Below, piece by piece: positions 1-55,320 of a DNA stretch of 55,320 nucleotides; the stretch's first letter is position 1; each line of letters begins with the position of its first letter. A program made the position numbers and the translations under genes. The notes below the pieces were generated by a model. It made no database searches. It saw nothing but the letters and a program-made list of their open reading frames with translations, and was not told where the DNA came from. This stretch comes from Verrucomicrobiota bacterium (GTDB lineage Bacteria > Verrucomicrobiota > Verrucomicrobiia > Limisphaerales > CANJXF01): NCBI GenBank assembly GCA_038214755.1, contig JBBQRQ010000024.1:1-55320 (forward strand). The letters are read 5' to 3'.

Positions 1-1
1 C

Positions 2-1480
2 ACCTGGTACGACGTGGCCGTCGTTTCTCCTGATCCGAACAACGTCTATTGGGTTTCTTTTCCCGGCTGTTTGATTGGGCCAGTTCCACCCTTTCGCGGA
101 TGCAGTGTGAATCTTCCGGTCGATGCGAATTGCGATCAACACGTCGCGCGCGCCTCGGATTCCGGCGCGCTCGCCCCAATACGCGTTCGATTTAAACTTA
201 CTCCCGGCACGCGCGAATATCGGATTTATCGCCGCGCCGACGAAGGGCCGTTGACCTTGGTGGCGCAGGGCGCGGGCGCATACGACCCGGCGAAGCCAAA
301 TAAAATTCTGGAAGTGCGCGACGACGCGATGCCGTCCAGCCCGACGCGCCTGTGTTACTTCGTTCAATTGCTCAATGAACATGGCAACGGTAGCCCGCTT
401 TCTTTTATCGGTTGCAAGGAAGTCAAACCCGCCACCTTGCCGCGACCCGTTTTGTCCGAGCCGCAAGCCATCGGTGCGACGAACAATCCGCAAGTCTCGC
501 TCAATTGGTTTTGTCCGACACCCGGTGTTGCGCGGTTCCAATTCAAGATCAGTCTGGCCGATGCGCCGACGCCATCGGCTCCGAGTGGATTTGTCGGTCC
601 GCAAATAAAAGTGTTTCCGGCTTACAACAAAGATTCCAGTTATCTCGGACTCGGGAACGCAAAGGAGGTGTATCTGTCTATTTTTTCAGAAGCACACTTG
701 ACCTCCCGAATTGGTGCGGGTTTTGGCCCAGGGCCGAAATTTACAATCAATGCCAACGTCATGCCGAATGTGACCTACAACATTTCCGTCGCGGCGGTGG
801 ATGATCAAGGGCACGTCGGCAACGCTTCGGGAGTCTGGCAATTCAAGTGGATCCCGCCCGTGCAACTCGCGACCGTGCCGTGGCCCGCGCGAAAACTTCC
901 GCCAGTGCAGACCTTCAACGTGGACGGGCCGGGAGTGACGGCGGGCTTATTACAAGACGCCAACTTCCAACTGGATCGGCGTTGGCCGGTGGGCATTCGC
1001 ATCGGCCAGATGAACCAGGACTCCGATCAAATAGGAATTACTTTCAATGTTCCAGGGACTAACTATGCGAGTTACAATGTTTACCCGTTCACCTTGAATC
1101 CCGATCCCAACACGCAAGTCTTCCGCAGGAAATCGAGCGGAGAAAATTTGCTGCCGATTGTCGTTTACCGGCAACAGGTGACGAATGCGAGTTTCCCGAA
1201 AGTTTCGGGCGACGTGACGCAGGTGTCTCCGTTGATTGAACGTGTTCCGTGGACGGTATTCACCGTAAACCAGAGTTATCGGACGGTGGTGATTCCCGAC
1301 CGGCTCTTTGCCATCGGTTACGATGTGACGATGGAGAATTATTTTTATCCGCTCTGGCTGCGCGACCAACAGCCGGTGTTGTTGGGTGCGCGCTATCGCT
1401 ATTCCGTGGTGCGCTTCAATGCGAAGCGCGAACCGGTGGAAGTGATTTCAGCAGGAGAAGTGGAAATTCCGTCGCAATAA
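2..1480 (+). CDS. C-terminal part of a large, probably secreted hypothetical protein with fibronectin-III-like beta domains (5' end outside window)
   Basis: Frame is open from base 2 (ACC TGG TAC GAC GTG...), so GTG14 is not a true start. The Pro/Thr/Asn-rich beta sequence has FN3-like motifs (YRIYRR, YNISVAAVD). It stops 4 bp before the next ATG. Confidence 0.75.
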   Translation, partial: TWYDVAVVSPDPNNVYWVSFPGCLIGPVPPFRGCSVNLPVDANCDQHVARASDSGALAPIRVRFKLTPGTREYRIYRRADEGPLTLVAQGAGAYDPAKPNKILEVRDDAMPSSPTRLCYFVQLLNEHGNGSPLSFIGCKEVKPATLPRPVLSEPQAIGATNNPQVSLNWFCPTPGVARFQFKISLADAPTPSAPSGFVGPQIKVFPAYNKDSSYLGLGNAKEVYLSIFSEAHLTSRIGAGFGPGPKFTINANVMPNVTYNISVAAVDDQGHVGNASGVWQFKWIPPVQLATVPWPARKLPPVQTFNVDGPGVTAGLLQDANFQLDRRWPVGIRIGQMNQDSDQIGITFNVPGTNYASYNVYPFTLNPDPNTQVFRRKSSGENLLPIVVYRQQVTNASFPKVSGDVTQVSPLIERVPWTVFTVNQSYRTVVIPDRLFAIGYDVTMENYFYPLWLRDQQPVLLGARYRYSVVRFNAKREPVEVISAGEVEIPSQ

Positions 1481-1484
1481 TCGC

Positions 1485-4400
1485 ATGAGGAATAAATCCG
1501 AAATCCGAAATCCGAAATCCGAAGCAAGCGTCACGGAGCGCGGACAGCTTTGTCCGCGTGTATTCCGATTCAAATCCGAAATCCGAAATCCGAGATCCGA
1601 AAGAAATCCGAAGCCCGAATACCGAAGGCGCTGCGGAACTGCACTGATCGCAAATCACTTTTGTGCGCGCTGCCGGGAAGTCTTTTTCGGCTTTCGGATT
1701 TCGGATTTCTTTCGGATTTCGGGGACTCGGATTTCGGATTTCGCGTTCAATTTCTTTTTTGCTTTTTTCGCGACGACATTGCTTCTCGTACCCTCCAGTT
1801 CCCGCGCCGCTTTTGTTTCCGAAACTGCGACTGAATTTTTTACCAGCGGTTATTTCAACAACGACACCAATGCGGATGTCCTCGTCCTCGACAAAGTCAC
1901 CGGCATCGGACGCGTTGGTTACCAGGACGGAACTGGCGCGCTCACCTGGTCTGCGCCTTTGCTCACTGGAGTAGAGAACGTCACCGGCTGCGCGGTGGGA
2001 AAATTTTTGCAATCCACTCGCGACAATCTCGCCGTCACCTCCACCGACTATAATCGCGTTCCTCTCGTTGACCTTTCCAATACGAATTCCGCGAGCACTC
2101 CGTTTATCGTGACACCGCTCGGAATTGGAGCGCACACGTTGGTGGGAATGGTTCAGCCATCGTCGTCGCTGGATGCGTTGTTCGTCGCCAGCGCCTTCAA
2201 CAGTCCGCCCGCCGAGCGGATCGAGTTGATTAACTTTTTCCCCGGCCCTCTTACCTCGACATTTGGCCCGTTCAACGAAACAGGTTTGTTCGAGCGCGGC
2301 AACGCATTGCAAGTGACGACGAATGGTCCAACGTTTGCCGTCGGCCTCGTTCGCGGCGAAACGAATGACACACTGCACCTCTGGCAATTTACCAATGCGC
2401 CAAGCGTCATCGCCACGTTGAGCAATCTTCCGCCCGGCAGCGATTACGTGTTCGGAAAATTTGACGGACAAATTCTGCCGCATTTTTGGTTTTATGTTTC
2501 CGGACAATCGAACGTGACCATTCGCCCTCTGATTTCCAGCGGCGGTGGCTATAATTTCGGCGCGGCGATTTCGCTGAACTTCACGCAAGCGGTTCAGAAT
2601 ATTTATTACGTCGCGCAAGGCAACGACGGCAGCGCGTTCATCCGATTTGGCGACGGCATTCAAGGCGCGCGATTACCTGGAGGTTCGCCCCAACTCGCCC
2701 CGAAATACCGCGGGGGTGGAGGAGCATCCGGCAACGTGTTTAGCGGAATCGCAGAACTGGACAACGGACGATTCGCTCTGTTCAGCGCGCCCACCGGAGG
2801 CGTGAGTTCTGTTCGCGCCCAAGTGATGACCTTCGACGGGACGACCTATACGCAGATCAGTTCCAACAATCTCCCTTCGCTCACGACGCGCAACACGCGG
2901 GCGACGGTGTGGCTGTTTCAATCCGAGCCGTTCATCACCAGCGCGGCCACGCTCATCTCTTCGCTTACCGTGCCGGACTGGAGCAGTGGCGTCTTTGGTT
3001 TGCCCGGTTCGCTTTCGGTGCGCGCGGAAAATGATGCGGGCGCGTCATCGGGTTTAGGAAGTCCCGCCACAAATAATTTAGGCGCGCCGCCATCCGGCAC
3101 GACCTACGCCTTGCCCGATCAATATCGCGACGACATTTCTTTTTTCAGCTACGCGCCGCCCCGTCCTGCGGAGCCGGTCGTCATCACCATTTCTCCAGCG
3201 CCCGGAAATTATGGCGGGCCGATCCAAATTTCGTTCACCAAACAAAACGTCGCGCACCAGGTTTTTTATCAAGTCGGAAATGCGGATACCTATCATTTGT
3301 ATTCCGCGCCGTTCACGTTGACGAACGACACGACAATTAATTATTACGGCAATGTGCCGGGCGGCTCGCGCGGGCGATTGCAATTCGCCAGTTACACCGT
3401 GGGGCACACCAACATTCCACTGACTCCGCCGGTGAAATTGCCGGGGAGCGACACCAATCCGCCGCCTAATCTGAATACGAATTTTGTGCAGCTTTCCGCG
3501 AATGGAACGTTGTTTTACAGTCGCCACACAGCGCTCGCTGAATCGGAAAATTTTCAAGGACCCTCGCCCTACTTGAGTCTGGCGGACAGTCCATTTAACG
3601 CGGCTGGTTTTAATTATTTTTACCTCGAAGATTTTGAAGACGGCGCGTTCAACACTCCCGGCGCGACGCCGAGCGCGGGCTGGGTGGTCGTAGGACCGGG
3701 CGGAGTGGATTCGGTGGAGCCTGGTGGACGTTCGTATTATTCTGGCGGCTCACAAACCAACCTCACCATCACCTTCAATGCAGCGGCGCTCGGAGGAAAA
3801 CTTCCGACTCACGCGGGAATTGTTTGGACAGATGTCGGATCGGTCAACCCCGGCACATTTGGATTCGGCAATGTGCGTTTCACCGCGCGCGATGCGAACG
3901 GCGTTTCCCTTGGAACAAATTTTGGAAACAATTTGGGCAACGGCTCAGGCATCCCGTCGTCGGCGGAAGACCGTTTCTTCGGCATCGTAAATCCCGGCGG
4001 AATTTCCAGCATCAGCATCAGCATGCCCAACAGTGGCGATTGGGAAGTTGACCATTTGCAATATGGCTTTTTGGACTCCGCCGGATTTAACGATTCCATC
4101 TGGGCAATCAATCTCGACGGCACCGGCGAAAAATTCGTGACCGAAGGCGCGCGCCCGCGTGTTTCGCGCGACGGTCAATGGATGGCTTTCCTGCGCGAAG
4201 GCGGGAGTGTCACCACGCGCGGAAATTTGTGGTTGAGAAATCTCCAGACAGGAGCGGAAACCCGTTTCTTCACCAACACCGATTCCATCGTCGGTTTCGA
4301 TTGGAATGGAAACGCAGAATTAATTTTCGACAACAACTGCGGTCTCTTTCGCAAGCCGCTCAACGGACCGGCCACACCACTTCCACTCGCCATCACTCCT

Positions 4401-5360
4401 GAATGTCTCAATGGCGCGCCCGTCGTCAATCCGTTGAATGCGCGTCTGGCTTTTCAGAACTTGAGCCCGAATGCGGCCGGCGTTTACGTCACTCCGCCCG
4501 ATTGGTCGTCGCGCACAAGAGTGAACGAGCCGGCCACTCTTCGTCTGCGCTGGCCGGGATGGTCGTTCGATGGCGCGCGCTTGGCGATGGCAGATCGAGT
4601 GTCCTCCGCGTTCATTAATACCGGGGTCAATTTGTGGACAGCGGCGGCAGACGGTTCGAATCTGCACCAGATCACGGTGTTGACCGAGCCAACGGGCGGC
4701 TTTCCGCACGGTGCCATTTGGACCCCGGACGGCCGGGCACTGGTCGGCGCCGGCCGCATTTACGGAACGAATGGATTGTGGATCATCCCTCTTTCGGAGG
4801 ACGGCTTCACCTGTAGTGGTTCGCCTCGCCTCCTGCTCACGTCCGCTGGAAGCGAAATTGATTTTGCTGGTTCGATCCGCGTCGCGCCTCCTGCGCCGAT
4901 CGGTGTGATGCCCGGATTATTTGTTCGTCAGGAACCGAATGCCGTGGTGGTTTATTGGAGCACCAACTTCGCAGGCTACACTTTGGAAAGTCAGATGAAT
5001 CTTTCTCCCCTTGGGGCCTGGACGCCGATTACCGGACCTTACTTTTTGGCAGGAGGTTACTACGAGTATCGCGAAGCTCGCGCGAATCTTGCCGCTGGAA
5101 AATTTTTTCGGCTGCGCTTAACCGGCGTGATCATTCTGACGCCGTCCGAGCCGGACCTCTCATTTCGTTTCGAATCTAACCAGGTCGTTTTAAATTGGCC
5201 TTCGAGTTATGCGAGTTACACGCTTGAAGTAACGACGAACCTTTCACCACCGGTGATGTGGTCGCAGGTGACCGGAACCTATCAGACCAATGGCGTCGTC
5301 GAATTTCGCAGAAATTTGCCCGGCCCGCCCCAGGAATTCTATCGGCTGCGCTGGCCTTGA
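1485..5360 (+). CDS. Large secreted multidomain protein: FG-GAP-like N-terminus, chitobiase/beta-hexosaminidase C-terminal-like domain, TolB/PD40-like propeller, two tandem C-terminal FYRL-type domains
   Basis: 1291-aa ORF. Signal-peptide-like FFFAFFATTLLLVPSSSRA-A follows a repeat-derived leader. Motifs: GYFNNDTNADVLV, ISPAPGNY..YSAPFTL, SRDGQWMAF, WSFDGARLA, WTPDGRAL. The C-terminus has KFFRLR and EFYRLRWP. Confidence 0.8.
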   Translation: MRNKSEIRNPKSEASVTERGQLCPRVFRFKSEIRNPRSERNPKPEYRRRCGTALIANHFCARCREVFFGFRISDFFRISGTRISDFAFNFFFAFFATTLLLVPSSSRAAFVSETATEFFTSGYFNNDTNADVLVLDKVTGIGRVGYQDGTGALTWSAPLLTGVENVTGCAVGKFLQSTRDNLAVTSTDYNRVPLVDLSNTNSASTPFIVTPLGIGAHTLVGMVQPSSSLDALFVASAFNSPPAERIELINFFPGPLTSTFGPFNETGLFERGNALQVTTNGPTFAVGLVRGETNDTLHLWQFTNAPSVIATLSNLPPGSDYVFGKFDGQILPHFWFYVSGQSNVTIRPLISSGGGYNFGAAISLNFTQAVQNIYYVAQGNDGSAFIRFGDGIQGARLPGGSPQLAPKYRGGGGASGNVFSGIAELDNGRFALFSAPTGGVSSVRAQVMTFDGTTYTQISSNNLPSLTTRNTRATVWLFQSEPFITSAATLISSLTVPDWSSGVFGLPGSLSVRAENDAGASSGLGSPATNNLGAPPSGTTYALPDQYRDDISFFSYAPPRPAEPVVITISPAPGNYGGPIQISFTKQNVAHQVFYQVGNADTYHLYSAPFTLTNDTTINYYGNVPGGSRGRLQFASYTVGHTNIPLTPPVKLPGSDTNPPPNLNTNFVQLSANGTLFYSRHTALAESENFQGPSPYLSLADSPFNAAGFNYFYLEDFEDGAFNTPGATPSAGWVVVGPGGVDSVEPGGRSYYSGGSQTNLTITFNAAALGGKLPTHAGIVWTDVGSVNPGTFGFGNVRFTARDANGVSLGTNFGNNLGNGSGIPSSAEDRFFGIVNPGGISSISISMPNSGDWEVDHLQYGFLDSAGFNDSIWAINLDGTGEKFVTEGARPRVSRDGQWMAFLREGGSVTTRGNLWLRNLQTGAETRFFTNTDSIVGFDWNGNAELIFDNNCGLFRKPLNGPATPLPLAITPECLNGAPVVNPLNARLAFQNLSPNAAGVYVTPPDWSSRTRVNEPATLRLRWPGWSFDGARLAMADRVSSAFINTGVNLWTAAADGSNLHQITVLTEPTGGFPHGAIWTPDGRALVGAGRIYGTNGLWIIPLSEDGFTCSGSPRLLLTSAGSEIDFAGSIRVAPPAPIGVMPGLFVRQEPNAVVVYWSTNFAGYTLESQMNLSPLGAWTPITGPYFLAGGYYEYREARANLAAGKFFRLRLTGVIILTPSEPDLSFRFESNQVVLNWPSSYASYTLEVTTNLSPPVMWSQVTGTYQTNGVVEFRRNLPGPPQEFYRLRWP
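1494..1743. repeat. AAATCCG heptamer arrays with an inverted CGGATTT array, plus an embedded REP-like hairpin, all inside the 5' end of the 1485 ORF
   Basis: AAATCCG x4 at 1494-1521, about 6 degenerate copies at 1572-1627, the inverse array at ~1686-1743, and GGAGCGCGGACAGCTTTGTCCGCGTG at 1535-1560. Confidence 0.9.
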
Positions 5361-5409
5361 ATGGAACCAACTTGAGTTTTCAGCGGTTGCCAAAAAATAT
5401 TTCCGGAGA

Positions 5410-5482
5410 GGATCGCCGATTTCCAAATCGGCATGGTGTCGAACGCTCGGCTGCAACGAGCCGAACCGGAGTTCGGCGTTCC
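5410..5482. repeat. REP-like inverted doublet
   Basis: GGATCGCCGATTTCCAAATCGGC ... GCCGAACCGGAGTTCGGCGTTCC lies between convergent genes. Confidence 0.7.
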
Positions 5483-5534
5483 GTTCCCAACGCCGCAGAG
5501 AGAATCAATCCACGTTACGAATTTTCCTGAGCGA

Positions 5535-7793
5535 CTACTTCTTGGCCGGGGAGGGGACGCGCGTTGCGTTTTTTGATTCGAGAATTAAAACCCAATCGTG
5601 AAGTTGCCCGGCACTCCGGAATTCAGGAGGAGGACAGGTCCACCACCCGCCCTCGTCGGAGTTGATAGGGCCGAGGACCGTCTTCTCGCCGGTCACTGGA
5701 TCGAAATAGGTAGCGGCATAGGTGTTGTGATTGCCGAGGTTTTTAACCACGACGCTTTCGCTTTCCGGGACGTAGATGAGCCGCACGACTCCAGGAATTC
5801 CCGACGACTGCGGGCCGAAAACATCGGTGTTTTTTTGCGGATCAATTGTTCCCCACGGCCCGCCGCCATTTTTGCCGATGACCAGAACCTTCTCCCACGA
5901 ATTGTCTTCAACGTCCGTTTTATCCCAACCCGGAGATTCACTTTTGGCCGAACGCCACGTCGCGTCTGAAATAATTTTCAACGAGTCGCCGTCGGCAAAT
6001 TGAATTTCCATTCGGGCGATCAGTCCGGCCGGATTCGCTCCGGCGTCTGGAATATTTTCCGCCGCAATCGCGATGAGGTTTGTTCCAGTTCTTAGAAACC
6101 GAGCGATGTCGTCGAACTGTTTTCCCGTTCGCCAATCGTTTCCTGAACCAACTGAGTCGCCATTCAAGCGCGCGGAAAATTGATTGTCTGCCGCGACGCG
6201 AAGTTGCGCGGTTTTGATTTTTTTATTTTCCGGCAGAACAAAAGTTTTGCGAAAAAATCTTTTTTCAGCGGGCGCGTTTTGGGCGGGATTACCTTCGGGA
6301 AACCAAATCCAATTCGCGCTGTCAAAACTCAAATTGGATTTTTGCGCGAACGTGGCCCACTCCGGGTGCGGCTGAAATTTGTGCCAGGAATATTGTTGAA
6401 AAAGTTTTCCGCCGAGAGCGACTTGCCGCGAGCCGGGCAGATTCATCGCTTCGTCCCACGGAATTTTTCCGTAACCAAACCCGCCTTTGTGATGAGGCGA
6501 CGGGCCGTGCGGATCGTTCTTTCGATTCACCTGCCAGATTCCATTCGCTCCGTAAGTGTGACCCGCTGCGCCGTTCATCATGCAGAGCCAAAACATTCGC
6601 CGCGTCCATTCCGTCGGCAAATTGTCGCCGAGCATTTCAAAGGCAGCTTCACCATTGATGACCGGCATCACCGGCTGGTCGGCGTAAGATTCGCGCATGG
6701 TGTTGACGGTGGGTGCAACGGCGTCGCGCTGGCCATGCGGCGTTTGCAGCATGTCGATGTCGATGAGCGAAAGATCGTCGATGGCGTGACGCGCGCTGAG
6801 TCGGCCAAGGCCAGTCGGATGAATCGTGACGAGCCGATGAAATGGATCGGTCTCGCGAATGTAGCGCGTGACCTCCGTCCAATCTTTCACCTGCTGGCGG
6901 TCGTCGTACGGAAAGTTTTTCGCGAGATACCACGGAAGATTTGCTTCGCCTGCCGTGCACCAGACCACGGGCAACGCGCCGTAACGCGCGATGAGATAGC
7001 GCCAGTGCGCCTCGGATTTTTCCACGCCCATCCATTGCATGAAATATCCCCACGCGCCGACGATGACCGGTGTGAAACCTTGATCGACGAGATAGAGCAA
7101 ACGTTTGTCCGCCGCAGCAAAATATTCCGGGAGAATGCTGGAATAATTTGTTTGCCACGGGTAGCCCGCTTCGTTCGCGCCGCGCGTATCGAATGGGTGC
7201 ATGTCGGGAAAAAGTCCGGCGACCAGTTGGATGACGTTGAAACCTTTTTCCTTCCGATCCTGCGCGAGCTTTTGCACATCCTCCGGCCAATGCAGCCGGG
7301 CGGAAAGTCCCATCCACCACGTATCGCCCATCCAGAAAAACGGCGTGCCGTCGTGGTATTCCAAGTAGCGGCGGTCGGCGGATAATTTTAGCGGGCCGTG
7401 ACGATAAAGAAGATTTTGTCCGCGGTAAGGTTTGATTTCCACTTTGCCCGCGACACCGTGAAGCCCTTTGTCTTTTGTGTCGGAACATTCGCTGCGGAAC
7501 CGATGCGTTCCAATGGTGGGCGATGCATAACGCGCTTTCCAAATATTTGTTCCCGCCCAAAAGGCCGGGACGCGAAGCTCACGTTTTTGTGGCTCAATGA
7601 AAACGACATCGAGGGTCACGGCATTGAATAGATCGGCGTGAGTTTGTTTCGCGGTGAAAGTCAATTCGACCATGACGTTCGCTTCCGTTTTGAAAATTGT
7701 TTCCTTCGCCGAAGCGACCCACGCAAATCCCGCCCAGAGTAACAACGCGAAAAGCAACTTGTGCCAGGACGGGTTTTTCAAATTTATCTTCAT
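5535..7793 (-). CDS. DUF5060/DUF4038 (apiosidase GH140-like) secreted glycoside hydrolase with an inserted rhamnosidase-N-like sugar-binding domain
   Basis: Signal peptide. Motifs: PAFWAG..WKARY, DGTPFFWMGDTWW, RKEKGFNVIQ, WRYLIARYGA, TIHP, PVINGE, GAAGHTYGANG. Internal ANWIW..RFFRKTF..ADN module. C-terminal FDPVTG..DWVLIL. Confidence 0.8.
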   Translation of the reverse strand: MKINLKNPSWHKLLFALLLWAGFAWVASAKETIFKTEANVMVELTFTAKQTHADLFNAVTLDVVFIEPQKRELRVPAFWAGTNIWKARYASPTIGTHRFRSECSDTKDKGLHGVAGKVEIKPYRGQNLLYRHGPLKLSADRRYLEYHDGTPFFWMGDTWWMGLSARLHWPEDVQKLAQDRKEKGFNVIQLVAGLFPDMHPFDTRGANEAGYPWQTNYSSILPEYFAAADKRLLYLVDQGFTPVIVGAWGYFMQWMGVEKSEAHWRYLIARYGALPVVWCTAGEANLPWYLAKNFPYDDRQQVKDWTEVTRYIRETDPFHRLVTIHPTGLGRLSARHAIDDLSLIDIDMLQTPHGQRDAVAPTVNTMRESYADQPVMPVINGEAAFEMLGDNLPTEWTRRMFWLCMMNGAAGHTYGANGIWQVNRKNDPHGPSPHHKGGFGYGKIPWDEAMNLPGSRQVALGGKLFQQYSWHKFQPHPEWATFAQKSNLSFDSANWIWFPEGNPAQNAPAEKRFFRKTFVLPENKKIKTAQLRVAADNQFSARLNGDSVGSGNDWRTGKQFDDIARFLRTGTNLIAIAAENIPDAGANPAGLIARMEIQFADGDSLKIISDATWRSAKSESPGWDKTDVEDNSWEKVLVIGKNGGGPWGTIDPQKNTDVFGPQSSGIPGVVRLIYVPESESVVVKNLGNHNTYAATYFDPVTGEKTVLGPINSDEGGWWTCPPPEFRSAGQLHDWVLILESKNATRVPSPAKK

Positions 7794-9093
7794 AGTTTTT
7801 CCTGAAATACCGCGCGTCGCCTCATGGCGGTTTTAATTTCGACGGCATTCGCGCGGTCATCAATGTAATCAGCTTCCCAAAATAAAATTTCTTTCGCGCC
7901 AAGTTTATCCGCGAGGGCGAAAGTTTGTTCAGCGTCCGCGACCGACGAGGGAACCCAAGCGTAAGTCCACACGTTCACTTTTCCTTCGGTTTCTTTTCGC
8001 AGGGCTTGATACGCCAGTTCTGCGTTGCCGCCATTGCGGTAATAACCGGCAGCGACGAGCGAGTCCACGAGTGCTTCTCGCGCCCAGGTCGTCACGTCGA
8101 GCAACAGTCCGCGCAGATTTCCGTCAATTTTATTTTGCTCGCCGCGATAATGCCACGGATGGGCCACCATCGCGGAGATCGGAAGTTTGCGGCGATGCGA
8201 GCGAATGAGTTGGCGGGCGGCGCGCATGAATTCGGTCTGCGGCTCGTCGCGAAGGCGCACCCAGCGTTCATCGCTATTTTTAGTTTCGTGCGGATCAATT
8301 CCAAATTTCTTTTTGAAATTTTTTATCAGTGGCTCTTCGTAACCATTGTCCGCCACGCCGTCGGCATCGGTTTGGGGATTGTCGCGCAGTCACCAGTGCG
8401 AATCCAATCGAAGAAAAACCCGTCCAGGTCGTAGCCTAAAAGTTCCTTGAGCAGCGCGAGTTTGTATTGGCGAACTTCCGGGAAAGCGAAGCTGAGTTGC
8501 GAGCGATAAAATTTCCCATCGCGTTTGCGCCAGCGAAACTCCGGATGTTTTTTGGAAAATTCGGTCTGCAAACCCCAGCCATGATCGTCCTCGTTGATGG
8601 TGAGCCACGCATGAATTTCCAAACCGATTTTGTGCCCGTAACGAATGGCGGCGGCGAAGGTGTCGAACGTGCCGTAGTCCAGTGCGTCGAATTTTTTCAG
8701 CAACGCCGCACGTTGTTCCGGTGTCATGTTGGGAGTGAAGCGTTGCAGGAGTGCTTTGTCTTCGTCGGTTTTAGGATTCCAAAAACTGTCGTCGTCCCAC
8801 TGGCCCATCGGGCGGAGAAGTTTGCTGTTGTAACAAGCGCGTCCGCCATCGAACACGCGCCAATAAACTTGGGACCAGCCCGCGGCTTTGCACAAATCCA
8901 GCATGTGGCGCACGCCCTCTTCGCCCCACGCGATGCCCGGCTTCAACATCCAATCCGAATGAGTCAGCGGCGCGCTCAGAATAAATTTGTGCGGCGCGTC
9001 AGATGTTTTTTCATTTTGCGCCAGCGCGTTGAAGCCAAATGGCAGTGCGCTGCCCGTCAGCAAAGTTTTTTGAAGAAAGGTTCGTCGGTTCAT
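7790..9093 (-). pseudogene. Tat-exported GHL10/DUF187-like glycoside hydrolase split by a 1-bp frameshift (or sequencing error)
   Basis: ORF 8326-9093 (MNRRTFL.., IHAWL, LSFAFPEVRQY, YDLDGFFFDW) and ORF 7790-8356 join into one protein if a G is restored near 8388 (GAC TG CGC GAC -> D V R D N P Q T D A D G V A D N G). Confidence 0.75.
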
Positions 9094-9160
9094 AAGTTAA
9101 TCAGGAAAAAATCTGACTTCACGAAGGTTCGTCTATCCATCATCCCGGTGGCATGGAAAA

Positions 9161-9568
9161 TCACACCAGCGGGTCAATCATCTCGATGGCCGCAGGCGCG
9201 AAGTGTCGGGTATTGTGCGTCGCGACGCTATGACCGTGAAAGAGCGCCGTCGCCGCGATCAGCGAATCTTCGCAAGACATGGTTCGGTTTTTCGATTTGA
9301 GCTCAGCGAGCAATTGTTTCCAACGCATCAACACGGGTTCAGTTAATGGCTCGGTGGCGGATGCAAATTTCTGCCGCGTCTCTTTGAGCCAGGCCGCCAG
9401 TTCGGCGCGATGCGTAGCGGGAGCTTGCTGCAATCCATATTCGAGTTCGGCCAGAGAGACGACGCTGATAAAAAATTCGTCCTGCTGATTCATCCAGGCG
9501 GTAAGCTTGGCCGGAACACGCTTTCGTTCGAGGAGGGAAAGAAGATCTGTGTCGAGTAGAAAGCTCAT
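9161..9568 (-). CDS. vapC: PIN-domain (VapC-type) toxin
   Basis: MSFLLDTD, ISVVSLAELEYG, DSLIAATAL, ATHNTRHF. ATG9568 overlaps the antitoxin TGA (ATGA). Confidence 0.9.
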   Translation of the reverse strand: MSFLLDTDLLSLLERKRVPAKLTAWMNQQDEFFISVVSLAELEYGLQQAPATHRAELAAWLKETRQKFASATEPLTEPVLMRWKQLLAELKSKNRTMSCEDSLIAATALFHGHSVATHNTRHFAPAAIEMIDPLV

Positions 9569-9819
9569 TTGAACGGCAAATAATTCCGCGCCGGAGCGGG
9601 AAAGGGATGCGGACAGCGCGAAAGTTGTTTGAGGAGTTGTTTGCCCGAAGCGCCGCGCCGCGCGGCCGGTTTGGGCGTCAGAACAATACTGTTTCGCCCG
9701 TCCCGCGCCGGACGGACTTCCACGATTCCGCCATTGGACAAGCCCGAAACATCGCGCCACCATTTAGGCAACGTGCCTTGGCCGACCTTGGTGACTGTTA
9801 TCGTGTCCAGTTCCTTCAT
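9565..9819 (-). CDS. AbrB/MazE-family antitoxin
   Basis: ITVTKVGQGTLPKWWR..GL..G..VEV..IVLTP swapped-hairpin pattern, directly upstream of the PIN toxin. Confidence 0.8.
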   Translation of the reverse strand: MKELDTITVTKVGQGTLPKWWRDVSGLSNGGIVEVRPARDGRNSIVLTPKPAARRGASGKQLLKQLSRCPHPFPAPARNYLPFK

Positions 9820-9825
9820 GGTTTA

Positions 9826-9854
9826 AGGATTCATTAATCCAGCCGCTTCGTCAA
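9826..9854 (-). promoter_or_regulatory. Putative sigma70 promoter/operator of the AbrB-VapC pair
   Basis: TTGACG-17 bp-AATCCT-6 nt-ATG. The palindrome GGATT-N4-AATCC (9827-9840) overlaps the -10 box. Confidence 0.5.
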
Positions 9855-9906
9855 CGCATCGCCTTAACTCCATTTTGAGCCATTGAGAAAAATACGTCCC
9901 TACGCG

Positions 9907-11367
9907 TTAAAAAAATCTCAACGAAAACAAATCCGCGTCCTTCAACACAAACCGCAGGCGAACGGGCTTTCCGATCAAGCCGGAAATATCCTGGCCGGAT
10001 TTCCATTTTACCACGGCGTCCAGTTCGTCGCCGAAGAGCAAATCCATTTCGGACAGCGAATAGCCGGGGAAGGGTTTGCGCTGTTCATCTTGGATTTCCA
10101 CCTGCACTGATCCGCTTGCCGAGGTTGAATAATTCAAAAGAAGATTTTTCCCGGAAAACGTCAGGGGCCGCGTCGTGAGCTCGCCTTCTCCGTGATCCGC
10201 ATGGACGGAAACGAATCCGTGACGCCGAATCGTAATGCGGCGAAGCCGATTGTCCGGCCAGGCGTAATGCTCGCTGATATACATGGAGAATTCGTTGGTG
10301 CTCGTCTGCGCGATGCCCCAAGCGGGCATGTTATTTCGATGCGTCCAGTTGCGTTGGTCGAGTCCGGGGCGAACCCACGCTTCCAAAAAAGTTCGATCCC
10401 AGTTCCGTCCATCACGACTGCTCATAAAAACTGCGTCGGAAACGCCGGCGTCCGGAATGGGACTGATTTTTTTTCGCTCCGGCACGAAGCGCATGGGAAA
10501 AGCCAGATAGTGATGCGGCGCGCCGGGACAAGGAATCGTTGCGCTGGTGTAAAAATGTTCCAGCGGAGGTTCCGTCTTGTCGGCCGCGCGATATTGATTC
10601 GGCTGCGGCTCGTTCCAATGTAAAAAGTCTTTCGATGTGTTGTGTTGCACGGCGCGAAATCCCGAGTATCCACCGCTTCCCCAATAGCGTGAATAGCAGC
10701 GATACAACTTCGCCTGCTCATCCCAAAACACGAGGTTGAGCGAATCGAACGCGCCCTTGGTCATCACCGGTTCGGGCTGCAATTTTTTCCAGTGAATTCC
10801 ATCCGGCGAGCTGAACGCGAATAATCGGCTTTGCAGTCCGCCCACCGCTTTGTATCGCTCGTCGGCTTTGGCGTTTGGGTTGGCGTCGAGGAAGGGCGCG
10901 AAGTTGTGCGCTTCGACTCCCACGTAAACGATGTTGTTCTCCTTGGAGCCTTGGAATTCGTAAAGTCCGAGATTAGGCCGCGTGAAAAGAATTCCATCGG
11001 CGCTTTCGGCGTAACAGGTGACTTGTTTGTCCGAAGCGTCACCGCCTTTTGGAATGTAGCCGCGATAGTAGAGACGAATGCGCGGCACGTCCTGGAAAAC
11101 GGTGAAGTAGGCGCTGTCCGGCCCTTCCCACGGTTTGTCGGTGGTCAAAACGACTTCGCGGCGAATGGGCGTTTGCAACTTGAGAGAAACTCCCCGGCTC
11201 CGATTGGAATCAATCAACCAATCATCCACGAACATTTCCACGCGCGTGCCGAGGGCGGCCGCCGGAGAGTTGGGGATGACTTCTGCGCTCGCCAGAGAAT
11301 CAACCATTTCCAAAACGCTGCTGGAGATCAGCAAACCGACGAAGCACTTGGTCAATCGGTGTTTCAT
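9907..11367 (-). CDS. Secreted Asp-box beta-propeller protein, putative glycoside hydrolase
   Basis: Signal peptide, MFVDDWLI, Asp-boxes ESADG/SSPDGIHW/SSRDGRNW, and a C-terminal GELTTRP..VRLRFVLKDADLFS domain. Paralog of 13346-15064. Confidence 0.75.
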   Translation of the reverse strand: MKHRLTKCFVGLLISSSVLEMVDSLASAEVIPNSPAAALGTRVEMFVDDWLIDSNRSRGVSLKLQTPIRREVVLTTDKPWEGPDSAYFTVFQDVPRIRLYYRGYIPKGGDASDKQVTCYAESADGILFTRPNLGLYEFQGSKENNIVYVGVEAHNFAPFLDANPNAKADERYKAVGGLQSRLFAFSSPDGIHWKKLQPEPVMTKGAFDSLNLVFWDEQAKLYRCYSRYWGSGGYSGFRAVQHNTSKDFLHWNEPQPNQYRAADKTEPPLEHFYTSATIPCPGAPHHYLAFPMRFVPERKKISPIPDAGVSDAVFMSSRDGRNWDRTFLEAWVRPGLDQRNWTHRNNMPAWGIAQTSTNEFSMYISEHYAWPDNRLRRITIRRHGFVSVHADHGEGELTTRPLTFSGKNLLLNYSTSASGSVQVEIQDEQRKPFPGYSLSEMDLLFGDELDAVVKWKSGQDISGLIGKPVRLRFVLKDADLFSLRFF

Positions 11368-11520
11368 AAATTCATTGAGTGGTCGCGCGTGGCGTAGGAA
11401 GTTTCATTGTCTTTTCATCCGCGACGCGAAACGAATAAAGCCGCGCGTTTCGCACTGTGAAGCAAAGTTGAATCTGTTTACCTTGAAGGCGGCGAAGATC
11501 CTTCTCCTTTTTCCACTGAA
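11306..11520. repeat. 215-bp direct repeat, copy 1 (copy 2 at 13280-13494)
   Basis: Manual ungapped alignment at offset 1974 gives about 26 mismatches in 215 bp (~88% identity). Confidence 0.9.
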
Positions 11521-12255
11521 GCCGTGCCAGCGTCGTCCGCGCGCCTGGTAAACCTTCCATCGCAAAATTAAGCGACTCGCGATAATGCGACTTGAGTAAA
11601 AGATAACGAATCTCCCGGCCAGTAAAACCCTTGGCCAGATCACAAAGCGTGAAAAAATTTCCCAGCGATTTGCTCATTTTTTTTCCTTCGACGAGCAAAT
11701 GCGCGCCATGCAGCCAATACTTCACGAACGGTTTGCCTGACGATGGCACGCCCGCGCCTTCACTCTGCGCAATCTCGTCCTCGTGATGCGGGAAAATCAG
11801 GTCCTCGCCGCCGAGATGAATGTCGAAACTCGCGCCGAGAAGTTTCATGCTCATCGCGCTGCACTCGACGTGCCAGCCCGGACGGCCCTCGCCGTCCGGG
11901 ATGTGCGCCGTCGCGCGCGGCAAATGGTGTGGCAACAGACAGGCGAGCGTTTTTAAACCGTCAAGAAACGCGGCCTCGTATTTCCCCGTGAACTCGCGCA
12001 GGGAAGTTTTCGTTTCGCGAACGCGCTGGATGATTTTGTCCTCCACGTCCGTGATGTTCATCACGCGCAACACGGCGAAACCTTTGAACTCGAGGTAGCG
12101 CCGCACCAGGTCGGCGAAGACGAACGTGCGCCAGTTCGCGATTGCGCGAAATCGTAAATCGTCGGCCCGCAGCAAGACAAGCCGACTTTTTTTGGATCGA
12201 GCGGAACGAACTCTTCAATGCTCCGCGAAAGTGTGTTGAAGAATTTCAGGGCCAT
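11521..12255 (-). pseudogene. cysS: Decayed cysteinyl-tRNA synthetase
   Basis: Motifs [69 protein letters not shown]. There is a 1-bp deletion in the HIGH-motif His codon (~12143), an internal deletion between RATAHIPD and GEGRPGWH, and no anticodon-binding domain. Confidence 0.9.
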
Positions 12256-12256
12256 T

Positions 12257-12526
12257 TTATCTGAACAAGTCGCTGTGCGTTCCGGTGCGTTCGAATCGAA
12301 CGTGATTTCCCTCCAACGAATAAATCAAAACCCAGTCTGATTTGATGTGGCAATCCCGGCTACCTGACCAATCACCGTGCAACGGATGGTCTCTCAATTC
12401 TGGCGGCAAAGGTTGGCCTTCGATGAGCAAATCAATAACTTCTTTGAGCTTCGACAAATCCCATCCTCGCTTGTCTGCGCGTTTGACATCCTTCTTGAAC
12501 TGGCCGGTTCGGCTGAATGTTCTCAC
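12257..12526 (-). CDS. yafQ: YafQ-family mRNA interferase toxin
   Basis: [45 protein letters not shown] overlaps the antitoxin stop. Confidence 0.9.
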
Positions 12527-12783
12527 AAGCCGAGGTCAGCGTAGAGCTCCTTCTTCGTTTTGAAATGGCGGACGTTCTTTCCGGCTCTGCTGTTGGCCAG
12601 CGTTCTCGCGGTGAGTTTGTTGGGAATGCGCACTTCGAACGGCAGACCTCGATTCAATTTTATCTGGCGATAAAGCACGTTGATCGTCTCCGAGGCGGTC
12701 AATCCGAGTTCATTCAAAATTTCTTCCACTTCGCGTTTTAAGTCCGGCTTGATTCGCGCGCGGATTGTGGCGGTCTTACTCAT
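12523..12783 (-). CDS. dinJ: RelB/DinJ-family antitoxin
   Basis: MSKTATIRARIKPDLK..ILNELGLTASETI..GLPFEV..PN..LYADLGL. The start is re-called to ATG12783. Confidence 0.9.
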   Translation of the reverse strand: MSKTATIRARIKPDLKREVEEILNELGLTASETINVLYRQIKLNRGLPFEVRIPNKLTARTLANSRAGKNVRHFKTKKELYADLGL

Positions 12784-12789
12784 GCAAAT

Positions 12790-12818
12790 ACTGTGGCTAC
12801 GTTGTAGCCACGTTTCAA
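12790..12818 (-). promoter_or_regulatory. Putative promoter and autoregulatory operator of dinJ-yafQ
   Basis: TTGAAA-17 bp-CACAGT-6 nt-ATG. A perfect inverted repeat GTGGCTAC-GTT-GTAGCCAC lies at 12793-12811. Confidence 0.7.
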
Positions 12819-12875
12819 GAGCAAATAACAGTGAGCTAGACGGAGAGACCAAGGACTTCGCCGTCAAGCCGCTGC

Positions 12876-13279
12876 CTAGTTGATCAGTTCGAAATATTCT
12901 TGCGGATTAGCCAGCGGATTTTCGATGAAACGATTTGTCACGGCGGGAATGAGCGTCCAATCCGCCTGGTTGAGATTTGTTTTGAAGTAGAGTCCGAAGT
13001 TCGTGAACTCGGATGGCCAGCAGACGAGAGCTTGCAATGGCTGGTTTTGACGGCCAATGGAGAGCGACGGGTTTGCGGGGTCGGGAGCCGAGACAGCGGT
13101 GAGAGTTAAATGGGTGGGGCTGTAAATCGCCTTCATGCGTTTGTTTCCCGCTCCTGTGAAAGAAGTCCCGGAATTAAATGTTCCGATGTTGTTGAATCGC
13201 ACCGTGCCGCTTTGGCTGTCTATCGTCCCGCTGTTGATGAAAACGTCCGGATTGACTATCAGTTCGGCTTCGCCTGCTG
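12876..13279 (-). pseudogene. 3' remnant of a secreted beta-helix/autotransporter-like protein with a C-terminal FYRL-type domain
   Basis: The frame reads AGEAELIVNPDVFINSGTIDSQSGTVRFNNIGTF...LVCWPSEFTNFGLYFKTNLNQADW...EYFEL. It has no signal peptide or proper start and begins at the repeat junction. Confidence 0.6.
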
Positions 13280-13494
13280 ATTTCCAAAACGCGGCTGGAG
13301 ATCAGCAAACCGACGAAGCACTTGGTCAATCGGCGTTTCATAAAATCATCGAGTCGTTGCGCGGGGCACGGGAAGTTTCACCGTCTTTTCATCGGCGATG
13401 CGAAATGAGTAAAGCCTGGCGTTTCGCACTGTGAAGTGAAGTTGAATCATTTTGCCTTGAACGCGGCGAAGGTCCTTCTCCTTTTTCCATTGAA
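13280..13494. repeat. 215-bp direct repeat, copy 2
   Basis: Contains the 3' end of 13346-15064 and the first ~20 codons (MKRRLTKCFVGLLISS) of a truncated copy of the 9907-11367 gene. Confidence 0.9.
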
Positions 13495-15064
13495 TCCAGC
13501 CGCCGTTTTCCAATGTATCAGTCGTGACTGCACGACAAGATTTTGTTTCAAAACCTTTCAGCGGATTTCCTTTTTCATCGAGCACTGCAACGGCGACAGA
13601 ACCATTCTGTGCTTCGGCGTTCACAAAGAGCCGGTCGCCATTGCAAAGGAACGGTTGAGTCACGAGTTCGCCGGATTCCGCGCCAGCTTCCCACGCGGCG
13701 AATCCATCCAAGCGCATCGTCGCCAGGCCGATGGCGGATTCCCAATCGGTTTCCTTGGTGTCGTGACGAATAGGAAAGCCGCCGTAGGGAAACCACATTT
13801 CCTTTTCCCAAAAAATCGGGTCTGCCGGGCCGAGCACCATCCCGCGATCAAAGTCGTTGCCGGTTCCAACATCGAGCCAGGGTTTGCGCCACGGACGATT
13901 CCAATGAAGGCCCTCCGCGCTCCATGTGAGTTGAATTCGGAAATATCCGGCTTCGTCGTGCAGGGTCGCGAAGCCCAAATAATATCCGCCTTGTGGAATG
14001 ACGAACAGATATTGGATGTTCGCGGTGGGCGGATCTTGCGCGTCGGTGCGCAAAACCACCTGCTCGTTCTTCCAGTGAATGCCGTCCTCGCTTTCAGCGA
14101 ATGCCTGGACGCGTTTGGCGTTCCATTCGCCCGACAACGAAACGCCGCCGCCATCGTCCGCGCCTTGTTTTCCGGAACGTAAAATAAATTTCTGCTTCTG
14201 AACTTCCGCCGCGCCTGGTGGGCGGAAGGTGATGCGAGGACCTTCGAATTCCGCCGTGCCATTTCCCAGTTCCTTGGGAGTGAACGTCGGCATGTGCGCA
14301 GTGAAGGGTGTGCCTTCCGCTGGACCGTCGGGAGTGACCTCGCGGCCTTTGAGTTCCCACACTTTGTAGAACGCGACAAATTTCTGGCGGCGCTCATCCC
14401 ACATCACATGAATCATGTCGGACGGGACAAACCAGACTGGATTCGATGGATGTTCCGCCCACTTAATGCCATCCGGCGAGAAGGAAACGAACTCGCCATC
14501 GTACGTAAACCGAACGCCCAGATAGCGCCGTTCAGGCGGCGTATCCGGGCGGGGATCGCGCGCAATGGTTCGCGTTCCTTTTTCTGGATGCGGCCCAAGC
14601 GGCAAACAATTTCGCGCCGAGGCGCCGCCGAATTTTTCAACCGCCAAATCCGGCTTGGTCCATTTCAAACCGTCGTTGGATGTTGCGTAACCCCATCGGT
14701 AATGATTATCCGCGAAACGATATGCGATATACCAAAGGCGCAACTTCCGCGTCGTCTCATCCTGCATCAAACGATTGCCCCACACATAAGGCCCGACGCC
14801 TTCCCACGGTTCGGATCGTCGCATCACGGGATTGCCCGGATGTTTTCCGGCGGGGAAAAATCGTTGAACCAAACGGGAAGTGCGGGCAACGGTTGGTTCG
14901 CCCAGCAGCAGAACGCTTTCGTTCGGGCTGATCAAAAATGCCGGGGTGCGGCCAATCGAATTTTTTTCGGCGACGGTAAACTGGTTTTTCTGCGCAGCAA
15001 AAATTGCCGTCTGAAAACCCAATAAGACAATCAGAGTCAAGGCTTCGAAAGATTTTGTTTTCAT
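13346..15064 (-). CDS. Secreted Asp-box beta-propeller protein, putative glycoside hydrolase
   Basis: Signal peptide, KHPGNPV, TSNDGLKW, FSPDGIKW, ESEDGIHW, GLATMRLDGF, GELVTQP, ARLYSF. Confidence 0.75.
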   Translation of the reverse strand: MKTKSFEALTLIVLLGFQTAIFAAQKNQFTVAEKNSIGRTPAFLISPNESVLLLGEPTVARTSRLVQRFFPAGKHPGNPVMRRSEPWEGVGPYVWGNRLMQDETTRKLRLWYIAYRFADNHYRWGYATSNDGLKWTKPDLAVEKFGGASARNCLPLGPHPEKGTRTIARDPRPDTPPERRYLGVRFTYDGEFVSFSPDGIKWAEHPSNPVWFVPSDMIHVMWDERRQKFVAFYKVWELKGREVTPDGPAEGTPFTAHMPTFTPKELGNGTAEFEGPRITFRPPGAAEVQKQKFILRSGKQGADDGGGVSLSGEWNAKRVQAFAESEDGIHWKNEQVVLRTDAQDPPTANIQYLFVIPQGGYYLGFATLHDEAGYFRIQLTWSAEGLHWNRPWRKPWLDVGTGNDFDRGMVLGPADPIFWEKEMWFPYGGFPIRHDTKETDWESAIGLATMRLDGFAAWEAGAESGELVTQPFLCNGDRLFVNAEAQNGSVAVAVLDEKGNPLKGFETKSCRAVTTDTLENGGWIQWKKEKDLRRVQGKMIQLHFTVRNARLYSFRIADEKTVKLPVPRATTR

Positions 15065-15183
15065 TTTATGGTGAACGGAGAAAAGGGAATTTTTTTGCTC
15101 TTTCCATCAGCAACTTTTAACGAGTCAGTGCGCGGGGGATTGCCGAAGGCCGATCTCTGCTGAAAAATTTTCAATCCATTGAA

Positions 15184-16803
15184 CTAATTTAATCGCGTGG
15201 CCTTCAATCGAAAAAATTTTGCGAAACTGGCTGGGAGAATTTCGCGGATGACCAAAGTTTCCAGTGGCCCATTGTCGATGACTTCGCTTGCGGCCGCAGC
15301 GTTCCAGTTCACCAGATTGGTGGAAACTTCCGCGCCAAATGAAAGATCCGCCGCCGCTTTGCAATGCGGAAAGGTGAAAACGAATTGCCCGTTTTCCATC
15401 GCGCTGGTGACGACATTGATGTCAGATTTTTTCGGATCAAATCCCATCGCGTATTCGAGCAGGTTCGGAAATTTATCCCCATCGGGATTGGCGATGTCGC
15501 CGCTGATGTTCGGGTCGGCCAACTCTGCGGAACTGAACTTCGCATTTTTCCAGTCCGCGATAGTAGTGGTGACATTGATCGCCAGGGAGCGCGTCACCGC
15601 ATTTCCATTGTTGTCGGTCACGGTCACTCGCGCGGTGTAATTTCCCGGCGACGGAAAATTTTTTGTCGGAGTGGCATTGGTCGAAAAAGTTCCATCGTCA
15701 AACGTCCATTGGTAATCACGAATCGTTCCGTCAACATCGCTGGCGGTGGCGGAAAAATTTACGGTGAGCGGCGCGATGCCATTGGTGGCATTGGCTGACG
15801 CTGCGCAAACAGGCGGCTGTCCCAGGACAGTTTTTTTCAAAAACCAAGGCGTGGTGGTCGGGTCGGTCTTAAAAAATGCCAGCAGTTGGCGGGCGACTTT
15901 CGGAACGGCCCCGGTGGCATTGGGGTGCGTGAAATCCGATTCCAAATCCGAGCAGAGCCAGGTGAATCCGTCGGAGCGCGCGACCAGCCCGTCTGCCCAG
16001 AGGTAAGGTCCCCACGAAAGATAGGGCGCGACGACTGGGCCTTTGGCCGGATCAAAATTTAGAGAAGCGTCGCCGCTGATTTGTTTTTCGATTATCCATT
16101 TCACCGCGAAAGCGGTTTCGTAAGCATACGGTTCCGGATTCAATCCGCTCCCATAAACGTAGGCGCGCGTGCGGCTGGAAACGTAAACCGATTTTAAATT
16201 GGGATAGAGAATTTTGGCGTTGCGCACCATCGTCTCCAGATAACTTTGCAAGAGTCGGGCATGATTGGTCAGCGCCCCTGTTTCTCCGGCGATGGCTTCC
16301 TTCAACCAAATCGCCTGCACTTGGTTCGTGGTTGCGCCAGCCGAAGTGAGTCGGGAAAGCACGTTGTTCCAAGTCGCGGCATTGAGGTTTGTCCACTGCG
16401 GCGCGTCCTGTCCGCCTTGCGCGCCATCCAAGATGATGACGCGCGGATTTTTGCTCGGGTCCGCATCGGCGAGCGCTTTGAAATGGTTCGTGCCTTTGCT
16501 CGCCCATTCCTGCGTCGTGTTGGACATGCCGATGGAAAGCAAAACAATTTTCCCGTTGTTCGTGTCGGCATTTCCGGTGGAGTTCAACGGCTGGATTTGG
16601 TTGGCGGCAATGTTCAAGCCCGCCGCCAGATGCGCGGGCGGACGATTATTCGCGCCATTGGGATAAAGTCCGCCGCTGACTCCGCTGTAAAATTTCAAGC
16701 CAAGCTCCGGCAATGGCGTCAGGCCGAGATTGGTCAGTGTGCAATCAGCCCGGGCGGCCAACGGAAGCAACGCGAGATGGAGCAAAATTTTGAAAGCTTT
16801 CAT
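15184..16803 (-). CDS. Secreted PKD-domain protein with an SGNH-like N-terminal domain and a C-terminal FFRL domain
   Basis: Signal MKAFKILLHLALLPLAARA, IGMSN ... DFTHP, PKD motif GIAPLTVNFS..YQWTFDDG..PGNYTARVTVTDNNG, and DGDKFPNLLEYAMG. Confidence 0.75.
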   Translation of the reverse strand: MKAFKILLHLALLPLAARADCTLTNLGLTPLPELGLKFYSGVSGGLYPNGANNRPPAHLAAGLNIAANQIQPLNSTGNADTNNGKIVLLSIGMSNTTQEWASKGTNHFKALADADPSKNPRVIILDGAQGGQDAPQWTNLNAATWNNVLSRLTSAGATTNQVQAIWLKEAIAGETGALTNHARLLQSYLETMVRNAKILYPNLKSVYVSSRTRAYVYGSGLNPEPYAYETAFAVKWIIEKQISGDASLNFDPAKGPVVAPYLSWGPYLWADGLVARSDGFTWLCSDLESDFTHPNATGAVPKVARQLLAFFKTDPTTTPWFLKKTVLGQPPVCAASANATNGIAPLTVNFSATASDVDGTIRDYQWTFDDGTFSTNATPTKNFPSPGNYTARVTVTDNNGNAVTRSLAINVTTTIADWKNAKFSSAELADPNISGDIANPDGDKFPNLLEYAMGFDPKKSDINVVTSAMENGQFVFTFPHCKAAADLSFGAEVSTNLVNWNAAAASEVIDNGPLETLVIREILPASFAKFFRLKATRLN

Positions 16804-16912
16804 GGCGCGTTGTTCCCGGAAGCACTTTAGGTCGGCAAAAGTTTCATTCAACTGTCTTTTCTTGCGGGAGTGGGCTGCGACGTTTGATTCTGAAGGAGCG
16901 CCAATTCCACAA

Positions 16913-16990
16913 CGGTCGAGCGAGACTTGTCGAACTCTAATATTTGCCCGGTCTGATTTTTTAATGGAACTCGACGGTCTCGCTCTACCG
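16913..16990. repeat. GTAG-type REP-like inverted doublet (degenerate)
   Basis: CGGTCGAGCGAGAC..GTCGAACT ... AACTCGACGGTCTCGCTCTACCG. Confidence 0.6.
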
Positions 16991-17166
16991 AATTACCTTT
17001 CGGCTTTGCGACGAAACAGATTTTTGCGACAGTTCGGCGGTGCGCCAACCGATGACAATTTCTCAGGTATCTGTCCCGCATAAAACCTTTTGCCGAGTGT
17101 GTCCGATTGGTGATGGTCACACAAATCGTGGCGTAATGAATCGGTGAGGCGGATTCAAGTTTCGCG

Positions 17167-17823
17167 ATGAACGATCACCAGATTTCCAGTCGGCCACCAG
17201 TGCTCGATGCGATTTTCGCGGAAACCCAGGCGCTCGGATTCAAGATGGCTTCCGAGCCACAGACTGGCTCGCTGCTCCGCACGCTTGCAGCATCGAAACC
17301 CCACGGAAAGTTCCTTGAGCTTGGCACGGGCACTGGGTTCGGCACGGCTTCGATTCTTTCTGGCATGGATGCGGACTCATGCCTTGAGTCTGTCGAGAGC
17401 GACGCCACCGTGCTCGCCGTAGCGCGGCGGCACCTGACTGGCGACCGCCGAGTGATATTCCATCATGAGGACGGCGCGAATTTTTTGCAACGAGCACAAG
17501 GCCGCTTCTTCGACTTCATCTACGCGGATACCTGGCCCGGCAAATTCACCCATTTGGCGGAGGCGCTGGCCTTACTTGCGCCGGGCGGTTTTTACATTAT
17601 CGACGACTTATTGCCGCAGCCTGGCTGGCCGGAGGGTCACGCTCCGAAGGTGCCGCGCCTGATCGCCGAGTTGGAGAGTCGCACCGACTTGAGCATGACC
17701 AAGCTCTGTTGGGCTACTGGTTTGATCGTCGCTACTAAACTTAACCCGAATTCCGAAATAGCGGCGGCGAAGCCGCCGGGTAGCCCAGGCGACCCGCCTG
17801 CGGCATACCAACCAAGTTTATAG
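17167..17823 (+). CDS. Class I SAM-dependent O-methyltransferase with a read-through C-terminal tail
   Basis: GSLLRTLAASKP, FLELGTGTG, FDFIYADTW, LAPGGFYIIDD. After LIVATK it runs into the antisense strand of the next gene. Confidence 0.8.
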   Translation: MNDHQISSRPPVLDAIFAETQALGFKMASEPQTGSLLRTLAASKPHGKFLELGTGTGFGTASILSGMDADSCLESVESDATVLAVARRHLTGDRRVIFHHEDGANFLQRAQGRFFDFIYADTWPGKFTHLAEALALLAPGGFYIIDDLLPQPGWPEGHAPKVPRLIAELESRTDLSMTKLCWATGLIVATKLNPNSEIAAAKPPGSPGDPPAAYQPSL

Positions 17824-18347
17824 CGCGCGGCTGTGTTGGAAAAATTTGCGCCATCCTCAATGATGCTCACACCGAAGCGAAGAAACGGCGTCGCCAAAAT
17901 GCGATGCGGACGAATCCAATGGATGCCATCGTCGGATTCCATGTAGGCCAGCCGCGACTCCATCGGATTGGAATCTTCCGTCCGCGCCCCATACCAAATG
18001 CGGAAACGCCACGTCGCCGCATCGCGCAGCACGGTGAGATAGGGCTGGAAGTTGCCGTCCTCTTTGCCGGTGACGATGGGGTTGGGCAAAGCGGGATCGC
18101 GCAAAGGAGAATTCACGACACGCTGGACGTTGACGCTGGATTCGATCAGGAATTCGTCGAGAAATAAATGCGGGCCAACGCCAAGAAGAATTGGTGCGGC
18201 GGGGCGAATTTTCTGCGATGGAGGCGACGGGAAATAAATCGAGGAATTGTTTTTCGGCTTCGGCGAGAGAGGCGACTGGGATGCGGCGTCTGGTGCCTGA
18301 CTGCAAAAAACGGAGAGGGACGCAAGCAGCAGGAGATTTTGCCTCAT
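17637..18347 (-). pseudogene. 3'-truncated Asp-box beta-propeller protein
   Basis: Signal peptide, HLFLDEFLI, FRIWY, AYMESDDGIHW as in the 9907 and 13346 paralogs. Homology is lost near 17750 and the ORF is less than half the paralog length. Confidence 0.65.
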
Positions 18348-18365
18348 GGCTTTCAGTGGTTGAGT

Positions 18366-20333
18366 TTACTTTGCAGACTTCGCTGCCTTGTCTGGTTCCA
18401 AACTCAACATACCGTCTTTCCGCACCACACCCAGATGCGCATCGATGGCCGCTTCCACCGGGTCGGGGCCGGTCTGGCTGAGGCGACGGCGGATTTCTTT
18501 TCGTAGCCAAATATAAACGGAGTAGTCGGCGTAAGGAGTATTACCGTGCGGCTTGCCGGTGACGGTGTTGATGTCTTCACTGAAGGCGGGGGTGGTGACG
18601 AGTTCCAGCTTGATGCGCTCGATCAAGCGAGCATCGACTTCAGCGGCGGGCAGGCCATGCACAGCGGCGAGGAGGTAATTGCCGGAATCGCAGAAAAACC
18701 ATGATCCACCGTAGCAGTAGGCGCCGTCGTGGCCGGTCAACAACGAACCATCGGCGGCGGAAATGACCCGCAGACCATAAGGAGATTTGACTTTCTCTGA
18801 GGTGCGATAATGCGTCAGCACTTGTTCGTCGGTGAGAACTTTTTTGCCGAAGACAGCGTAAGTAAGCGTGGCGCCATAAAATACATCCTGGCCGAGAATA
18901 TCCTGCTGTTTGAGGCTGGTGGGCATAAAACCGCGGGTCACGTTGAAGATGCTTTGATATGCGGCAATCGCGCGTTCGATGTCTTTGTTCGTCACGGGCA
19001 ATCCGAGTTCTTTGGCGGCCATAAGCGCGCCGCAGTGAAAGCCCTGGTTGCTCGCGGGCGCATCGTCATCGTCGTATTCCAAGACATCCATGTAGGTCTT
19101 CCAACCCTTTGGTTTCGGCACTCCGGCCAGCGGCGGCGGAATGTAGAAGCCGTCCCGTTCATGCTGCCGAATAAATTCATAAGCCCGGCGGACAAGTGGT
19201 TCGTTGACGTTGCCTCCGGCGCGTTTCACCAGCACCGCCCAAATCAAATAATACTGCGCGTTCTCCTCATACTTCATGCGATTCCAGAAGACCGCGCGAT
19301 ACGACTCAATGGTTTTCTCCGGGTCGTCCAACCCCAGCGCGGAGTAGATGCCGGTGCTGACCCATTGCTTCCAACCGTAACTCATGCCCGAAATAAAAAT
19401 GTATTTGCCGTCACGCAGCGCGTTGCTTTCATCGCGCATCAGATTGCGGCGCAGCAGATACAACGACGTGTTGCGCAGGATCGCTTCGAGGGCGGAGGAG
19501 TTCCAACCTTTGCCATTGGCCAGCGCCAGTTGTGCGGCGAGCTGCGCGTCGTAATGCGAACGTGCCGGGCTGGCGAAAAGCCACGTGGTATAACTTCGTG
19601 TTTCGCCCGCGGCCAATGATTGCCAGCCGTCCAACTGATACTGATAACCATCCTGCGCGTCCTCGCCGCCGGGTCCCTTTTTGATGAAGATTGAAGTCGG
19701 CGCGCTACCATCGCCTGTCAGGACAGCGACGCGATTTTCCGGCGGAGGCGCAACCACCACATCGCAACGGTTCTCCCACAGTCCCGGTGAATCGGCGATG
19801 ATTCCGAACACGCGATCCGGAGTGCGCACCATCGCCACAGGAAAAGTTTCCTTCTGGGGCCGCGAGCGTTCCGTTCCGAAAAGAGTCCGCGCCTTGACCG
19901 GTCCGGAGAAGGAAGCGAGTTCTCCCGCCACGGCGACATCGAATGGAAAAGTAACGGAGAATTTCTGTGCTGCCTCCGCTGTCACTTCCAAAGTGCGTTC
20001 CACCAGCGATGGATTTTTTCGCGTGATACGCCAGCGCAGGGTGAGCGCGCCGAGCTTTAGCGGACCAAGTTCGATCACACCATTGCGCTCGGTCTTCGTG
20101 CGGAACTGCACCGGCGCCAACGACGCGCCCGGCAACAGCAGTTCCACTCCCGCAGGCGCAGCATCCGAGGTCTGGCCAACGAGCGTTTTTCCTGACCGAT
20201 ATTCCACACCCATCACGCCGCCCTTTTCGACCAATGCCGGGCGCAGTTCGATACTCCCGGTTTCGCCGGCCTGGACCGCTGAATTCAGCGCCCAAAAGAT
20301 TGCCCCGCTCAAAGCGAGTGAAATGATTTTCAT
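18366..20333 (-). CDS. Secreted hypothetical protein, possibly an (alpha/alpha)6-barrel glycoside hydrolase
   Basis: Sec-type signal MKIISLALSGAIFWALNSAVQA. Helical C-terminal half (NQGFHCGALMAAKELG, SPYGLR, YCYGGSW). The ORF extends in frame to ATG20477 through a Tat-like signal. Confidence 0.55.
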   Translation of the reverse strand: MKIISLALSGAIFWALNSAVQAGETGSIELRPALVEKGGVMGVEYRSGKTLVGQTSDAAPAGVELLLPGASLAPVQFRTKTERNGVIELGPLKLGALTLRWRITRKNPSLVERTLEVTAEAAQKFSVTFPFDVAVAGELASFSGPVKARTLFGTERSRPQKETFPVAMVRTPDRVFGIIADSPGLWENRCDVVVAPPPENRVAVLTGDGSAPTSIFIKKGPGGEDAQDGYQYQLDGWQSLAAGETRSYTTWLFASPARSHYDAQLAAQLALANGKGWNSSALEAILRNTSLYLLRRNLMRDESNALRDGKYIFISGMSYGWKQWVSTGIYSALGLDDPEKTIESYRAVFWNRMKYEENAQYYLIWAVLVKRAGGNVNEPLVRRAYEFIRQHERDGFYIPPPLAGVPKPKGWKTYMDVLEYDDDDAPASNQGFHCGALMAAKELGLPVTNKDIERAIAAYQSIFNVTRGFMPTSLKQQDILGQDVFYGATLTYAVFGKKVLTDEQVLTHYRTSEKVKSPYGLRVISAADGSLLTGHDGAYCYGGSWFFCDSGNYLLAAVHGLPAAEVDARLIERIKLELVTTPAFSEDINTVTGKPHGNTPYADYSVYIWLRKEIRRRLSQTGPDPVEAAIDAHLGVVRKDGMLSLEPDKAAKSAK

Positions 20334-20480
20334 GAAATTTTTCTTAAGTGGACGCATTGACGCGCCGCCCGCCACCGAGCAGGCCAGCGCCACTGCAACG
20401 CGGCGCAAAAATTGTCGTCGATTTATTTGGTGGGTTTCATTTTTCGGCAGAGGAGAAAAACTATTTCGATTCGCCATGGT

Positions 20481-20795
20481 CTATTTGAACTCACCAAAAC
20501 CAAACGCCTTGGAAAGGAGAGTAAATGCAATACCGCCCTTCTCATCGCCTTCGACAAATTCCGTCATGCGCGCGTCCCACTGGGCGAGGATCGGATCTTG
20601 GCGACTGCGATTCCAATGAGCCTCGCTCGGCGCGGCGGCGAAAACGAACAGCCGATTGCCATCGCGATAAATTGCCATGCTGACTTCATTCGCGCGCATT
20701 CCTTCGGCGAGCTGCGGCCAAAGTTCGTTGTGGGCGAGTTTATAATTTTCATAAGCTCCAGGGCGCAGCGTCATCGCAAGTCCGAAGGTGAACAT
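20481..20795 (-). CDS. rhaM: L-rhamnose mutarotase
   Basis: MTLRPGAYENYKLAHNELWP..LFVF..QWDARM; 104 aa; in the same cluster as rhaT. Confidence 0.8.
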   Translation of the reverse strand: MFTFGLAMTLRPGAYENYKLAHNELWPQLAEGMRANEVSMAIYRDGNRLFVFAAAPSEAHWNRSRQDPILAQWDARMTEFVEGDEKGGIAFTLLSKAFGFGEFK

Positions 20796-20810
20796 AATAA
20801 AAATAGTTAA

Positions 20811-20913
20811 GGAGCGCGGCGTTCACGCCGCATCAACGTCGCACTCAAAAGCGATTCAGAAATTTCCATCACTCTCCAAATAGAACATTGAAGCGGCGTG
20901 AACGCCGTGCTCC
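20811..20913. repeat. REP-like inverted doublet
   Basis: GGAGCGCGGCGTTCACGCCGC ... GCGGCGTGAACGCCGTGCTCC. Confidence 0.8.
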
Positions 20914-20940
20914 TTTTTGCATCGTTTAGATTTTTCATCC

Positions 20941-21786
20941 TTAACCAGATTCCATTTTTGCGCGGAGGAAATCGCGGAGTTGAATCGTCTCCGAAAGATT
21001 ATCCACTTCGTTGCAATGCTCCCAATCAATCCAGACATATTCGACGCCGACGTATCCGGAGTATCCAACTTTTTTCATCGCGCGAAGAACGCAAGCATAA
21101 TCAATTTTGTTTTCCTTGAACGAAGTTTGCAAACGGCTTTGGCGCGCGCATCGAGCGTGAAAATGCGAGGCGTGTGCGATGAGCGGCTCAACGGCGCTGT
21201 CGGGCAGACCGTCGCGAGTGAAATGCGTGTAGTCGAGTGTGAGCGTCAGGCCGGGAACATCGCGCACGAGTTGCCACGCGGCTTTTGGATTGGGCGCAAT
21301 CGAGCCGACATGGGCTTCGACGCCGAAAATAATTTTATTTTTTTTCGATTGCTCAACGCGCCACGCCAGCTCAACACAGGTGCGTTGCCATGAGTCTGCG
21401 GGTTTTTCATTTTCAAAATAAACTCCCGGCAATGTGGTGACGTGTCGCGCGCCGCAAGCATTCGCGTAGTCCAAAGTTTTTAGAAACCAATCGCGGGCGT
21501 GACCCCGCCGCTTTGCTTCAGGATGATTGATGGCATAAGAAGTAAAATTTGGATCCATCTGAAGAAAAATATCCGCGCAACGCAGACCGCGATCCGCGAG
21601 TTTGCGGCCAAGTGCTTTTCCAGATTTCGTGAGAGACTTGAATTCTCGTGAAGGCCAAAGATGCGAACGGCCTTCAAATAATCCAATGTCCACGCCGTCG
21701 AATTCCAGCATCGAAATTAAATCCAGGACGCAGTTGTGCGGCAGCAACGGAAAAGTAAAATCCGCGCAGGCAAGTTTCAGTTTCAT
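20941..21786 (-). CDS. Sugar phosphate isomerase/epimerase (xylose-isomerase-like TIM barrel)
   Basis: EFDGVDI, GVEAH, LDYTHF, HFHAR, GYSGYVGVEY metal ligands. Confidence 0.8.
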   Translation of the reverse strand: MKLKLACADFTFPLLPHNCVLDLISMLEFDGVDIGLFEGRSHLWPSREFKSLTKSGKALGRKLADRGLRCADIFLQMDPNFTSYAINHPEAKRRGHARDWFLKTLDYANACGARHVTTLPGVYFENEKPADSWQRTCVELAWRVEQSKKNKIIFGVEAHVGSIAPNPKAAWQLVRDVPGLTLTLDYTHFTRDGLPDSAVEPLIAHASHFHARCARQSRLQTSFKENKIDYACVLRAMKKVGYSGYVGVEYVWIDWEHCNEVDNLSETIQLRDFLRAKMESG

Positions 21787-21801
21787 GTAGGTCCCTCTTC
21801 C

Positions 21802-21904
21802 AAAAGCGGTAGAGGACTACCGCACTCCAAGACGCTACCGCGAATTTCAATGCGGCACGGACAGCGCGAAGCGTCTTGGAGTGCGCCAGTCCTCTGGCGC
21901 TTTA
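21802..21904. repeat. REP-like inverted doublet
   Basis: AAAGCGGTAGAGGACTACCGCACTCCAAGACGCT ... AGCGTCTTGGAGTGCGCCAGTCCTCTGGCGCTTT. Confidence 0.85.
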
Positions 21905-21925
21905 GCCAACGCGCTCCCAAAGGCT

Positions 21926-22756
21926 TCACAGTTTATTTCTCCCAGCTTTGGCGCGCGCCATAAATGCAGTTCGCCCGTTTGTTTGCCACTCTGCCGCCGT
22001 GAGATAACCGGCATCAATGATTTGCGTCGTGCCGGTGACGCCTGAAGAATCTTCACAACTGAGAAACAAAATTGTTTTCGCCACGTCGTCGGGCATGAGC
22101 GCGACACCCATCGGCACACGGCGCAAGCGCGCGGCGAGAGCGGCTTCTGGATTGCGATGAGCATTCAAATGTGCGCGCAACATCGGCGTGTCGGTGATGC
22201 CGGGACAGACGCAGTTGCAACGAATTCCATCCACCGCGTAATCGAGCGCGATGGATTTTGTCAGCCCGACAATTGCGTGTTTTGTCGTTGTATAAACTGG
22301 AGTCAAAGCTTGTCCGACGAAGCTGCTGATGGAACCAACATTGACGATGTAACCACGTTTGCTCCGGCGCAAATGCGGGATCGCGTGCTTGGCGGCGAAG
22401 AACATGGATTTCAAATTCACATCCATCACATGGTCCCACTCGCGCTCGGTGTATTCGTGGAGCAGTTTGATGTGAACCATGCCCGCGTTGTTGACGACGA
22501 TGTCGAGACTTCCAAAATGTTTGACGGTTTGCTGAATGGAATCGCGGACTTGTTTTTCGCTGGTTACATCGCAGGCAATCGCCAGAGCTTCGCCGCCTTG
22601 AGATTTTATTTCCGCCGCGATTTTTTTGCTCAACGCCAGGCGCCTTCCAATAATCGCAACCTTCGCGCCTTCGCGCGCAAACAATCGCGCCGTCGCTTCG
22701 CCGATGCCTGACGTGGCGCCACTGATCCACGCAACTTTGTTTTCGAGTCTGTTCAT
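21926..22756 (-). CDS. SDR-family NAD(P)-dependent oxidoreductase (candidate sugar 1-dehydrogenase)
   Basis: SGATSGIG, NNAG, YTTTK, CPG..DTPM. The start is re-called to ATG22756. Confidence 0.9.
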   Translation of the reverse strand: MNRLENKVAWISGATSGIGEATARLFAREGAKVAIIGRRLALSKKIAAEIKSQGGEALAIACDVTSEKQVRDSIQQTVKHFGSLDIVVNNAGMVHIKLLHEYTEREWDHVMDVNLKSMFFAAKHAIPHLRRSKRGYIVNVGSISSFVGQALTPVYTTTKHAIVGLTKSIALDYAVDGIRCNCVCPGITDTPMLRAHLNAHRNPEAALAARLRRVPMGVALMPDDVAKTILFLSCEDSSGVTGTTQIIDAGYLTAAEWQTNGRTAFMARAKAGRNKL

Positions 22757-22791
22757 AAAAATTAAATCCGGTTGCGTTGTGCGCGGCGGCG

Positions 22792-24702
22792 TCATCGTAA
22801 AGAAATTTTTATCACGCCGTAAGCGGGAACATTTGTCAGCCCGATCGCCGTCACGCCAGTTTCCGTGGACAACGACAGAGTTTTCGTTTCCTGATCGCCG
22901 GGAATCAAAAGTTGCGCCGTCGTGATGGCAGGGCGGAACGTTTCCGGCAACCGCAACGTCACGGCTTTGGCGGTAGGCTGATGACGGACGAGATGCAACA
23001 GCAGGTTTTTTCCCTGGCGATACACCACGACTTCAACGCCCGACTCCGGCGCGATCTGAAACGAGACTGGCTGCGTGAGTTGAAGCGCGGTTTTCGCAAA
23101 CTCACCGGGCGCGGGCGCAACGACCTTGCCACGGCCAACGGAAATTATTTTCACCGGCGCGGTTTTCAAATCCAGCGCACGCCAGAGAGAAGAATCAGTT
23201 CGCTTGCGTCCAAGTTCATCGTAAGCGCCGGTGTCTGCTGCGGCCACCAGCGTCCCGCCTTTGCGAACCCACTTGGCCAACACGCCCGCACTTTCATCGT
23301 TGAGGCAGGCGGCGGTTTCTACCGTGAGAAAACGGAAGGGGCGAAGTTGTTTGGCGGAAAAGTTTTCGTCGCGCAAACCGATGACCGGGGTCCCGGCGGA
23401 TTGCAGGGCAGACAAGTGCGGCGGAATCAACGGACGCTTCAGAACGTTGCGCGAGTTGGGAGAAATGAGCGTGACCACGCCCGCCCAACGTTCGCCCGTG
23501 AAAAGTTCCTGATGCGTCGCGTGCCAGCCGAGCAGACGCGACATTTCTTTTCGCGCGGCGGCATCAGTCGTCCCAAGATCAAATCCATCCACGATCCACG
23601 GACGCGCCGCGTGCGCCAGCGTGGCGGCAATCATCGGACTGATAGTTCCTGCGGGCAGCAAACCGGTGTAATCATCCGGCTTGGAAAATGTGCCGATGTA
23701 ATTCCACAACGGACGGCCCGCCGCCAGCGCGTGGCCCAGCACCATTTTTTCCGAGGTCTGGCGCGAGTTCAGCCCGACGGTTTCAGACAACAAAACGTCT
23801 TCGCGCTCATATTGAAAATCCGTTCCCAACATTCCCGTTTCAAAAAGAAATTGTGTGTTGGCGAAGAACATGATCTTTGAATTCTCCTTTCGCAAACGCG
23901 CGCGAAAAGTTTCATTCACTTCCGCCCACACGCGATTGCGCCAGTGCATCCAGAGCGAAAACAACGGCCCGGCTTCGGTGGGAATCATCAATTCACTGGG
24001 CGCAATTCCGAACAGCCGCTTCGTTTTCTCCACGCCACAACGACGCCCCACGTATTCGCGAAACGCTTTCTTGCAGGAATCGCAATGACAAGTCCACCCG
24101 CCCTCCGCGAAAAAAAACTGGTTGTTGTCCAGCATGATTCCGTCGGCGTGATACTCTCGCGCGATGCGCACAGCGCGAGTCAACGCCGCGTCACGCGCAC
24201 TGGTGTTGGGACACAACCACGGCACGCCCCAGACCATGACCGGATTTCCCTTGGGATCGCGTTGCAACCAATCGGGATGTTCGCGCTTGATTTTTTCGCT
24301 CATGAAATCGGGCGACAATCCCAACGCCATGACCGACGTGTAAAGAATCAGCCGATAACCTTCCGCGCGATACGCCGCCACGCCCGCGCGAAATTGTTCG
24401 TCCTTGAGTCCGTGCGCGGCGCGATTTTTCAAGTCGGGAGAAACGTTGTGCGCGTCCGTCGGCAAAACGATGATGGCGTTGAAACCAAAATCTTTTTTCA
24501 AACGCGCGGGACGGTCGCCCGGATTTGCCAGCGCGACGAATTGTGAAAGAGCGTAAGGCTGGAGAATATTTGCTTCGCGCAACCACGCCGCGCGATTGGG
24601 CGGCGAGGCGGATAATGGCAGGTCACGCGGGATCGACTCGAGCGAATCAGCGTGAAGGTTAAGTGCAAACAGTGCGCAGAAAGTTGCAGCGAACAATTTC
24701 AT
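22792..24702 (-). CDS. Secreted GH42/GHL6-like glycoside hydrolase with a trimerisation (GATase1-like) domain
   Basis: Signal MKLFAATFCALFALNLHA, EHPDWLQRD, LCPN, ADGIMLDN, CHCDSC, WVRKGGTLVA..TGAYDELG. Confidence 0.7.
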   Translation of the reverse strand: MKLFAATFCALFALNLHADSLESIPRDLPLSASPPNRAAWLREANILQPYALSQFVALANPGDRPARLKKDFGFNAIIVLPTDAHNVSPDLKNRAAHGLKDEQFRAGVAAYRAEGYRLILYTSVMALGLSPDFMSEKIKREHPDWLQRDPKGNPVMVWGVPWLCPNTSARDAALTRAVRIAREYHADGIMLDNNQFFFAEGGWTCHCDSCKKAFREYVGRRCGVEKTKRLFGIAPSELMIPTEAGPLFSLWMHWRNRVWAEVNETFRARLRKENSKIMFFANTQFLFETGMLGTDFQYEREDVLLSETVGLNSRQTSEKMVLGHALAAGRPLWNYIGTFSKPDDYTGLLPAGTISPMIAATLAHAARPWIVDGFDLGTTDAAARKEMSRLLGWHATHQELFTGERWAGVVTLISPNSRNVLKRPLIPPHLSALQSAGTPVIGLRDENFSAKQLRPFRFLTVETAACLNDESAGVLAKWVRKGGTLVAAADTGAYDELGRKRTDSSLWRALDLKTAPVKIISVGRGKVVAPAPGEFAKTALQLTQPVSFQIAPESGVEVVVYRQGKNLLLHLVRHQPTAKAVTLRLPETFRPAITTAQLLIPGDQETKTLSLSTETGVTAIGLTNVPAYGVIKISLR

Positions 24703-24710
24703 GTTTGAAA

Positions 24711-25751
24711 TTATTTTGCGATGAACCGTTCCCACTTTGTTTTGAAAAACGGGCGGTCAAAAAGTTCCGGGTTCAACACGCCGTTTGGTTTTTTCCCCAA
24801 CGATAAATCGACCATTACCTGACAGGCGGCGCGCCCGATGTCGCGGAACAATTCGTCCGTCCACGCGATGCTGTGTGGGGCGAGCAAAACATTATCCAGT
24901 TCCGCAAAACGGTTCGGCGACGTGACGGGTTCTTCCGCGAAACAATCAAGCGCCGCTCCCGCGATGCGATTATTTTTCAACGAGTCGTAAAGCGCGTTCT
25001 CTTCCACGATGCCGCCGCGCGCCGTGTTCAGTAAATATGAGTCGGGCTTCATCAACGCCAATTCCCGCGCGCCGATGAGTCCGCGAGTTTTTTCGGTGAG
25101 CGGACAATGGACGGAAACAAAATCGGACTGCTTCAATAATTCTTCGAGACTCACCAGACGCGCGCCTGCTTTCGCCGCTATTTCTTCGGTCGCGAATGGA
25201 TCGAAGGCGAGCGGTTGCTTCATTCCAAAACCGCGAAGCAGTTCAATTGTTTTTCGCGCAATGCCGCCGAGTCCAATCACGCCAAGCGTTCTATCCCGTA
25301 ATTCGCGGCCCATATATTTGGAACGTTCATCCCATTGGCCGGTGCGCACGAGTTTGTCTTTGATGTGAACATTGTGACTCAGCGCAATCATCCAACCGAT
25401 GACGGCTTCGGCAACGGGACGATCCACCGCGCCGGTTGTGATTGTCACCAGGACGTCTGCGGCGGTGCAGGCTTTCACATCGACGGCGTCGTATCCCACA
25501 CCAAACCGCGCAATAACCAAAAAATTTTCCGACTTCGACACGCTTTCGGCTGTCACCGACGGCGTCAGCACAATCACACCTTGCGCGTTGCTAATTTGAT
25601 CCGCGCCGATTTGTTTCTGATGCTCTTTGAAAACGTGTTGCTTGACGTGTGGATGTTCCGCCAACACCGACAAACCGATGTCGCGATATTTCGACGCGCC
25701 GTTGCTGTCGTAAAAATCGGCGGTGAGCGCGACGGTGAAATCTTTTTTCAT
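24711..25751 (-). CDS. D-isomer-specific 2-hydroxyacid dehydrogenase
   Basis: ARFGVGYD, GVIGLGGIA, DFVSVHCPL, NTARG, DCFAEEP, APH. Confidence 0.9.
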   Translation of the reverse strand: MKKDFTVALTADFYDSNGASKYRDIGLSVLAEHPHVKQHVFKEHQKQIGADQISNAQGVIVLTPSVTAESVSKSENFLVIARFGVGYDAVDVKACTAADVLVTITTGAVDRPVAEAVIGWMIALSHNVHIKDKLVRTGQWDERSKYMGRELRDRTLGVIGLGGIARKTIELLRGFGMKQPLAFDPFATEEIAAKAGARLVSLEELLKQSDFVSVHCPLTEKTRGLIGARELALMKPDSYLLNTARGGIVEENALYDSLKNNRIAGAALDCFAEEPVTSPNRFAELDNVLLAPHSIAWTDELFRDIGRAACQVMVDLSLGKKPNGVLNPELFDRPFFKTKWERFIAK

Positions 25752-25766
25752 GCGGCGGTTATCCAA

Positions 25767-26558
25767 TCAAAACCAAATGTGCGGAGAAGGTTTTGCGCCC
25801 AATTCTTTGAAGGCGTTGTTGATGGAACGAATCATCATCCCGGCATCCGAGCCAAGTCCGATGAGATTGAAATTTTGATCGCGACGCTTACAAGCATCGC
25901 CGGGATCAAGGCTCATGATACCTGAACCGATTCCAAGTTGTTGCGCGCGTTCGCGGATTTTTAAAATTAAATCCGCCATGCCGGGGCCTTCCCATTCTCC
26001 GAGATGGCCGTGGCTTGCGGATAAATCTGCGGGACCGAAAAAAATAAATTCCAAGCCGGGAACGCCTAAAATTTCCTCGATGTTTTCCGCCGCTTCGCGC
26101 GTTTCGATGAGCGGAATGATGAGCGTATTGTTGTCGGCATCTTTCAAATAATCTTGAAACGCCATACCCCATTTTACCGCACGTTCGCCGCCGACACCGC
26201 GCGCGCCCTTGGTGGGATAACGTCCATGTTGAAATCCCAATTCCAGTTCCGCTCGGGTGCGAATCAGCGGCAACAACACACCGTGTGCGCCGATGTCGAG
26301 CGCGCGTTTGATATTGCTTTGCGAAAGTTCCGGGACGCGCACGAACACCGCGGTTTCCGTTCCGCGCACCGTGCGGACATGCTCCATCACTTCGCGCCAA
26401 TCGAGATGACCGTGTTCCATGTCCACGCAAATCCAATCGAGACCCAGCGTAGTCGCGATCTCGGTGACGCTCGGCGCTTCCAGCGTGATCCATAGACCGT
26501 AGAGCGGTTCATTGGATTTAACTTTGCGACGCAGTTTTTCGATGGCGGGAATTTTCAT
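25767..26558 (-). CDS. HpcH/HpaI class II aldolase (candidate 2-keto-3-deoxy-sugar-acid aldolase)
   Basis: DWICVDMEHG, VRVP, ALDIGAHG, YPTKGARG, IETREA, FFGPADLS. ATG26558 overlaps the rhaT stop, so the longer N-terminus in the ORF track is spurious. Confidence 0.9.
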   Translation of the reverse strand: MKIPAIEKLRRKVKSNEPLYGLWITLEAPSVTEIATTLGLDWICVDMEHGHLDWREVMEHVRTVRGTETAVFVRVPELSQSNIKRALDIGAHGVLLPLIRTRAELELGFQHGRYPTKGARGVGGERAVKWGMAFQDYLKDADNNTLIIPLIETREAAENIEEILGVPGLEFIFFGPADLSASHGHLGEWEGPGMADLILKIRERAQQLGIGSGIMSLDPGDACKRRDQNFNLIGLGSDAGMMIRSINNAFKELGAKPSPHIWF

Positions 26559-27685
26559 TTGGCAGATTCGGAAACGGTTGATGTCGTGTTCTCCTTGGCG
26601 AGGTAATTGCCATAGCCGATGACCACGGTGGACGACACCAATACAAACAATCCCAATCGCATCAACCAGTGCGTCCGTTTGCTGACGCCTTTCCACTCGG
26701 AAAGATAAACTCCCAGCAATGTTCCAAAGATGATGATGCTCGCCATGTGCAACGTCCAACTGGAGAAATCGTATTTGCCCATCTTGGTCGTGCCCATGCC
26801 GTAGAAGAAAAATTGGAGATACCAAAGTGTGCCAGCGATGGCGCAGAGAATGTAATTGGCGAGCAATGGAACTCGTCCGGTTCGCGCAGGATTTTCCACA
26901 TTCCGCGTTCCGCGTTCCGCATTCCGCGTTCGGAAATAGTCGCCGCCTGTTTTGTTGCGGACGTTCAGAAAAACACACCAGATAAAATTCGTCGCGAAAC
27001 CGCCGGACAAAATAATGATGAGCACCGGAAGATTTTTCCACAGATCGGAAGATCCGTTCGTCACCGCGAGTTCGGCGATGGGTTTCCCCGCCGCAAAACC
27101 ATACGACATGCACGCGCTCATGATGCCGCAAAACGTCGCGACCCAGACGCCTTTCTTGAAACTGAATTCTTTGACGGTCGCCGTTTTTTCTTTTTCGGGC
27201 AGCTCCCGTTCCTTGGCGATGCCCGCAAAGCCGCTGATGACGATGCCAAGCAGACACACGACCACGCCGCCCATTACGATGAGGCCGGAAGTGGTCTTGA
27301 TGACTCCGGCGAATTCTCCGTTAAAAATTGGCGGCAGCAATGTCCCGAACGCCGCGCAATAGCCGAGCGCCATCGCCGTGCCGAGGGCGAAGCCGAGATA
27401 GCGAACCGTGAGGCCGAACGTCGCGCCGCCCACGCCCCACAACATGCCGAAGAAGAAACTCCAGAAGAGACTGCGCGCCGGAGCGTGCTGCAAAGTCGTC
27501 AGGAGATTCGGCACAGCGAGATACGCGATGATCCACGGCGCAACAATCCAACTGAACACCCCGCCGACGATCCAATAACTTTCCCACGACCAATGTTTGA
27601 CCTTGCGATACGGCAGATAAAAAATCGCCGACATCAACCCGCCGATGGCATGGAGCGCGACGCCGAGTGGAGGGTTGGGAATCAT
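26555..27685 (-). CDS. rhaT: L-rhamnose/proton symporter
   Basis: FYLPYRKVKHWSWESYW, WGVGG, GTLLPP, GIMSACM, LWYLQFFFYGMG, SWTLHMA, EWKG. Confidence 0.93.
   Translation of the reverse strand: MIPNPPLGVALHAIGGLMSAIFYLPYRKVKHWSWESYWIVGGVFSWIVAPWIIAYLAVPNLLTTLQHAPARSLFWSFFFGMLWGVGGATFGLTVRYLGFALGTAMALGYCAAFGTLLPPIFNGEFAGVIKTTSGLIVMGGVVVCLLGIVISGFAGIAKERELPEKEKTATVKEFSFKKGVWVATFCGIMSACMSYGFAAGKPIAELAVTNGSSDLWKNLPVLIIILSGGFATNFIWCVFLNVRNKTGGDYFRTRNAERGTRNVENPARTGRVPLLANYILCAIAGTLWYLQFFFYGMGTTKMGKYDFSSWTLHMASIIIFGTLLGVYLSEWKGVSKRTHWLMRLGLFVLVSSTVVIGYGNYLAKENTTSTVSESAK
26894..26931. repeat. TTCCGCR heptamer array inside rhaT
   Basis: TTCCACA TTCCGCG TTCCGCG TTCCGCA TTCCGCG, encoding the loop RTRNAERGTRNVE. 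Confidence 0.8.
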
Positions 27686-27700
27686 ATTAAAATTCTGTTT

Positions 27701-28276
27701 TTGTCCCGAAGGGACTTCCGAGAATAGCCCGACGTTTCAACGTCGGGTGCTGGCGAATGACAAATAAGTCCCGAAGGGACGAATGAAATTTTAATCTTGT
27801 ATCCGGTCAGCCGTCCCTTCGGGACTCGTTCTTTCTCTGACAAAACCCGGCGTTGAAACGCCGGGCTATTTTCATCATGTCCCTTCGGGACAAGAAATTC
27901 TGGATTCCTGAACGGCGTAATCTCTAGCTTGATAATTTCACGTCTGCGCGACGGGTTTTGCAGCCGAATCCCAACGGGATTCAATCCATTAGCCCAGGGT
28001 TGCCAGGCACGAGCTACCCTGGGAAAGATGTTAAAAAATAATTTCAACCCCAACGGGGTTGCATCAAATCGGAACGATTGAAGAAGGCTGCAACCCCGTT
28101 GGGGTTGTTTATTTATTTGTCGGTTCACCCAGGGTAGCTCGTGCCTCGCAACCCTTGGCTGAGTGATGCAATCCCTTTGGGATTGTCGAATTCCCGCAGG
28201 TTTCGAGAAGCCGTTGAAACGGCTGAATCTCTCCTCGCGCGCGGCGCACCGAGCTATGGCCACGATGTTAATGAGA
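27701..28276. repeat. Cluster of three different palindromic (REPIN/BIME-like) elements
   Basis: 27701-27893: GTCCCGAAGGGAC x2 with GTCCCTTCGGGAC x2 and CGTTTCAACG loops. 27967-28184: AATCCCAACGGGATT, CAACCCCAACGGGGTTG and their inverses. 28205-28276: GCCGTTGAAACGGC..GTTAATGAGA. Confidence 0.85.
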
Positions 28277-28333
28277 AACACTTTTTCGTTTTTCAAAATG
28301 AACAAATGAGTTTTCACACAGGCTCGCGCATGG

Positions 28334-28567
28334 TTAGCCGTTGCGGTCATTTGGAGAAGGTGTGTCGTGATGCTCAACCTTAAGGGTTAGGTTTTGCTTG
28401 ATACCAGCTAGCACAGGCAGGACGTGATTTAGGATTTGCTCTGCGGTAGCCCGAAACTTCCGCCCCCGAGTACTAACCTTTAGCCAGCCGGTTTTGTCTC
28501 GGTAATAGCGCTCTGTAAAAGATTTGGTGCAAATCAGAATAACGTAGCTGTCGTTGGTTAGATTCAT
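28334..28567 (-). CDS. Small hypothetical protein (77 aa)
   Basis: ATG28567; protein-like sequence YVILIC..ERYYRDKTGW..RATAEQILNHVLPVLAG; codirectional with its neighbours. Confidence 0.5.
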   Translation of the reverse strand: MNLTNDSYVILICTKSFTERYYRDKTGWLKVSTRGRKFRATAEQILNHVLPVLAGIKQNLTLKVEHHDTPSPNDRNG

Positions 28568-28694
28568 GTCGCTGTGTTCCAGTGGTGAGTTGTGGTGCTC
28601 GGTCTTCCTGAGCGGGAACTCTTCGAGTTGGGAGGCTTTCGTCATGGTGAGCGGCGTGGTTGCAGTTTAATTTGGCTTGTTTTTACAAAAAAAT

Positions 28695-30182
28695 TCAAGC
28701 CAACACCCGCGCCACAGTTTGATTCCGCAAATAATCCGAAAGTGTTTCCGGCCCGAGGACGCCGCCTCCGCATCCGCTCAAATTACAGCCGCCGTAAGGC
28801 ATTCCGTGCGCGAAAAGATTGTGCGCGTTGATCCAACTGTTTCCGGCCACGAGCCGTTCGGCCACGCGATTCGCGCGGTCGAGATTCGCGCTCCAAACAC
28901 TGTTGGCGAGGCCGTAGGTGGAACTGTTCACGAGGTCAATCACTTTGTCCTCGTCATTGAAAGTCATCACGTAGGCGACCGGGCCAAAAATTTCTTCGCG
29001 CGCGCAGACGTTGCCGGGGTCGCCGGTGAGCAGCGCGGGCTTCACGTAAAAACCGCGCTCGTGGCCTTTGACTTCGGCGCGCCCGCCTTCGAGCAAAAAT
29101 TTCGCGCCGGTCTTGATGCCTTTGTCCAAATATCCAAGGACGCGGGAACGTTGTTTTTCGCTGACGACCGGGCCGATGTTTGTTTCCGCGTCCGCCCCGT
29201 AGCCGATTTTCATTCCTGCCATCGTGGCGGTGGCTCGCTTCACGAATGCATCGCGAATTTTTTCGTGAACAACCCAGCGCGTCGCTGTGCAACAAACTTG
29301 GCCGGCGTTCAACGTCACTGCGGCTGCCAGCGCATCGGCGACGGCTTCGACATTTACGTCGTCAAAAATCACCGCCGCGCCTTTGCCGCCGAGTTCCAAT
29401 TTCGTCGGGACAAGATTTTTTCCGCACGCCTCGGCGATGAGGCGACCCACTTCCGGCGAACCGGTAAACGACATGCGTTTGAGTCCGGGATGTTGCGCGA
29501 GCGCCGCGCCCGCAATTCCACCGAGGCCGGTGACGACGTTGACGACGCCGGGCGGAATACCCGCTTCTTCGGCGAGTTTCGCAAAATAAATCGTCGAGAG
29601 CGGCGTGTCTTCGGCGGGCTTGATGACAACCGTATTTCCAGCGGCCAGTGCAGGCGCGACGTTCCAGCCGACGAGCAGAAAGGGAAAGTTCCAAGGGAAA
29701 ATAAATCCACAAACGCCATACGGAACACGCACCGTCCGCGCATCAAAACCGGAAACGGCAATCGGCTCGCGACGCCGCGTCTGCACCGCGAGGTCGGCGT
29801 AGTAACGAAACGATTGCGCGGCGTGCGGCACGTCAAACGCGGCGGCCTGCCCGCGCGGCTTGCCGACATCGAGCGATTCAATCTGCGAAAGTATTTCCGC
29901 GTTCTTGTCAATCAAGTCAGCGAGCCGATGAAGAATCACCGCGCGATCATTCGCGGGCATCGTGGCCCAGCCGCTTTTTTGAAAGGCCTCTTGAGCGGCT
30001 TTGACGGCAGCATCCACATCCGCCGCGTCGCCCGCCGAAATTTGCGCGACCACTTTGCCCTTGCCGGGATCGAGCGTCTCAAAAGTTTTTCCGCTTTTGG
30101 CTTCCACCCATTTTCCACCGATGAACATTTTGAGCGGTTGGGTGGCGAGGAAATCTTTTACGGCTGGAAGTAGATCATTCAT
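28695..30182 (-). CDS. NAD-dependent aldehyde dehydrogenase (candidate lactaldehyde dehydrogenase)
   Basis: PWNFP, KPAEDTP, FTGS, LELGGK, NAGQVC, EEIFGP. Confidence 0.93.
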   Translation of the reverse strand: MNDLLPAVKDFLATQPLKMFIGGKWVEAKSGKTFETLDPGKGKVVAQISAGDAADVDAAVKAAQEAFQKSGWATMPANDRAVILHRLADLIDKNAEILSQIESLDVGKPRGQAAAFDVPHAAQSFRYYADLAVQTRRREPIAVSGFDARTVRVPYGVCGFIFPWNFPFLLVGWNVAPALAAGNTVVIKPAEDTPLSTIYFAKLAEEAGIPPGVVNVVTGLGGIAGAALAQHPGLKRMSFTGSPEVGRLIAEACGKNLVPTKLELGGKGAAVIFDDVNVEAVADALAAAVTLNAGQVCCTATRWVVHEKIRDAFVKRATATMAGMKIGYGADAETNIGPVVSEKQRSRVLGYLDKGIKTGAKFLLEGGRAEVKGHERGFYVKPALLTGDPGNVCAREEIFGPVAYVMTFNDEDKVIDLVNSSTYGLANSVWSANLDRANRVAERLVAGNSWINAHNLFAHGMPYGGCNLSGCGGGVLGPETLSDYLRNQTVARVLA

Positions 30183-30246
30183 AATTTTTTGTTTGGTTTA
30201 ATTTTTTAGAATCTGCGCAGGTTTTAGCCGGGGCATTTCACAAGAC

Positions 30247-30312
30247 GGAGCGCCGGTTTTCAACCGGCTTTAGGTCGCACAAAGGCCAAATCCGGTGGCA
30301 AACCGGCGCTCC
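30247..30312. repeat. REP-like inverted doublet
   Basis: GGAGCGCCGGTTTTCAACCGGC ... CCGGTGGCAAACCGGCGCTCC. Confidence 0.75.
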
Positions 30313-30365
30313 GTTCGGTTGGCATTTTGCGGGGCGTGTGAAATATGCAGGTTACGAGCACGAGA

Positions 30366-31169
30366 TTAAAACGAAGCAGTGTAAGGAAGATTGCTCTGGG
30401 TCGTTTGAGTATGATTCGAAGGATTGAGCCCGAAATCTCCACTGCGCAATTTTGTTCCTTTGCGAAATTCCACGTGGCCGTCCGCGAAAATAAAATTACC
30501 CCCTTGAAAGTGAACTACAGAATAAAGCTCTTTGCCGACGGATAAATTATCGTGCCAGTAGGTATAGGAGTTAGGAGGCCCGCCAAATTCAGGGCCAAAG
30601 GCGGGGCGCAAAGCGCTAAACGAAATCTGCACCGAGCTTTCCTGGATGACGATCAATTGGCTGGGATTTTTAATGGCCGTCAATTTTCTTTCCATGATGA
30701 CGGCATTCGGCTCGTAACTCGTTCCGCTCAACGCCGTCGGATTATTGGCGGCAAGCGGGCCTGTGCCAGGAAGAGCCGTGGAACACATATAAATTTTCGA
30801 GCTTACTTTTTGGTTGCTCTGGAGATATTGCGCGATGGCGTAGAGAGCATTGTTTTGCCAACCGGGAGCGGCGGGATTCATAAAGTCATAAACCTGGGAC
30901 GCCTTGGGCGGAAGCGTTTTGTTGTCCATCTCATACATGACCAGAGCCAGTCCGATTTGACGCATGTTGTTGAAACATTCTGTCTGCCTGGCTTTGGATT
31001 TTGCTTTCGCGAGGGCGGGCAAAAGTAGTCCCGCTAGAATCGCGATGATGGCAATGACGACGAGTAATTCGATTAAGGTGAATCCCAAAACGTCGCGCGC
31101 ATGAGAGGGCAGGGGAGTGGACCCTGTGGCCGTGCCTCCGCGCATTGGAATTGTGGAATTGGGGTTCAA
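30366..31169 (-). CDS. Prepilin-type N-terminal cleavage/methylation protein with H-X9-DG motif (DUF1559-like); start uncertain (TTG31169 or ATG31145)
   Basis: [52 protein letters not shown]. Confidence 0.9.
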
Positions 31170-31247
31170 CGGTGTGTTGCTATCAGATTTCGCCAGGAAA
31201 GAGAAAGGGATAAGATGATAAGCGCGGCGAATTTTTTCCCATTGAAC

Positions 31248-31277
31248 GGAGGGTGGGCTTGCCTATTCCCGCCCTCC
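31248..31277 (-). terminator. Possible terminator hairpin after the lectin gene
   Basis: GGAGGGTGGG-N10-CCCGCCCTCC, 20 bp past the stop; weak U-tract. Confidence 0.35.
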
Positions 31278-31297
31278 CCAGATGAATAGCCCCTCAA

Positions 31298-32398
31298 TTA
31301 TTTCTCGCGGAATTCGTAGAAGCGGCGGTCGTAATTCGTCGCGCCAGGTTCGCTAAAATAGAAGTTCAGATTGGTCACCAATGTCCAGTTCACGAGATCC
31401 GAAGACGCATACACCTGATGACTGAGGCGAACGGAATCCGGCAATTGCAGACGCGGTTGGCCAGGCGCGGCTCCATCCACCACTGGAATTCCGACGAGTT
31501 GTGGCGGAATGTTGACCGGGTCGGCTGACGCACCGACAGCGTTTGTGGGAACACGATTCGCGGGAGAGGAGGTCGTTCGACTGGCATTTACGCGAGTGCT
31601 TTTGGATTTGCTCGGCTGAAGTGCCGCGAGTGAATCGGGGGCGGATCCGGGCTTGGCCGACGACCCGTCCAGCGTAGAAAAAGTCCAACTGAGAATATCC
31701 TGATTCTGGCTGTCGGCTCCTGTGGATGCCGTGAAGCCAACCCATGCTTCGCCGTTTTTAAATGGAACAACTCCTTCCAATTTAAACTGAGCAACCAACA
31801 GCGGCTTCGTCAAATCATCCAGAAAAATTTCCATCCGCTCCGGAATGTATCGAATGCGGACGGTATGAATTTCCCCATCAGAGAACAATGCGGGGGCCGT
31901 GATGGCACCCAAAGGAGATCCCCCTCTCGGTTCCATTTCACTGGCAATGCAACTGGTGATTTGGATTTCGTCGTATTGGATGTAAGTCCGGTGATAGTGA
32001 TAGTCGTCGAATATTATCGCCACGGCATTACCGCCACGCACGAAGCCCATGTGGTGGCCACTGACTCCGACAGAAGGAGTCGTGGTGTCTTGCAAAACAA
32101 AAACAATTCCATTCGCTCCGTGCCCTGTTTTCTCAGTGATACGAAGCTGGAAGGTGGTGTCAAATCCACCAAGAATGGATTGCTTTGTTTGGAGCCAGAG
32201 ACCTCCGACCCTGCCTCTGTGATTTTTGTGAGAGGGAGTGAGCCTGACAAAATCATCCTGTAACTTTGCTTCTGCTTGAAAAATCAATCCGGTCGGTGAT
32301 GCAAAATTTCGGTAGTCGAACTGACTTCCAAAAAGGTCGGCAGTCAGCAAGCAGCCCAGAATAACTGACAGCAACAGGATTGATCGTGGGTGATTCAT
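31298..32398 (-). CDS. Secreted L-type (legume) lectin-domain protein with a C-terminal FY domain
   Basis: VRLTP, GFDTTFQ, GANGIVFVLQ, DGEIHTVRIRY, AWVGFTASTG, a Ser/Pro linker, and ASSDLVNW..RRFY. Confidence 0.8.
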   Translation of the reverse strand: MNHPRSILLLSVILGCLLTADLFGSQFDYRNFASPTGLIFQAEAKLQDDFVRLTPSHKNHRGRVGGLWLQTKQSILGGFDTTFQLRITEKTGHGANGIVFVLQDTTTPSVGVSGHHMGFVRGGNAVAIIFDDYHYHRTYIQYDEIQITSCIASEMEPRGGSPLGAITAPALFSDGEIHTVRIRYIPERMEIFLDDLTKPLLVAQFKLEGVVPFKNGEAWVGFTASTGADSQNQDILSWTFSTLDGSSAKPGSAPDSLAALQPSKSKSTRVNASRTTSSPANRVPTNAVGASADPVNIPPQLVGIPVVDGAAPGQPRLQLPDSVRLSHQVYASSDLVNWTLVTNLNFYFSEPGATNYDRRFYEFREK

Positions 32399-32550
32399 AA
32401 AAGTTTCTGGGTTCGACTGGATCGATGCGTCGTTCCCCCAGAGGCTACGAAAGGTGGAGTAAAAATCAACGGAGAACTTCCGGGCGGGCCTGCGATGTAA
32501 TCAGCACCCAGGGACAATCGAATAGAGACGACAAATTCTTCGGAACAAAA

Positions 32551-35500
32551 TTAATTTGCACGCACCGGAATCTGCTTCAGTAATTCTTCGTGCGATGGAA
32601 CTTTCGGAAGTTGCTTCGTTGAATCTGGATCGGCTGCCGCGCGCAATAAATTCACCGCGAATTGTTGCGCAACGGGATCAACAGAAACCGAGGCCTCCAG
32701 ATCGAGATCGCAAATCCAGAGGCGTCCTTTGCCCAGCGGAATTTCAAACAGCACCGTTCGATATTGTTCGGGCACTTTGTCGGCGGAAATATAACTGTGC
32801 GCCGGAATGAACCGGATCAATTCGCGCGCTGACGAACCCCTCTTGAGCCGGTGCGACGCATTGGCCACGAACACGCGCCAGTCGTTGGTGCGTCCCCACC
32901 ATTTCAAATCCATGGGCGCAAGTTTTTCGGCGAGCTTCGTTCGGGCGCACGGAGAAAAATCTGCGAATTCGCCGGGCGCATTTTTTCCATCGAGAATTTC
33001 GGATGAAAACATCGCGGTGAATTTTTCTCCCGGTGAAAACACAATCGCGGTCGCGCCACCTTCGATGGCCGCGCGCACTGCGCTGTCTTTTTCCAGTCCA
33101 GTCAACTCATCTTTGAGACCAAGCAAAATGACTCGCGCAGTGGCGGGTTCTGCTTGCGAGGAAAACTGCGCGTTCGTTTTCAAAAAGCGACCCAGTTCCG
33201 GGCCGATGCTGCGGGTGAAAACGGGAGCGTCAATTTTTATTGGAGACGCACTTGGGAGAATTTCGACGTAATCCGTCGAGCGGCTGATTTCTTTTTCGCC
33301 TTTTAACAGACGTAGTTGAAGCAAAAGTTCCTGACGAGCTGAGGCGGGCGGCAATTTAATTTTTGTGACAAGCCGGTGCGTGGAAAAATAAGGAAGCATC
33401 GTGACGCGTCCGAGTTTTTCAGAACTGATTTTCTTTCCGCTGGAACGATCCAGAAAATTTAGCTCCACCTCCAAGTCGGAAAAATCGCGACAATCCTCGT
33501 CGTCGTTCGTGATGAACACGGCGGTATCAAGTTCTTCATTCGGAAAAAATCGGCGGCGTCCAGTTTCCAGAGCGAGACCGATAGGCGAAAACGCTTCGCG
33601 CATCGCCGCGAGAACGGAATAAGGTTTCACGGTGGCCGCGTCGTAGCTGTGGGAGAACCAGCACTCTGTTGCGAACAACATGAAACCCGCGGTGCGATCT
33701 CCGCGTTCGTAGCGAAGACGTTCCGCCCAGCGCTTCGTCACCGCGCGATAATGTTCGAGAAACCATTTTGGATCGTTGCCGCGATACGCGAGATTTCCAA
33801 TCCACGCTTGCGGCGTGAGCAAGTCGCGCGTGTACCGGAACACCGGCAAGCCAGTATCAAGATCAGGATAACCGGTGGACATTTCCTGGCCGATGAGCGG
33901 TCGAGTGCCCCCGTTGTTCTTCGCTTCTTTTTCAAACTTCGCGTCCGTGATGAACGAAGATGCGGAGTACCAATTATTGTAGCGGTGAATGTCGTCCGCA
34001 TCACCGTCGTCGAGGTTGTTCGGCTGAAAAAGTTCTTTGTAAACTTCCGGCTCCCGCGCGTATTCCGAAGAACAAATTACCGGTCGCGTGGGATCGACTT
34101 CGCGCGTTTGCTTCACCACGTCGGACAACTGTTTCAGCTTCTCCAGATTTTTAGAATCTTTCAGCGTCATCTCGTTGCCCACCGTGTAAATAAAAACGGT
34201 CGGATGATTGCGCGCGCGCTTCACTACGTCTTCGTTCTCCATGAGCCAATGCGCAAAAAGTTCCGGGGGTGTCGCGCCGATTTTTCCAGCGAGCGCCCAC
34301 GGACGAATTCCTTCGAGGCTCACGCCCAAACCGATTTCGTCAGCGGCGTCAAGCCACGCTTCATTCCACGGCGTCGCGTGAGTGCGCGTGACACGAATAT
34401 TTCCGTCGTGGAGAAATTGAATCAACTTGTGCGCAAGCTTTGGATCAAATGAATTTTTTCCGTAAGGCAAATGATTCGCGCCGCGCAGCCAATACGGTTT
34501 GCCATTCAAGAAAAATTTATTTCCGCGCGCCTCGAAAGTGCGAAAGCCGACGTTGTGCGTCCACGAATCCAAAACTGCGCCTGCCTCAGATTCAAGCGTG
34601 ACGTCGAGGCAATACAGATTTGGTTCAGCAGGCGTCCAGAGTTTTGGTTTTACATTGCGGAGTTTGAGTGTGTGGGAATTCGAGTTTGCGTTGATTTGAA
34701 TTTTCTCCGCCGGAATTTCTGCGAAGACTTTTCCAGTTTTTAAATCTGTCCATTTTGCTTTGAGCCGGAGCGCGGCTGTGTGCGGAGCACCAGCCGCAGC
34801 GGGTTCGACTGGCTTTGGCGTCTCCGGGTTTTCCAACGCGCTGCGGCTGGTCGAGGACGACACAACCGCGTTCCGTTCGAGCAGCCGCGCTTCGACACGC
34901 ACTTCCGCGCCGTCGAGTGATGGCACGAACCACACGTCGTCCAATTTCGCCGCGCCGCGCACGACGAGTTTCACCGGCTGCCAGATGCCGTGCAAATCGT
35001 AGGCGCGATTGTCAGCGTTGGGTGAAAGCGGGCCGAACATTCCTTTGCTCATGCTGCGAACTTTCGACGCGGTGAGATTGACGGTCACGGCTTCGCCCAT
35101 TGTCAGCGATGACGGCGGAATTTTTTCCATTGAGACAAAAACCGCGAGCAGGTTTTCTCCAACTTTCAAATGAGGTGTGAGGTCGTAGCTGAACCGGCTA
35201 AACATTCCTTGGTGTTCGCCGACCAATTTTCCGTTGCAAAAAGTTTTGCTCACCATCGCGACGCCGTCGAACTCGATGGAAATATTTTCCCCGGACGGAA
35301 TCGTCGGCAAATCCAGACGCAAATAATACCAGCCGTCCTCGGCGCGGTCGGTGTCGAAGCCGAGTTTTTTTAATCGGTTCGTTTCGTATTTCTTAAAATC
35401 TTCCGAGTCATCGAGCCACCACTGAATGCGATTGAGCAACTGCGGAACGGGAACCGGCACGCAATTGTTTTCGTCGGCGGAGTTTTGCGGATTTTGATTC

Positions 35501-35658
35501 GCGGCAATGGAGTAGCTCGGTTGGTAAAGCCAAATACCATTGAGAGAAAAAGTTTTCCCTGGAGACATGTCACTCTTGCCAAGAGAAATTTTTCCGTCCT
35601 CGACGGCGATTGCGTTGACGGCGAGAAAAAGCAGGGAGTTTAGAATAATTTTTTTCAT
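32551..35658 (-). CDS. Secreted glycoside hydrolase family 2
   Basis: SLNGIW, IEFDGV, HQGMFSRF, GIWQPV, LWTPAEPNLY, GFRT, FFLNGKP..LRGANH, RNHP..GNE, IGQE. Start ATG35658. Confidence 0.9.
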   Translation of the reverse strand: MKKIILNSLLFLAVNAIAVEDGKISLGKSDMSPGKTFSLNGIWLYQPSYSIAANQNPQNSADENNCVPVPVPQLLNRIQWWLDDSEDFKKYETNRLKKLGFDTDRAEDGWYYLRLDLPTIPSGENISIEFDGVAMVSKTFCNGKLVGEHQGMFSRFSYDLTPHLKVGENLLAVFVSMEKIPPSSLTMGEAVTVNLTASKVRSMSKGMFGPLSPNADNRAYDLHGIWQPVKLVVRGAAKLDDVWFVPSLDGAEVRVEARLLERNAVVSSSTSRSALENPETPKPVEPAAAGAPHTAALRLKAKWTDLKTGKVFAEIPAEKIQINANSNSHTLKLRNVKPKLWTPAEPNLYCLDVTLESEAGAVLDSWTHNVGFRTFEARGNKFFLNGKPYWLRGANHLPYGKNSFDPKLAHKLIQFLHDGNIRVTRTHATPWNEAWLDAADEIGLGVSLEGIRPWALAGKIGATPPELFAHWLMENEDVVKRARNHPTVFIYTVGNEMTLKDSKNLEKLKQLSDVVKQTREVDPTRPVICSSEYAREPEVYKELFQPNNLDDGDADDIHRYNNWYSASSFITDAKFEKEAKNNGGTRPLIGQEMSTGYPDLDTGLPVFRYTRDLLTPQAWIGNLAYRGNDPKWFLEHYRAVTKRWAERLRYERGDRTAGFMLFATECWFSHSYDAATVKPYSVLAAMREAFSPIGLALETGRRRFFPNEELDTAVFITNDDEDCRDFSDLEVELNFLDRSSGKKISSEKLGRVTMLPYFSTHRLVTKIKLPPASARQELLLQLRLLKGEKEISRSTDYVEILPSASPIKIDAPVFTRSIGPELGRFLKTNAQFSSQAEPATARVILLGLKDELTGLEKDSAVRAAIEGGATAIVFSPGEKFTAMFSSEILDGKNAPGEFADFSPCARTKLAEKLAPMDLKWWGRTNDWRVFVANASHRLKRGSSARELIRFIPAHSYISADKVPEQYRTVLFEIPLGKGRLWICDLDLEASVSVDPVAQQFAVNLLRAAADPDSTKQLPKVPSHEELLKQIPVRAN
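34766..34875. repeat. REP-like inverted doublet inserted in frame in the GH2 gene
   Basis: CGGAGCGCGGCTGTGTGCGGAGCACCAGCCGCAGCG ... CGCTGCGGCTGGTCGAGGACGACACAACCGCGTTCCG, encoding RNAVVSSSTSRSA...PAAAGAPHTAALR. Confidence 0.85.
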
Positions 35659-35683
35659 GGAATTATTTTTCAAGCCGGAACTG

Positions 35684-35848
35684 TTCAGTGAGAAGGTTGC
35701 TCGCCCTCACCCTAACCCTCTCCCCCGAGGAGAGGGAACCCAAAATGATCGCGCTTAATAAATCACTGACCGTTGCACATTTTTCGACGCTGAATAACTT
35801 TCTCCCTCGCCTTTGGGGAGAGGGCCGGGGTGAGGGAGAGCGTTTCAA
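35684..35848. repeat. CCCTCACCC..CCCTCTCCC palindromic element, copy A
   Basis: Its reverse complement aligns end to end with 46543-46705; the arms are near identical and the loop is diverged. Confidence 0.9.
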
Positions 35849-35860
35849 TTCCTTGCATTG

Positions 35861-37252
35861 TTACTTCGCTTCAAGATTTGCGGGCTGGAGTCGCGGGACG
35901 AGCAAATGAATCACGAGCAACGCGACCAGATAAGCCGATCCGGCAATCATGAAAATCAATTTGTAACTTCCCGTCGCCTGCAAAATTGCGCCCACCACCA
36001 GCGAAATAAACATCCCTCCAATCGCGCCCGCCATTCCCCCAATGCCCACGACGGAACCGACGGCTTTGCGCGGGAACATGTCGGAAGTCAGCGTAAATAA
36101 ATTGGCCGACCAACCTTGATGCGCCGCCGCCGCCACGCCGATCATTCCAACCGCGAGCCAGAGATGCGAGACGTTGGCTGCGAACATCACGGGCAACACG
36201 CACACGGCGCAAATCAGCATCGTCATTTTCCGCGCGCGATTTGGCGTCCAACCGCGTTTGATCAATGACGACGAAAGCCAGCCGCCGCCAATGCTGCCGA
36301 CATCCGCCAGAAGATAAATCGCAATCAGCGGCGGCCCCATCGAACTGACCGTGACTTGAATGCCATGTTTCTTGCTAAGAAAATCGGGGACCCAAAATAA
36401 ATAGAGCCACCAGGCTGGATCGGTCAGAAATTTTCCCAGAGCGAACGCCCAGGTTTGCCGGTAGGTGAGAAGCTTGAACCAGGAGACGCGCGCAGGCGGA
36501 TCAGACGGGTCGCTTTGAATGTAAGCCAGCTCGGAAGGTTTTAGCCGTGGATGATTTTGCGGAGGATAATAAATCGCGAGCCAACAAATCAGCCAGAGGA
36601 AGCCGAGCAATCCCGTCGCGATGAACGCCGCTTTCCATCCCCAGATTCCGACGATCCACGGCACGAGCAACGGCGTGGCCAGCGCGCCGACGTTTGTGCC
36701 GGAATTAAAAATGCCGGTCGCCAACGCGCGTTCTTTTTTCGGAAACCATTCCGCGACCGTTTTGATCGAGGCTGGGAAATTTCCTGCTTCGCCCAGTCCC
36801 AAAAGAAAGCGCGCGATGGCGAAACCTGCTGCTGCCCCGGCCAGCGTCACGATGGAAAATCCAGTCTTCGCATCGAGGTTCAAAACGGGAAGGCGCAATC
36901 CCGCCACCAAATCGGATCCAGCGTGGGCCATCGCGGCAATGCTCCACAACACGATGGCCATCGCAAAACCGATTCGCGTTCCGACGCGATCCATGAATCG
37001 TCCTGCAAAAATAAAACCGATGGCATACGCGAGTTGAAAACTAAAAATGATGGATCCGTAAATTCGTTCATCGCCCCAGCCGAATTCTTTTTGCAGCGCC
37101 GGTTTAAGAATGCCAATGACCTGGCGATCGATGTAATTGATCGTCGCCGCGAAAAACAGCAGCGCGCAAATGGTCCAACGAAAGTAACCGACACGCGATC
37201 CGGCCGGCGTCTGATGTGGAACGGTGGTGGAAGTTTGCGGTGACAGTGGCAT
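35861..37252 (-). CDS. exuT: MFS hexuronate transporter (ExuT family)
   Basis: RWTICALLFFAATINYIDRQ, GEAGNFPA.IK.VAEWFP.KERA.ATG.FNSG, AAAHQGWSAN. Confidence 0.85.
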   Translation of the reverse strand: MPLSPQTSTTVPHQTPAGSRVGYFRWTICALLFFAATINYIDRQVIGILKPALQKEFGWGDERIYGSIIFSFQLAYAIGFIFAGRFMDRVGTRIGFAMAIVLWSIAAMAHAGSDLVAGLRLPVLNLDAKTGFSIVTLAGAAAGFAIARFLLGLGEAGNFPASIKTVAEWFPKKERALATGIFNSGTNVGALATPLLVPWIVGIWGWKAAFIATGLLGFLWLICWLAIYYPPQNHPRLKPSELAYIQSDPSDPPARVSWFKLLTYRQTWAFALGKFLTDPAWWLYLFWVPDFLSKKHGIQVTVSSMGPPLIAIYLLADVGSIGGGWLSSSLIKRGWTPNRARKMTMLICAVCVLPVMFAANVSHLWLAVGMIGVAAAAHQGWSANLFTLTSDMFPRKAVGSVVGIGGMAGAIGGMFISLVVGAILQATGSYKLIFMIAGSAYLVALLVIHLLVPRLQPANLEAK

Positions 37253-37314
37253 CAAAGATTTTTAGCCGGTCAACGAATTGTGGTCACGATTTTTTTGCGA
37301 GCGCCGCGAGGGAT

Positions 37315-37618
37315 GGGCGCATCTTGAGGGCGTGTTGCCCAAACCAGTAGGAGCGCGGACGTTCTTCGTCCGCGTGAATCGTGAGGGACGAAAGCACAAG
37401 GGTTTTGTCCGTTTTGAAACACGCGGACGAGAACGTCCGCGCTCCTTTTCATTTGGGCAACACGGCCTTGATTACCACCAAAGCGATTCGATGTCGTGGG
37501 GCAGGCTTCCAGCCTGCCAAACGGGCATCTTGCCCGCGAATCCTGCTCTTGGGGCTGGAAGCCCCGCAGGCAGACAAGATGTCTGCCCCACTACATTGGT
37601 GGTAGTCAAGATGCGCCC
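37315..37618. mobile_element. Non-autonomous MITE-like element with a second MITE nested in its left end
   Basis: Outer TIRs GGGCGCATCTTGA(T)TACCACCA / TGGTGGTAGTCAAGATGCGCCC, flanked by GCGAGGGAT / GCGATGGAT. Inner element 37328-37467 has TIRs GGGCGTGTTGCCCAAA / TTTGGGCAACACGGCC flanked by TTGA / TTGA. Confidence 0.8.
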
Positions 37619-37634
37619 GCGATGGATGGACTGG

Positions 37635-40610
37635 TTACGGTAGTTTTGTGGCATCTCCCCCGCGCGGCAAATCTTTGTCCACCAAGCCGACTCGGCGCGC
37701 GGCCGAATCTTTCGCGAGCTTCCACCAGCGCAAAAGCAGATCCATTCCTGCATGTTCGACCGCCAGCGAATCTTCGCCGCTCACGATCAGGGTGGAATCA
37801 ATTTGTGTGACCGAGCCGAACTTTGCTGTGGTTAATTTATTTTGAAGTTTGGCGATCGCCTCGTTTGACTTTGGCGTGCCGACAAAAATTAAATTCTGGT
37901 CTGATCGCTTTGGCAAATCCTTGAATTCAATAGCTTCGATGGGCTGGCCGCTGGCGCTTTCCAAAGTGCTCGCGATAGCCCACGCGGTTTCGACTTCCAA
38001 GACCGGAGCGTCGGTTCCGTAAATCACCGTGATCGGTTTGGTGAAGTCGAATTTCAATTCCGCAGATTTACTTTCCGTTTCCAGTTTCGGCGCGCCAGCC
38101 AGACGCGCTTCAATCCAGCCGTAACACAATTGTCCGTCACTCGTTTCGAGTCGTAAAAAGTTGTGATAAAAACCGGGGGTCGCGTCAGACGTTTTCAGCG
38201 TTACAGATAAAGAAAAACTTTCTCCCGGCTCCAAGTTCCGTTTACCAAAATCTTTCATCGTCGCTGCGAGGTTGCCGGGCGATTCCAGAGTCGCGGTGAA
38301 AACCAGTTTATGTCCGCTCGTGTTTTTAATTTTAACCACGGCTTTTCCTTCTCCCCGTTTGTCAAGATTGACGACGACTTGTGGAACTTCGAGGACTTGC
38401 AACGCATCATCGGCTGCGCTGTATTTTTTGATCAGCTTCATCAACTCCAACGCTTCCAGCTTGGGCCGGCGGCTGAGATGGATGAGTTCGTAATGGCGCA
38501 AAATATTTCCGCGACCGGACCGCAGATTCGGAGCGAGCGTTTCGTTGAATTGAAATTGATACATCTCAGGAATGGCTCGCGTGGCGAGCATGTTGTCGAA
38601 AATTGCTGGATAAATTTTCGCGCGCGCTTCCGGCGTCAGGCGCGTCAATTGACGCCAATTGTATTCGGTGACGACCGGCGGCTTGCCGATCTTGCTGGAA
38701 AAACTTCCGAGAGCCAGAGCATAGCCGCGCGCCGTCGGAATGGCGTCAAGCGAATCAACGTAGGAATGAAAACCAACGCGGTCGAATGGCACGTTGAGTT
38801 TTTCAAGGCGGTTGAATATGCCGGTGTTGTTGTAGCCGGTGAGATGGACGCGGACGTGCGGCGCGGTTTTTTTCACGGCAGCGTAAGTTTGTTTCCATTG
38901 CGGCGGACGGTCGAGCGGAATGCCCCAGATGAGAATTTCATTTTCGATTTCCACCGTGTCGATGACGTCGCCATAACGCTGGAGCAATTCAACGATGGCG
39001 GCATCGGACGTGTAGATGTCCAGGAGCGCCATGAGTTTTAGATGGCGCAGTTCGGCAAAAATAAAATCCAAATAGTCCTGTCGAATATTTTTCGGAATGG
39101 GAGCGAGCAATTCGAGGTGATGCAAGCGGATGAATTGAAATCCCATGGCTTTGGCGATGCGCAAATCGCGGCGGATGTCATCGGCAAATTCCCGCCACCG
39201 CAAAACTGTGTCGCCAGCGAGCGGCCAGAACGCGTCACGGTCCATTCCCGGAAGTTTCAGCGTGTCGAAATTTTCGCCAAAAGTGGAGTAGGGAAAATAG
39301 CTCGTGCCGAACTTGACCGATTTTACCCCGAAAGAAATTGCGACGCCGTTGGAAGTTTTTCGTTGCTCGCTGTAGCTCGTGTAGCCGACAAACATCTGGT
39401 CGGTCTCTGTGTCGTTCAACATTTCCTTGGAGTCTGTTTGAAAAGTGGGGCGGGCATCCTGCCTGCCTGACGGACTTCCAGTCCGCGAACCCGAAACTGG
39501 GGCAAGATGCCCCCGAGTGGCAGGCTGGAAGCCTGCCCCACTAGAGTTCTCGCTCAACACGAGACGCGAAGAAAAGTTCAGGCCTTCGCCGCGAGCCGGG
39601 AGCGTGTTATCCGCGACGCGATCGCGATACGACTTGATATTCGAGCGCGCGATTTCCGTGATGGAATAGAATTTTTCTCCGGTGGTCTGAACCTCTTGTC
39701 CGAGTTGCGGAAGATTTGCTCCTTCGTAACGCGGCTGCTTGAAAGTGTTCTTCGTCGAGTTGTCCAGCACTGTGAATGACGGCGCAAAATCATTCAACCA
39801 CGCCACGGTCACGCCATTGCCGAACGCGCTTCGCACCCAGTCCACGCCGCGTTGCGTGAATTGATGTCGCCCTTCGCCAGCGCGAAATGGTGACCAGCCT
39901 TTTTCGTCCAGCGAGGAAACGCGATTGTCGTAACAGAGCGTGCGCGATTTCACGCGCGGCTGTTCCCAACGGCACACCACCGCCGCGTAAACTTTCGCGC
40001 GCTCGTCTGCCGACTCATTCGTGATCTGCGCATTCACATCGAGAAATCCTTCGGCGTAAGCGAGCAATTCGATTTTAAAATTCAATCCGGCTTTGACCGT
40101 CTCCGCCGTCCACGTTTTGAAAACCGGCCCGTCCGCCGTTTTCCGAAACGCGAGCGATAGAGCGTTAAATGCGGTGTCGAAATTTTCGTGAGCGGCGGGT
40201 TGCGTTTCATCGTGAGACGCGGCTTTCGCTGGCTTCAGAAAAATGTCCCAACTCAGGCGGCCCAATTCTTTGCCGGAAAAAATCAGCGCAACGCCATTCG
40301 ACGCTGGCTTGACCGTCAGCGCGATTTGTTCTGCGGCAGTTCCCGCTTTGATGGGAATTTCCTTTTTCGCTCCAGGCGCAACATCGGCAATCAGCACCGC
40401 GTTGCTTCCAAGCAATTGCACGCCGCGTCCATCCGCCGTCCATTGGCCTGCGCCAAGCTCTAGTCCGCGAACGGTGATCGGCATATTGATTCGGAACGGT
40501 TGATTGTTTTCGAGTCGCAGGACGGGGCGCGTTTCCGCCAGAGATGGAAATGTTCCAATCGCCGCGCAGAGAAAAAGGCTGGAACTACAAACAAGGATTG
40601 ATGCTCTCAT
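37635..40610 (-). CDS. Secreted 991-aa putative clan GH-A glycoside hydrolase
   Basis: Signal peptide, DLRIAKAMGFQFIRLHH, EIENE (acid/base-like), GFHSY, KPPVVTEY (nucleophile-like). Confidence 0.7.
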   Translation of the reverse strand: MRASILVCSSSLFLCAAIGTFPSLAETRPVLRLENNQPFRINMPITVRGLELGAGQWTADGRGVQLLGSNAVLIADVAPGAKKEIPIKAGTAAEQIALTVKPASNGVALIFSGKELGRLSWDIFLKPAKAASHDETQPAAHENFDTAFNALSLAFRKTADGPVFKTWTAETVKAGLNFKIELLAYAEGFLDVNAQITNESADERAKVYAAVVCRWEQPRVKSRTLCYDNRVSSLDEKGWSPFRAGEGRHQFTQRGVDWVRSAFGNGVTVAWLNDFAPSFTVLDNSTKNTFKQPRYEGANLPQLGQEVQTTGEKFYSITEIARSNIKSYRDRVADNTLPARGEGLNFSSRLVLSENSSGAGFQPATRGHLAPVSGSRTGSPSGRQDARPTFQTDSKEMLNDTETDQMFVGYTSYSEQRKTSNGVAISFGVKSVKFGTSYFPYSTFGENFDTLKLPGMDRDAFWPLAGDTVLRWREFADDIRRDLRIAKAMGFQFIRLHHLELLAPIPKNIRQDYLDFIFAELRHLKLMALLDIYTSDAAIVELLQRYGDVIDTVEIENEILIWGIPLDRPPQWKQTYAAVKKTAPHVRVHLTGYNNTGIFNRLEKLNVPFDRVGFHSYVDSLDAIPTARGYALALGSFSSKIGKPPVVTEYNWRQLTRLTPEARAKIYPAIFDNMLATRAIPEMYQFQFNETLAPNLRSGRGNILRHYELIHLSRRPKLEALELMKLIKKYSAADDALQVLEVPQVVVNLDKRGEGKAVVKIKNTSGHKLVFTATLESPGNLAATMKDFGKRNLEPGESFSLSVTLKTSDATPGFYHNFLRLETSDGQLCYGWIEARLAGAPKLETESKSAELKFDFTKPITVIYGTDAPVLEVETAWAIASTLESASGQPIEAIEFKDLPKRSDQNLIFVGTPKSNEAIAKLQNKLTTAKFGSVTQIDSTLIVSGEDSLAVEHAGMDLLLRWWKLAKDSAARRVGLVDKDLPRGGDATKLP
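39444..39542. repeat. 99-bp four-hairpin REP-like element inserted in frame in the 991-aa gene
   Basis: Reverse complement AGTGGGGCAGGCTTCCAGCCTGCC...GCCCCACT matches the intergenic copy at 37496-37591. It encodes SGAGFQPATRGHLAP...GRQDARPT. Confidence 0.9.
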
Positions 40611-40661
40611 ATTCTATTCAAATGTAAGAAAATTTAATTCGATTGCGCAAATTTTTTTGAA

Positions 40662-40721
40662 ACCGCAGATGGACAGATAAGCGCCGACAAGAGGAAGAAC
40701 ATCTGCGTCTATCTGCGGTTA
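40662..40721. repeat. ACCGCAGAT...ATCTGCGGT inverted repeat
   Basis: ACCGCAGATGGACAGAT ... ATCTGCGTCTATCTGCGGT downstream of the LacI gene. Confidence 0.65.
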
Positions 40722-40784
40722 AAGCTCCTTTGCTTGCGGCCCTGACGCGCTGTTCATTTCCAAAAATTTTCAGCGCGAGCGACA

Positions 40785-41831
40785 TCACGAATTGGGGGCA
40801 GGGCCAGTGGATTGGCGGATGATTAACTCCTCGGGGATAAGAATCGTTTTGGGTTCGGGAGACGTCTCCTGGCGCTGCTGTAACACCAGACCAACGGAAG
40901 CCTTTGCCACGCGATCAGCTAAAAGGCCAAAGGTAGTCAAAGCCGGTCGCCAGTATTTCCCCATGGTTGAATCACCAAAACCCACCACCGAGAAATCGTC
41001 AGGACAACGTCGCCCCGCGTCGCCGGCCGCAGCGATGAGTCCCAGCGCAATCGCGTCATTGATGCAAATGGCCGCGGTGACTTTAGGGTTGCGCTGAACC
41101 AGACGAGGGAAACCGCTGACCCCGCCTTCAAATCCGAATTCGGTTACGTCCACCACCAGGGATTCAACATAGTTCAGTCCGGCCTCTTGCAGGGCGCGGC
41201 GGTATCCCGCGAGTTTACATAGCGTTGTCTTCGGCCGCGTTAGTGTGTCGGAAATCAACCCGATGCAACCATGGCCCAGTTTAATCAGGTGCCTTGTTCC
41301 TTCGAGAAAAGCACTCTCGCGATCCGGCGTCACCGTGGAAATGCCTGCGGGACTGTCCGGCAACAAATCCACCACCGGCACTCCCTCCGCCGCCAGTTGG
41401 ACCAAATAACTTTCCCGCATCGCCGGAGAATCCCACAACACCAGCAACCCGCCGACGTTGTGCAATAAATGTCGTTTCAGAAATGCCTCGGCTTCCGCAT
41501 CGTTGTCGGCGACGTGGACGGTTAACTCGAATCCTTGAGCGATCGCGGCCCGGCTGATGGCCATGGCCGTGGCCGAGTGCGACGTGGCGAGGTCCCAGGT
41601 GACGATCAACAAAATCACCTGGTTCGTGTAGCCGCGTTGAAGCGCGCGACCGATGGGATTGGATTTGTAAGCGAGACGATCAGCAGCATCGCGCACCCGC
41701 TGTTTCGTGGTGTGAGAGATGCGTTGCGCATGCTCATTGTCGTTGAGCACGTAGGAGACGGTAGAGAGAGAGACGTTGGCTTCGTGCGCAACATCCTTCA
41801 GGGTCGCTCGAGGTTTTGTGGATCGTGTCAC
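40785..41831 (-). CDS. LacI-family transcriptional regulator
   Basis: TLKDVAHEANVSLSTVSYVLN HTH, HLIKLGH..IG, NDAIALG, PDDFSVVGFGD, PALTT, LIIRQST. The start is taken as GTG41831. Confidence 0.92.
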   Translation of the reverse strand: MTRSTKPRATLKDVAHEANVSLSTVSYVLNDNEHAQRISHTTKQRVRDAADRLAYKSNPIGRALQRGYTNQVILLIVTWDLATSHSATAMAISRAAIAQGFELTVHVADNDAEAEAFLKRHLLHNVGGLLVLWDSPAMRESYLVQLAAEGVPVVDLLPDSPAGISTVTPDRESAFLEGTRHLIKLGHGCIGLISDTLTRPKTTLCKLAGYRRALQEAGLNYVESLVVDVTEFGFEGGVSGFPRLVQRNPKVTAAICINDAIALGLIAAAGDAGRRCPDDFSVVGFGDSTMGKYWRPALTTFGLLADRVAKASVGLVLQQRQETSPEPKTILIPEELIIRQSTGPAPNS

Positions 41832-41993
41832 GGTAAAGAATCGGCCCGCATCTTTACCGCACGTTGAGTGGATGTCGAGGGTAACTGCTGGGAGCAATCG
41901 TTTGTGGGTGTAATTAAAAGTGGGTGAGGTTGGTGTTCTTTAAGAAACCACTTGACCCCTCGTCGGCTATGTTGGAGTCTCCCTAAGTGTCCT

Positions 41994-42009
41994 AGTGAAA
42001 CGTTTAACT
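41994..42009. promoter_or_regulatory. Candidate LacI operator
   Basis: Near-palindrome AGTGAAACGTTTAACT with a central CG, 17 bp before ATG42027 in the divergent intergenic region; TTGACC at 41952. Confidence 0.6.
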
Positions 42010-42026
42010 TTTTGCGTGGATTATTT

Positions 42027-45000
42027 ATGAAACGATTATTCTCACTATTCGCCGTCGGTATCGCTTTGGCTGCCTTCACGGGCTTTGCCCAATTTACTCC
42101 GGGTCGCGCTGTTGTGTTGCAATGCACCAACATCTCCCTGGGTGGTGGCGGCAAGCTTGTTGAATATAACAGGGCGGGGGGCACATCCTACGAAGTGGCT
42201 CTCCCCTACGGAACAACTACCGCCGACACCAATTCGATTGTGTTTGGTTTACCGAGCAGTAACCAACAATTAAGTCACAACACCTCCTTGTCGGCCGATG
42301 GCGCATTCATAGTCATTCCAGGTTACGGCAATGCTGTCGTCGCAGGCACGGTTGATACCGCTGCTGGAACCACCAGCCCGCGAGTTGTCGCTACGGTGAA
42401 ATACGATGGGACTTACAGGCGACCCTTCACTTCGAGTACGATATTTTCCAGCCAGGCTTTTCGGAGTGCGACCTCTGATGGATTTGGTAATTTTTGGGGA
42501 AACCAGAGCGGTCCCGCGACCTATCTGAACACAGGGACAGCTATCGGCGTCGGTGCCTGCCGCGCGATGGCCATTGCCAACGGGAATATCTACGTCACAA
42601 AAGCTGCCGGCCTCATTGAAATAATTGGCACTCCAATGGTCCTCTCTGCGGAGACCACGATAATCGCCAGTGCGTTAATCGGAACTGGCGCGAGCCCTGC
42701 CGGTTTTGCTATCCCGCCCAACGTAGGTATCAACTCCATCGCTTATATGGCTGATTACAACGGTACGACCTCCGCCGTTGGACACTTCCATTGGAATGGC
42801 ACTGCATGGGTCTTCGATTATAACTTGGTTTTAGCGGGCGGTGAGAAGCCCCAAAATATAGCGGTTGATTATAGTGGCGCCAACCCGTTTGTTTATGTCG
42901 TCAATACCCCGGGAGCGGGTAATCACCTGTATGGCTTCAATGACACCAATTCATCTGCTATCCAAATCAACATTGCAACCGCACCTGCCAGTACCGTCTT
43001 CCGCGGTGTGGTAGTGTCTCCCACGCAACCAGCCCTTCCTGCTTTTACCGTCCATCCTGCCCACACGACGAACGCTGTGGGAGCAACCGCCGTATTCGGC
43101 CCGGTGTCTGCCACCAATGCCAATCCTAATGGTTACACGTGGAAAAAAGGTAGCACGACGTTGAGCGATGGACCGACCGGCAACGGTTCAACGATCAGTG
43201 GGGCCAGCACCCCGACTTTGACCATCGCGGGTATCTCGGGAGCAGATGCCGGTTCTTATTTCGCGGTGGCATCCAACAATGGCGGCAGCGTTACCAGCAA
43301 CCCGGCCATCCTTGCCTTGCCGGGTTCATCCATTACTACTCCATTGATGAGTCGCACTAACCTTGCGGGTACCACCGCAACGTTTCATGTCGTATCCAGC
43401 GCATCACCACCTTTAACCTACGCCTGGCTGCAAGGCACTACGCCGCTTATCAATGGCCCCAGTCCTTCTGGCTCAGGAGCGACCATCTCCGGGGCGACCA
43501 CGGATACCTTGACCATTACGGGAGTGCAAGATGCCGATGCGGGAACTTACAAGGTTACTGTTACTGACGGTTCATCCGCGCAAGAAAGTTCCGTCGCTGG
43601 TCTGACCGTCCTGGATCCGCCTATAATCACCTCTCCGCCCGCCAACCAAAGCAAGGTGGTCGGAACCACTGCCAACTTTTCTGTCACGGCTACCGGCGGT
43701 GCGTTATCTTATCAATGGTTCAAAGGTGTGAATGCGCTTACCAATGGTCCTACTGGTTTGGGTTCGACCATCTCCGGCGCGCAATCTTCCAATCTCTCCA
43801 TTGCCAACGTCCAGCTTGGTGATGCAGGTTCTTACTCTGTCACGGTGACGAATCTGGCCGGCACGGCCAATGGCGGTCCCGCCTCCTTGACGATAGGTCA
43901 GGCGCCTACTGTGGGAGGGATAGCCAGTTCCACAAATGTGATCGGCTCGAATGCCATTTTTTCGGCTACCGTAACAGGTGGCAGCACTCCCTTTAGCTAC
44001 ACATGGAGTCACAATGGAACCCCTCTCGTCAATGATGGCTCCCACATTTTTGGAGCGGATACCGCAACCCTTGGTATCACCAATATCGTCAGTGATGATA
44101 GGCGGCTCTATTCGCTGACGGTCAGTAACGCATTTGGCAGTGCCGTCGCTTCGGCTCTGCTCTATGTCATCATCGATACTAACCATCCGAACGACGTTCC
44201 CAATTTGATTATCTACGAGCCGTTCAACTATCCCATCGGGCCTACTACGGCGGTCGGCTTTTATTCGTGGGAAAATCTCATCAGTATCTATAACCGAGTT
44301 ACGGGACAACCAGCCTATTGGTTCAATACTGGCGGCGGCCTGAATTCCGGCGTCCTGCCTAATGACTTATACCAATACTCAGGCGTCAGCCGGAATCCGC
44401 CGGGACTTTATCCCTGGCCGGGAATTGATTGTAGCGGTGACAAAATGTGGACCTTCGCCAGCGGAGGAAACAATAACCACTTGAAGTTCGGCGGAGTCAC
44501 GAATGGGTCTGCTTACTTCTCCTGTATTATTCACGCCGATCAAGGCTCGGCTCTGAATAACGGGACATTGGACGTGCTCGCTGGATTTACCAGTGGTGAC
44601 TCGGATGCTGCCGGTGGCAACGCCAATACGTGGAACTACAAGTTGTGTGTTAAGGTTGCTGGCACTGGAGGAGATTCCTACCAGTTGGGCGTATTCAAAG
44701 GCAACGGAGCTACCATCACCGCATCATCAACCAACGGCCAATTCGCGCCGCAAAATTTGCTTCGCGGACAAATCCATTTTGTCGTTGGCTCTTACAAGAT
44801 TAATTCCGGCGGCACATCCACCAATGATGATGTTGTCTCATTGTGGATTGATCCACCAACATCCGCCTTCGGTGCATCGGAGGCAGGTCTTCCTACCCCT
44901 GATGCGGGCGGCTCGATCACCAACTGGAATAACAACGCCCCCATCACCGAGTTTGGTATCCGCTCCGGCGCAAATTTGGGACCTTTCTCAAAACGCCTGG

Positions 45001-45314
45001 CGGATTTGCGCATCGGCAAGACCTGGGCATCAGTGACAGGACCTTACTTCCCGAAATTGAAACAGACCTATTCTTCACCCAGCGTCACTCTCTCCTGGCC
45101 GGCCAAAGACTCCTTTGGCATCGGCCCGGAGTTCACCAGCGGTCATTACGGCTATCAATTGAAAACTGCTTCCGACGTGGCGGGGCCGTATGTGTACGAT
45201 GACAATTCCCAATCAATGAACGGCACCAACATCGTCGTGACCGAGACGCCCGCTTCGACCCAATTCTGGCGGCTGGTTTATCCAGCGCGCTCTGGGACTC
45301 CCGGAACTTATTAA
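42027..45314 (+). CDS. Secreted protein with an N-terminal propeller-like domain, four Ig-like repeats and a C-terminal FWRL domain
   Basis: Signal MKRLFSLFAVGIALAAFTGFA. Four repeats of Y.W..G...L.[DN]G....I[SF]GA....L.I......D.G.Y.V.V.N. Ends VTLSWP..YQL..FWRL. Confidence 0.85.
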   Translation: MKRLFSLFAVGIALAAFTGFAQFTPGRAVVLQCTNISLGGGGKLVEYNRAGGTSYEVALPYGTTTADTNSIVFGLPSSNQQLSHNTSLSADGAFIVIPGYGNAVVAGTVDTAAGTTSPRVVATVKYDGTYRRPFTSSTIFSSQAFRSATSDGFGNFWGNQSGPATYLNTGTAIGVGACRAMAIANGNIYVTKAAGLIEIIGTPMVLSAETTIIASALIGTGASPAGFAIPPNVGINSIAYMADYNGTTSAVGHFHWNGTAWVFDYNLVLAGGEKPQNIAVDYSGANPFVYVVNTPGAGNHLYGFNDTNSSAIQINIATAPASTVFRGVVVSPTQPALPAFTVHPAHTTNAVGATAVFGPVSATNANPNGYTWKKGSTTLSDGPTGNGSTISGASTPTLTIAGISGADAGSYFAVASNNGGSVTSNPAILALPGSSITTPLMSRTNLAGTTATFHVVSSASPPLTYAWLQGTTPLINGPSPSGSGATISGATTDTLTITGVQDADAGTYKVTVTDGSSAQESSVAGLTVLDPPIITSPPANQSKVVGTTANFSVTATGGALSYQWFKGVNALTNGPTGLGSTISGAQSSNLSIANVQLGDAGSYSVTVTNLAGTANGGPASLTIGQAPTVGGIASSTNVIGSNAIFSATVTGGSTPFSYTWSHNGTPLVNDGSHIFGADTATLGITNIVSDDRRLYSLTVSNAFGSAVASALLYVIIDTNHPNDVPNLIIYEPFNYPIGPTTAVGFYSWENLISIYNRVTGQPAYWFNTGGGLNSGVLPNDLYQYSGVSRNPPGLYPWPGIDCSGDKMWTFASGGNNNHLKFGGVTNGSAYFSCIIHADQGSALNNGTLDVLAGFTSGDSDAAGGNANTWNYKLCVKVAGTGGDSYQLGVFKGNGATITASSTNGQFAPQNLLRGQIHFVVGSYKINSGGTSTNDDVVSLWIDPPTSAFGASEAGLPTPDAGGSITNWNNNAPITEFGIRSGANLGPFSKRLADLRIGKTWASVTGPYFPKLKQTYSSPSVTLSWPAKDSFGIGPEFTSGHYGYQLKTASDVAGPYVYDDNSQSMNGTNIVVTETPASTQFWRLVYPARSGTPGTY

Positions 45315-45467
45315 ACGAAGTCATCGGATTTGAATGATGAGTTCAATGCCTCACGCGGGAAAGTAAGATGGCGCTCCGTGCCTCAAAGGGCGTGCGTTCA
45401 ACCGGGATGCGGCAGGGCATGTCTTGCCGGGCGGGTGCGCCCTCGTTATAAAATTATCAAACAATTT

Positions 45468-46523
45468 ATGAGACCTGAACAATGGGACATTTTTAAAAAA
45501 GCGGCGCGGCGCGAAAAATTGGACAAGGTGCCAATGGCGATGATCGTGGATAGCCCGTGGATACCCGGCCATCTCGGCATCAAGCACATGGATTTTTATT
45601 TGGATCCCGAAGTGTGGTTTCAATCGCATCTCAAAATTCACCGGGAATTTCCAGACGTTATCTGGGTTCCAGGTTGGTGGATGGAATACGGCATGGCCGC
45701 TGAACCCTCGGCACTCGGTTCAAAAATAAAATTTTGGACCGACAACACGCCGAGCGAATACCACACGCTTTTTCACATCGAGGACATCGAGAAATTTCCT
45801 GAATACGAAGTGGAGAACGACGCCTTCATGGCGATGACGCTGCATCGTATTCGTATGCAGAAACAACGCGTGTTCGATGCCGGTTACGTCATGCCGTTCG
45901 TCACATCGCGCGGGCCTATGTGTACCGCCGGTTTCGTTCGCGGCACCACCGACCTGATGATTGATCTCGTGGAAAAACCGGAGTGGGCGCACAAACTTCT
46001 CGATCTTTCCACGCGCCTGATTATCGACTGGCTCAAAGCCCAGCACAAAGCGATTGGGAATTGTGTCGAAGGGATTTTTATTCTCGACGACATCGTTGGT
46101 TTCGTAAACGAAGATCATTACATGGAATTTTGCCATCCCTATTTGAAGCGCATTTGCGACGCCTTTCCGAAAGATTGGGTGAAACTTTATCACAACGACG
46201 CGGAAGTTCAGGCTTGCCTCGATCATCTGCCGGATTGCGGTTTCAATGTGTTGAACTGGGGGAAACAAACCGACTACGCCGAAGTAAAGGATCGCGTGGG
46301 TGACCGCATGTGCCTCATGGGAAATGTGAACCCGCTCGAAGTCGGTGTGCGTGGCACGCCCGAAGAAGTTCGCGAAGCTACGTTGGACGTTTTGGAAAAA
46401 AGTGGCGGTGAAGGAATTATTCTTTCCGTCGGCGGCGGCACAAGCCCAGGAATGCCGGGACAAAATATTCAAGCGATGCTGGATGCGCTGGCAGAATTTA
46501 ACGGCAGACGCGTCCCAGCTTAG
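45468..46523 (+). CDS. Uroporphyrinogen decarboxylase / MtaA-CmuA superfamily protein (putative corrinoid methyltransferase)
   Basis: GPMCTA..VRG, DLVEKPEWAHKLL, FCHPYLKRI, CLMGNVNP, GTPEEV, ILSVG. Immediately upstream of a corrinoid protein. Confidence 0.85.
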   Translation: MRPEQWDIFKKAARREKLDKVPMAMIVDSPWIPGHLGIKHMDFYLDPEVWFQSHLKIHREFPDVIWVPGWWMEYGMAAEPSALGSKIKFWTDNTPSEYHTLFHIEDIEKFPEYEVENDAFMAMTLHRIRMQKQRVFDAGYVMPFVTSRGPMCTAGFVRGTTDLMIDLVEKPEWAHKLLDLSTRLIIDWLKAQHKAIGNCVEGIFILDDIVGFVNEDHYMEFCHPYLKRICDAFPKDWVKLYHNDAEVQACLDHLPDCGFNVLNWGKQTDYAEVKDRVGDRMCLMGNVNPLEVGVRGTPEEVREATLDVLEKSGGEGIILSVGGGTSPGMPGQNIQAMLDALAEFNGRRVPA

Positions 46524-46542
46524 TTGAATTTATTTGTTGAAA

Positions 46543-46705
46543 TGAAACGCTCTCCCTCACCCCGGCCCTCTCCCCAAAGGAGAGGGAGAAAATATTCCAG
46601 CGCTGGAAAATGTTCATCGCTTGGTGAAATACAGAGCGCGATGATTTTGGTCCCCTCTCCTCGGGGGAGAGGGTTAGGGTGAGGGCGAGCAACCTTCTAA
46701 CTGAA
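46543..46705. repeat. CCCTCACCC..CCCTCTCCC palindromic element, copy B
   Basis: Inverted copy of 35684-35848. Confidence 0.9.
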
Positions 46706-46737
46706 ATAATTACCGAGTAAGAAAAAAAGGATTCCCC

Positions 46738-47721
46738 ATGCCAGACTACGCGTTAATGAACCAGTGCATTTACGAAGGTAAAGCCAAGGAAGTGGAACAG
46801 ATGACCATTGCCGCCCTCGCCGAAGGCCGGAGCGTCAAAGAAGTTTTGACCGAAGGACTCATCGCTGGAATGAGCGTCGTCGGCGAGGACTTCAAATACA
46901 ACATCCTCTACGTGCCAGAAGTGCTCATCGCCGCGCGTGCGATGAAGGCCGGCATGGGAGTGTTGAAACCATTGCTGTCCGCAAAAGATTCTGACGTTCA
47001 ACCCGCCGGAGTTCTTGTCATGGGAACGGTGCGCGGCGACTTGCATGACATCGGAAAAAATCTCGTCTGCATGATGGCGGAAGGCGCGGGTTTTCAGGTG
47101 TATGACATCGGCGTTGATCAAAGCATCGAAAAATTTCTCGCCGCCTACGAACTGCACAAACCGAGCATCATCGGCATGAGCGCGTTGCTCACCACGACGA
47201 TGACTTACATGAAAACCGTCATCGATGGCTTTGAAGAAAAAGGTCTCGGTCACATCAAGATGGCCATCGGTGGCGCGCCCATCAGCCAGATGTATGCGGA
47301 CGAAATTGGCGCCGATGGTTACGGCGCGGATGCTTCGAGCGCCGTGGATTTATTTCTCCATTTTGTCGGCAAAGGTCTTCCTCCCTCATTCAAAACTAAA
47401 TTGGAAGCGGCCGCTCCTGCAATCGCTGAGCGCGCTGCCGTGGTCCAAACGCGCGACCTGAACGCGAAATCAAAATTTCAAATTCTCTATTGGCAGGACA
47501 TTCCATCAGAAGTGAAAGCATGGGATGATTTTGACGAAATTAAAGTCAGCTTGCCCGTGCGATTTGCGGAATTGATTGATGAGTCGGCGCAAAAACAAGG
47601 TTTCATTTCGGGCGACGCTTACATGAAGCATCTGCGTTGGGGCGAGGAAACGGAACGTCCCGGCTCGCCCGAGGAAGTTGTCGAAGCCGTTCGCAAAGAA
47701 ATGGAAGCAAAATTTCTGTAA
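46738..47721 (+). CDS. Methyltransferase-cognate corrinoid (B12-binding) protein fused to a C-terminal 'virulence factor'-type domain
   Basis: Cap domain GLIAGMSVVGEDF..YVPEVL, GDLHDIGKNLV (DxHxxG), MSALLTTT, IGGAP, IGADGY. An extra ILYWQDIPSEV..F..LID..A...G domain follows. Confidence 0.9.
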   Translation: MPDYALMNQCIYEGKAKEVEQMTIAALAEGRSVKEVLTEGLIAGMSVVGEDFKYNILYVPEVLIAARAMKAGMGVLKPLLSAKDSDVQPAGVLVMGTVRGDLHDIGKNLVCMMAEGAGFQVYDIGVDQSIEKFLAAYELHKPSIIGMSALLTTTMTYMKTVIDGFEEKGLGHIKMAIGGAPISQMYADEIGADGYGADASSAVDLFLHFVGKGLPPSFKTKLEAAAPAIAERAAVVQTRDLNAKSKFQILYWQDIPSEVKAWDDFDEIKVSLPVRFAELIDESAQKQGFISGDAYMKHLRWGEETERPGSPEEVVEAVRKEMEAKFL

Positions 47722-47750
47722 GCGGTTCGTGTCCGGTTCCATCATGCCGC

Positions 47751-47826
47751 TTCTCATTAAAACCCCGTTAACGCTTTAGCCGGGTGTTGAGTTAGACGGT
47801 GAAGCTCCGACCCTTTCAACCGTTTC
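47751..47826. repeat. Degenerate palindromic element related to 28205-28276
   Basis: TTCTCATTAA..CTTTAGCCGGGTG...TTTCAACCGTTTC resembles the reverse complement of the 28.2-kb element. Confidence 0.45.
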
Positions 47827-47904
47827 GCGCGCAGCAAAGTTTTCTGCCTGCAAAAATTTATCGTCACTCCTCCCGCCTCGGTGTAATTTGAACTCACTCG
47901 AGTC

Positions 47905-48792
47905 ATGGAAGTTTCTGAAACATTTTACGACCTGGTCGAAACCACTTGTCGCGATCTTTACATTAAGTCGCTCAAGGAAATTCCGCCGGACATCGTGGCC
48001 GCGATCCGGCGCGCCGCCGCCACCGAAACCAAGGAAGTCGCGAAGAGAATTTTTTCTCACTACATCCAATCCATCGAACTGGGCCGCGACAAAAACATGA
48101 TGGTCTGCCAGGACACCGGCATCCCGATTTATTGGGTGGACATCGGTGGAAATCTTCGGCTCGACGGCGCGAAATTGAACGACGCGATTATTCGCGGAAC
48201 GGAACGGGCCACGCGCGAACATCCGTTGCGCTCCAGCATCGTCTCCCCGCTCACACGAGAAAATCGCCAGACCAGCACTGGGGAAAGAATCCCCGTCATC
48301 AAATATGATTTCGTCCGCGATTCCGATTGCCTCGATATTTTGTTCATCCCGAAAGGTTCCGGCTCCGAAAATATGTCGTTCCTGAAAATGTTGGTTCCCG
48401 CCGATGGAATTAACGGCATCAAAAAATTTGTTCTCGAACACGTCGTCGGCGCTGGCGCCAAACCTTGTCCGCCGACCATTGTCGGCGTCGGCATCGGCGG
48501 CTCTTCTGACTTGTGCATGGCGCTCGCCAAGAAAGCGACGACCCGCGTGCTCGGTTCAAAAAATCCGGACCCGCAAATCGCCGCGCTCGAGGAAGAACTG
48601 TTTGAGGCCATCAATCAAACTGGAATTGGTCCGCAAGGTCTGGGCGGGAACACCACCGCGCTCGCCGTTCACATCGAATCTGCCTGGACGCACATCACCT
48701 GCAATCCCGTGGCGGTGAACATGCAGTGCTGGCGCGCCGAAAGGCGTCGCGCAAAAATCTGGGCGGATGGGAAAATCGAGGAAGGTTTTTAG
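47905..48792 (+). CDS. Fe-S hydro-lyase alpha subunit (L-tartrate dehydratase / class I fumarase alpha family)
   Basis: CQDTG, PLRSSIV, PKGSGSEN, KPCPP, GIGPQGLGG, PVAVNMQCW. Confidence 0.9.
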   Translation: MEVSETFYDLVETTCRDLYIKSLKEIPPDIVAAIRRAAATETKEVAKRIFSHYIQSIELGRDKNMMVCQDTGIPIYWVDIGGNLRLDGAKLNDAIIRGTERATREHPLRSSIVSPLTRENRQTSTGERIPVIKYDFVRDSDCLDILFIPKGSGSENMSFLKMLVPADGINGIKKFVLEHVVGAGAKPCPPTIVGVGIGGSSDLCMALAKKATTRVLGSKNPDPQIAALEEELFEAINQTGIGPQGLGGNTTALAVHIESAWTHITCNPVAVNMQCWRAERRRAKIWADGKIEEGF

Positions 48793-48833
48793 AAGTTCTT
48801 GACGGAAAAAGACGACGTATTACATTTCGTATT

Positions 48834-49079
48834 ATGTCAGACATTTTAGCTAAAGGTAGAACCGTCCGGTTTAGTAAAAAACTAGACAGGTCCCTCACGG
48901 CGGAGGCGGCGCGACAGAATGTAAGCGTGAGTGATTTGGTGCGGCGCGCGGCCGAAAGCGCCCTCCACGCCAGCACTGAATGCGCCGGTGATTGGTGCTT
49001 GGGTTTGGCGCAACGCAAGTCGCCGCGGAAAAAAACCGATCCCGAACTCATCGCGGCATACGATCGTCGGCACAAATGA
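48834..49079 (+). CDS. Ribbon-helix-helix antitoxin
   Basis: TVRFSKKLDRSL..EA..QNVSVSDLVRRA. Its TGA overlaps the toxin ATG. Upstream is TTGACG-16 bp-TACATT-7 nt-ATG with CGTATTA repeated twice. Confidence 0.75.
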   Translation: MSDILAKGRTVRFSKKLDRSLTAEAARQNVSVSDLVRRAAESALHASTECAGDWCLGLAQRKSPRKKTDPELIAAYDRRHK

Positions 49080-49483
49080 AAGCGATCCTCGATGCGGGAC
49101 CTCTCATTGCGTTGTGGGGCAGAGCAGACCAACGCCCGGACAAACATCATGAATGGGCCGTAAAAATTTTCGCGCACTACTCTGGCCCATTTTTCACAAG
49201 TGAGACGGTGCTGGGCGAAGTCGGATTCATGACGGGATGCGCTGCCGATATTTTGAAGGGAGTTGCAAAAAGGCATTTCATCGTCGGAACGGATTTCGAG
49301 CACGACTTCGCGGCGATGTCTCGTGTACTGGCACACTTTGACCATTGTGATCTAGCAGATAGTTCCGTGGTTGTGTTGAGTGAAAAGCTGCCGAATTTGG
49401 ACGTGATTACAACTGATCGCAGACATTTTTTAACCTATCGCCGAATGGATAGAAGTGCGTTGCCCGTTGTTTTCCCCGACTAA
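49076..49483 (+). CDS. vapC: PIN-domain toxin
   Basis: ILDAGPLIAL, TSETVLGEV, DLADSSVVVLSE, TTDRRHF..YR. Confidence 0.85.
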   Translation: MKAILDAGPLIALWGRADQRPDKHHEWAVKIFAHYSGPFFTSETVLGEVGFMTGCAADILKGVAKRHFIVGTDFEHDFAAMSRVLAHFDHCDLADSSVVVLSEKLPNLDVITTDRRHFLTYRRMDRSALPVVFPD

Positions 49484-49520
49484 CGTTCGCGCCAATCCCG
49501 CACAACAGGTCTCAATTGTT

Positions 49521-51149
49521 TCAGGATTTATTTGTTCTCTTTGAAGATAATTTTTCCCTGACCAACTGAAACATCTCGCGCGCGGAAGGAACTTTTAGCC
49601 ACATCGCAATGGCGAAGTAAACCAAGGTCGCGATGCTCATCGGCAAAAAGACAGCGCCCGCTTTTTCCAGCATCATCCGGTGGCCGAATTTCTTTTCCCA
49701 AAAATAATTTGTCGCCCATGCCGCGAGACCCGCGAAAACCGTTGCGACCAATAATCTCTCGGTGTTTCGGCGTAATTGGGTCATGCCAAGAAATCTTAAT
49801 TTTCGGCGCAACGCGTAAACCAAAAGGGAAACGTTCAACGCCGCGCTCAACGTGTTGGCCAAACCAAGTCCTTTTTGCCGCAACGTCCAGATGAACATCA
49901 GCGCGAACACGAGATTCAACAGCAGACAAACGATGCTGATTTTCATCGGCGTTTGCGTATCGCCCAAAGCGTAAAAGGCGCGCGCCAAAATGTTCACGAG
50001 CGAAAACATCACGAGTCCCGGCGCGAGAAACTTTAAGGCCATGGCCGATTGTTGCGTGGCAAAGCTGTCAAATTTTCCATGCTCGAAAAGCAAACGAATG
50101 ATCGGCACGGCGAGAACGAAGAGGAGAACCGACGCGATCAGATTGACGAAAATCAGGTGGCTCATCCCTTGCCAAAGGGTCAAACGAAACTCGGGATATT
50201 TTTTTCCCGCGGCCAAGCCCGACAACGTCGGCAACAAATAAGTGGCGAGCGAAATTCCGAAAACGCCTTGGGGTAATTCCATCAGGCGAACCGCAAAATC
50301 AAATGACGCCACGATTTTTGAATCGACACAAAAAGCCAGTCCGTTGGTGACGAGGACGTTGATTTGAAATGCCGCCACGCCCATCATGCCGGGAATCATT
50401 TTTCGCGCGACCTGGCGGACTGTTTCATTTCCCCAGGGCGAAATCCACTCCCCGCGGTAACCTTCGCGACGGAGGTAATACCATTGGAAAACGGCTTGGG
50501 CGATTCCGGCGACGAGAACGCCAATGGCCAATCCGAAAATTTGTTGCTCCAATTTTTTTCCCATCAACGGCGCGAGAAAAAAAACCGAACCAATCATGGT
50601 CACATTGAGAATCGTTGACCCCATCGCCGGCACGAAAAAATGTCCGCGCGCGTTTTGCATCCCGATGAAAACGGCGGCCAGACAAACCAGCAGCATGTAG
50701 GGAAACATCAGTCGCAGCAGTTGAAGCATCAATTGCGTTTGTCCCTTGAGGGAGCCGATTTCCAATTGCTCGGCGAGAAAACCGCCAGAGGGAAGATTGA
50801 TCGAAAAATCGGTGGCGATAAGAACCGTGATGACAATCGTGGCGACGACGATGATCGATGCGGAGGCCAGGAGCAGCGCGGAGATCGCGGCGTTGGCGGC
50901 GCGCCACATTTCTTTTTCACCGGCGATTTTTTCTTTTTCTTTGAAGATGGGAATGAACGCTGCCGAGAGAGCGCCTTCACCGAGCAGGCGGCGAAATAAA
51001 TTGGGAATTTGAAACGCCAGAGTGAACGCGCTGGCGACGGGAGTGATTCCCATAAACGACGCAAAGACCGCGACGCGCACGAAGCCCAGCACGCGGCTGA
51101 TCATGGTGGCCGCCGCCATCGCGCCGGAGGATTTCAGCATTTGCGACAT
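49521..51149 (-). CDS. murJ: Lipid II flippase MurJ
   Basis: SRVLGFVR, AFQIPNLFRRLLGEGALSAAFIP, RLMELPQG, RAFYALGDT.TP. Confidence 0.95.
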   Translation of the reverse strand: MSQMLKSSGAMAAATMISRVLGFVRVAVFASFMGITPVASAFTLAFQIPNLFRRLLGEGALSAAFIPIFKEKEKIAGEKEMWRAANAAISALLLASASIIVVATIVITVLIATDFSINLPSGGFLAEQLEIGSLKGQTQLMLQLLRLMFPYMLLVCLAAVFIGMQNARGHFFVPAMGSTILNVTMIGSVFFLAPLMGKKLEQQIFGLAIGVLVAGIAQAVFQWYYLRREGYRGEWISPWGNETVRQVARKMIPGMMGVAAFQINVLVTNGLAFCVDSKIVASFDFAVRLMELPQGVFGISLATYLLPTLSGLAAGKKYPEFRLTLWQGMSHLIFVNLIASVLLFVLAVPIIRLLFEHGKFDSFATQQSAMALKFLAPGLVMFSLVNILARAFYALGDTQTPMKISIVCLLLNLVFALMFIWTLRQKGLGLANTLSAALNVSLLVYALRRKLRFLGMTQLRRNTERLLVATVFAGLAAWATNYFWEKKFGHRMMLEKAGAVFLPMSIATLVYFAIAMWLKVPSAREMFQLVREKLSSKRTNKS

Positions 51150-51169
51150 CGGGAGCGGAGGCTAGGGGG

Positions 51170-51273
51170 TCAAAGTTCAAAGTTCAAAGTTCAAAGTTGG
51201 AAAACGACCACAGAGGCACAGAGGCACCGAAGAAAGTATAAACTCAATCTCTGTGCCTCTGTGTCTTTGTGGT
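51170..51273. repeat. TCAAAGT x4 heptamer array followed by a CACAGAGG-type inverted repeat
   Basis: 51170-51197 heptamers; ACCACAGAGGCACAGAGGCAC (from 51207) pairs with CTCTGTGCCTCTGTGTCTTTGTGGT (to 51273). Confidence 0.85.
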
Positions 51274-51737
51274 TAATTTTTCTTCCGATAATGGAGAATT
51301 TTGAACTCAGCGCAGTCGAGAACTTCTTCGGTCAATGTGAAATTGTTTTCAAACGGGGGAAAAAATTTATCGCCCGGAACGACTCGTTTCACCAGCGTGA
51401 GATAAAGATCGGAGCAGAGCGGCAACGTTTGTTCGTAGATTTGCGCGCCACCACAAATAAAAATTTCGCGCTTTTCGTTTTTTAAATCCAACTCGTTCAA
51501 ATCCGAAATCGTCTGAACTCCCGGATACTGAAAACCTGTGCGGCTCAAAATAATGGTGGTGCGATTAGGCAACGGTTTTCCGATCGATTCAAAAGTTTTT
51601 CGCCCCATGACGATGATGTGGCCGGTCGTCATTTTTTTGAACCATTTGAAATCTTCGGGAAGATGCCACGGAATTTTATCTCCATTTCCGATGACGCGAT
51701 TTTCGCTCATGGCGGCGATGGCTTTGAAAGTTTTCAT
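51273..51737 (-). CDS. folA: Dihydrofolate reductase
   Basis: AMSENRVIG, IPWHLPEDFKWFK, MGRKTFESIGKPLPNR, GGAQIY, GDKFFP. Confidence 0.96.
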   Translation of the reverse strand: MKTFKAIAAMSENRVIGNGDKIPWHLPEDFKWFKKMTTGHIIVMGRKTFESIGKPLPNRTTIILSRTGFQYPGVQTISDLNELDLKNEKREIFICGGAQIYEQTLPLCSDLYLTLVKRVVPGDKFFPPFENNFTLTEEVLDCAEFKILHYRKKN

Positions 51738-52972
51738 TTCGCCTGGTCAGACGGAAGAATTTCTTGGAGCGCGTCAGCTAATTTCTCGTATTGCGGCAAT
51801 GAATTGTAAAGTTGCGCTGAGATGCGCAGCAATCGTTTCGGGTAAACCGGCCACGGAATAATCGGAACTTCGATTCGATAATCGCGAAGGAGTTTTTCTT
51901 GAAGCGGATCGAGGTAAAGCGGGGATTTTTGTGGAACGATTTTTGCCGCATCAGGAATGGGTATGGCGGCGAGCGAACCGATGAGTTCTTCAGGGGCAGG
52001 AGGATCGATTCCCAGCGCGCGACAAAGAACTTTCTGCGCGGCAACTGCAAGCGTGTGGTTGCGACGCATCACCTCCGGCCAGCCACCGGGCAGCAGCGAA
52101 CTGATATATTTTATCGCGCTCGGCACGCTGAGATATGCGGTGGGATCGCCCGTGCCGGTCCATCCAAATTCCAGGAGAAAGCGCGAGCGATCTTTACGGG
52201 GAGAGTTTGCTCCATGGCTGATCGAGAGCGGTCGAATTAAATTTTGTTTCTCGCGTTGGACGTGCAGAAAAGCCGCGACCTTTGGAGCACAAATCCATTT
52301 GTGACAATTGCCCGTGTAATAAGTTGCTCCCAGTTTTTTCAAATTGAGCAGGAGCATTCCTGGCGCGTGCGCTCCGTCAATTAACGTTTCAATGCCTTGC
52401 GCGGACAACGCCTGCACCAGCCGTTTCACCGGAAAAATCAAACCGGTTTGGCTCGTCACATGATCGAATAACGCGAGTCTCGTCCGCGAAGTTACACGAC
52501 TCAAAACTGCTTCGAGAATTTGATCGGCGGAATGAATCGGAAACGGAACGTTCGCGACAACCACTTTTGCGCCCGATTGTTCGGCCGCAAAATTCAGCGC
52601 GTTTCGCGACGCATTGTATTCGTGATCGGCCACAAGCAGTTCGTCGCCGCGTTTGAATTTTAGTGAACGCAAAACCGTGTTGATCCCACTGGTTGCGTTG
52701 GGAACGAAAACCAAATCGTTTTTGTCGGCGTTTAAGAACTTGGCTAACTCAGCGCGCGCTTCATCAAGTAACGGTTCCAAATCGCGCACCAGAAATTGGA
52801 TTGGGTCTCGCTCCAAACGATGACGCAGTTCTTGTTGAAATTCCAAAACGGCGCGCGGGCAACTTCCAAACGAGCCATGATTGAGGAAAGTGATTTTAGG
52901 GTTCAGCAACCATAATTTTGGATCGGCAGCGGGTCGCGTCAGAGAGGTCCCGTTGACGAGTAGTTGTTTCAT
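51734..52972 (-). CDS. Class V PLP-dependent aminotransferase (isopenicillin-N epimerase / C-S lyase-like)
   Basis: FLNHGSFG, NATSG, DHVTSQTG, IDGAHAPG, GNCHKW, GTGDP, RISAQLYN. Confidence 0.88.
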   Translation of the reverse strand: MKQLLVNGTSLTRPAADPKLWLLNPKITFLNHGSFGSCPRAVLEFQQELRHRLERDPIQFLVRDLEPLLDEARAELAKFLNADKNDLVFVPNATSGINTVLRSLKFKRGDELLVADHEYNASRNALNFAAEQSGAKVVVANVPFPIHSADQILEAVLSRVTSRTRLALFDHVTSQTGLIFPVKRLVQALSAQGIETLIDGAHAPGMLLLNLKKLGATYYTGNCHKWICAPKVAAFLHVQREKQNLIRPLSISHGANSPRKDRSRFLLEFGWTGTGDPTAYLSVPSAIKYISSLLPGGWPEVMRRNHTLAVAAQKVLCRALGIDPPAPEELIGSLAAIPIPDAAKIVPQKSPLYLDPLQEKLLRDYRIEVPIIPWPVYPKRLLRISAQLYNSLPQYEKLADALQEILPSDQAK

Positions 52973-53018
52973 CCGGATTTTTTGCAATGGCAACGGAAAT
53001 TTACGCGACGAATGTTTT

Positions 53019-53720
53019 TCACAGTGGGTTCGCGGTGAGAATCATTGGCTCTTTTGGGCCTGGAAATTTTGGGCCGCGATGCAGCACATACAAATCGAGC
53101 GCGCACCAGGCGCGAGCGAAATGTTCCCGAGCTTTCACACGCCAACTCCAACGGCGAGAGTCCACGTCGCGAGCAGCAAAGGCCACGGCGTCGAGCGCGT
53201 GCCTCTGCGCAATCCAAAGCGCGCGCGGGCAATGGAACTCCTCGGAAATAATTGTGCAACGCGTCAGACCAAAAACGAGTTTGGCCCGGGCAATGGAATC
53301 CAGCGTGCGAAACCCGGCGTAATCGCAGGTGATCGCGCTCGAAGGCACACCAGCCACCATCAAGGCGTCGCGCATGTCGCTCGGTTCATCATATCCGGCG
53401 ACGTGGTTGTCGCCGCTGACGAGCAGAAAGCGAACTTTGCCGGCGTGATAGAGGGCGGCGGCGGCATTAATTCTTTGGTTGAAATGGAGATTCGGATTTC
53501 CGCGTCGCGTCAATTTTCCTGTGCCCAAAACCAAACCCACGTCGTTGGGCGGAACCGATTCTACGGAGTGGAAAATTTTGTGCCGCGCCGCATTTTGGCA
53601 AACGTGGTCAGCGCCGACCACAAGACCGACGGAGACAATTAGCGCGACGGCGAACGCGATTAAAATTCGGAGACGGTCAGCCCAAATTTTCTGATGCAAC
53701 TTTTGAAATTTCGTTTTCAT
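53019..53720 (-). CDS. sanA: SanA/YdcF (DUF218) family protein
   Basis: GLVLGT, LLVSGDN..YDEP, DYAGFRTLDS..RA, FHCPRAL, AREHFAR, PKFPG. Confidence 0.85.
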   Translation of the reverse strand: MKTKFQKLHQKIWADRLRILIAFAVALIVSVGLVVGADHVCQNAARHKIFHSVESVPPNDVGLVLGTGKLTRRGNPNLHFNQRINAAAALYHAGKVRFLLVSGDNHVAGYDEPSDMRDALMVAGVPSSAITCDYAGFRTLDSIARAKLVFGLTRCTIISEEFHCPRALWIAQRHALDAVAFAARDVDSRRWSWRVKAREHFARAWCALDLYVLHRGPKFPGPKEPMILTANPL

Positions 53721-54648
53721 TTTTTTTTAAGACGAGGAACAGGTTGTCGGCCAAATTAAAAAGAGACAGGAATTTTTCCAGAAATTGATACGGCCATTTC
53801 ACTGGTAGAAAAAGTGGATTCTGTTTAAATGAAGTCGTGCGTTTGAGCAACGCCGCGCGCTGTTGATCGGAAACAATTTCTCCTTTGCTGCGCCAATCCT
53901 GCCAGATCACGAAAGGATTAAAGTGCATCGAACCGTTCGCCACGATTTCCAATGACGGTTGAGTCAGGGCAAAGTTTTTCAGCGTCTGCGGATCGAAGTA
54001 ATTCACATGCTCCGGCAAAATGTAACGGTATTTTGCGTCAAGAATTCGCACGGCGAGCGACTGCATATTGGGCACGAGAATAAAACAGTGTCCGCCGCCT
54101 TTTAAAAGCGAAGCGGCTTTTTCCAAAAATTGTTTTGGCTCGATCAAATGCTCCATCACCGCCCAGAACGTAATCGCGTCGAAACGTTTTTCGCCGAGAT
54201 GTAAATCGAGGAAGGATTCCTCTAAAATTTCCACGCCTCGGCCCTTGGCGTATTCGAGCGCAGGCCGGGAAATGTCTGTGCCCGTGACGTTGTATTCATT
54301 TGGAAATCGATTGTTCAGTTGAAACAGAAACGCGCCCGTGGAGCAGCCGACATCCAGAACATTTCCTGTTTGGCAGAAGCGGCGAAAAAGTCGCAACTCG
54401 CGCTCGAAACGAACACTCGCGTAGTCGCTCTCCAATTTATCCGGCGAAAGGTAAAACGGGGTTCGTGAATCGTTGTAAAATGAACCGCTGACCATTTCTG
54501 CTGCGACCGGATTGGCAAATTTCATGGAACAGCTTCGACATTGAACGAGGACTAAATCTTTTTTGTGAAGGAATGGAATCGTATCTTCATTTCCGCAGAG
54601 TGGGCATCGCCGAGATATTCCATTGACCAAACGACCGGACGGATTCAT
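53677..54648 (-). CDS. Class I SAM-dependent methyltransferase with an N-terminal Zn ribbon
   Basis: CPLC..CRSC, LDVGCSTG, FDAITFWAVMEH, LKGGG, PEHVNYF. The ATG overlaps the toxin TGA. Confidence 0.85.
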   Translation of the reverse strand: MNPSGRLVNGISRRCPLCGNEDTIPFLHKKDLVLVQCRSCSMKFANPVAAEMVSGSFYNDSRTPFYLSPDKLESDYASVRFERELRLFRRFCQTGNVLDVGCSTGAFLFQLNNRFPNEYNVTGTDISRPALEYAKGRGVEILEESFLDLHLGEKRFDAITFWAVMEHLIEPKQFLEKAASLLKGGGHCFILVPNMQSLAVRILDAKYRYILPEHVNYFDPQTLKNFALTQPSLEIVANGSMHFNPFVIWQDWRSKGEIVSDQQRAALLKRTTSFKQNPLFLPVKWPYQFLEKFLSLFNLADNLFLVLKKNENEISKVASENLG

Positions 54649-54944
54649 CAAATTTCCGGCTCTTGTCGAGCGCCATGCCAGATTGTGGAAATGCTAATTA
54701 TTTTTTCGCGCTCGTGAATTTGGTAGATGACGCGATACGGCGAAATCAGAATTTCCCGAACATCATCCCGATTCATTTTCCGAAACTTTTTCCCCAAGCG
54801 AGGAAACCGACCCAAAAGGAGTATTTTCTCGATGATGGCACTCCCCATGTTTTCGGCCGCCGACGGATTATCCTTGGAAATGAAATGCACCAGATCGCCG
54901 AGCTGATTCAACGCTTCTGGAGACCAGATGATTTGGTAATCCAT
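54648..54944 (-). CDS. RelE/ParE-family toxin
   Basis: IIWSPEALNQL..ISKDNPSAA..FPRLG..REI..PYRVIY..IWHGAR. Confidence 0.9.
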   Translation of the reverse strand: MDYQIIWSPEALNQLGDLVHFISKDNPSAAENMGSAIIEKILLLGRFPRLGKKFRKMNRDDVREILISPYRVIYQIHEREKIISISTIWHGARQEPEI

Positions 54945-55114
54945 GAATTGAATCGTTGGACGACTTGTTCGTGCGGAAGACCCTCGCCTCGTTCAATCTG
55001 CGACATGCCTTTTTTTACAGAAGCGAGAAGAGCGAGTTCATCCACGATCTGGGTGAAAGAAGCTTGCTCCGGCATTTCTTTCACGGCTTCCAAAACTAAA
55101 TCTCGGTCGCTCAT
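54908..55114 (-). CDS. Antitoxin (addiction-module type)
   Basis: 68 aa with LEAVKEMPE..I.DEL..KGM.QIERG..PHEQV, upstream of and overlapping the RelE/ParE gene. Promoter-like TTGCGC-17 bp-CATAAT-8 nt-ATG. Confidence 0.8.
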   Translation of the reverse strand: MSDRDLVLEAVKEMPEQASFTQIVDELALLASVKKGMSQIERGEGLPHEQVVQRFNSWITKSSGLQKR

Positions 55115-55320
55115 ACATTCAAATTATGCGGCGTGAAAATAGAGAGCGCAAATTCAATTTGGCCTTCAGTGCCATCACTCCACGGCCAATTCATGAAGAT
55201 GATTGAAAGCTTGGCTGGCGGGCATGAAGGCAGCGGATGGCGTAGCGATGATGTTCGGCGTTCATGGCGGTGAAAAAGTCGGTGGTGGTTTTGTGCTGCG
55301 GTTTTTTCTGCCGGTTGCGC

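Follow-up and report, generated by a model that had tools for sequence, protein, structure and literature searches.

What do a UroD-fold gene and a corrinoid protein gene do at the end of a long sugar locus in a Verrucomicrobiota bacterium? The window, i.e., the whole stretch analysed, spans 55,320 nucleotides. A sequence-only reading of it had proposed that a three-gene unit may strip methyl groups from sugars via B12, the UroD, corrinoid and hydro-lyase genes following, in this order and all on the forward strand, a LacI-divergent gene for an Ig-domain protein. The order is as described, and the three open reading frames are real:

45468..46523, + strand, UroD-fold protein of 351 aa, proposed substrate:corrinoid methyltransferase (MT1); PF01208, 148.8 bits
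46738..47721, + strand, corrinoid protein with cap, B12-binding domain (DxHxxG) and a fused PF13769 domain; PF02310 + PF02607
47905..48792, + strand, Fe-S hydro-lyase alpha subunit; PF05681
41952..45314, + strand, secreted Ig-domain protein, a variable passenger encoded between the operator candidate and the UroD gene

For comparison, we used 80 related loci, 50 carrier genomes, 29 further carrier genomes and a 151-genome sample of the order.

The UroD-fold protein, the only PF01208 match of the genome, had been called neither a typical MtaA nor an obvious HemE, and both identities were rejected on motifs and sub-cut-off scores. With TIGR01464 (HemE) it scored 66 bits against a cut-off of 303, and in the profile alignment the places that we take to mark HemE (human numbering: the catalytic Arg pair in M-R-Q-A-G-R, Asp86, Tyr164 and His339) were all mismatched. 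Ferrochelatase (PF00762), the partner of HemE in the classical heme pathway, had no match in the 97% complete genome. With TIGR01463 (MtaA) the score was 100.6 against 235.4, the MtaA/CmuA cut-offs not being reached, and H242-N-D244 and S320-V-G-G-G align with the H-I-C and A-P-G-C-G of MtaA, just as had been claimed for HND and SVGGG at the CoM-type zinc-ligand places. The protein shares the fold and the His of the H-x-C motif with MtaA/MtbA, whereas both zinc cysteines are missing; lacking the H-x-C...C site, it was rejected as a CoM methyltransferase. Its AlphaFold2 model (pLDDT 95.5) had UroD and MtaA 4AY7 as the best Foldseek matches, with a TM-score of about 0.8 to 4AY7/4AY8.

UroD-superfamily MT1 O-demethylases are known, and zinc is not obligatory in them (PMC13222342, available part). 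According to the same part of that source, MtvABC, OdmB/VdmB and MtoB (aryl substrates) and CdmBCA (chloromethane; PDB 9RUI) combine a UroD-superfamily MT1 with a corrinoid protein, a folate MT2 and an ATP-dependent activator. Unlike these anaerobe systems as available for comparison, the window protein is very distant in sequence (CdmB is a weak match, E 1.4e-7), its pocket is predicted to be polar rather than aromatic as in CdmB, and its proposed substrate would be a sugar ether.

Orthologs with 77–95% identity were found at the 80 loci in at least five phyla (Verrucomicrobiota, Ignavibacteriota, Acidobacteriota, Planctomycetota and KSB1). Fifteen residues (D28, W31, W70, W71, E73, E79, R148, D207, D208, H242, N243, D244, N263, W264 and N286) are kept in 7/7 clade members and in at least 97% of 77 other orthologs. 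Paralogs with 33–43% identity share the conserved pocket residues too, which we counted against the uronate reading given below; being common to these paralogs, they mark chemistry and not fine specificity. Only seven positions in the ortholog alignment are branch-specific, and two of them, W66 and H35, could shift specificity. The ortholog tree is a quick version in which the position of locus L002 is unsure.

The corrinoid gene carries the predicted D101-L-H103-D-I-G106, and its signature (DxHxxG, SxLxT, GGA) is complete with D101/H103/G106, S148 and G178-G179-A180. Its best NCBIfam match is MtgC, with 182.6 bits, below the cut-off of 370. The C-terminal PF13769 domain had been overlooked; it is fused to the corrinoid protein in 43 loci (window included), encoded separately in 24 and unseen in 10. 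In 76/80 loci, a corrinoid gene follows the UroD gene at a distance of up to 3.5 kb, and in three of the other four the contig ends soon after the UroD gene. Judging from gene order, the UroD-fold and corrinoid genes are a pair, the predicted front end of a conserved, uncharacterised B12 system for methyl removal.

The hydro-lyase does not belong to this pair: its alpha subunit was found in 0/80 related loci, which removes it from the three-gene unit proposed before. In 2/3 same-genus genomes, the gene stands beside an SdhB-like and a hydro-lyase beta gene, neither a UroD nor a corrinoid gene accompanying it; the copies in genomes G094 and G028, 94% identical, adjoin SdhB-like and beta-subunit genes. 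Of a palindromic repeat that is intact between the corrinoid gene and metF in locus L008, the left half is found in the junction before the hydro-lyase and the right half before metF on contig C55. By its neighbourhood, the hydro-lyase alpha gene is a rearrangement neighbour outside the system. The Ig-domain gene is upstream of the UroD gene in none of the seven closest loci.

No pterin-binding MT2 or RACE/RamA activator had been seen in the window. This is true of the window; a genome search revealed both on other contigs:

C55:28038-29018, pterin-binding MT2; PF00809, E 7.6e-12
C117:4825-6633, RACo/RamA-type activator

The activator, the folate and homocysteine methyltransferases and MetF are all encoded, on two contigs other than the window's, and the MT2 and the activator that a three-component corrinoid demethylase (MT1, corrinoid protein, MT2 and activator) would need are present. 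The MT2 (folate methyltransferase) is co-located with the pair, within 10 kb, in 20/80 loci and the activator in 57/80; MT2 or homocysteine methyltransferase occurs in 40/80, and PurU in some. Two additional conserved module genes (420 and 108 aa; X420 and X108) match no family and accompany RACo in 53/80 loci. The 420-aa product was considered as a MetH reactivation domain on a resemblance seen by eye and rejected, since Pfam, PDB and a profile comparison with the genome's MetH were unsupportive. RACo was present in 28/29 order genomes with a UroD-like match (E ≤ 1e-60) vs. 22/122 others, and in three same-genus genomes the UroD ortholog is missing together with RACo and the greater part of the sugar run. 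A type 1 mlp cluster, defined by at least two MtaA-like genes and no folate methyltransferase within 20 kb (bioRxiv 10.1101/2023.07.31.551370, available part), was also rejected, the PF01208 gene being single here and the folate methyltransferase lying within 10 kb in the 20 loci mentioned.

The set resembles the MtgBCDE hub of Ruegeria pomeroyi and the split methionine synthase of Phaeobacter inhibens, where, in the available text of PMC12478193, a stand-alone corrinoid protein serves a pterin-binding methyltransferase, a homocysteine methyltransferase, MetF2 and RamA. In contrast to the hub so described, the MT1 here is UroD-fold (PF01208) and not MttB-family (no PF06253, the MttB mark of MtgBCDE, among the module's recurrent neighbours), and the context is glycan degradation, not glycine betaine; in contrast to both, an intact MetH of 1626 aa is also encoded, along with the two family-less genes. 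The set might then be a split methionine synthase with reactivation genes, the UroD-fold protein being a sugar-pathway enzyme or a thiol-methylating MT2 instead of an ether-cleaving MT1. The homocysteine methyltransferase, pterin-binding protein, corrinoid protein and RACo would fit split MetH parts (PMC12478193, same part), and in 14/15 neighbourhoods examined, 33–51% identical relatives adjoin sugar oxidoreductases and lack an accompanying corrinoid gene. We regard this as quite improbable because of the intact MetH, the missing thiol-activating H-x-C...C set, the presence of RACo in nearly all genomes with distant UroD relatives, and a UroD-corrinoid adjacency (76/80) tighter than that of the methionine-synthase parts (26/80 and 20/80).

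As to the substrate, at least one of GH115, GH67, CE15 and UxuA-like genes was found in 27/80 loci in four phyla. Among the 50 carriers, which like the other genomes counted are related to each other and in many cases incomplete, 42 encode the xylan alpha-glucuronidases GH115/GH67; these lie inside 8/50 loci vs. 0.38 expected, and UxuA-like genes inside 10/50 vs. 0.16 expected. GH115 occurs in 39/50 carriers and 25/29 further carriers vs. 20/151 of the order sample. We counted against the link that 16 of these 20 GH115-positive order genomes have no close UroD ortholog, and against the uronate reading (freed-glucuronate route) that UxaC, UxuA-like, GH115 and GH67 have no match in this genome. 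With a little better than even confidence, we favour a corrinoid-dependent enzyme that demethylates an O-methyl uronate. This would probably be 4-O-methyl-glucuronate (MeGlcA) or its aldonate, derived here from a non-xylan glycan. Of the sugars suggested earlier, an O-methyl uronate appears preferable to 3-O-methyl-rhamnose or the 2-O-methyl sugars of RG-II.

CE15 esterases, which cut lignin-xylan esters, are present in 11/80 loci, and all the characterised UroD-fold O-demethylases in the sources available use methoxy aromatics, so that the enzyme might be an MtvB/OdmB-like aryl O-demethylase acting on lignin-derived methoxy aromatics released with xylan. No aromatic ring-cleavage or aromatic-acid transport family was seen among the annotated recurrent neighbours, and the LacI site is sugar-type and the linked transporter a sugar-acid one, which makes this very improbable.

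Glucuronate C4 becomes aldonate C3, the position eliminated by UxuA-type dehydratases. Such a dehydratase could eliminate the methoxy group as methanol, which the UroD-fold protein would capture as a new methanol:corrinoid methyltransferase. UxuA-like genes in 14/80 loci and pectin-type GH28 in 8 are consistent with this, a single small substrate would fit two glycan front ends and an unchanged pocket, and a Lewis-acid metal could sit in the His/Asp-rich site. It is unlikely, however: MtaB, the known methanol MT1, belongs to a family other than UroD-fold, the model places many invariant residues (Trp, Arg, acidic) where the strands end, which suggests a larger polar ligand, this genome has no UxuA-like gene, and the glycans to which the links point are of the methyl-ether, not the methyl-ester kind. 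MtaB is named in the Figure 1 legend of the preprint cited above (bioRxiv 10.1101/2023.07.31.551370, available part).

The O-methyl uronate reading has to account for a different front end in the window:

40785..41897, − strand, LacI-family regulator, proposed controller of the sugar cassette and methyltransferase pair; PF00356 + PF13377
41995..42008, no strand, candidate operator of the LacI type, a palindrome between the divergent LacI and Ig genes, 18 bp before the ATG at 42027
35861..37255, − strand, ExuT/DgoT-like sugar-acid transporter of the ACS family that may import the methylated acid; TIGR00893, 232.9 bits, cut-off 395
32551..35673, − strand, GH2 glycosidase (subgroup uncharacterised) that marks the alpha-glucuronidase-negative carriers
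37635..40610, − strand, 991-aa protein with a TIM-barrel glycosidase-like fold (model)
5535..7793, − strand, GH140/DUF4038-like predicted glycosidase, second marker of alpha-glucuronidase-negative genomes; PF13204, 225 bits
20481..30182, − strand, catabolic run: RhaM-like, TIM-barrel isomerase/dehydratase-like, SDR, GH42-like, 2-hydroxyacid dehydrogenase, HpcH aldolase, RhaT and aldehyde dehydrogenase

Of the "~40 kb of glycosidases, rhaT/rhaM and exuT" reported before, RhaT, RhaM-like, GH2 and GH140/DUF4038-like genes stand, while "exuT" is a resemblance only, below the TIGR00893 cut-off; the closest solved structure to the transporter is DgoT. GH2 orthologs (58–78%) occur in exactly the 8/50 carriers that, like this genome, have neither GH115 nor GH67, one of the eight being a planctomycete on a separate branch, and in none of the other 42 except for one 34% homolog. 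The GH140-like gene is found in 7/50 carriers, all within these eight. Genome G019, with an 81% UroD ortholog but no GH115, GH67 or window-type GH2, was counted against. The gene immediately before UroD is GH2 in L001 and GH140-like in L006, L007, L010 and L013. The acid/base N500-E501 and nucleophile E597 of GH2 are invariant; N-x-K-G, the carboxylate-binding motif of GH2 beta-glucuronidases, was not seen by eye, the profile alignment to solved enzymes stopping before that region, and the closest structures include galactosidases as well as glucuronidases, which we counted against the uronate reading. The 991-aa protein, with no Pfam family and no PDB sequence match, has an invariant N557-E558 and a near-invariant E649; its model (pLDDT 88) matched several glycosidase families in Foldseek at low TM-score, and its gene travels with GH2 in G022, G151 and G200. 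For GH2 and the 991-, 647-, 703- and 281-aa proteins, the comparisons yielded no single assignable specificity.

LacI orthologs (67–76%) adjoin GH2/exuT-like genes in G022, G152, G160 and G163. The operator candidate is the sole match on the contig at up to one mismatch, and LacI may bind it. The motif lies upstream of exuT-like/GH2 beside the LacI orthologs in G163 and G160, heads the cassette in G022, and stands 53–146 bp upstream of the UroD gene in 6/7 alpha-glucuronidase-negative loci vs. 0/70 others; the planctomycete locus L080 lacks it, which was counted against. Also counted against was the window's UroD gene having no operator of its own, a single copy preceding the Ig-UroD-corrinoid run, so that transcription would have to run on from the Ig gene for the pair to be co-regulated here. 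A scan of 40500-49600 gave no terminator between these three genes on the forward strand, and no sigma-70 or terminator signal exceeding shuffled sequence. No common palindrome was found in 65 upstream regions of the module at xylan-linked loci. The pair appears co-induced with the sugar-acid transporter and sugar-cleaving enzymes, thus suggesting that it probably demethylates a plant-derived sugar acid. The claimed tie of a corrinoid methyl-stripping system to sugar catabolism finds support in gene content, neighbourhoods, genome-level co-occurrence and the shared operator; the hydro-lyase part has fallen.

The rhamnose link noted earlier is present in the window but narrow, with rhaT, rhaM or GH140-like genes in 4/80 loci, all close relatives. 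The enzyme of this branch might demethylate a neutral sugar, either 3-O-methyl-rhamnose (moss/fern arabinogalactan) or the 2-O-methyl-fucose/xylose of RG-II. Above-cut-off RhaT together with RhaM-like, SDR, aldolase and aldehyde dehydrogenase genes, a run of the 20481..30182 type, immediately precedes the module in L010 and L013, GH140-like adjoins the module at four loci, W66 and H35 differ from most orthologs, and bryophyte AGPs are rich in 3-O-methyl-rhamnose (PMC12209756, available part). Nevertheless, this seems rather unlikely given those 4/80 loci. RhaT orthologs above 80% occur in just 3/50 carriers plus a contig-edge piece in L010, and none was found in G151, G152, G157 and G200, which retain GH2. 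The operator links the module to an acid transporter; in the rhaT-linked relative G163, a divergent AraC-type gene heads the rhaT run, a separate LacI-type site standing before the UroD gene. Xylan-linked orthologs are 84–88% identical to the window protein, and GH28, GH78 and GH127 were unmatched in this genome by the queries used.

From the observed gene content, linkage, co-occurrence, operator motif, fold and residue conservation, we infer for the O-methyl uronate demethylase the following chemical steps, substrate, residue roles, LacI binding and glycan. Glycosidases would free the methylated hexuronic acid, most likely 4-O-methyl-glucuronate or a derived 3-O-methyl aldonate, and the ACS transporter would bring it into the cell. 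As MT1 of a three-component cobalamin demethylase, the UroD-fold protein may hold the acid at the barrel mouth (Arg148 to the carboxylate, Trp/Asp/Glu/Asn to the ring), with a metal or acid site made up of His242/Asp244/Asp207/Asp208, and hand the methyl group to Co(I) of the corrinoid carrier. The methyl would pass either to tetrahydrofolate through the pterin-binding MT2, followed by MetF-type oxidation (and PurU at some loci), or to homocysteine through the stand-alone methyltransferase, while RACo would regenerate Co(I). In most carriers, xylan would supply the acid via GH115/GH67; in the window's branch, this front end was probably swapped for the LacI-controlled GH2/GH140-like/transporter cassette and a non-xylan glycan, e.g., arabinogalactan, whose side chains terminate in beta-linked MeGlcA (PMC6508755, available part).

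More tentatively, and at somewhat less than even confidence, these proteins may represent a widespread family of UroD-fold B12 sugar O-demethylases in soil and freshwater bacteria. This clade would act on 4-O-methyl-glucuronate or the shared 3-O-methyl aldonate behind interchangeable front ends (GH115/GH67/CE15 for xylan, or LacI-controlled GH2/GH140-like/orphan glycosidase for non-xylan glycans), and the 33–51% paralogs beside other sugar genes likewise on further O-methylated sugars. The methyl ethers of plant glycans would thereby supply methionine and C1 units through B12. Literature searches found no corrinoid demethylase of a sugar or MeGlcA, and a single sugar demethylase, the oxygen-dependent P450 for 6-O-methyl-galactose of marine bacteria. 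It too takes O-methyl off a monosaccharide beside a polysaccharide pathway, but by oxidation, releasing formaldehyde and acting on 6-O-methyl-galactose only, whereas the proposed system would keep the methyl on B12 without oxygen (PMC6292453, available part). Methyl ethers block sugar catabolism; if true, a B12 route for 4-O-methyl-glucuronate, which decorates xylan and arabinogalactan abundantly, would supply a missing step of plant cell-wall turnover and couple it, independently of oxygen, to methionine and folate metabolism.

New here are the glycosidase swap and the operator common to the cassette and the UroD gene. The window offers a testable set of enzyme, carrier, activator, transporter, three candidate glycosidases and a regulator with its probable binding site, the LacI effector of which should be the substrate or product. 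No cobalamin or SAM riboswitch was detected across 13 sources scanned, and CobS had no match in the genome, so B12 is probably borrowed. In G022, the GH2-LacI-991aa-transporter cassette is joined to a 35%-identical UroD-like gene, with the exuT-like transporter gene directly upstream of it and SDR and UxuA-like genes following.

The host genome (5.1 Mb, 97% complete), of which the window is contig C24, indeed carries the three genes named in the sequence-only reading, and family searches placed them as follows:

45468-46523: UroD-family protein, 351 aa
46738-47721: corrinoid protein, 327 aa
47905-48792: alpha subunit of an Fe-S hydro-lyase, 295 aa

The DxHxxG, SxLxT and GGA motifs were all found in the corrinoid protein, which bears an additional PF13769 domain at its C-terminus. 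Counting the window, 43 loci show this domain fused to the corrinoid gene; in another 24 it is encoded separately, and in 10 it was not detected. The UroD-like protein is predicted with high confidence to adopt the UroD/MtaA barrel fold; its scores for HemE and for the MtaA/CmuA family both fall short of the respective cut-offs. In a profile alignment, its H242-N-D244 and SVGGG occupy the places of H-I-C and APGCG in MtaA, and the HemE catalytic residues are missing. The alignment and the sub-cut-off scores uphold the earlier view of a protein with HND and SVGGG at the MtaA zinc-ligand places that is neither a typical MtaA nor an obvious HemE. No match to ferrochelatase was obtained in the host genome. 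A dispersed palindromic repeat of ~170 bp lies between the UroD and corrinoid genes (46539-46705) and again at 35684-35851; it gave 273 BLAST pieces over 72 contigs of the host genome, and congeners have copies too.

To define the conserved module, we used the best 80 of 149 loci found, with orthologs 77-95% identical, from Verrucomicrobiota, Ignavibacteriota/Bacteroidota, Acidobacteriota, Planctomycetota and KSB1. Among these best 80 of 149, many of which end at contig edges, the UroD-fold gene is followed by a corrinoid gene in 76, and PF13769 is present in 66. Two genes without known family, encoding 420 and 108 aa, were found in 58 and 57 loci, respectively, and the corrinoid activator gene RACo in 57. 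Less frequent partners are a stand-alone homocysteine methyltransferase (26 loci), a pterin-binding protein (20), a MetF-DUF5981 fusion (19), an amidohydrolase (18) and PurU-like genes (10). At one locus, L001, the entire set is present. A search of the host genome for a pterin-binding folate methyltransferase (MT2) and an activator, which had been suggested from the sequence, found both: contig C117 bears RACo with the 420-aa, 108-aa and homocysteine methyltransferase genes, and contig C55 bears MT2 with the MetF and amidohydrolase genes. An intact MetH is also encoded, beside these module partners. In the sample of 151 genomes of the host's order, RACo is present in 28 of the 29 with a UroD-like match at E<=1e-60 vs. 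22 of the 122 others. Judged from its genes, this parts list is that of a putative corrinoid demethylase with a methionine branch.

A similar parts list with a methionine branch is outlined for the MtgBCDE hub (PMC12478193), and a UroD-fold substrate:corrinoid methyltransferase (MT1), as proposed for the present module, for aryl O-demethylases and CdmB (PMC13222342). The type 1 mlp cluster was also considered, and the module fails its definition as outlined in the preprint (bioRxiv 10.1101/2023.07.31.551370). The known sugar demethylase, as summarized in PMC6292453, is a P450 that acts specifically on 6-O-methyl-galactose. In the open-access literature searched, no report of a corrinoid-dependent sugar demethylation was found. 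The architecture of a corrinoid demethylase is known; the sugar substrate class would be new. As to the partner proteins themselves, the 420-aa protein has two cysteine clusters and the 108-aa protein is 63-90% conserved (C117:2951-4650 of the host genome G000, locus L082). In the host MetH (1626 aa; contig C29:2211-7091, locus L163), ~340 aa are inserted between the cap and the B12-binding domain, and this insertion weakly matches a P-loop family (PF06414).

The hydro-lyase, proposed earlier as the third module member, has to be removed from it, since its alpha gene is absent from all of the best 80 of 149 loci, and in two of three same-genus genomes a 94% identical copy is flanked by an SdhB-like gene and the gene of the beta subunit, at loci without a UroD or corrinoid gene. 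In four close relatives, metF directly follows the corrinoid gene, and at one locus (L008) a palindromic repeat lies between the two. In the host, the left half of such a repeat precedes the hydro-lyase gene and the right half precedes metF on C55, where an SdhB-like gene is the divergent neighbour of this metF. This gene order would be explained if the repeat had been the site of a reciprocal rearrangement or had been bridged by an assembly join. The hydro-lyase is best regarded as a bystander. The flavoprotein, SdhB-like and two-subunit hydro-lyase genes are clustered in the congeners G028 and G094 (L133/L132) and spread in the host over C55, C147, C45 and C24.

Both GH115 and GH67 enzymes free 4-O-methyl-glucuronate from xylan. 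The link of the UroD-corrinoid pair to sugar genes, claimed from the window, stands in so far as 27 of the best 80 of 149 loci contain at least one gene of the GH115, GH67, CE15 or UxuA-like kind, whereas its RhaT part proved narrow, with orthologs above 80% in only 3 of 50 carrier genomes (those with an ortholog of the UroD-fold gene). Among the 50 loci whose genomes were searched, 8 contain GH115/GH67 against an expectation of 0.38, and 10 contain UxuA-like genes against 0.16; the expected values take only copy number and genome size into account, and the loci are partly kin. At the genome level, GH115 is present in 39 of the 50 carriers, GH67 in 29 and either in 42. Of the other 29 carrier genomes, 25 encode GH115, compared with only 20 of the 151 genomes of the order sample.

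The host genome itself gave no match to GH115, GH67, UxuA-like or UxaC. Eight of the 50 carriers lack both GH115 and GH67, namely the seven of highest identity plus a planctomycete. Within this group, six fall into one clade with the window's protein (SH-aLRT 97 in a quick tree). Exactly these eight encode a GH2 orthologous to that of the window (58-78% identity), the other 42 having none apart from one 34% homolog, and the GH140-like protein occurs in 7/8 vs. 0/42. In the order sample, the GH2 ortholog is confined to the host and to genome G022, where the GH2, LacI, 991-aa protein and acid transporter genes run straight into a different UroD-like gene (35% identical), with SDR and UxuA-like genes beyond it; G022 has GH67 too. 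In the three same-genus genomes, neither the UroD ortholog nor RACo is present and the sugar run is largely missing, though two retain a transporter homolog. A counter-example is genome G019, which bears an 81% ortholog of the UroD-fold gene yet has no GH115, GH67 or window-type GH2. The 991-aa protein (37635-40610, minus strand) belongs to an orphan family, for which 214 of 8000 scored sequences were homologs at E<=1e-20. The N-E / E pair of this family resembles that of clan A glycosidases, and the family may be one of glycosidases that is as yet unclassified. The reading frame of a GHL10-like glycosidase (7790-9093, minus strand) is broken by a frameshift or sequence error into two parts that overlap (8326-9093 and 7790-8356).

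Between the gene for a secreted Ig-domain protein and the LacI gene divergent from it, the window has a palindrome (41995-42008). Similar palindromes are located upstream of the transporter-GH2 run, beside LacI orthologs, in genomes G163 and G160, and another heads the G022 cassette. The pattern built from these four sites was found 53-146 bp upstream of the UroD gene in six of the seven alpha-glucuronidase-negative loci having upstream DNA, preceded by a TTGAC hexamer in four of the six; the seventh, the planctomycete locus, has no match. It was found upstream of the UroD gene in none of the 70 other loci, and nowhere in their 1.19 Mb. One genome, G156 (L006), is unpublished and its publication requires the depositors' permission; it contributes one each to the six operator sites, eight GH2 genomes, seven GH140-like genomes and three RhaT genomes, which without it become 5/6, 7, 6 and 2. 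The host genome has two exact matches to the operator pattern, the number given by shuffles, so the single window site is weak alone and the evidence lies in its conservation in relatives. The window's own UroD gene has no site directly upstream, and no terminator-like site was found between the Ig, UroD and corrinoid genes; the one candidate operator would govern these three genes as well as the sugar run on the minus strand. In G163, a divergent AraC-type gene heads the rhaT run, suggesting that this branch is under its own control. The second exact match (C1:32046) lies directly at the start of a prepilin-like (DUF1559-type) gene; this gene is of a similar type to the one at 30366-31169 of the window and may belong to the regulon.

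Residues conserved across the orthologs at the barrel-strand ends are D28, W31, W70, W71, E73, E79, R148, D207, D208, H242, N243, D244, N263, W264 and N286. Only seven positions are branch-specific, and most pocket residues are also retained in 33-43% identical paralogs. The predicted polar pocket would take a sugar acid, with the His/Asp site activating the ether. One substrate from two sources is the simplest account of the two front ends: in most carriers the source would be the alpha-linked 4-O-methyl-glucuronate of xylan, and in the window's branch an O-methyl uronate from another glycan. The main rival substrate is methanol freed by elimination, because the methoxy group comes to sit on C3 of the aldonate; methanol release from methylglucuronoxylose reportedly occurs in Enterobacter asburiae. 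As a source of the O-methyl uronate in the window's branch, arabinogalactan is a candidate that would fit, given its terminal beta-linked MeGlcA and its rhamnose, as summarized in PMC6508755. Another possible substrate in this branch is 3-O-methyl-rhamnose, described in moss and fern arabinogalactan in the account of PMC12209756.

In the paralogs of the order genomes (L122-L131, L153; 33-43% identity), the D/W/E/R/D-D/H-N-D residues are retained; the genes of these paralogs often lie beside Gfo/Idh/MocA oxidoreductases, sugar transporters, GH116, or SDR with UxuA-like genes, without a corrinoid gene. Elsewhere in the window (11306-12175, minus strand, and 13280-13497), the last 218 bp of a cysteinyl-tRNA synthetase fragment are an 88% identical copy of the end of the 572-aa gene, an arrangement that looks like a relic of rearrangement. 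Past the hydro-lyase, a ribbon-helix-helix gene is followed by a PIN-like gene (48835-49483, plus strand), and another PIN gene lies upstream (9161-9763, minus strand); these are probable toxin-antitoxin pairs. Two Acido-Lenti-1 RNA matches in inverted orientation are located upstream of rhaT (27702-27892).
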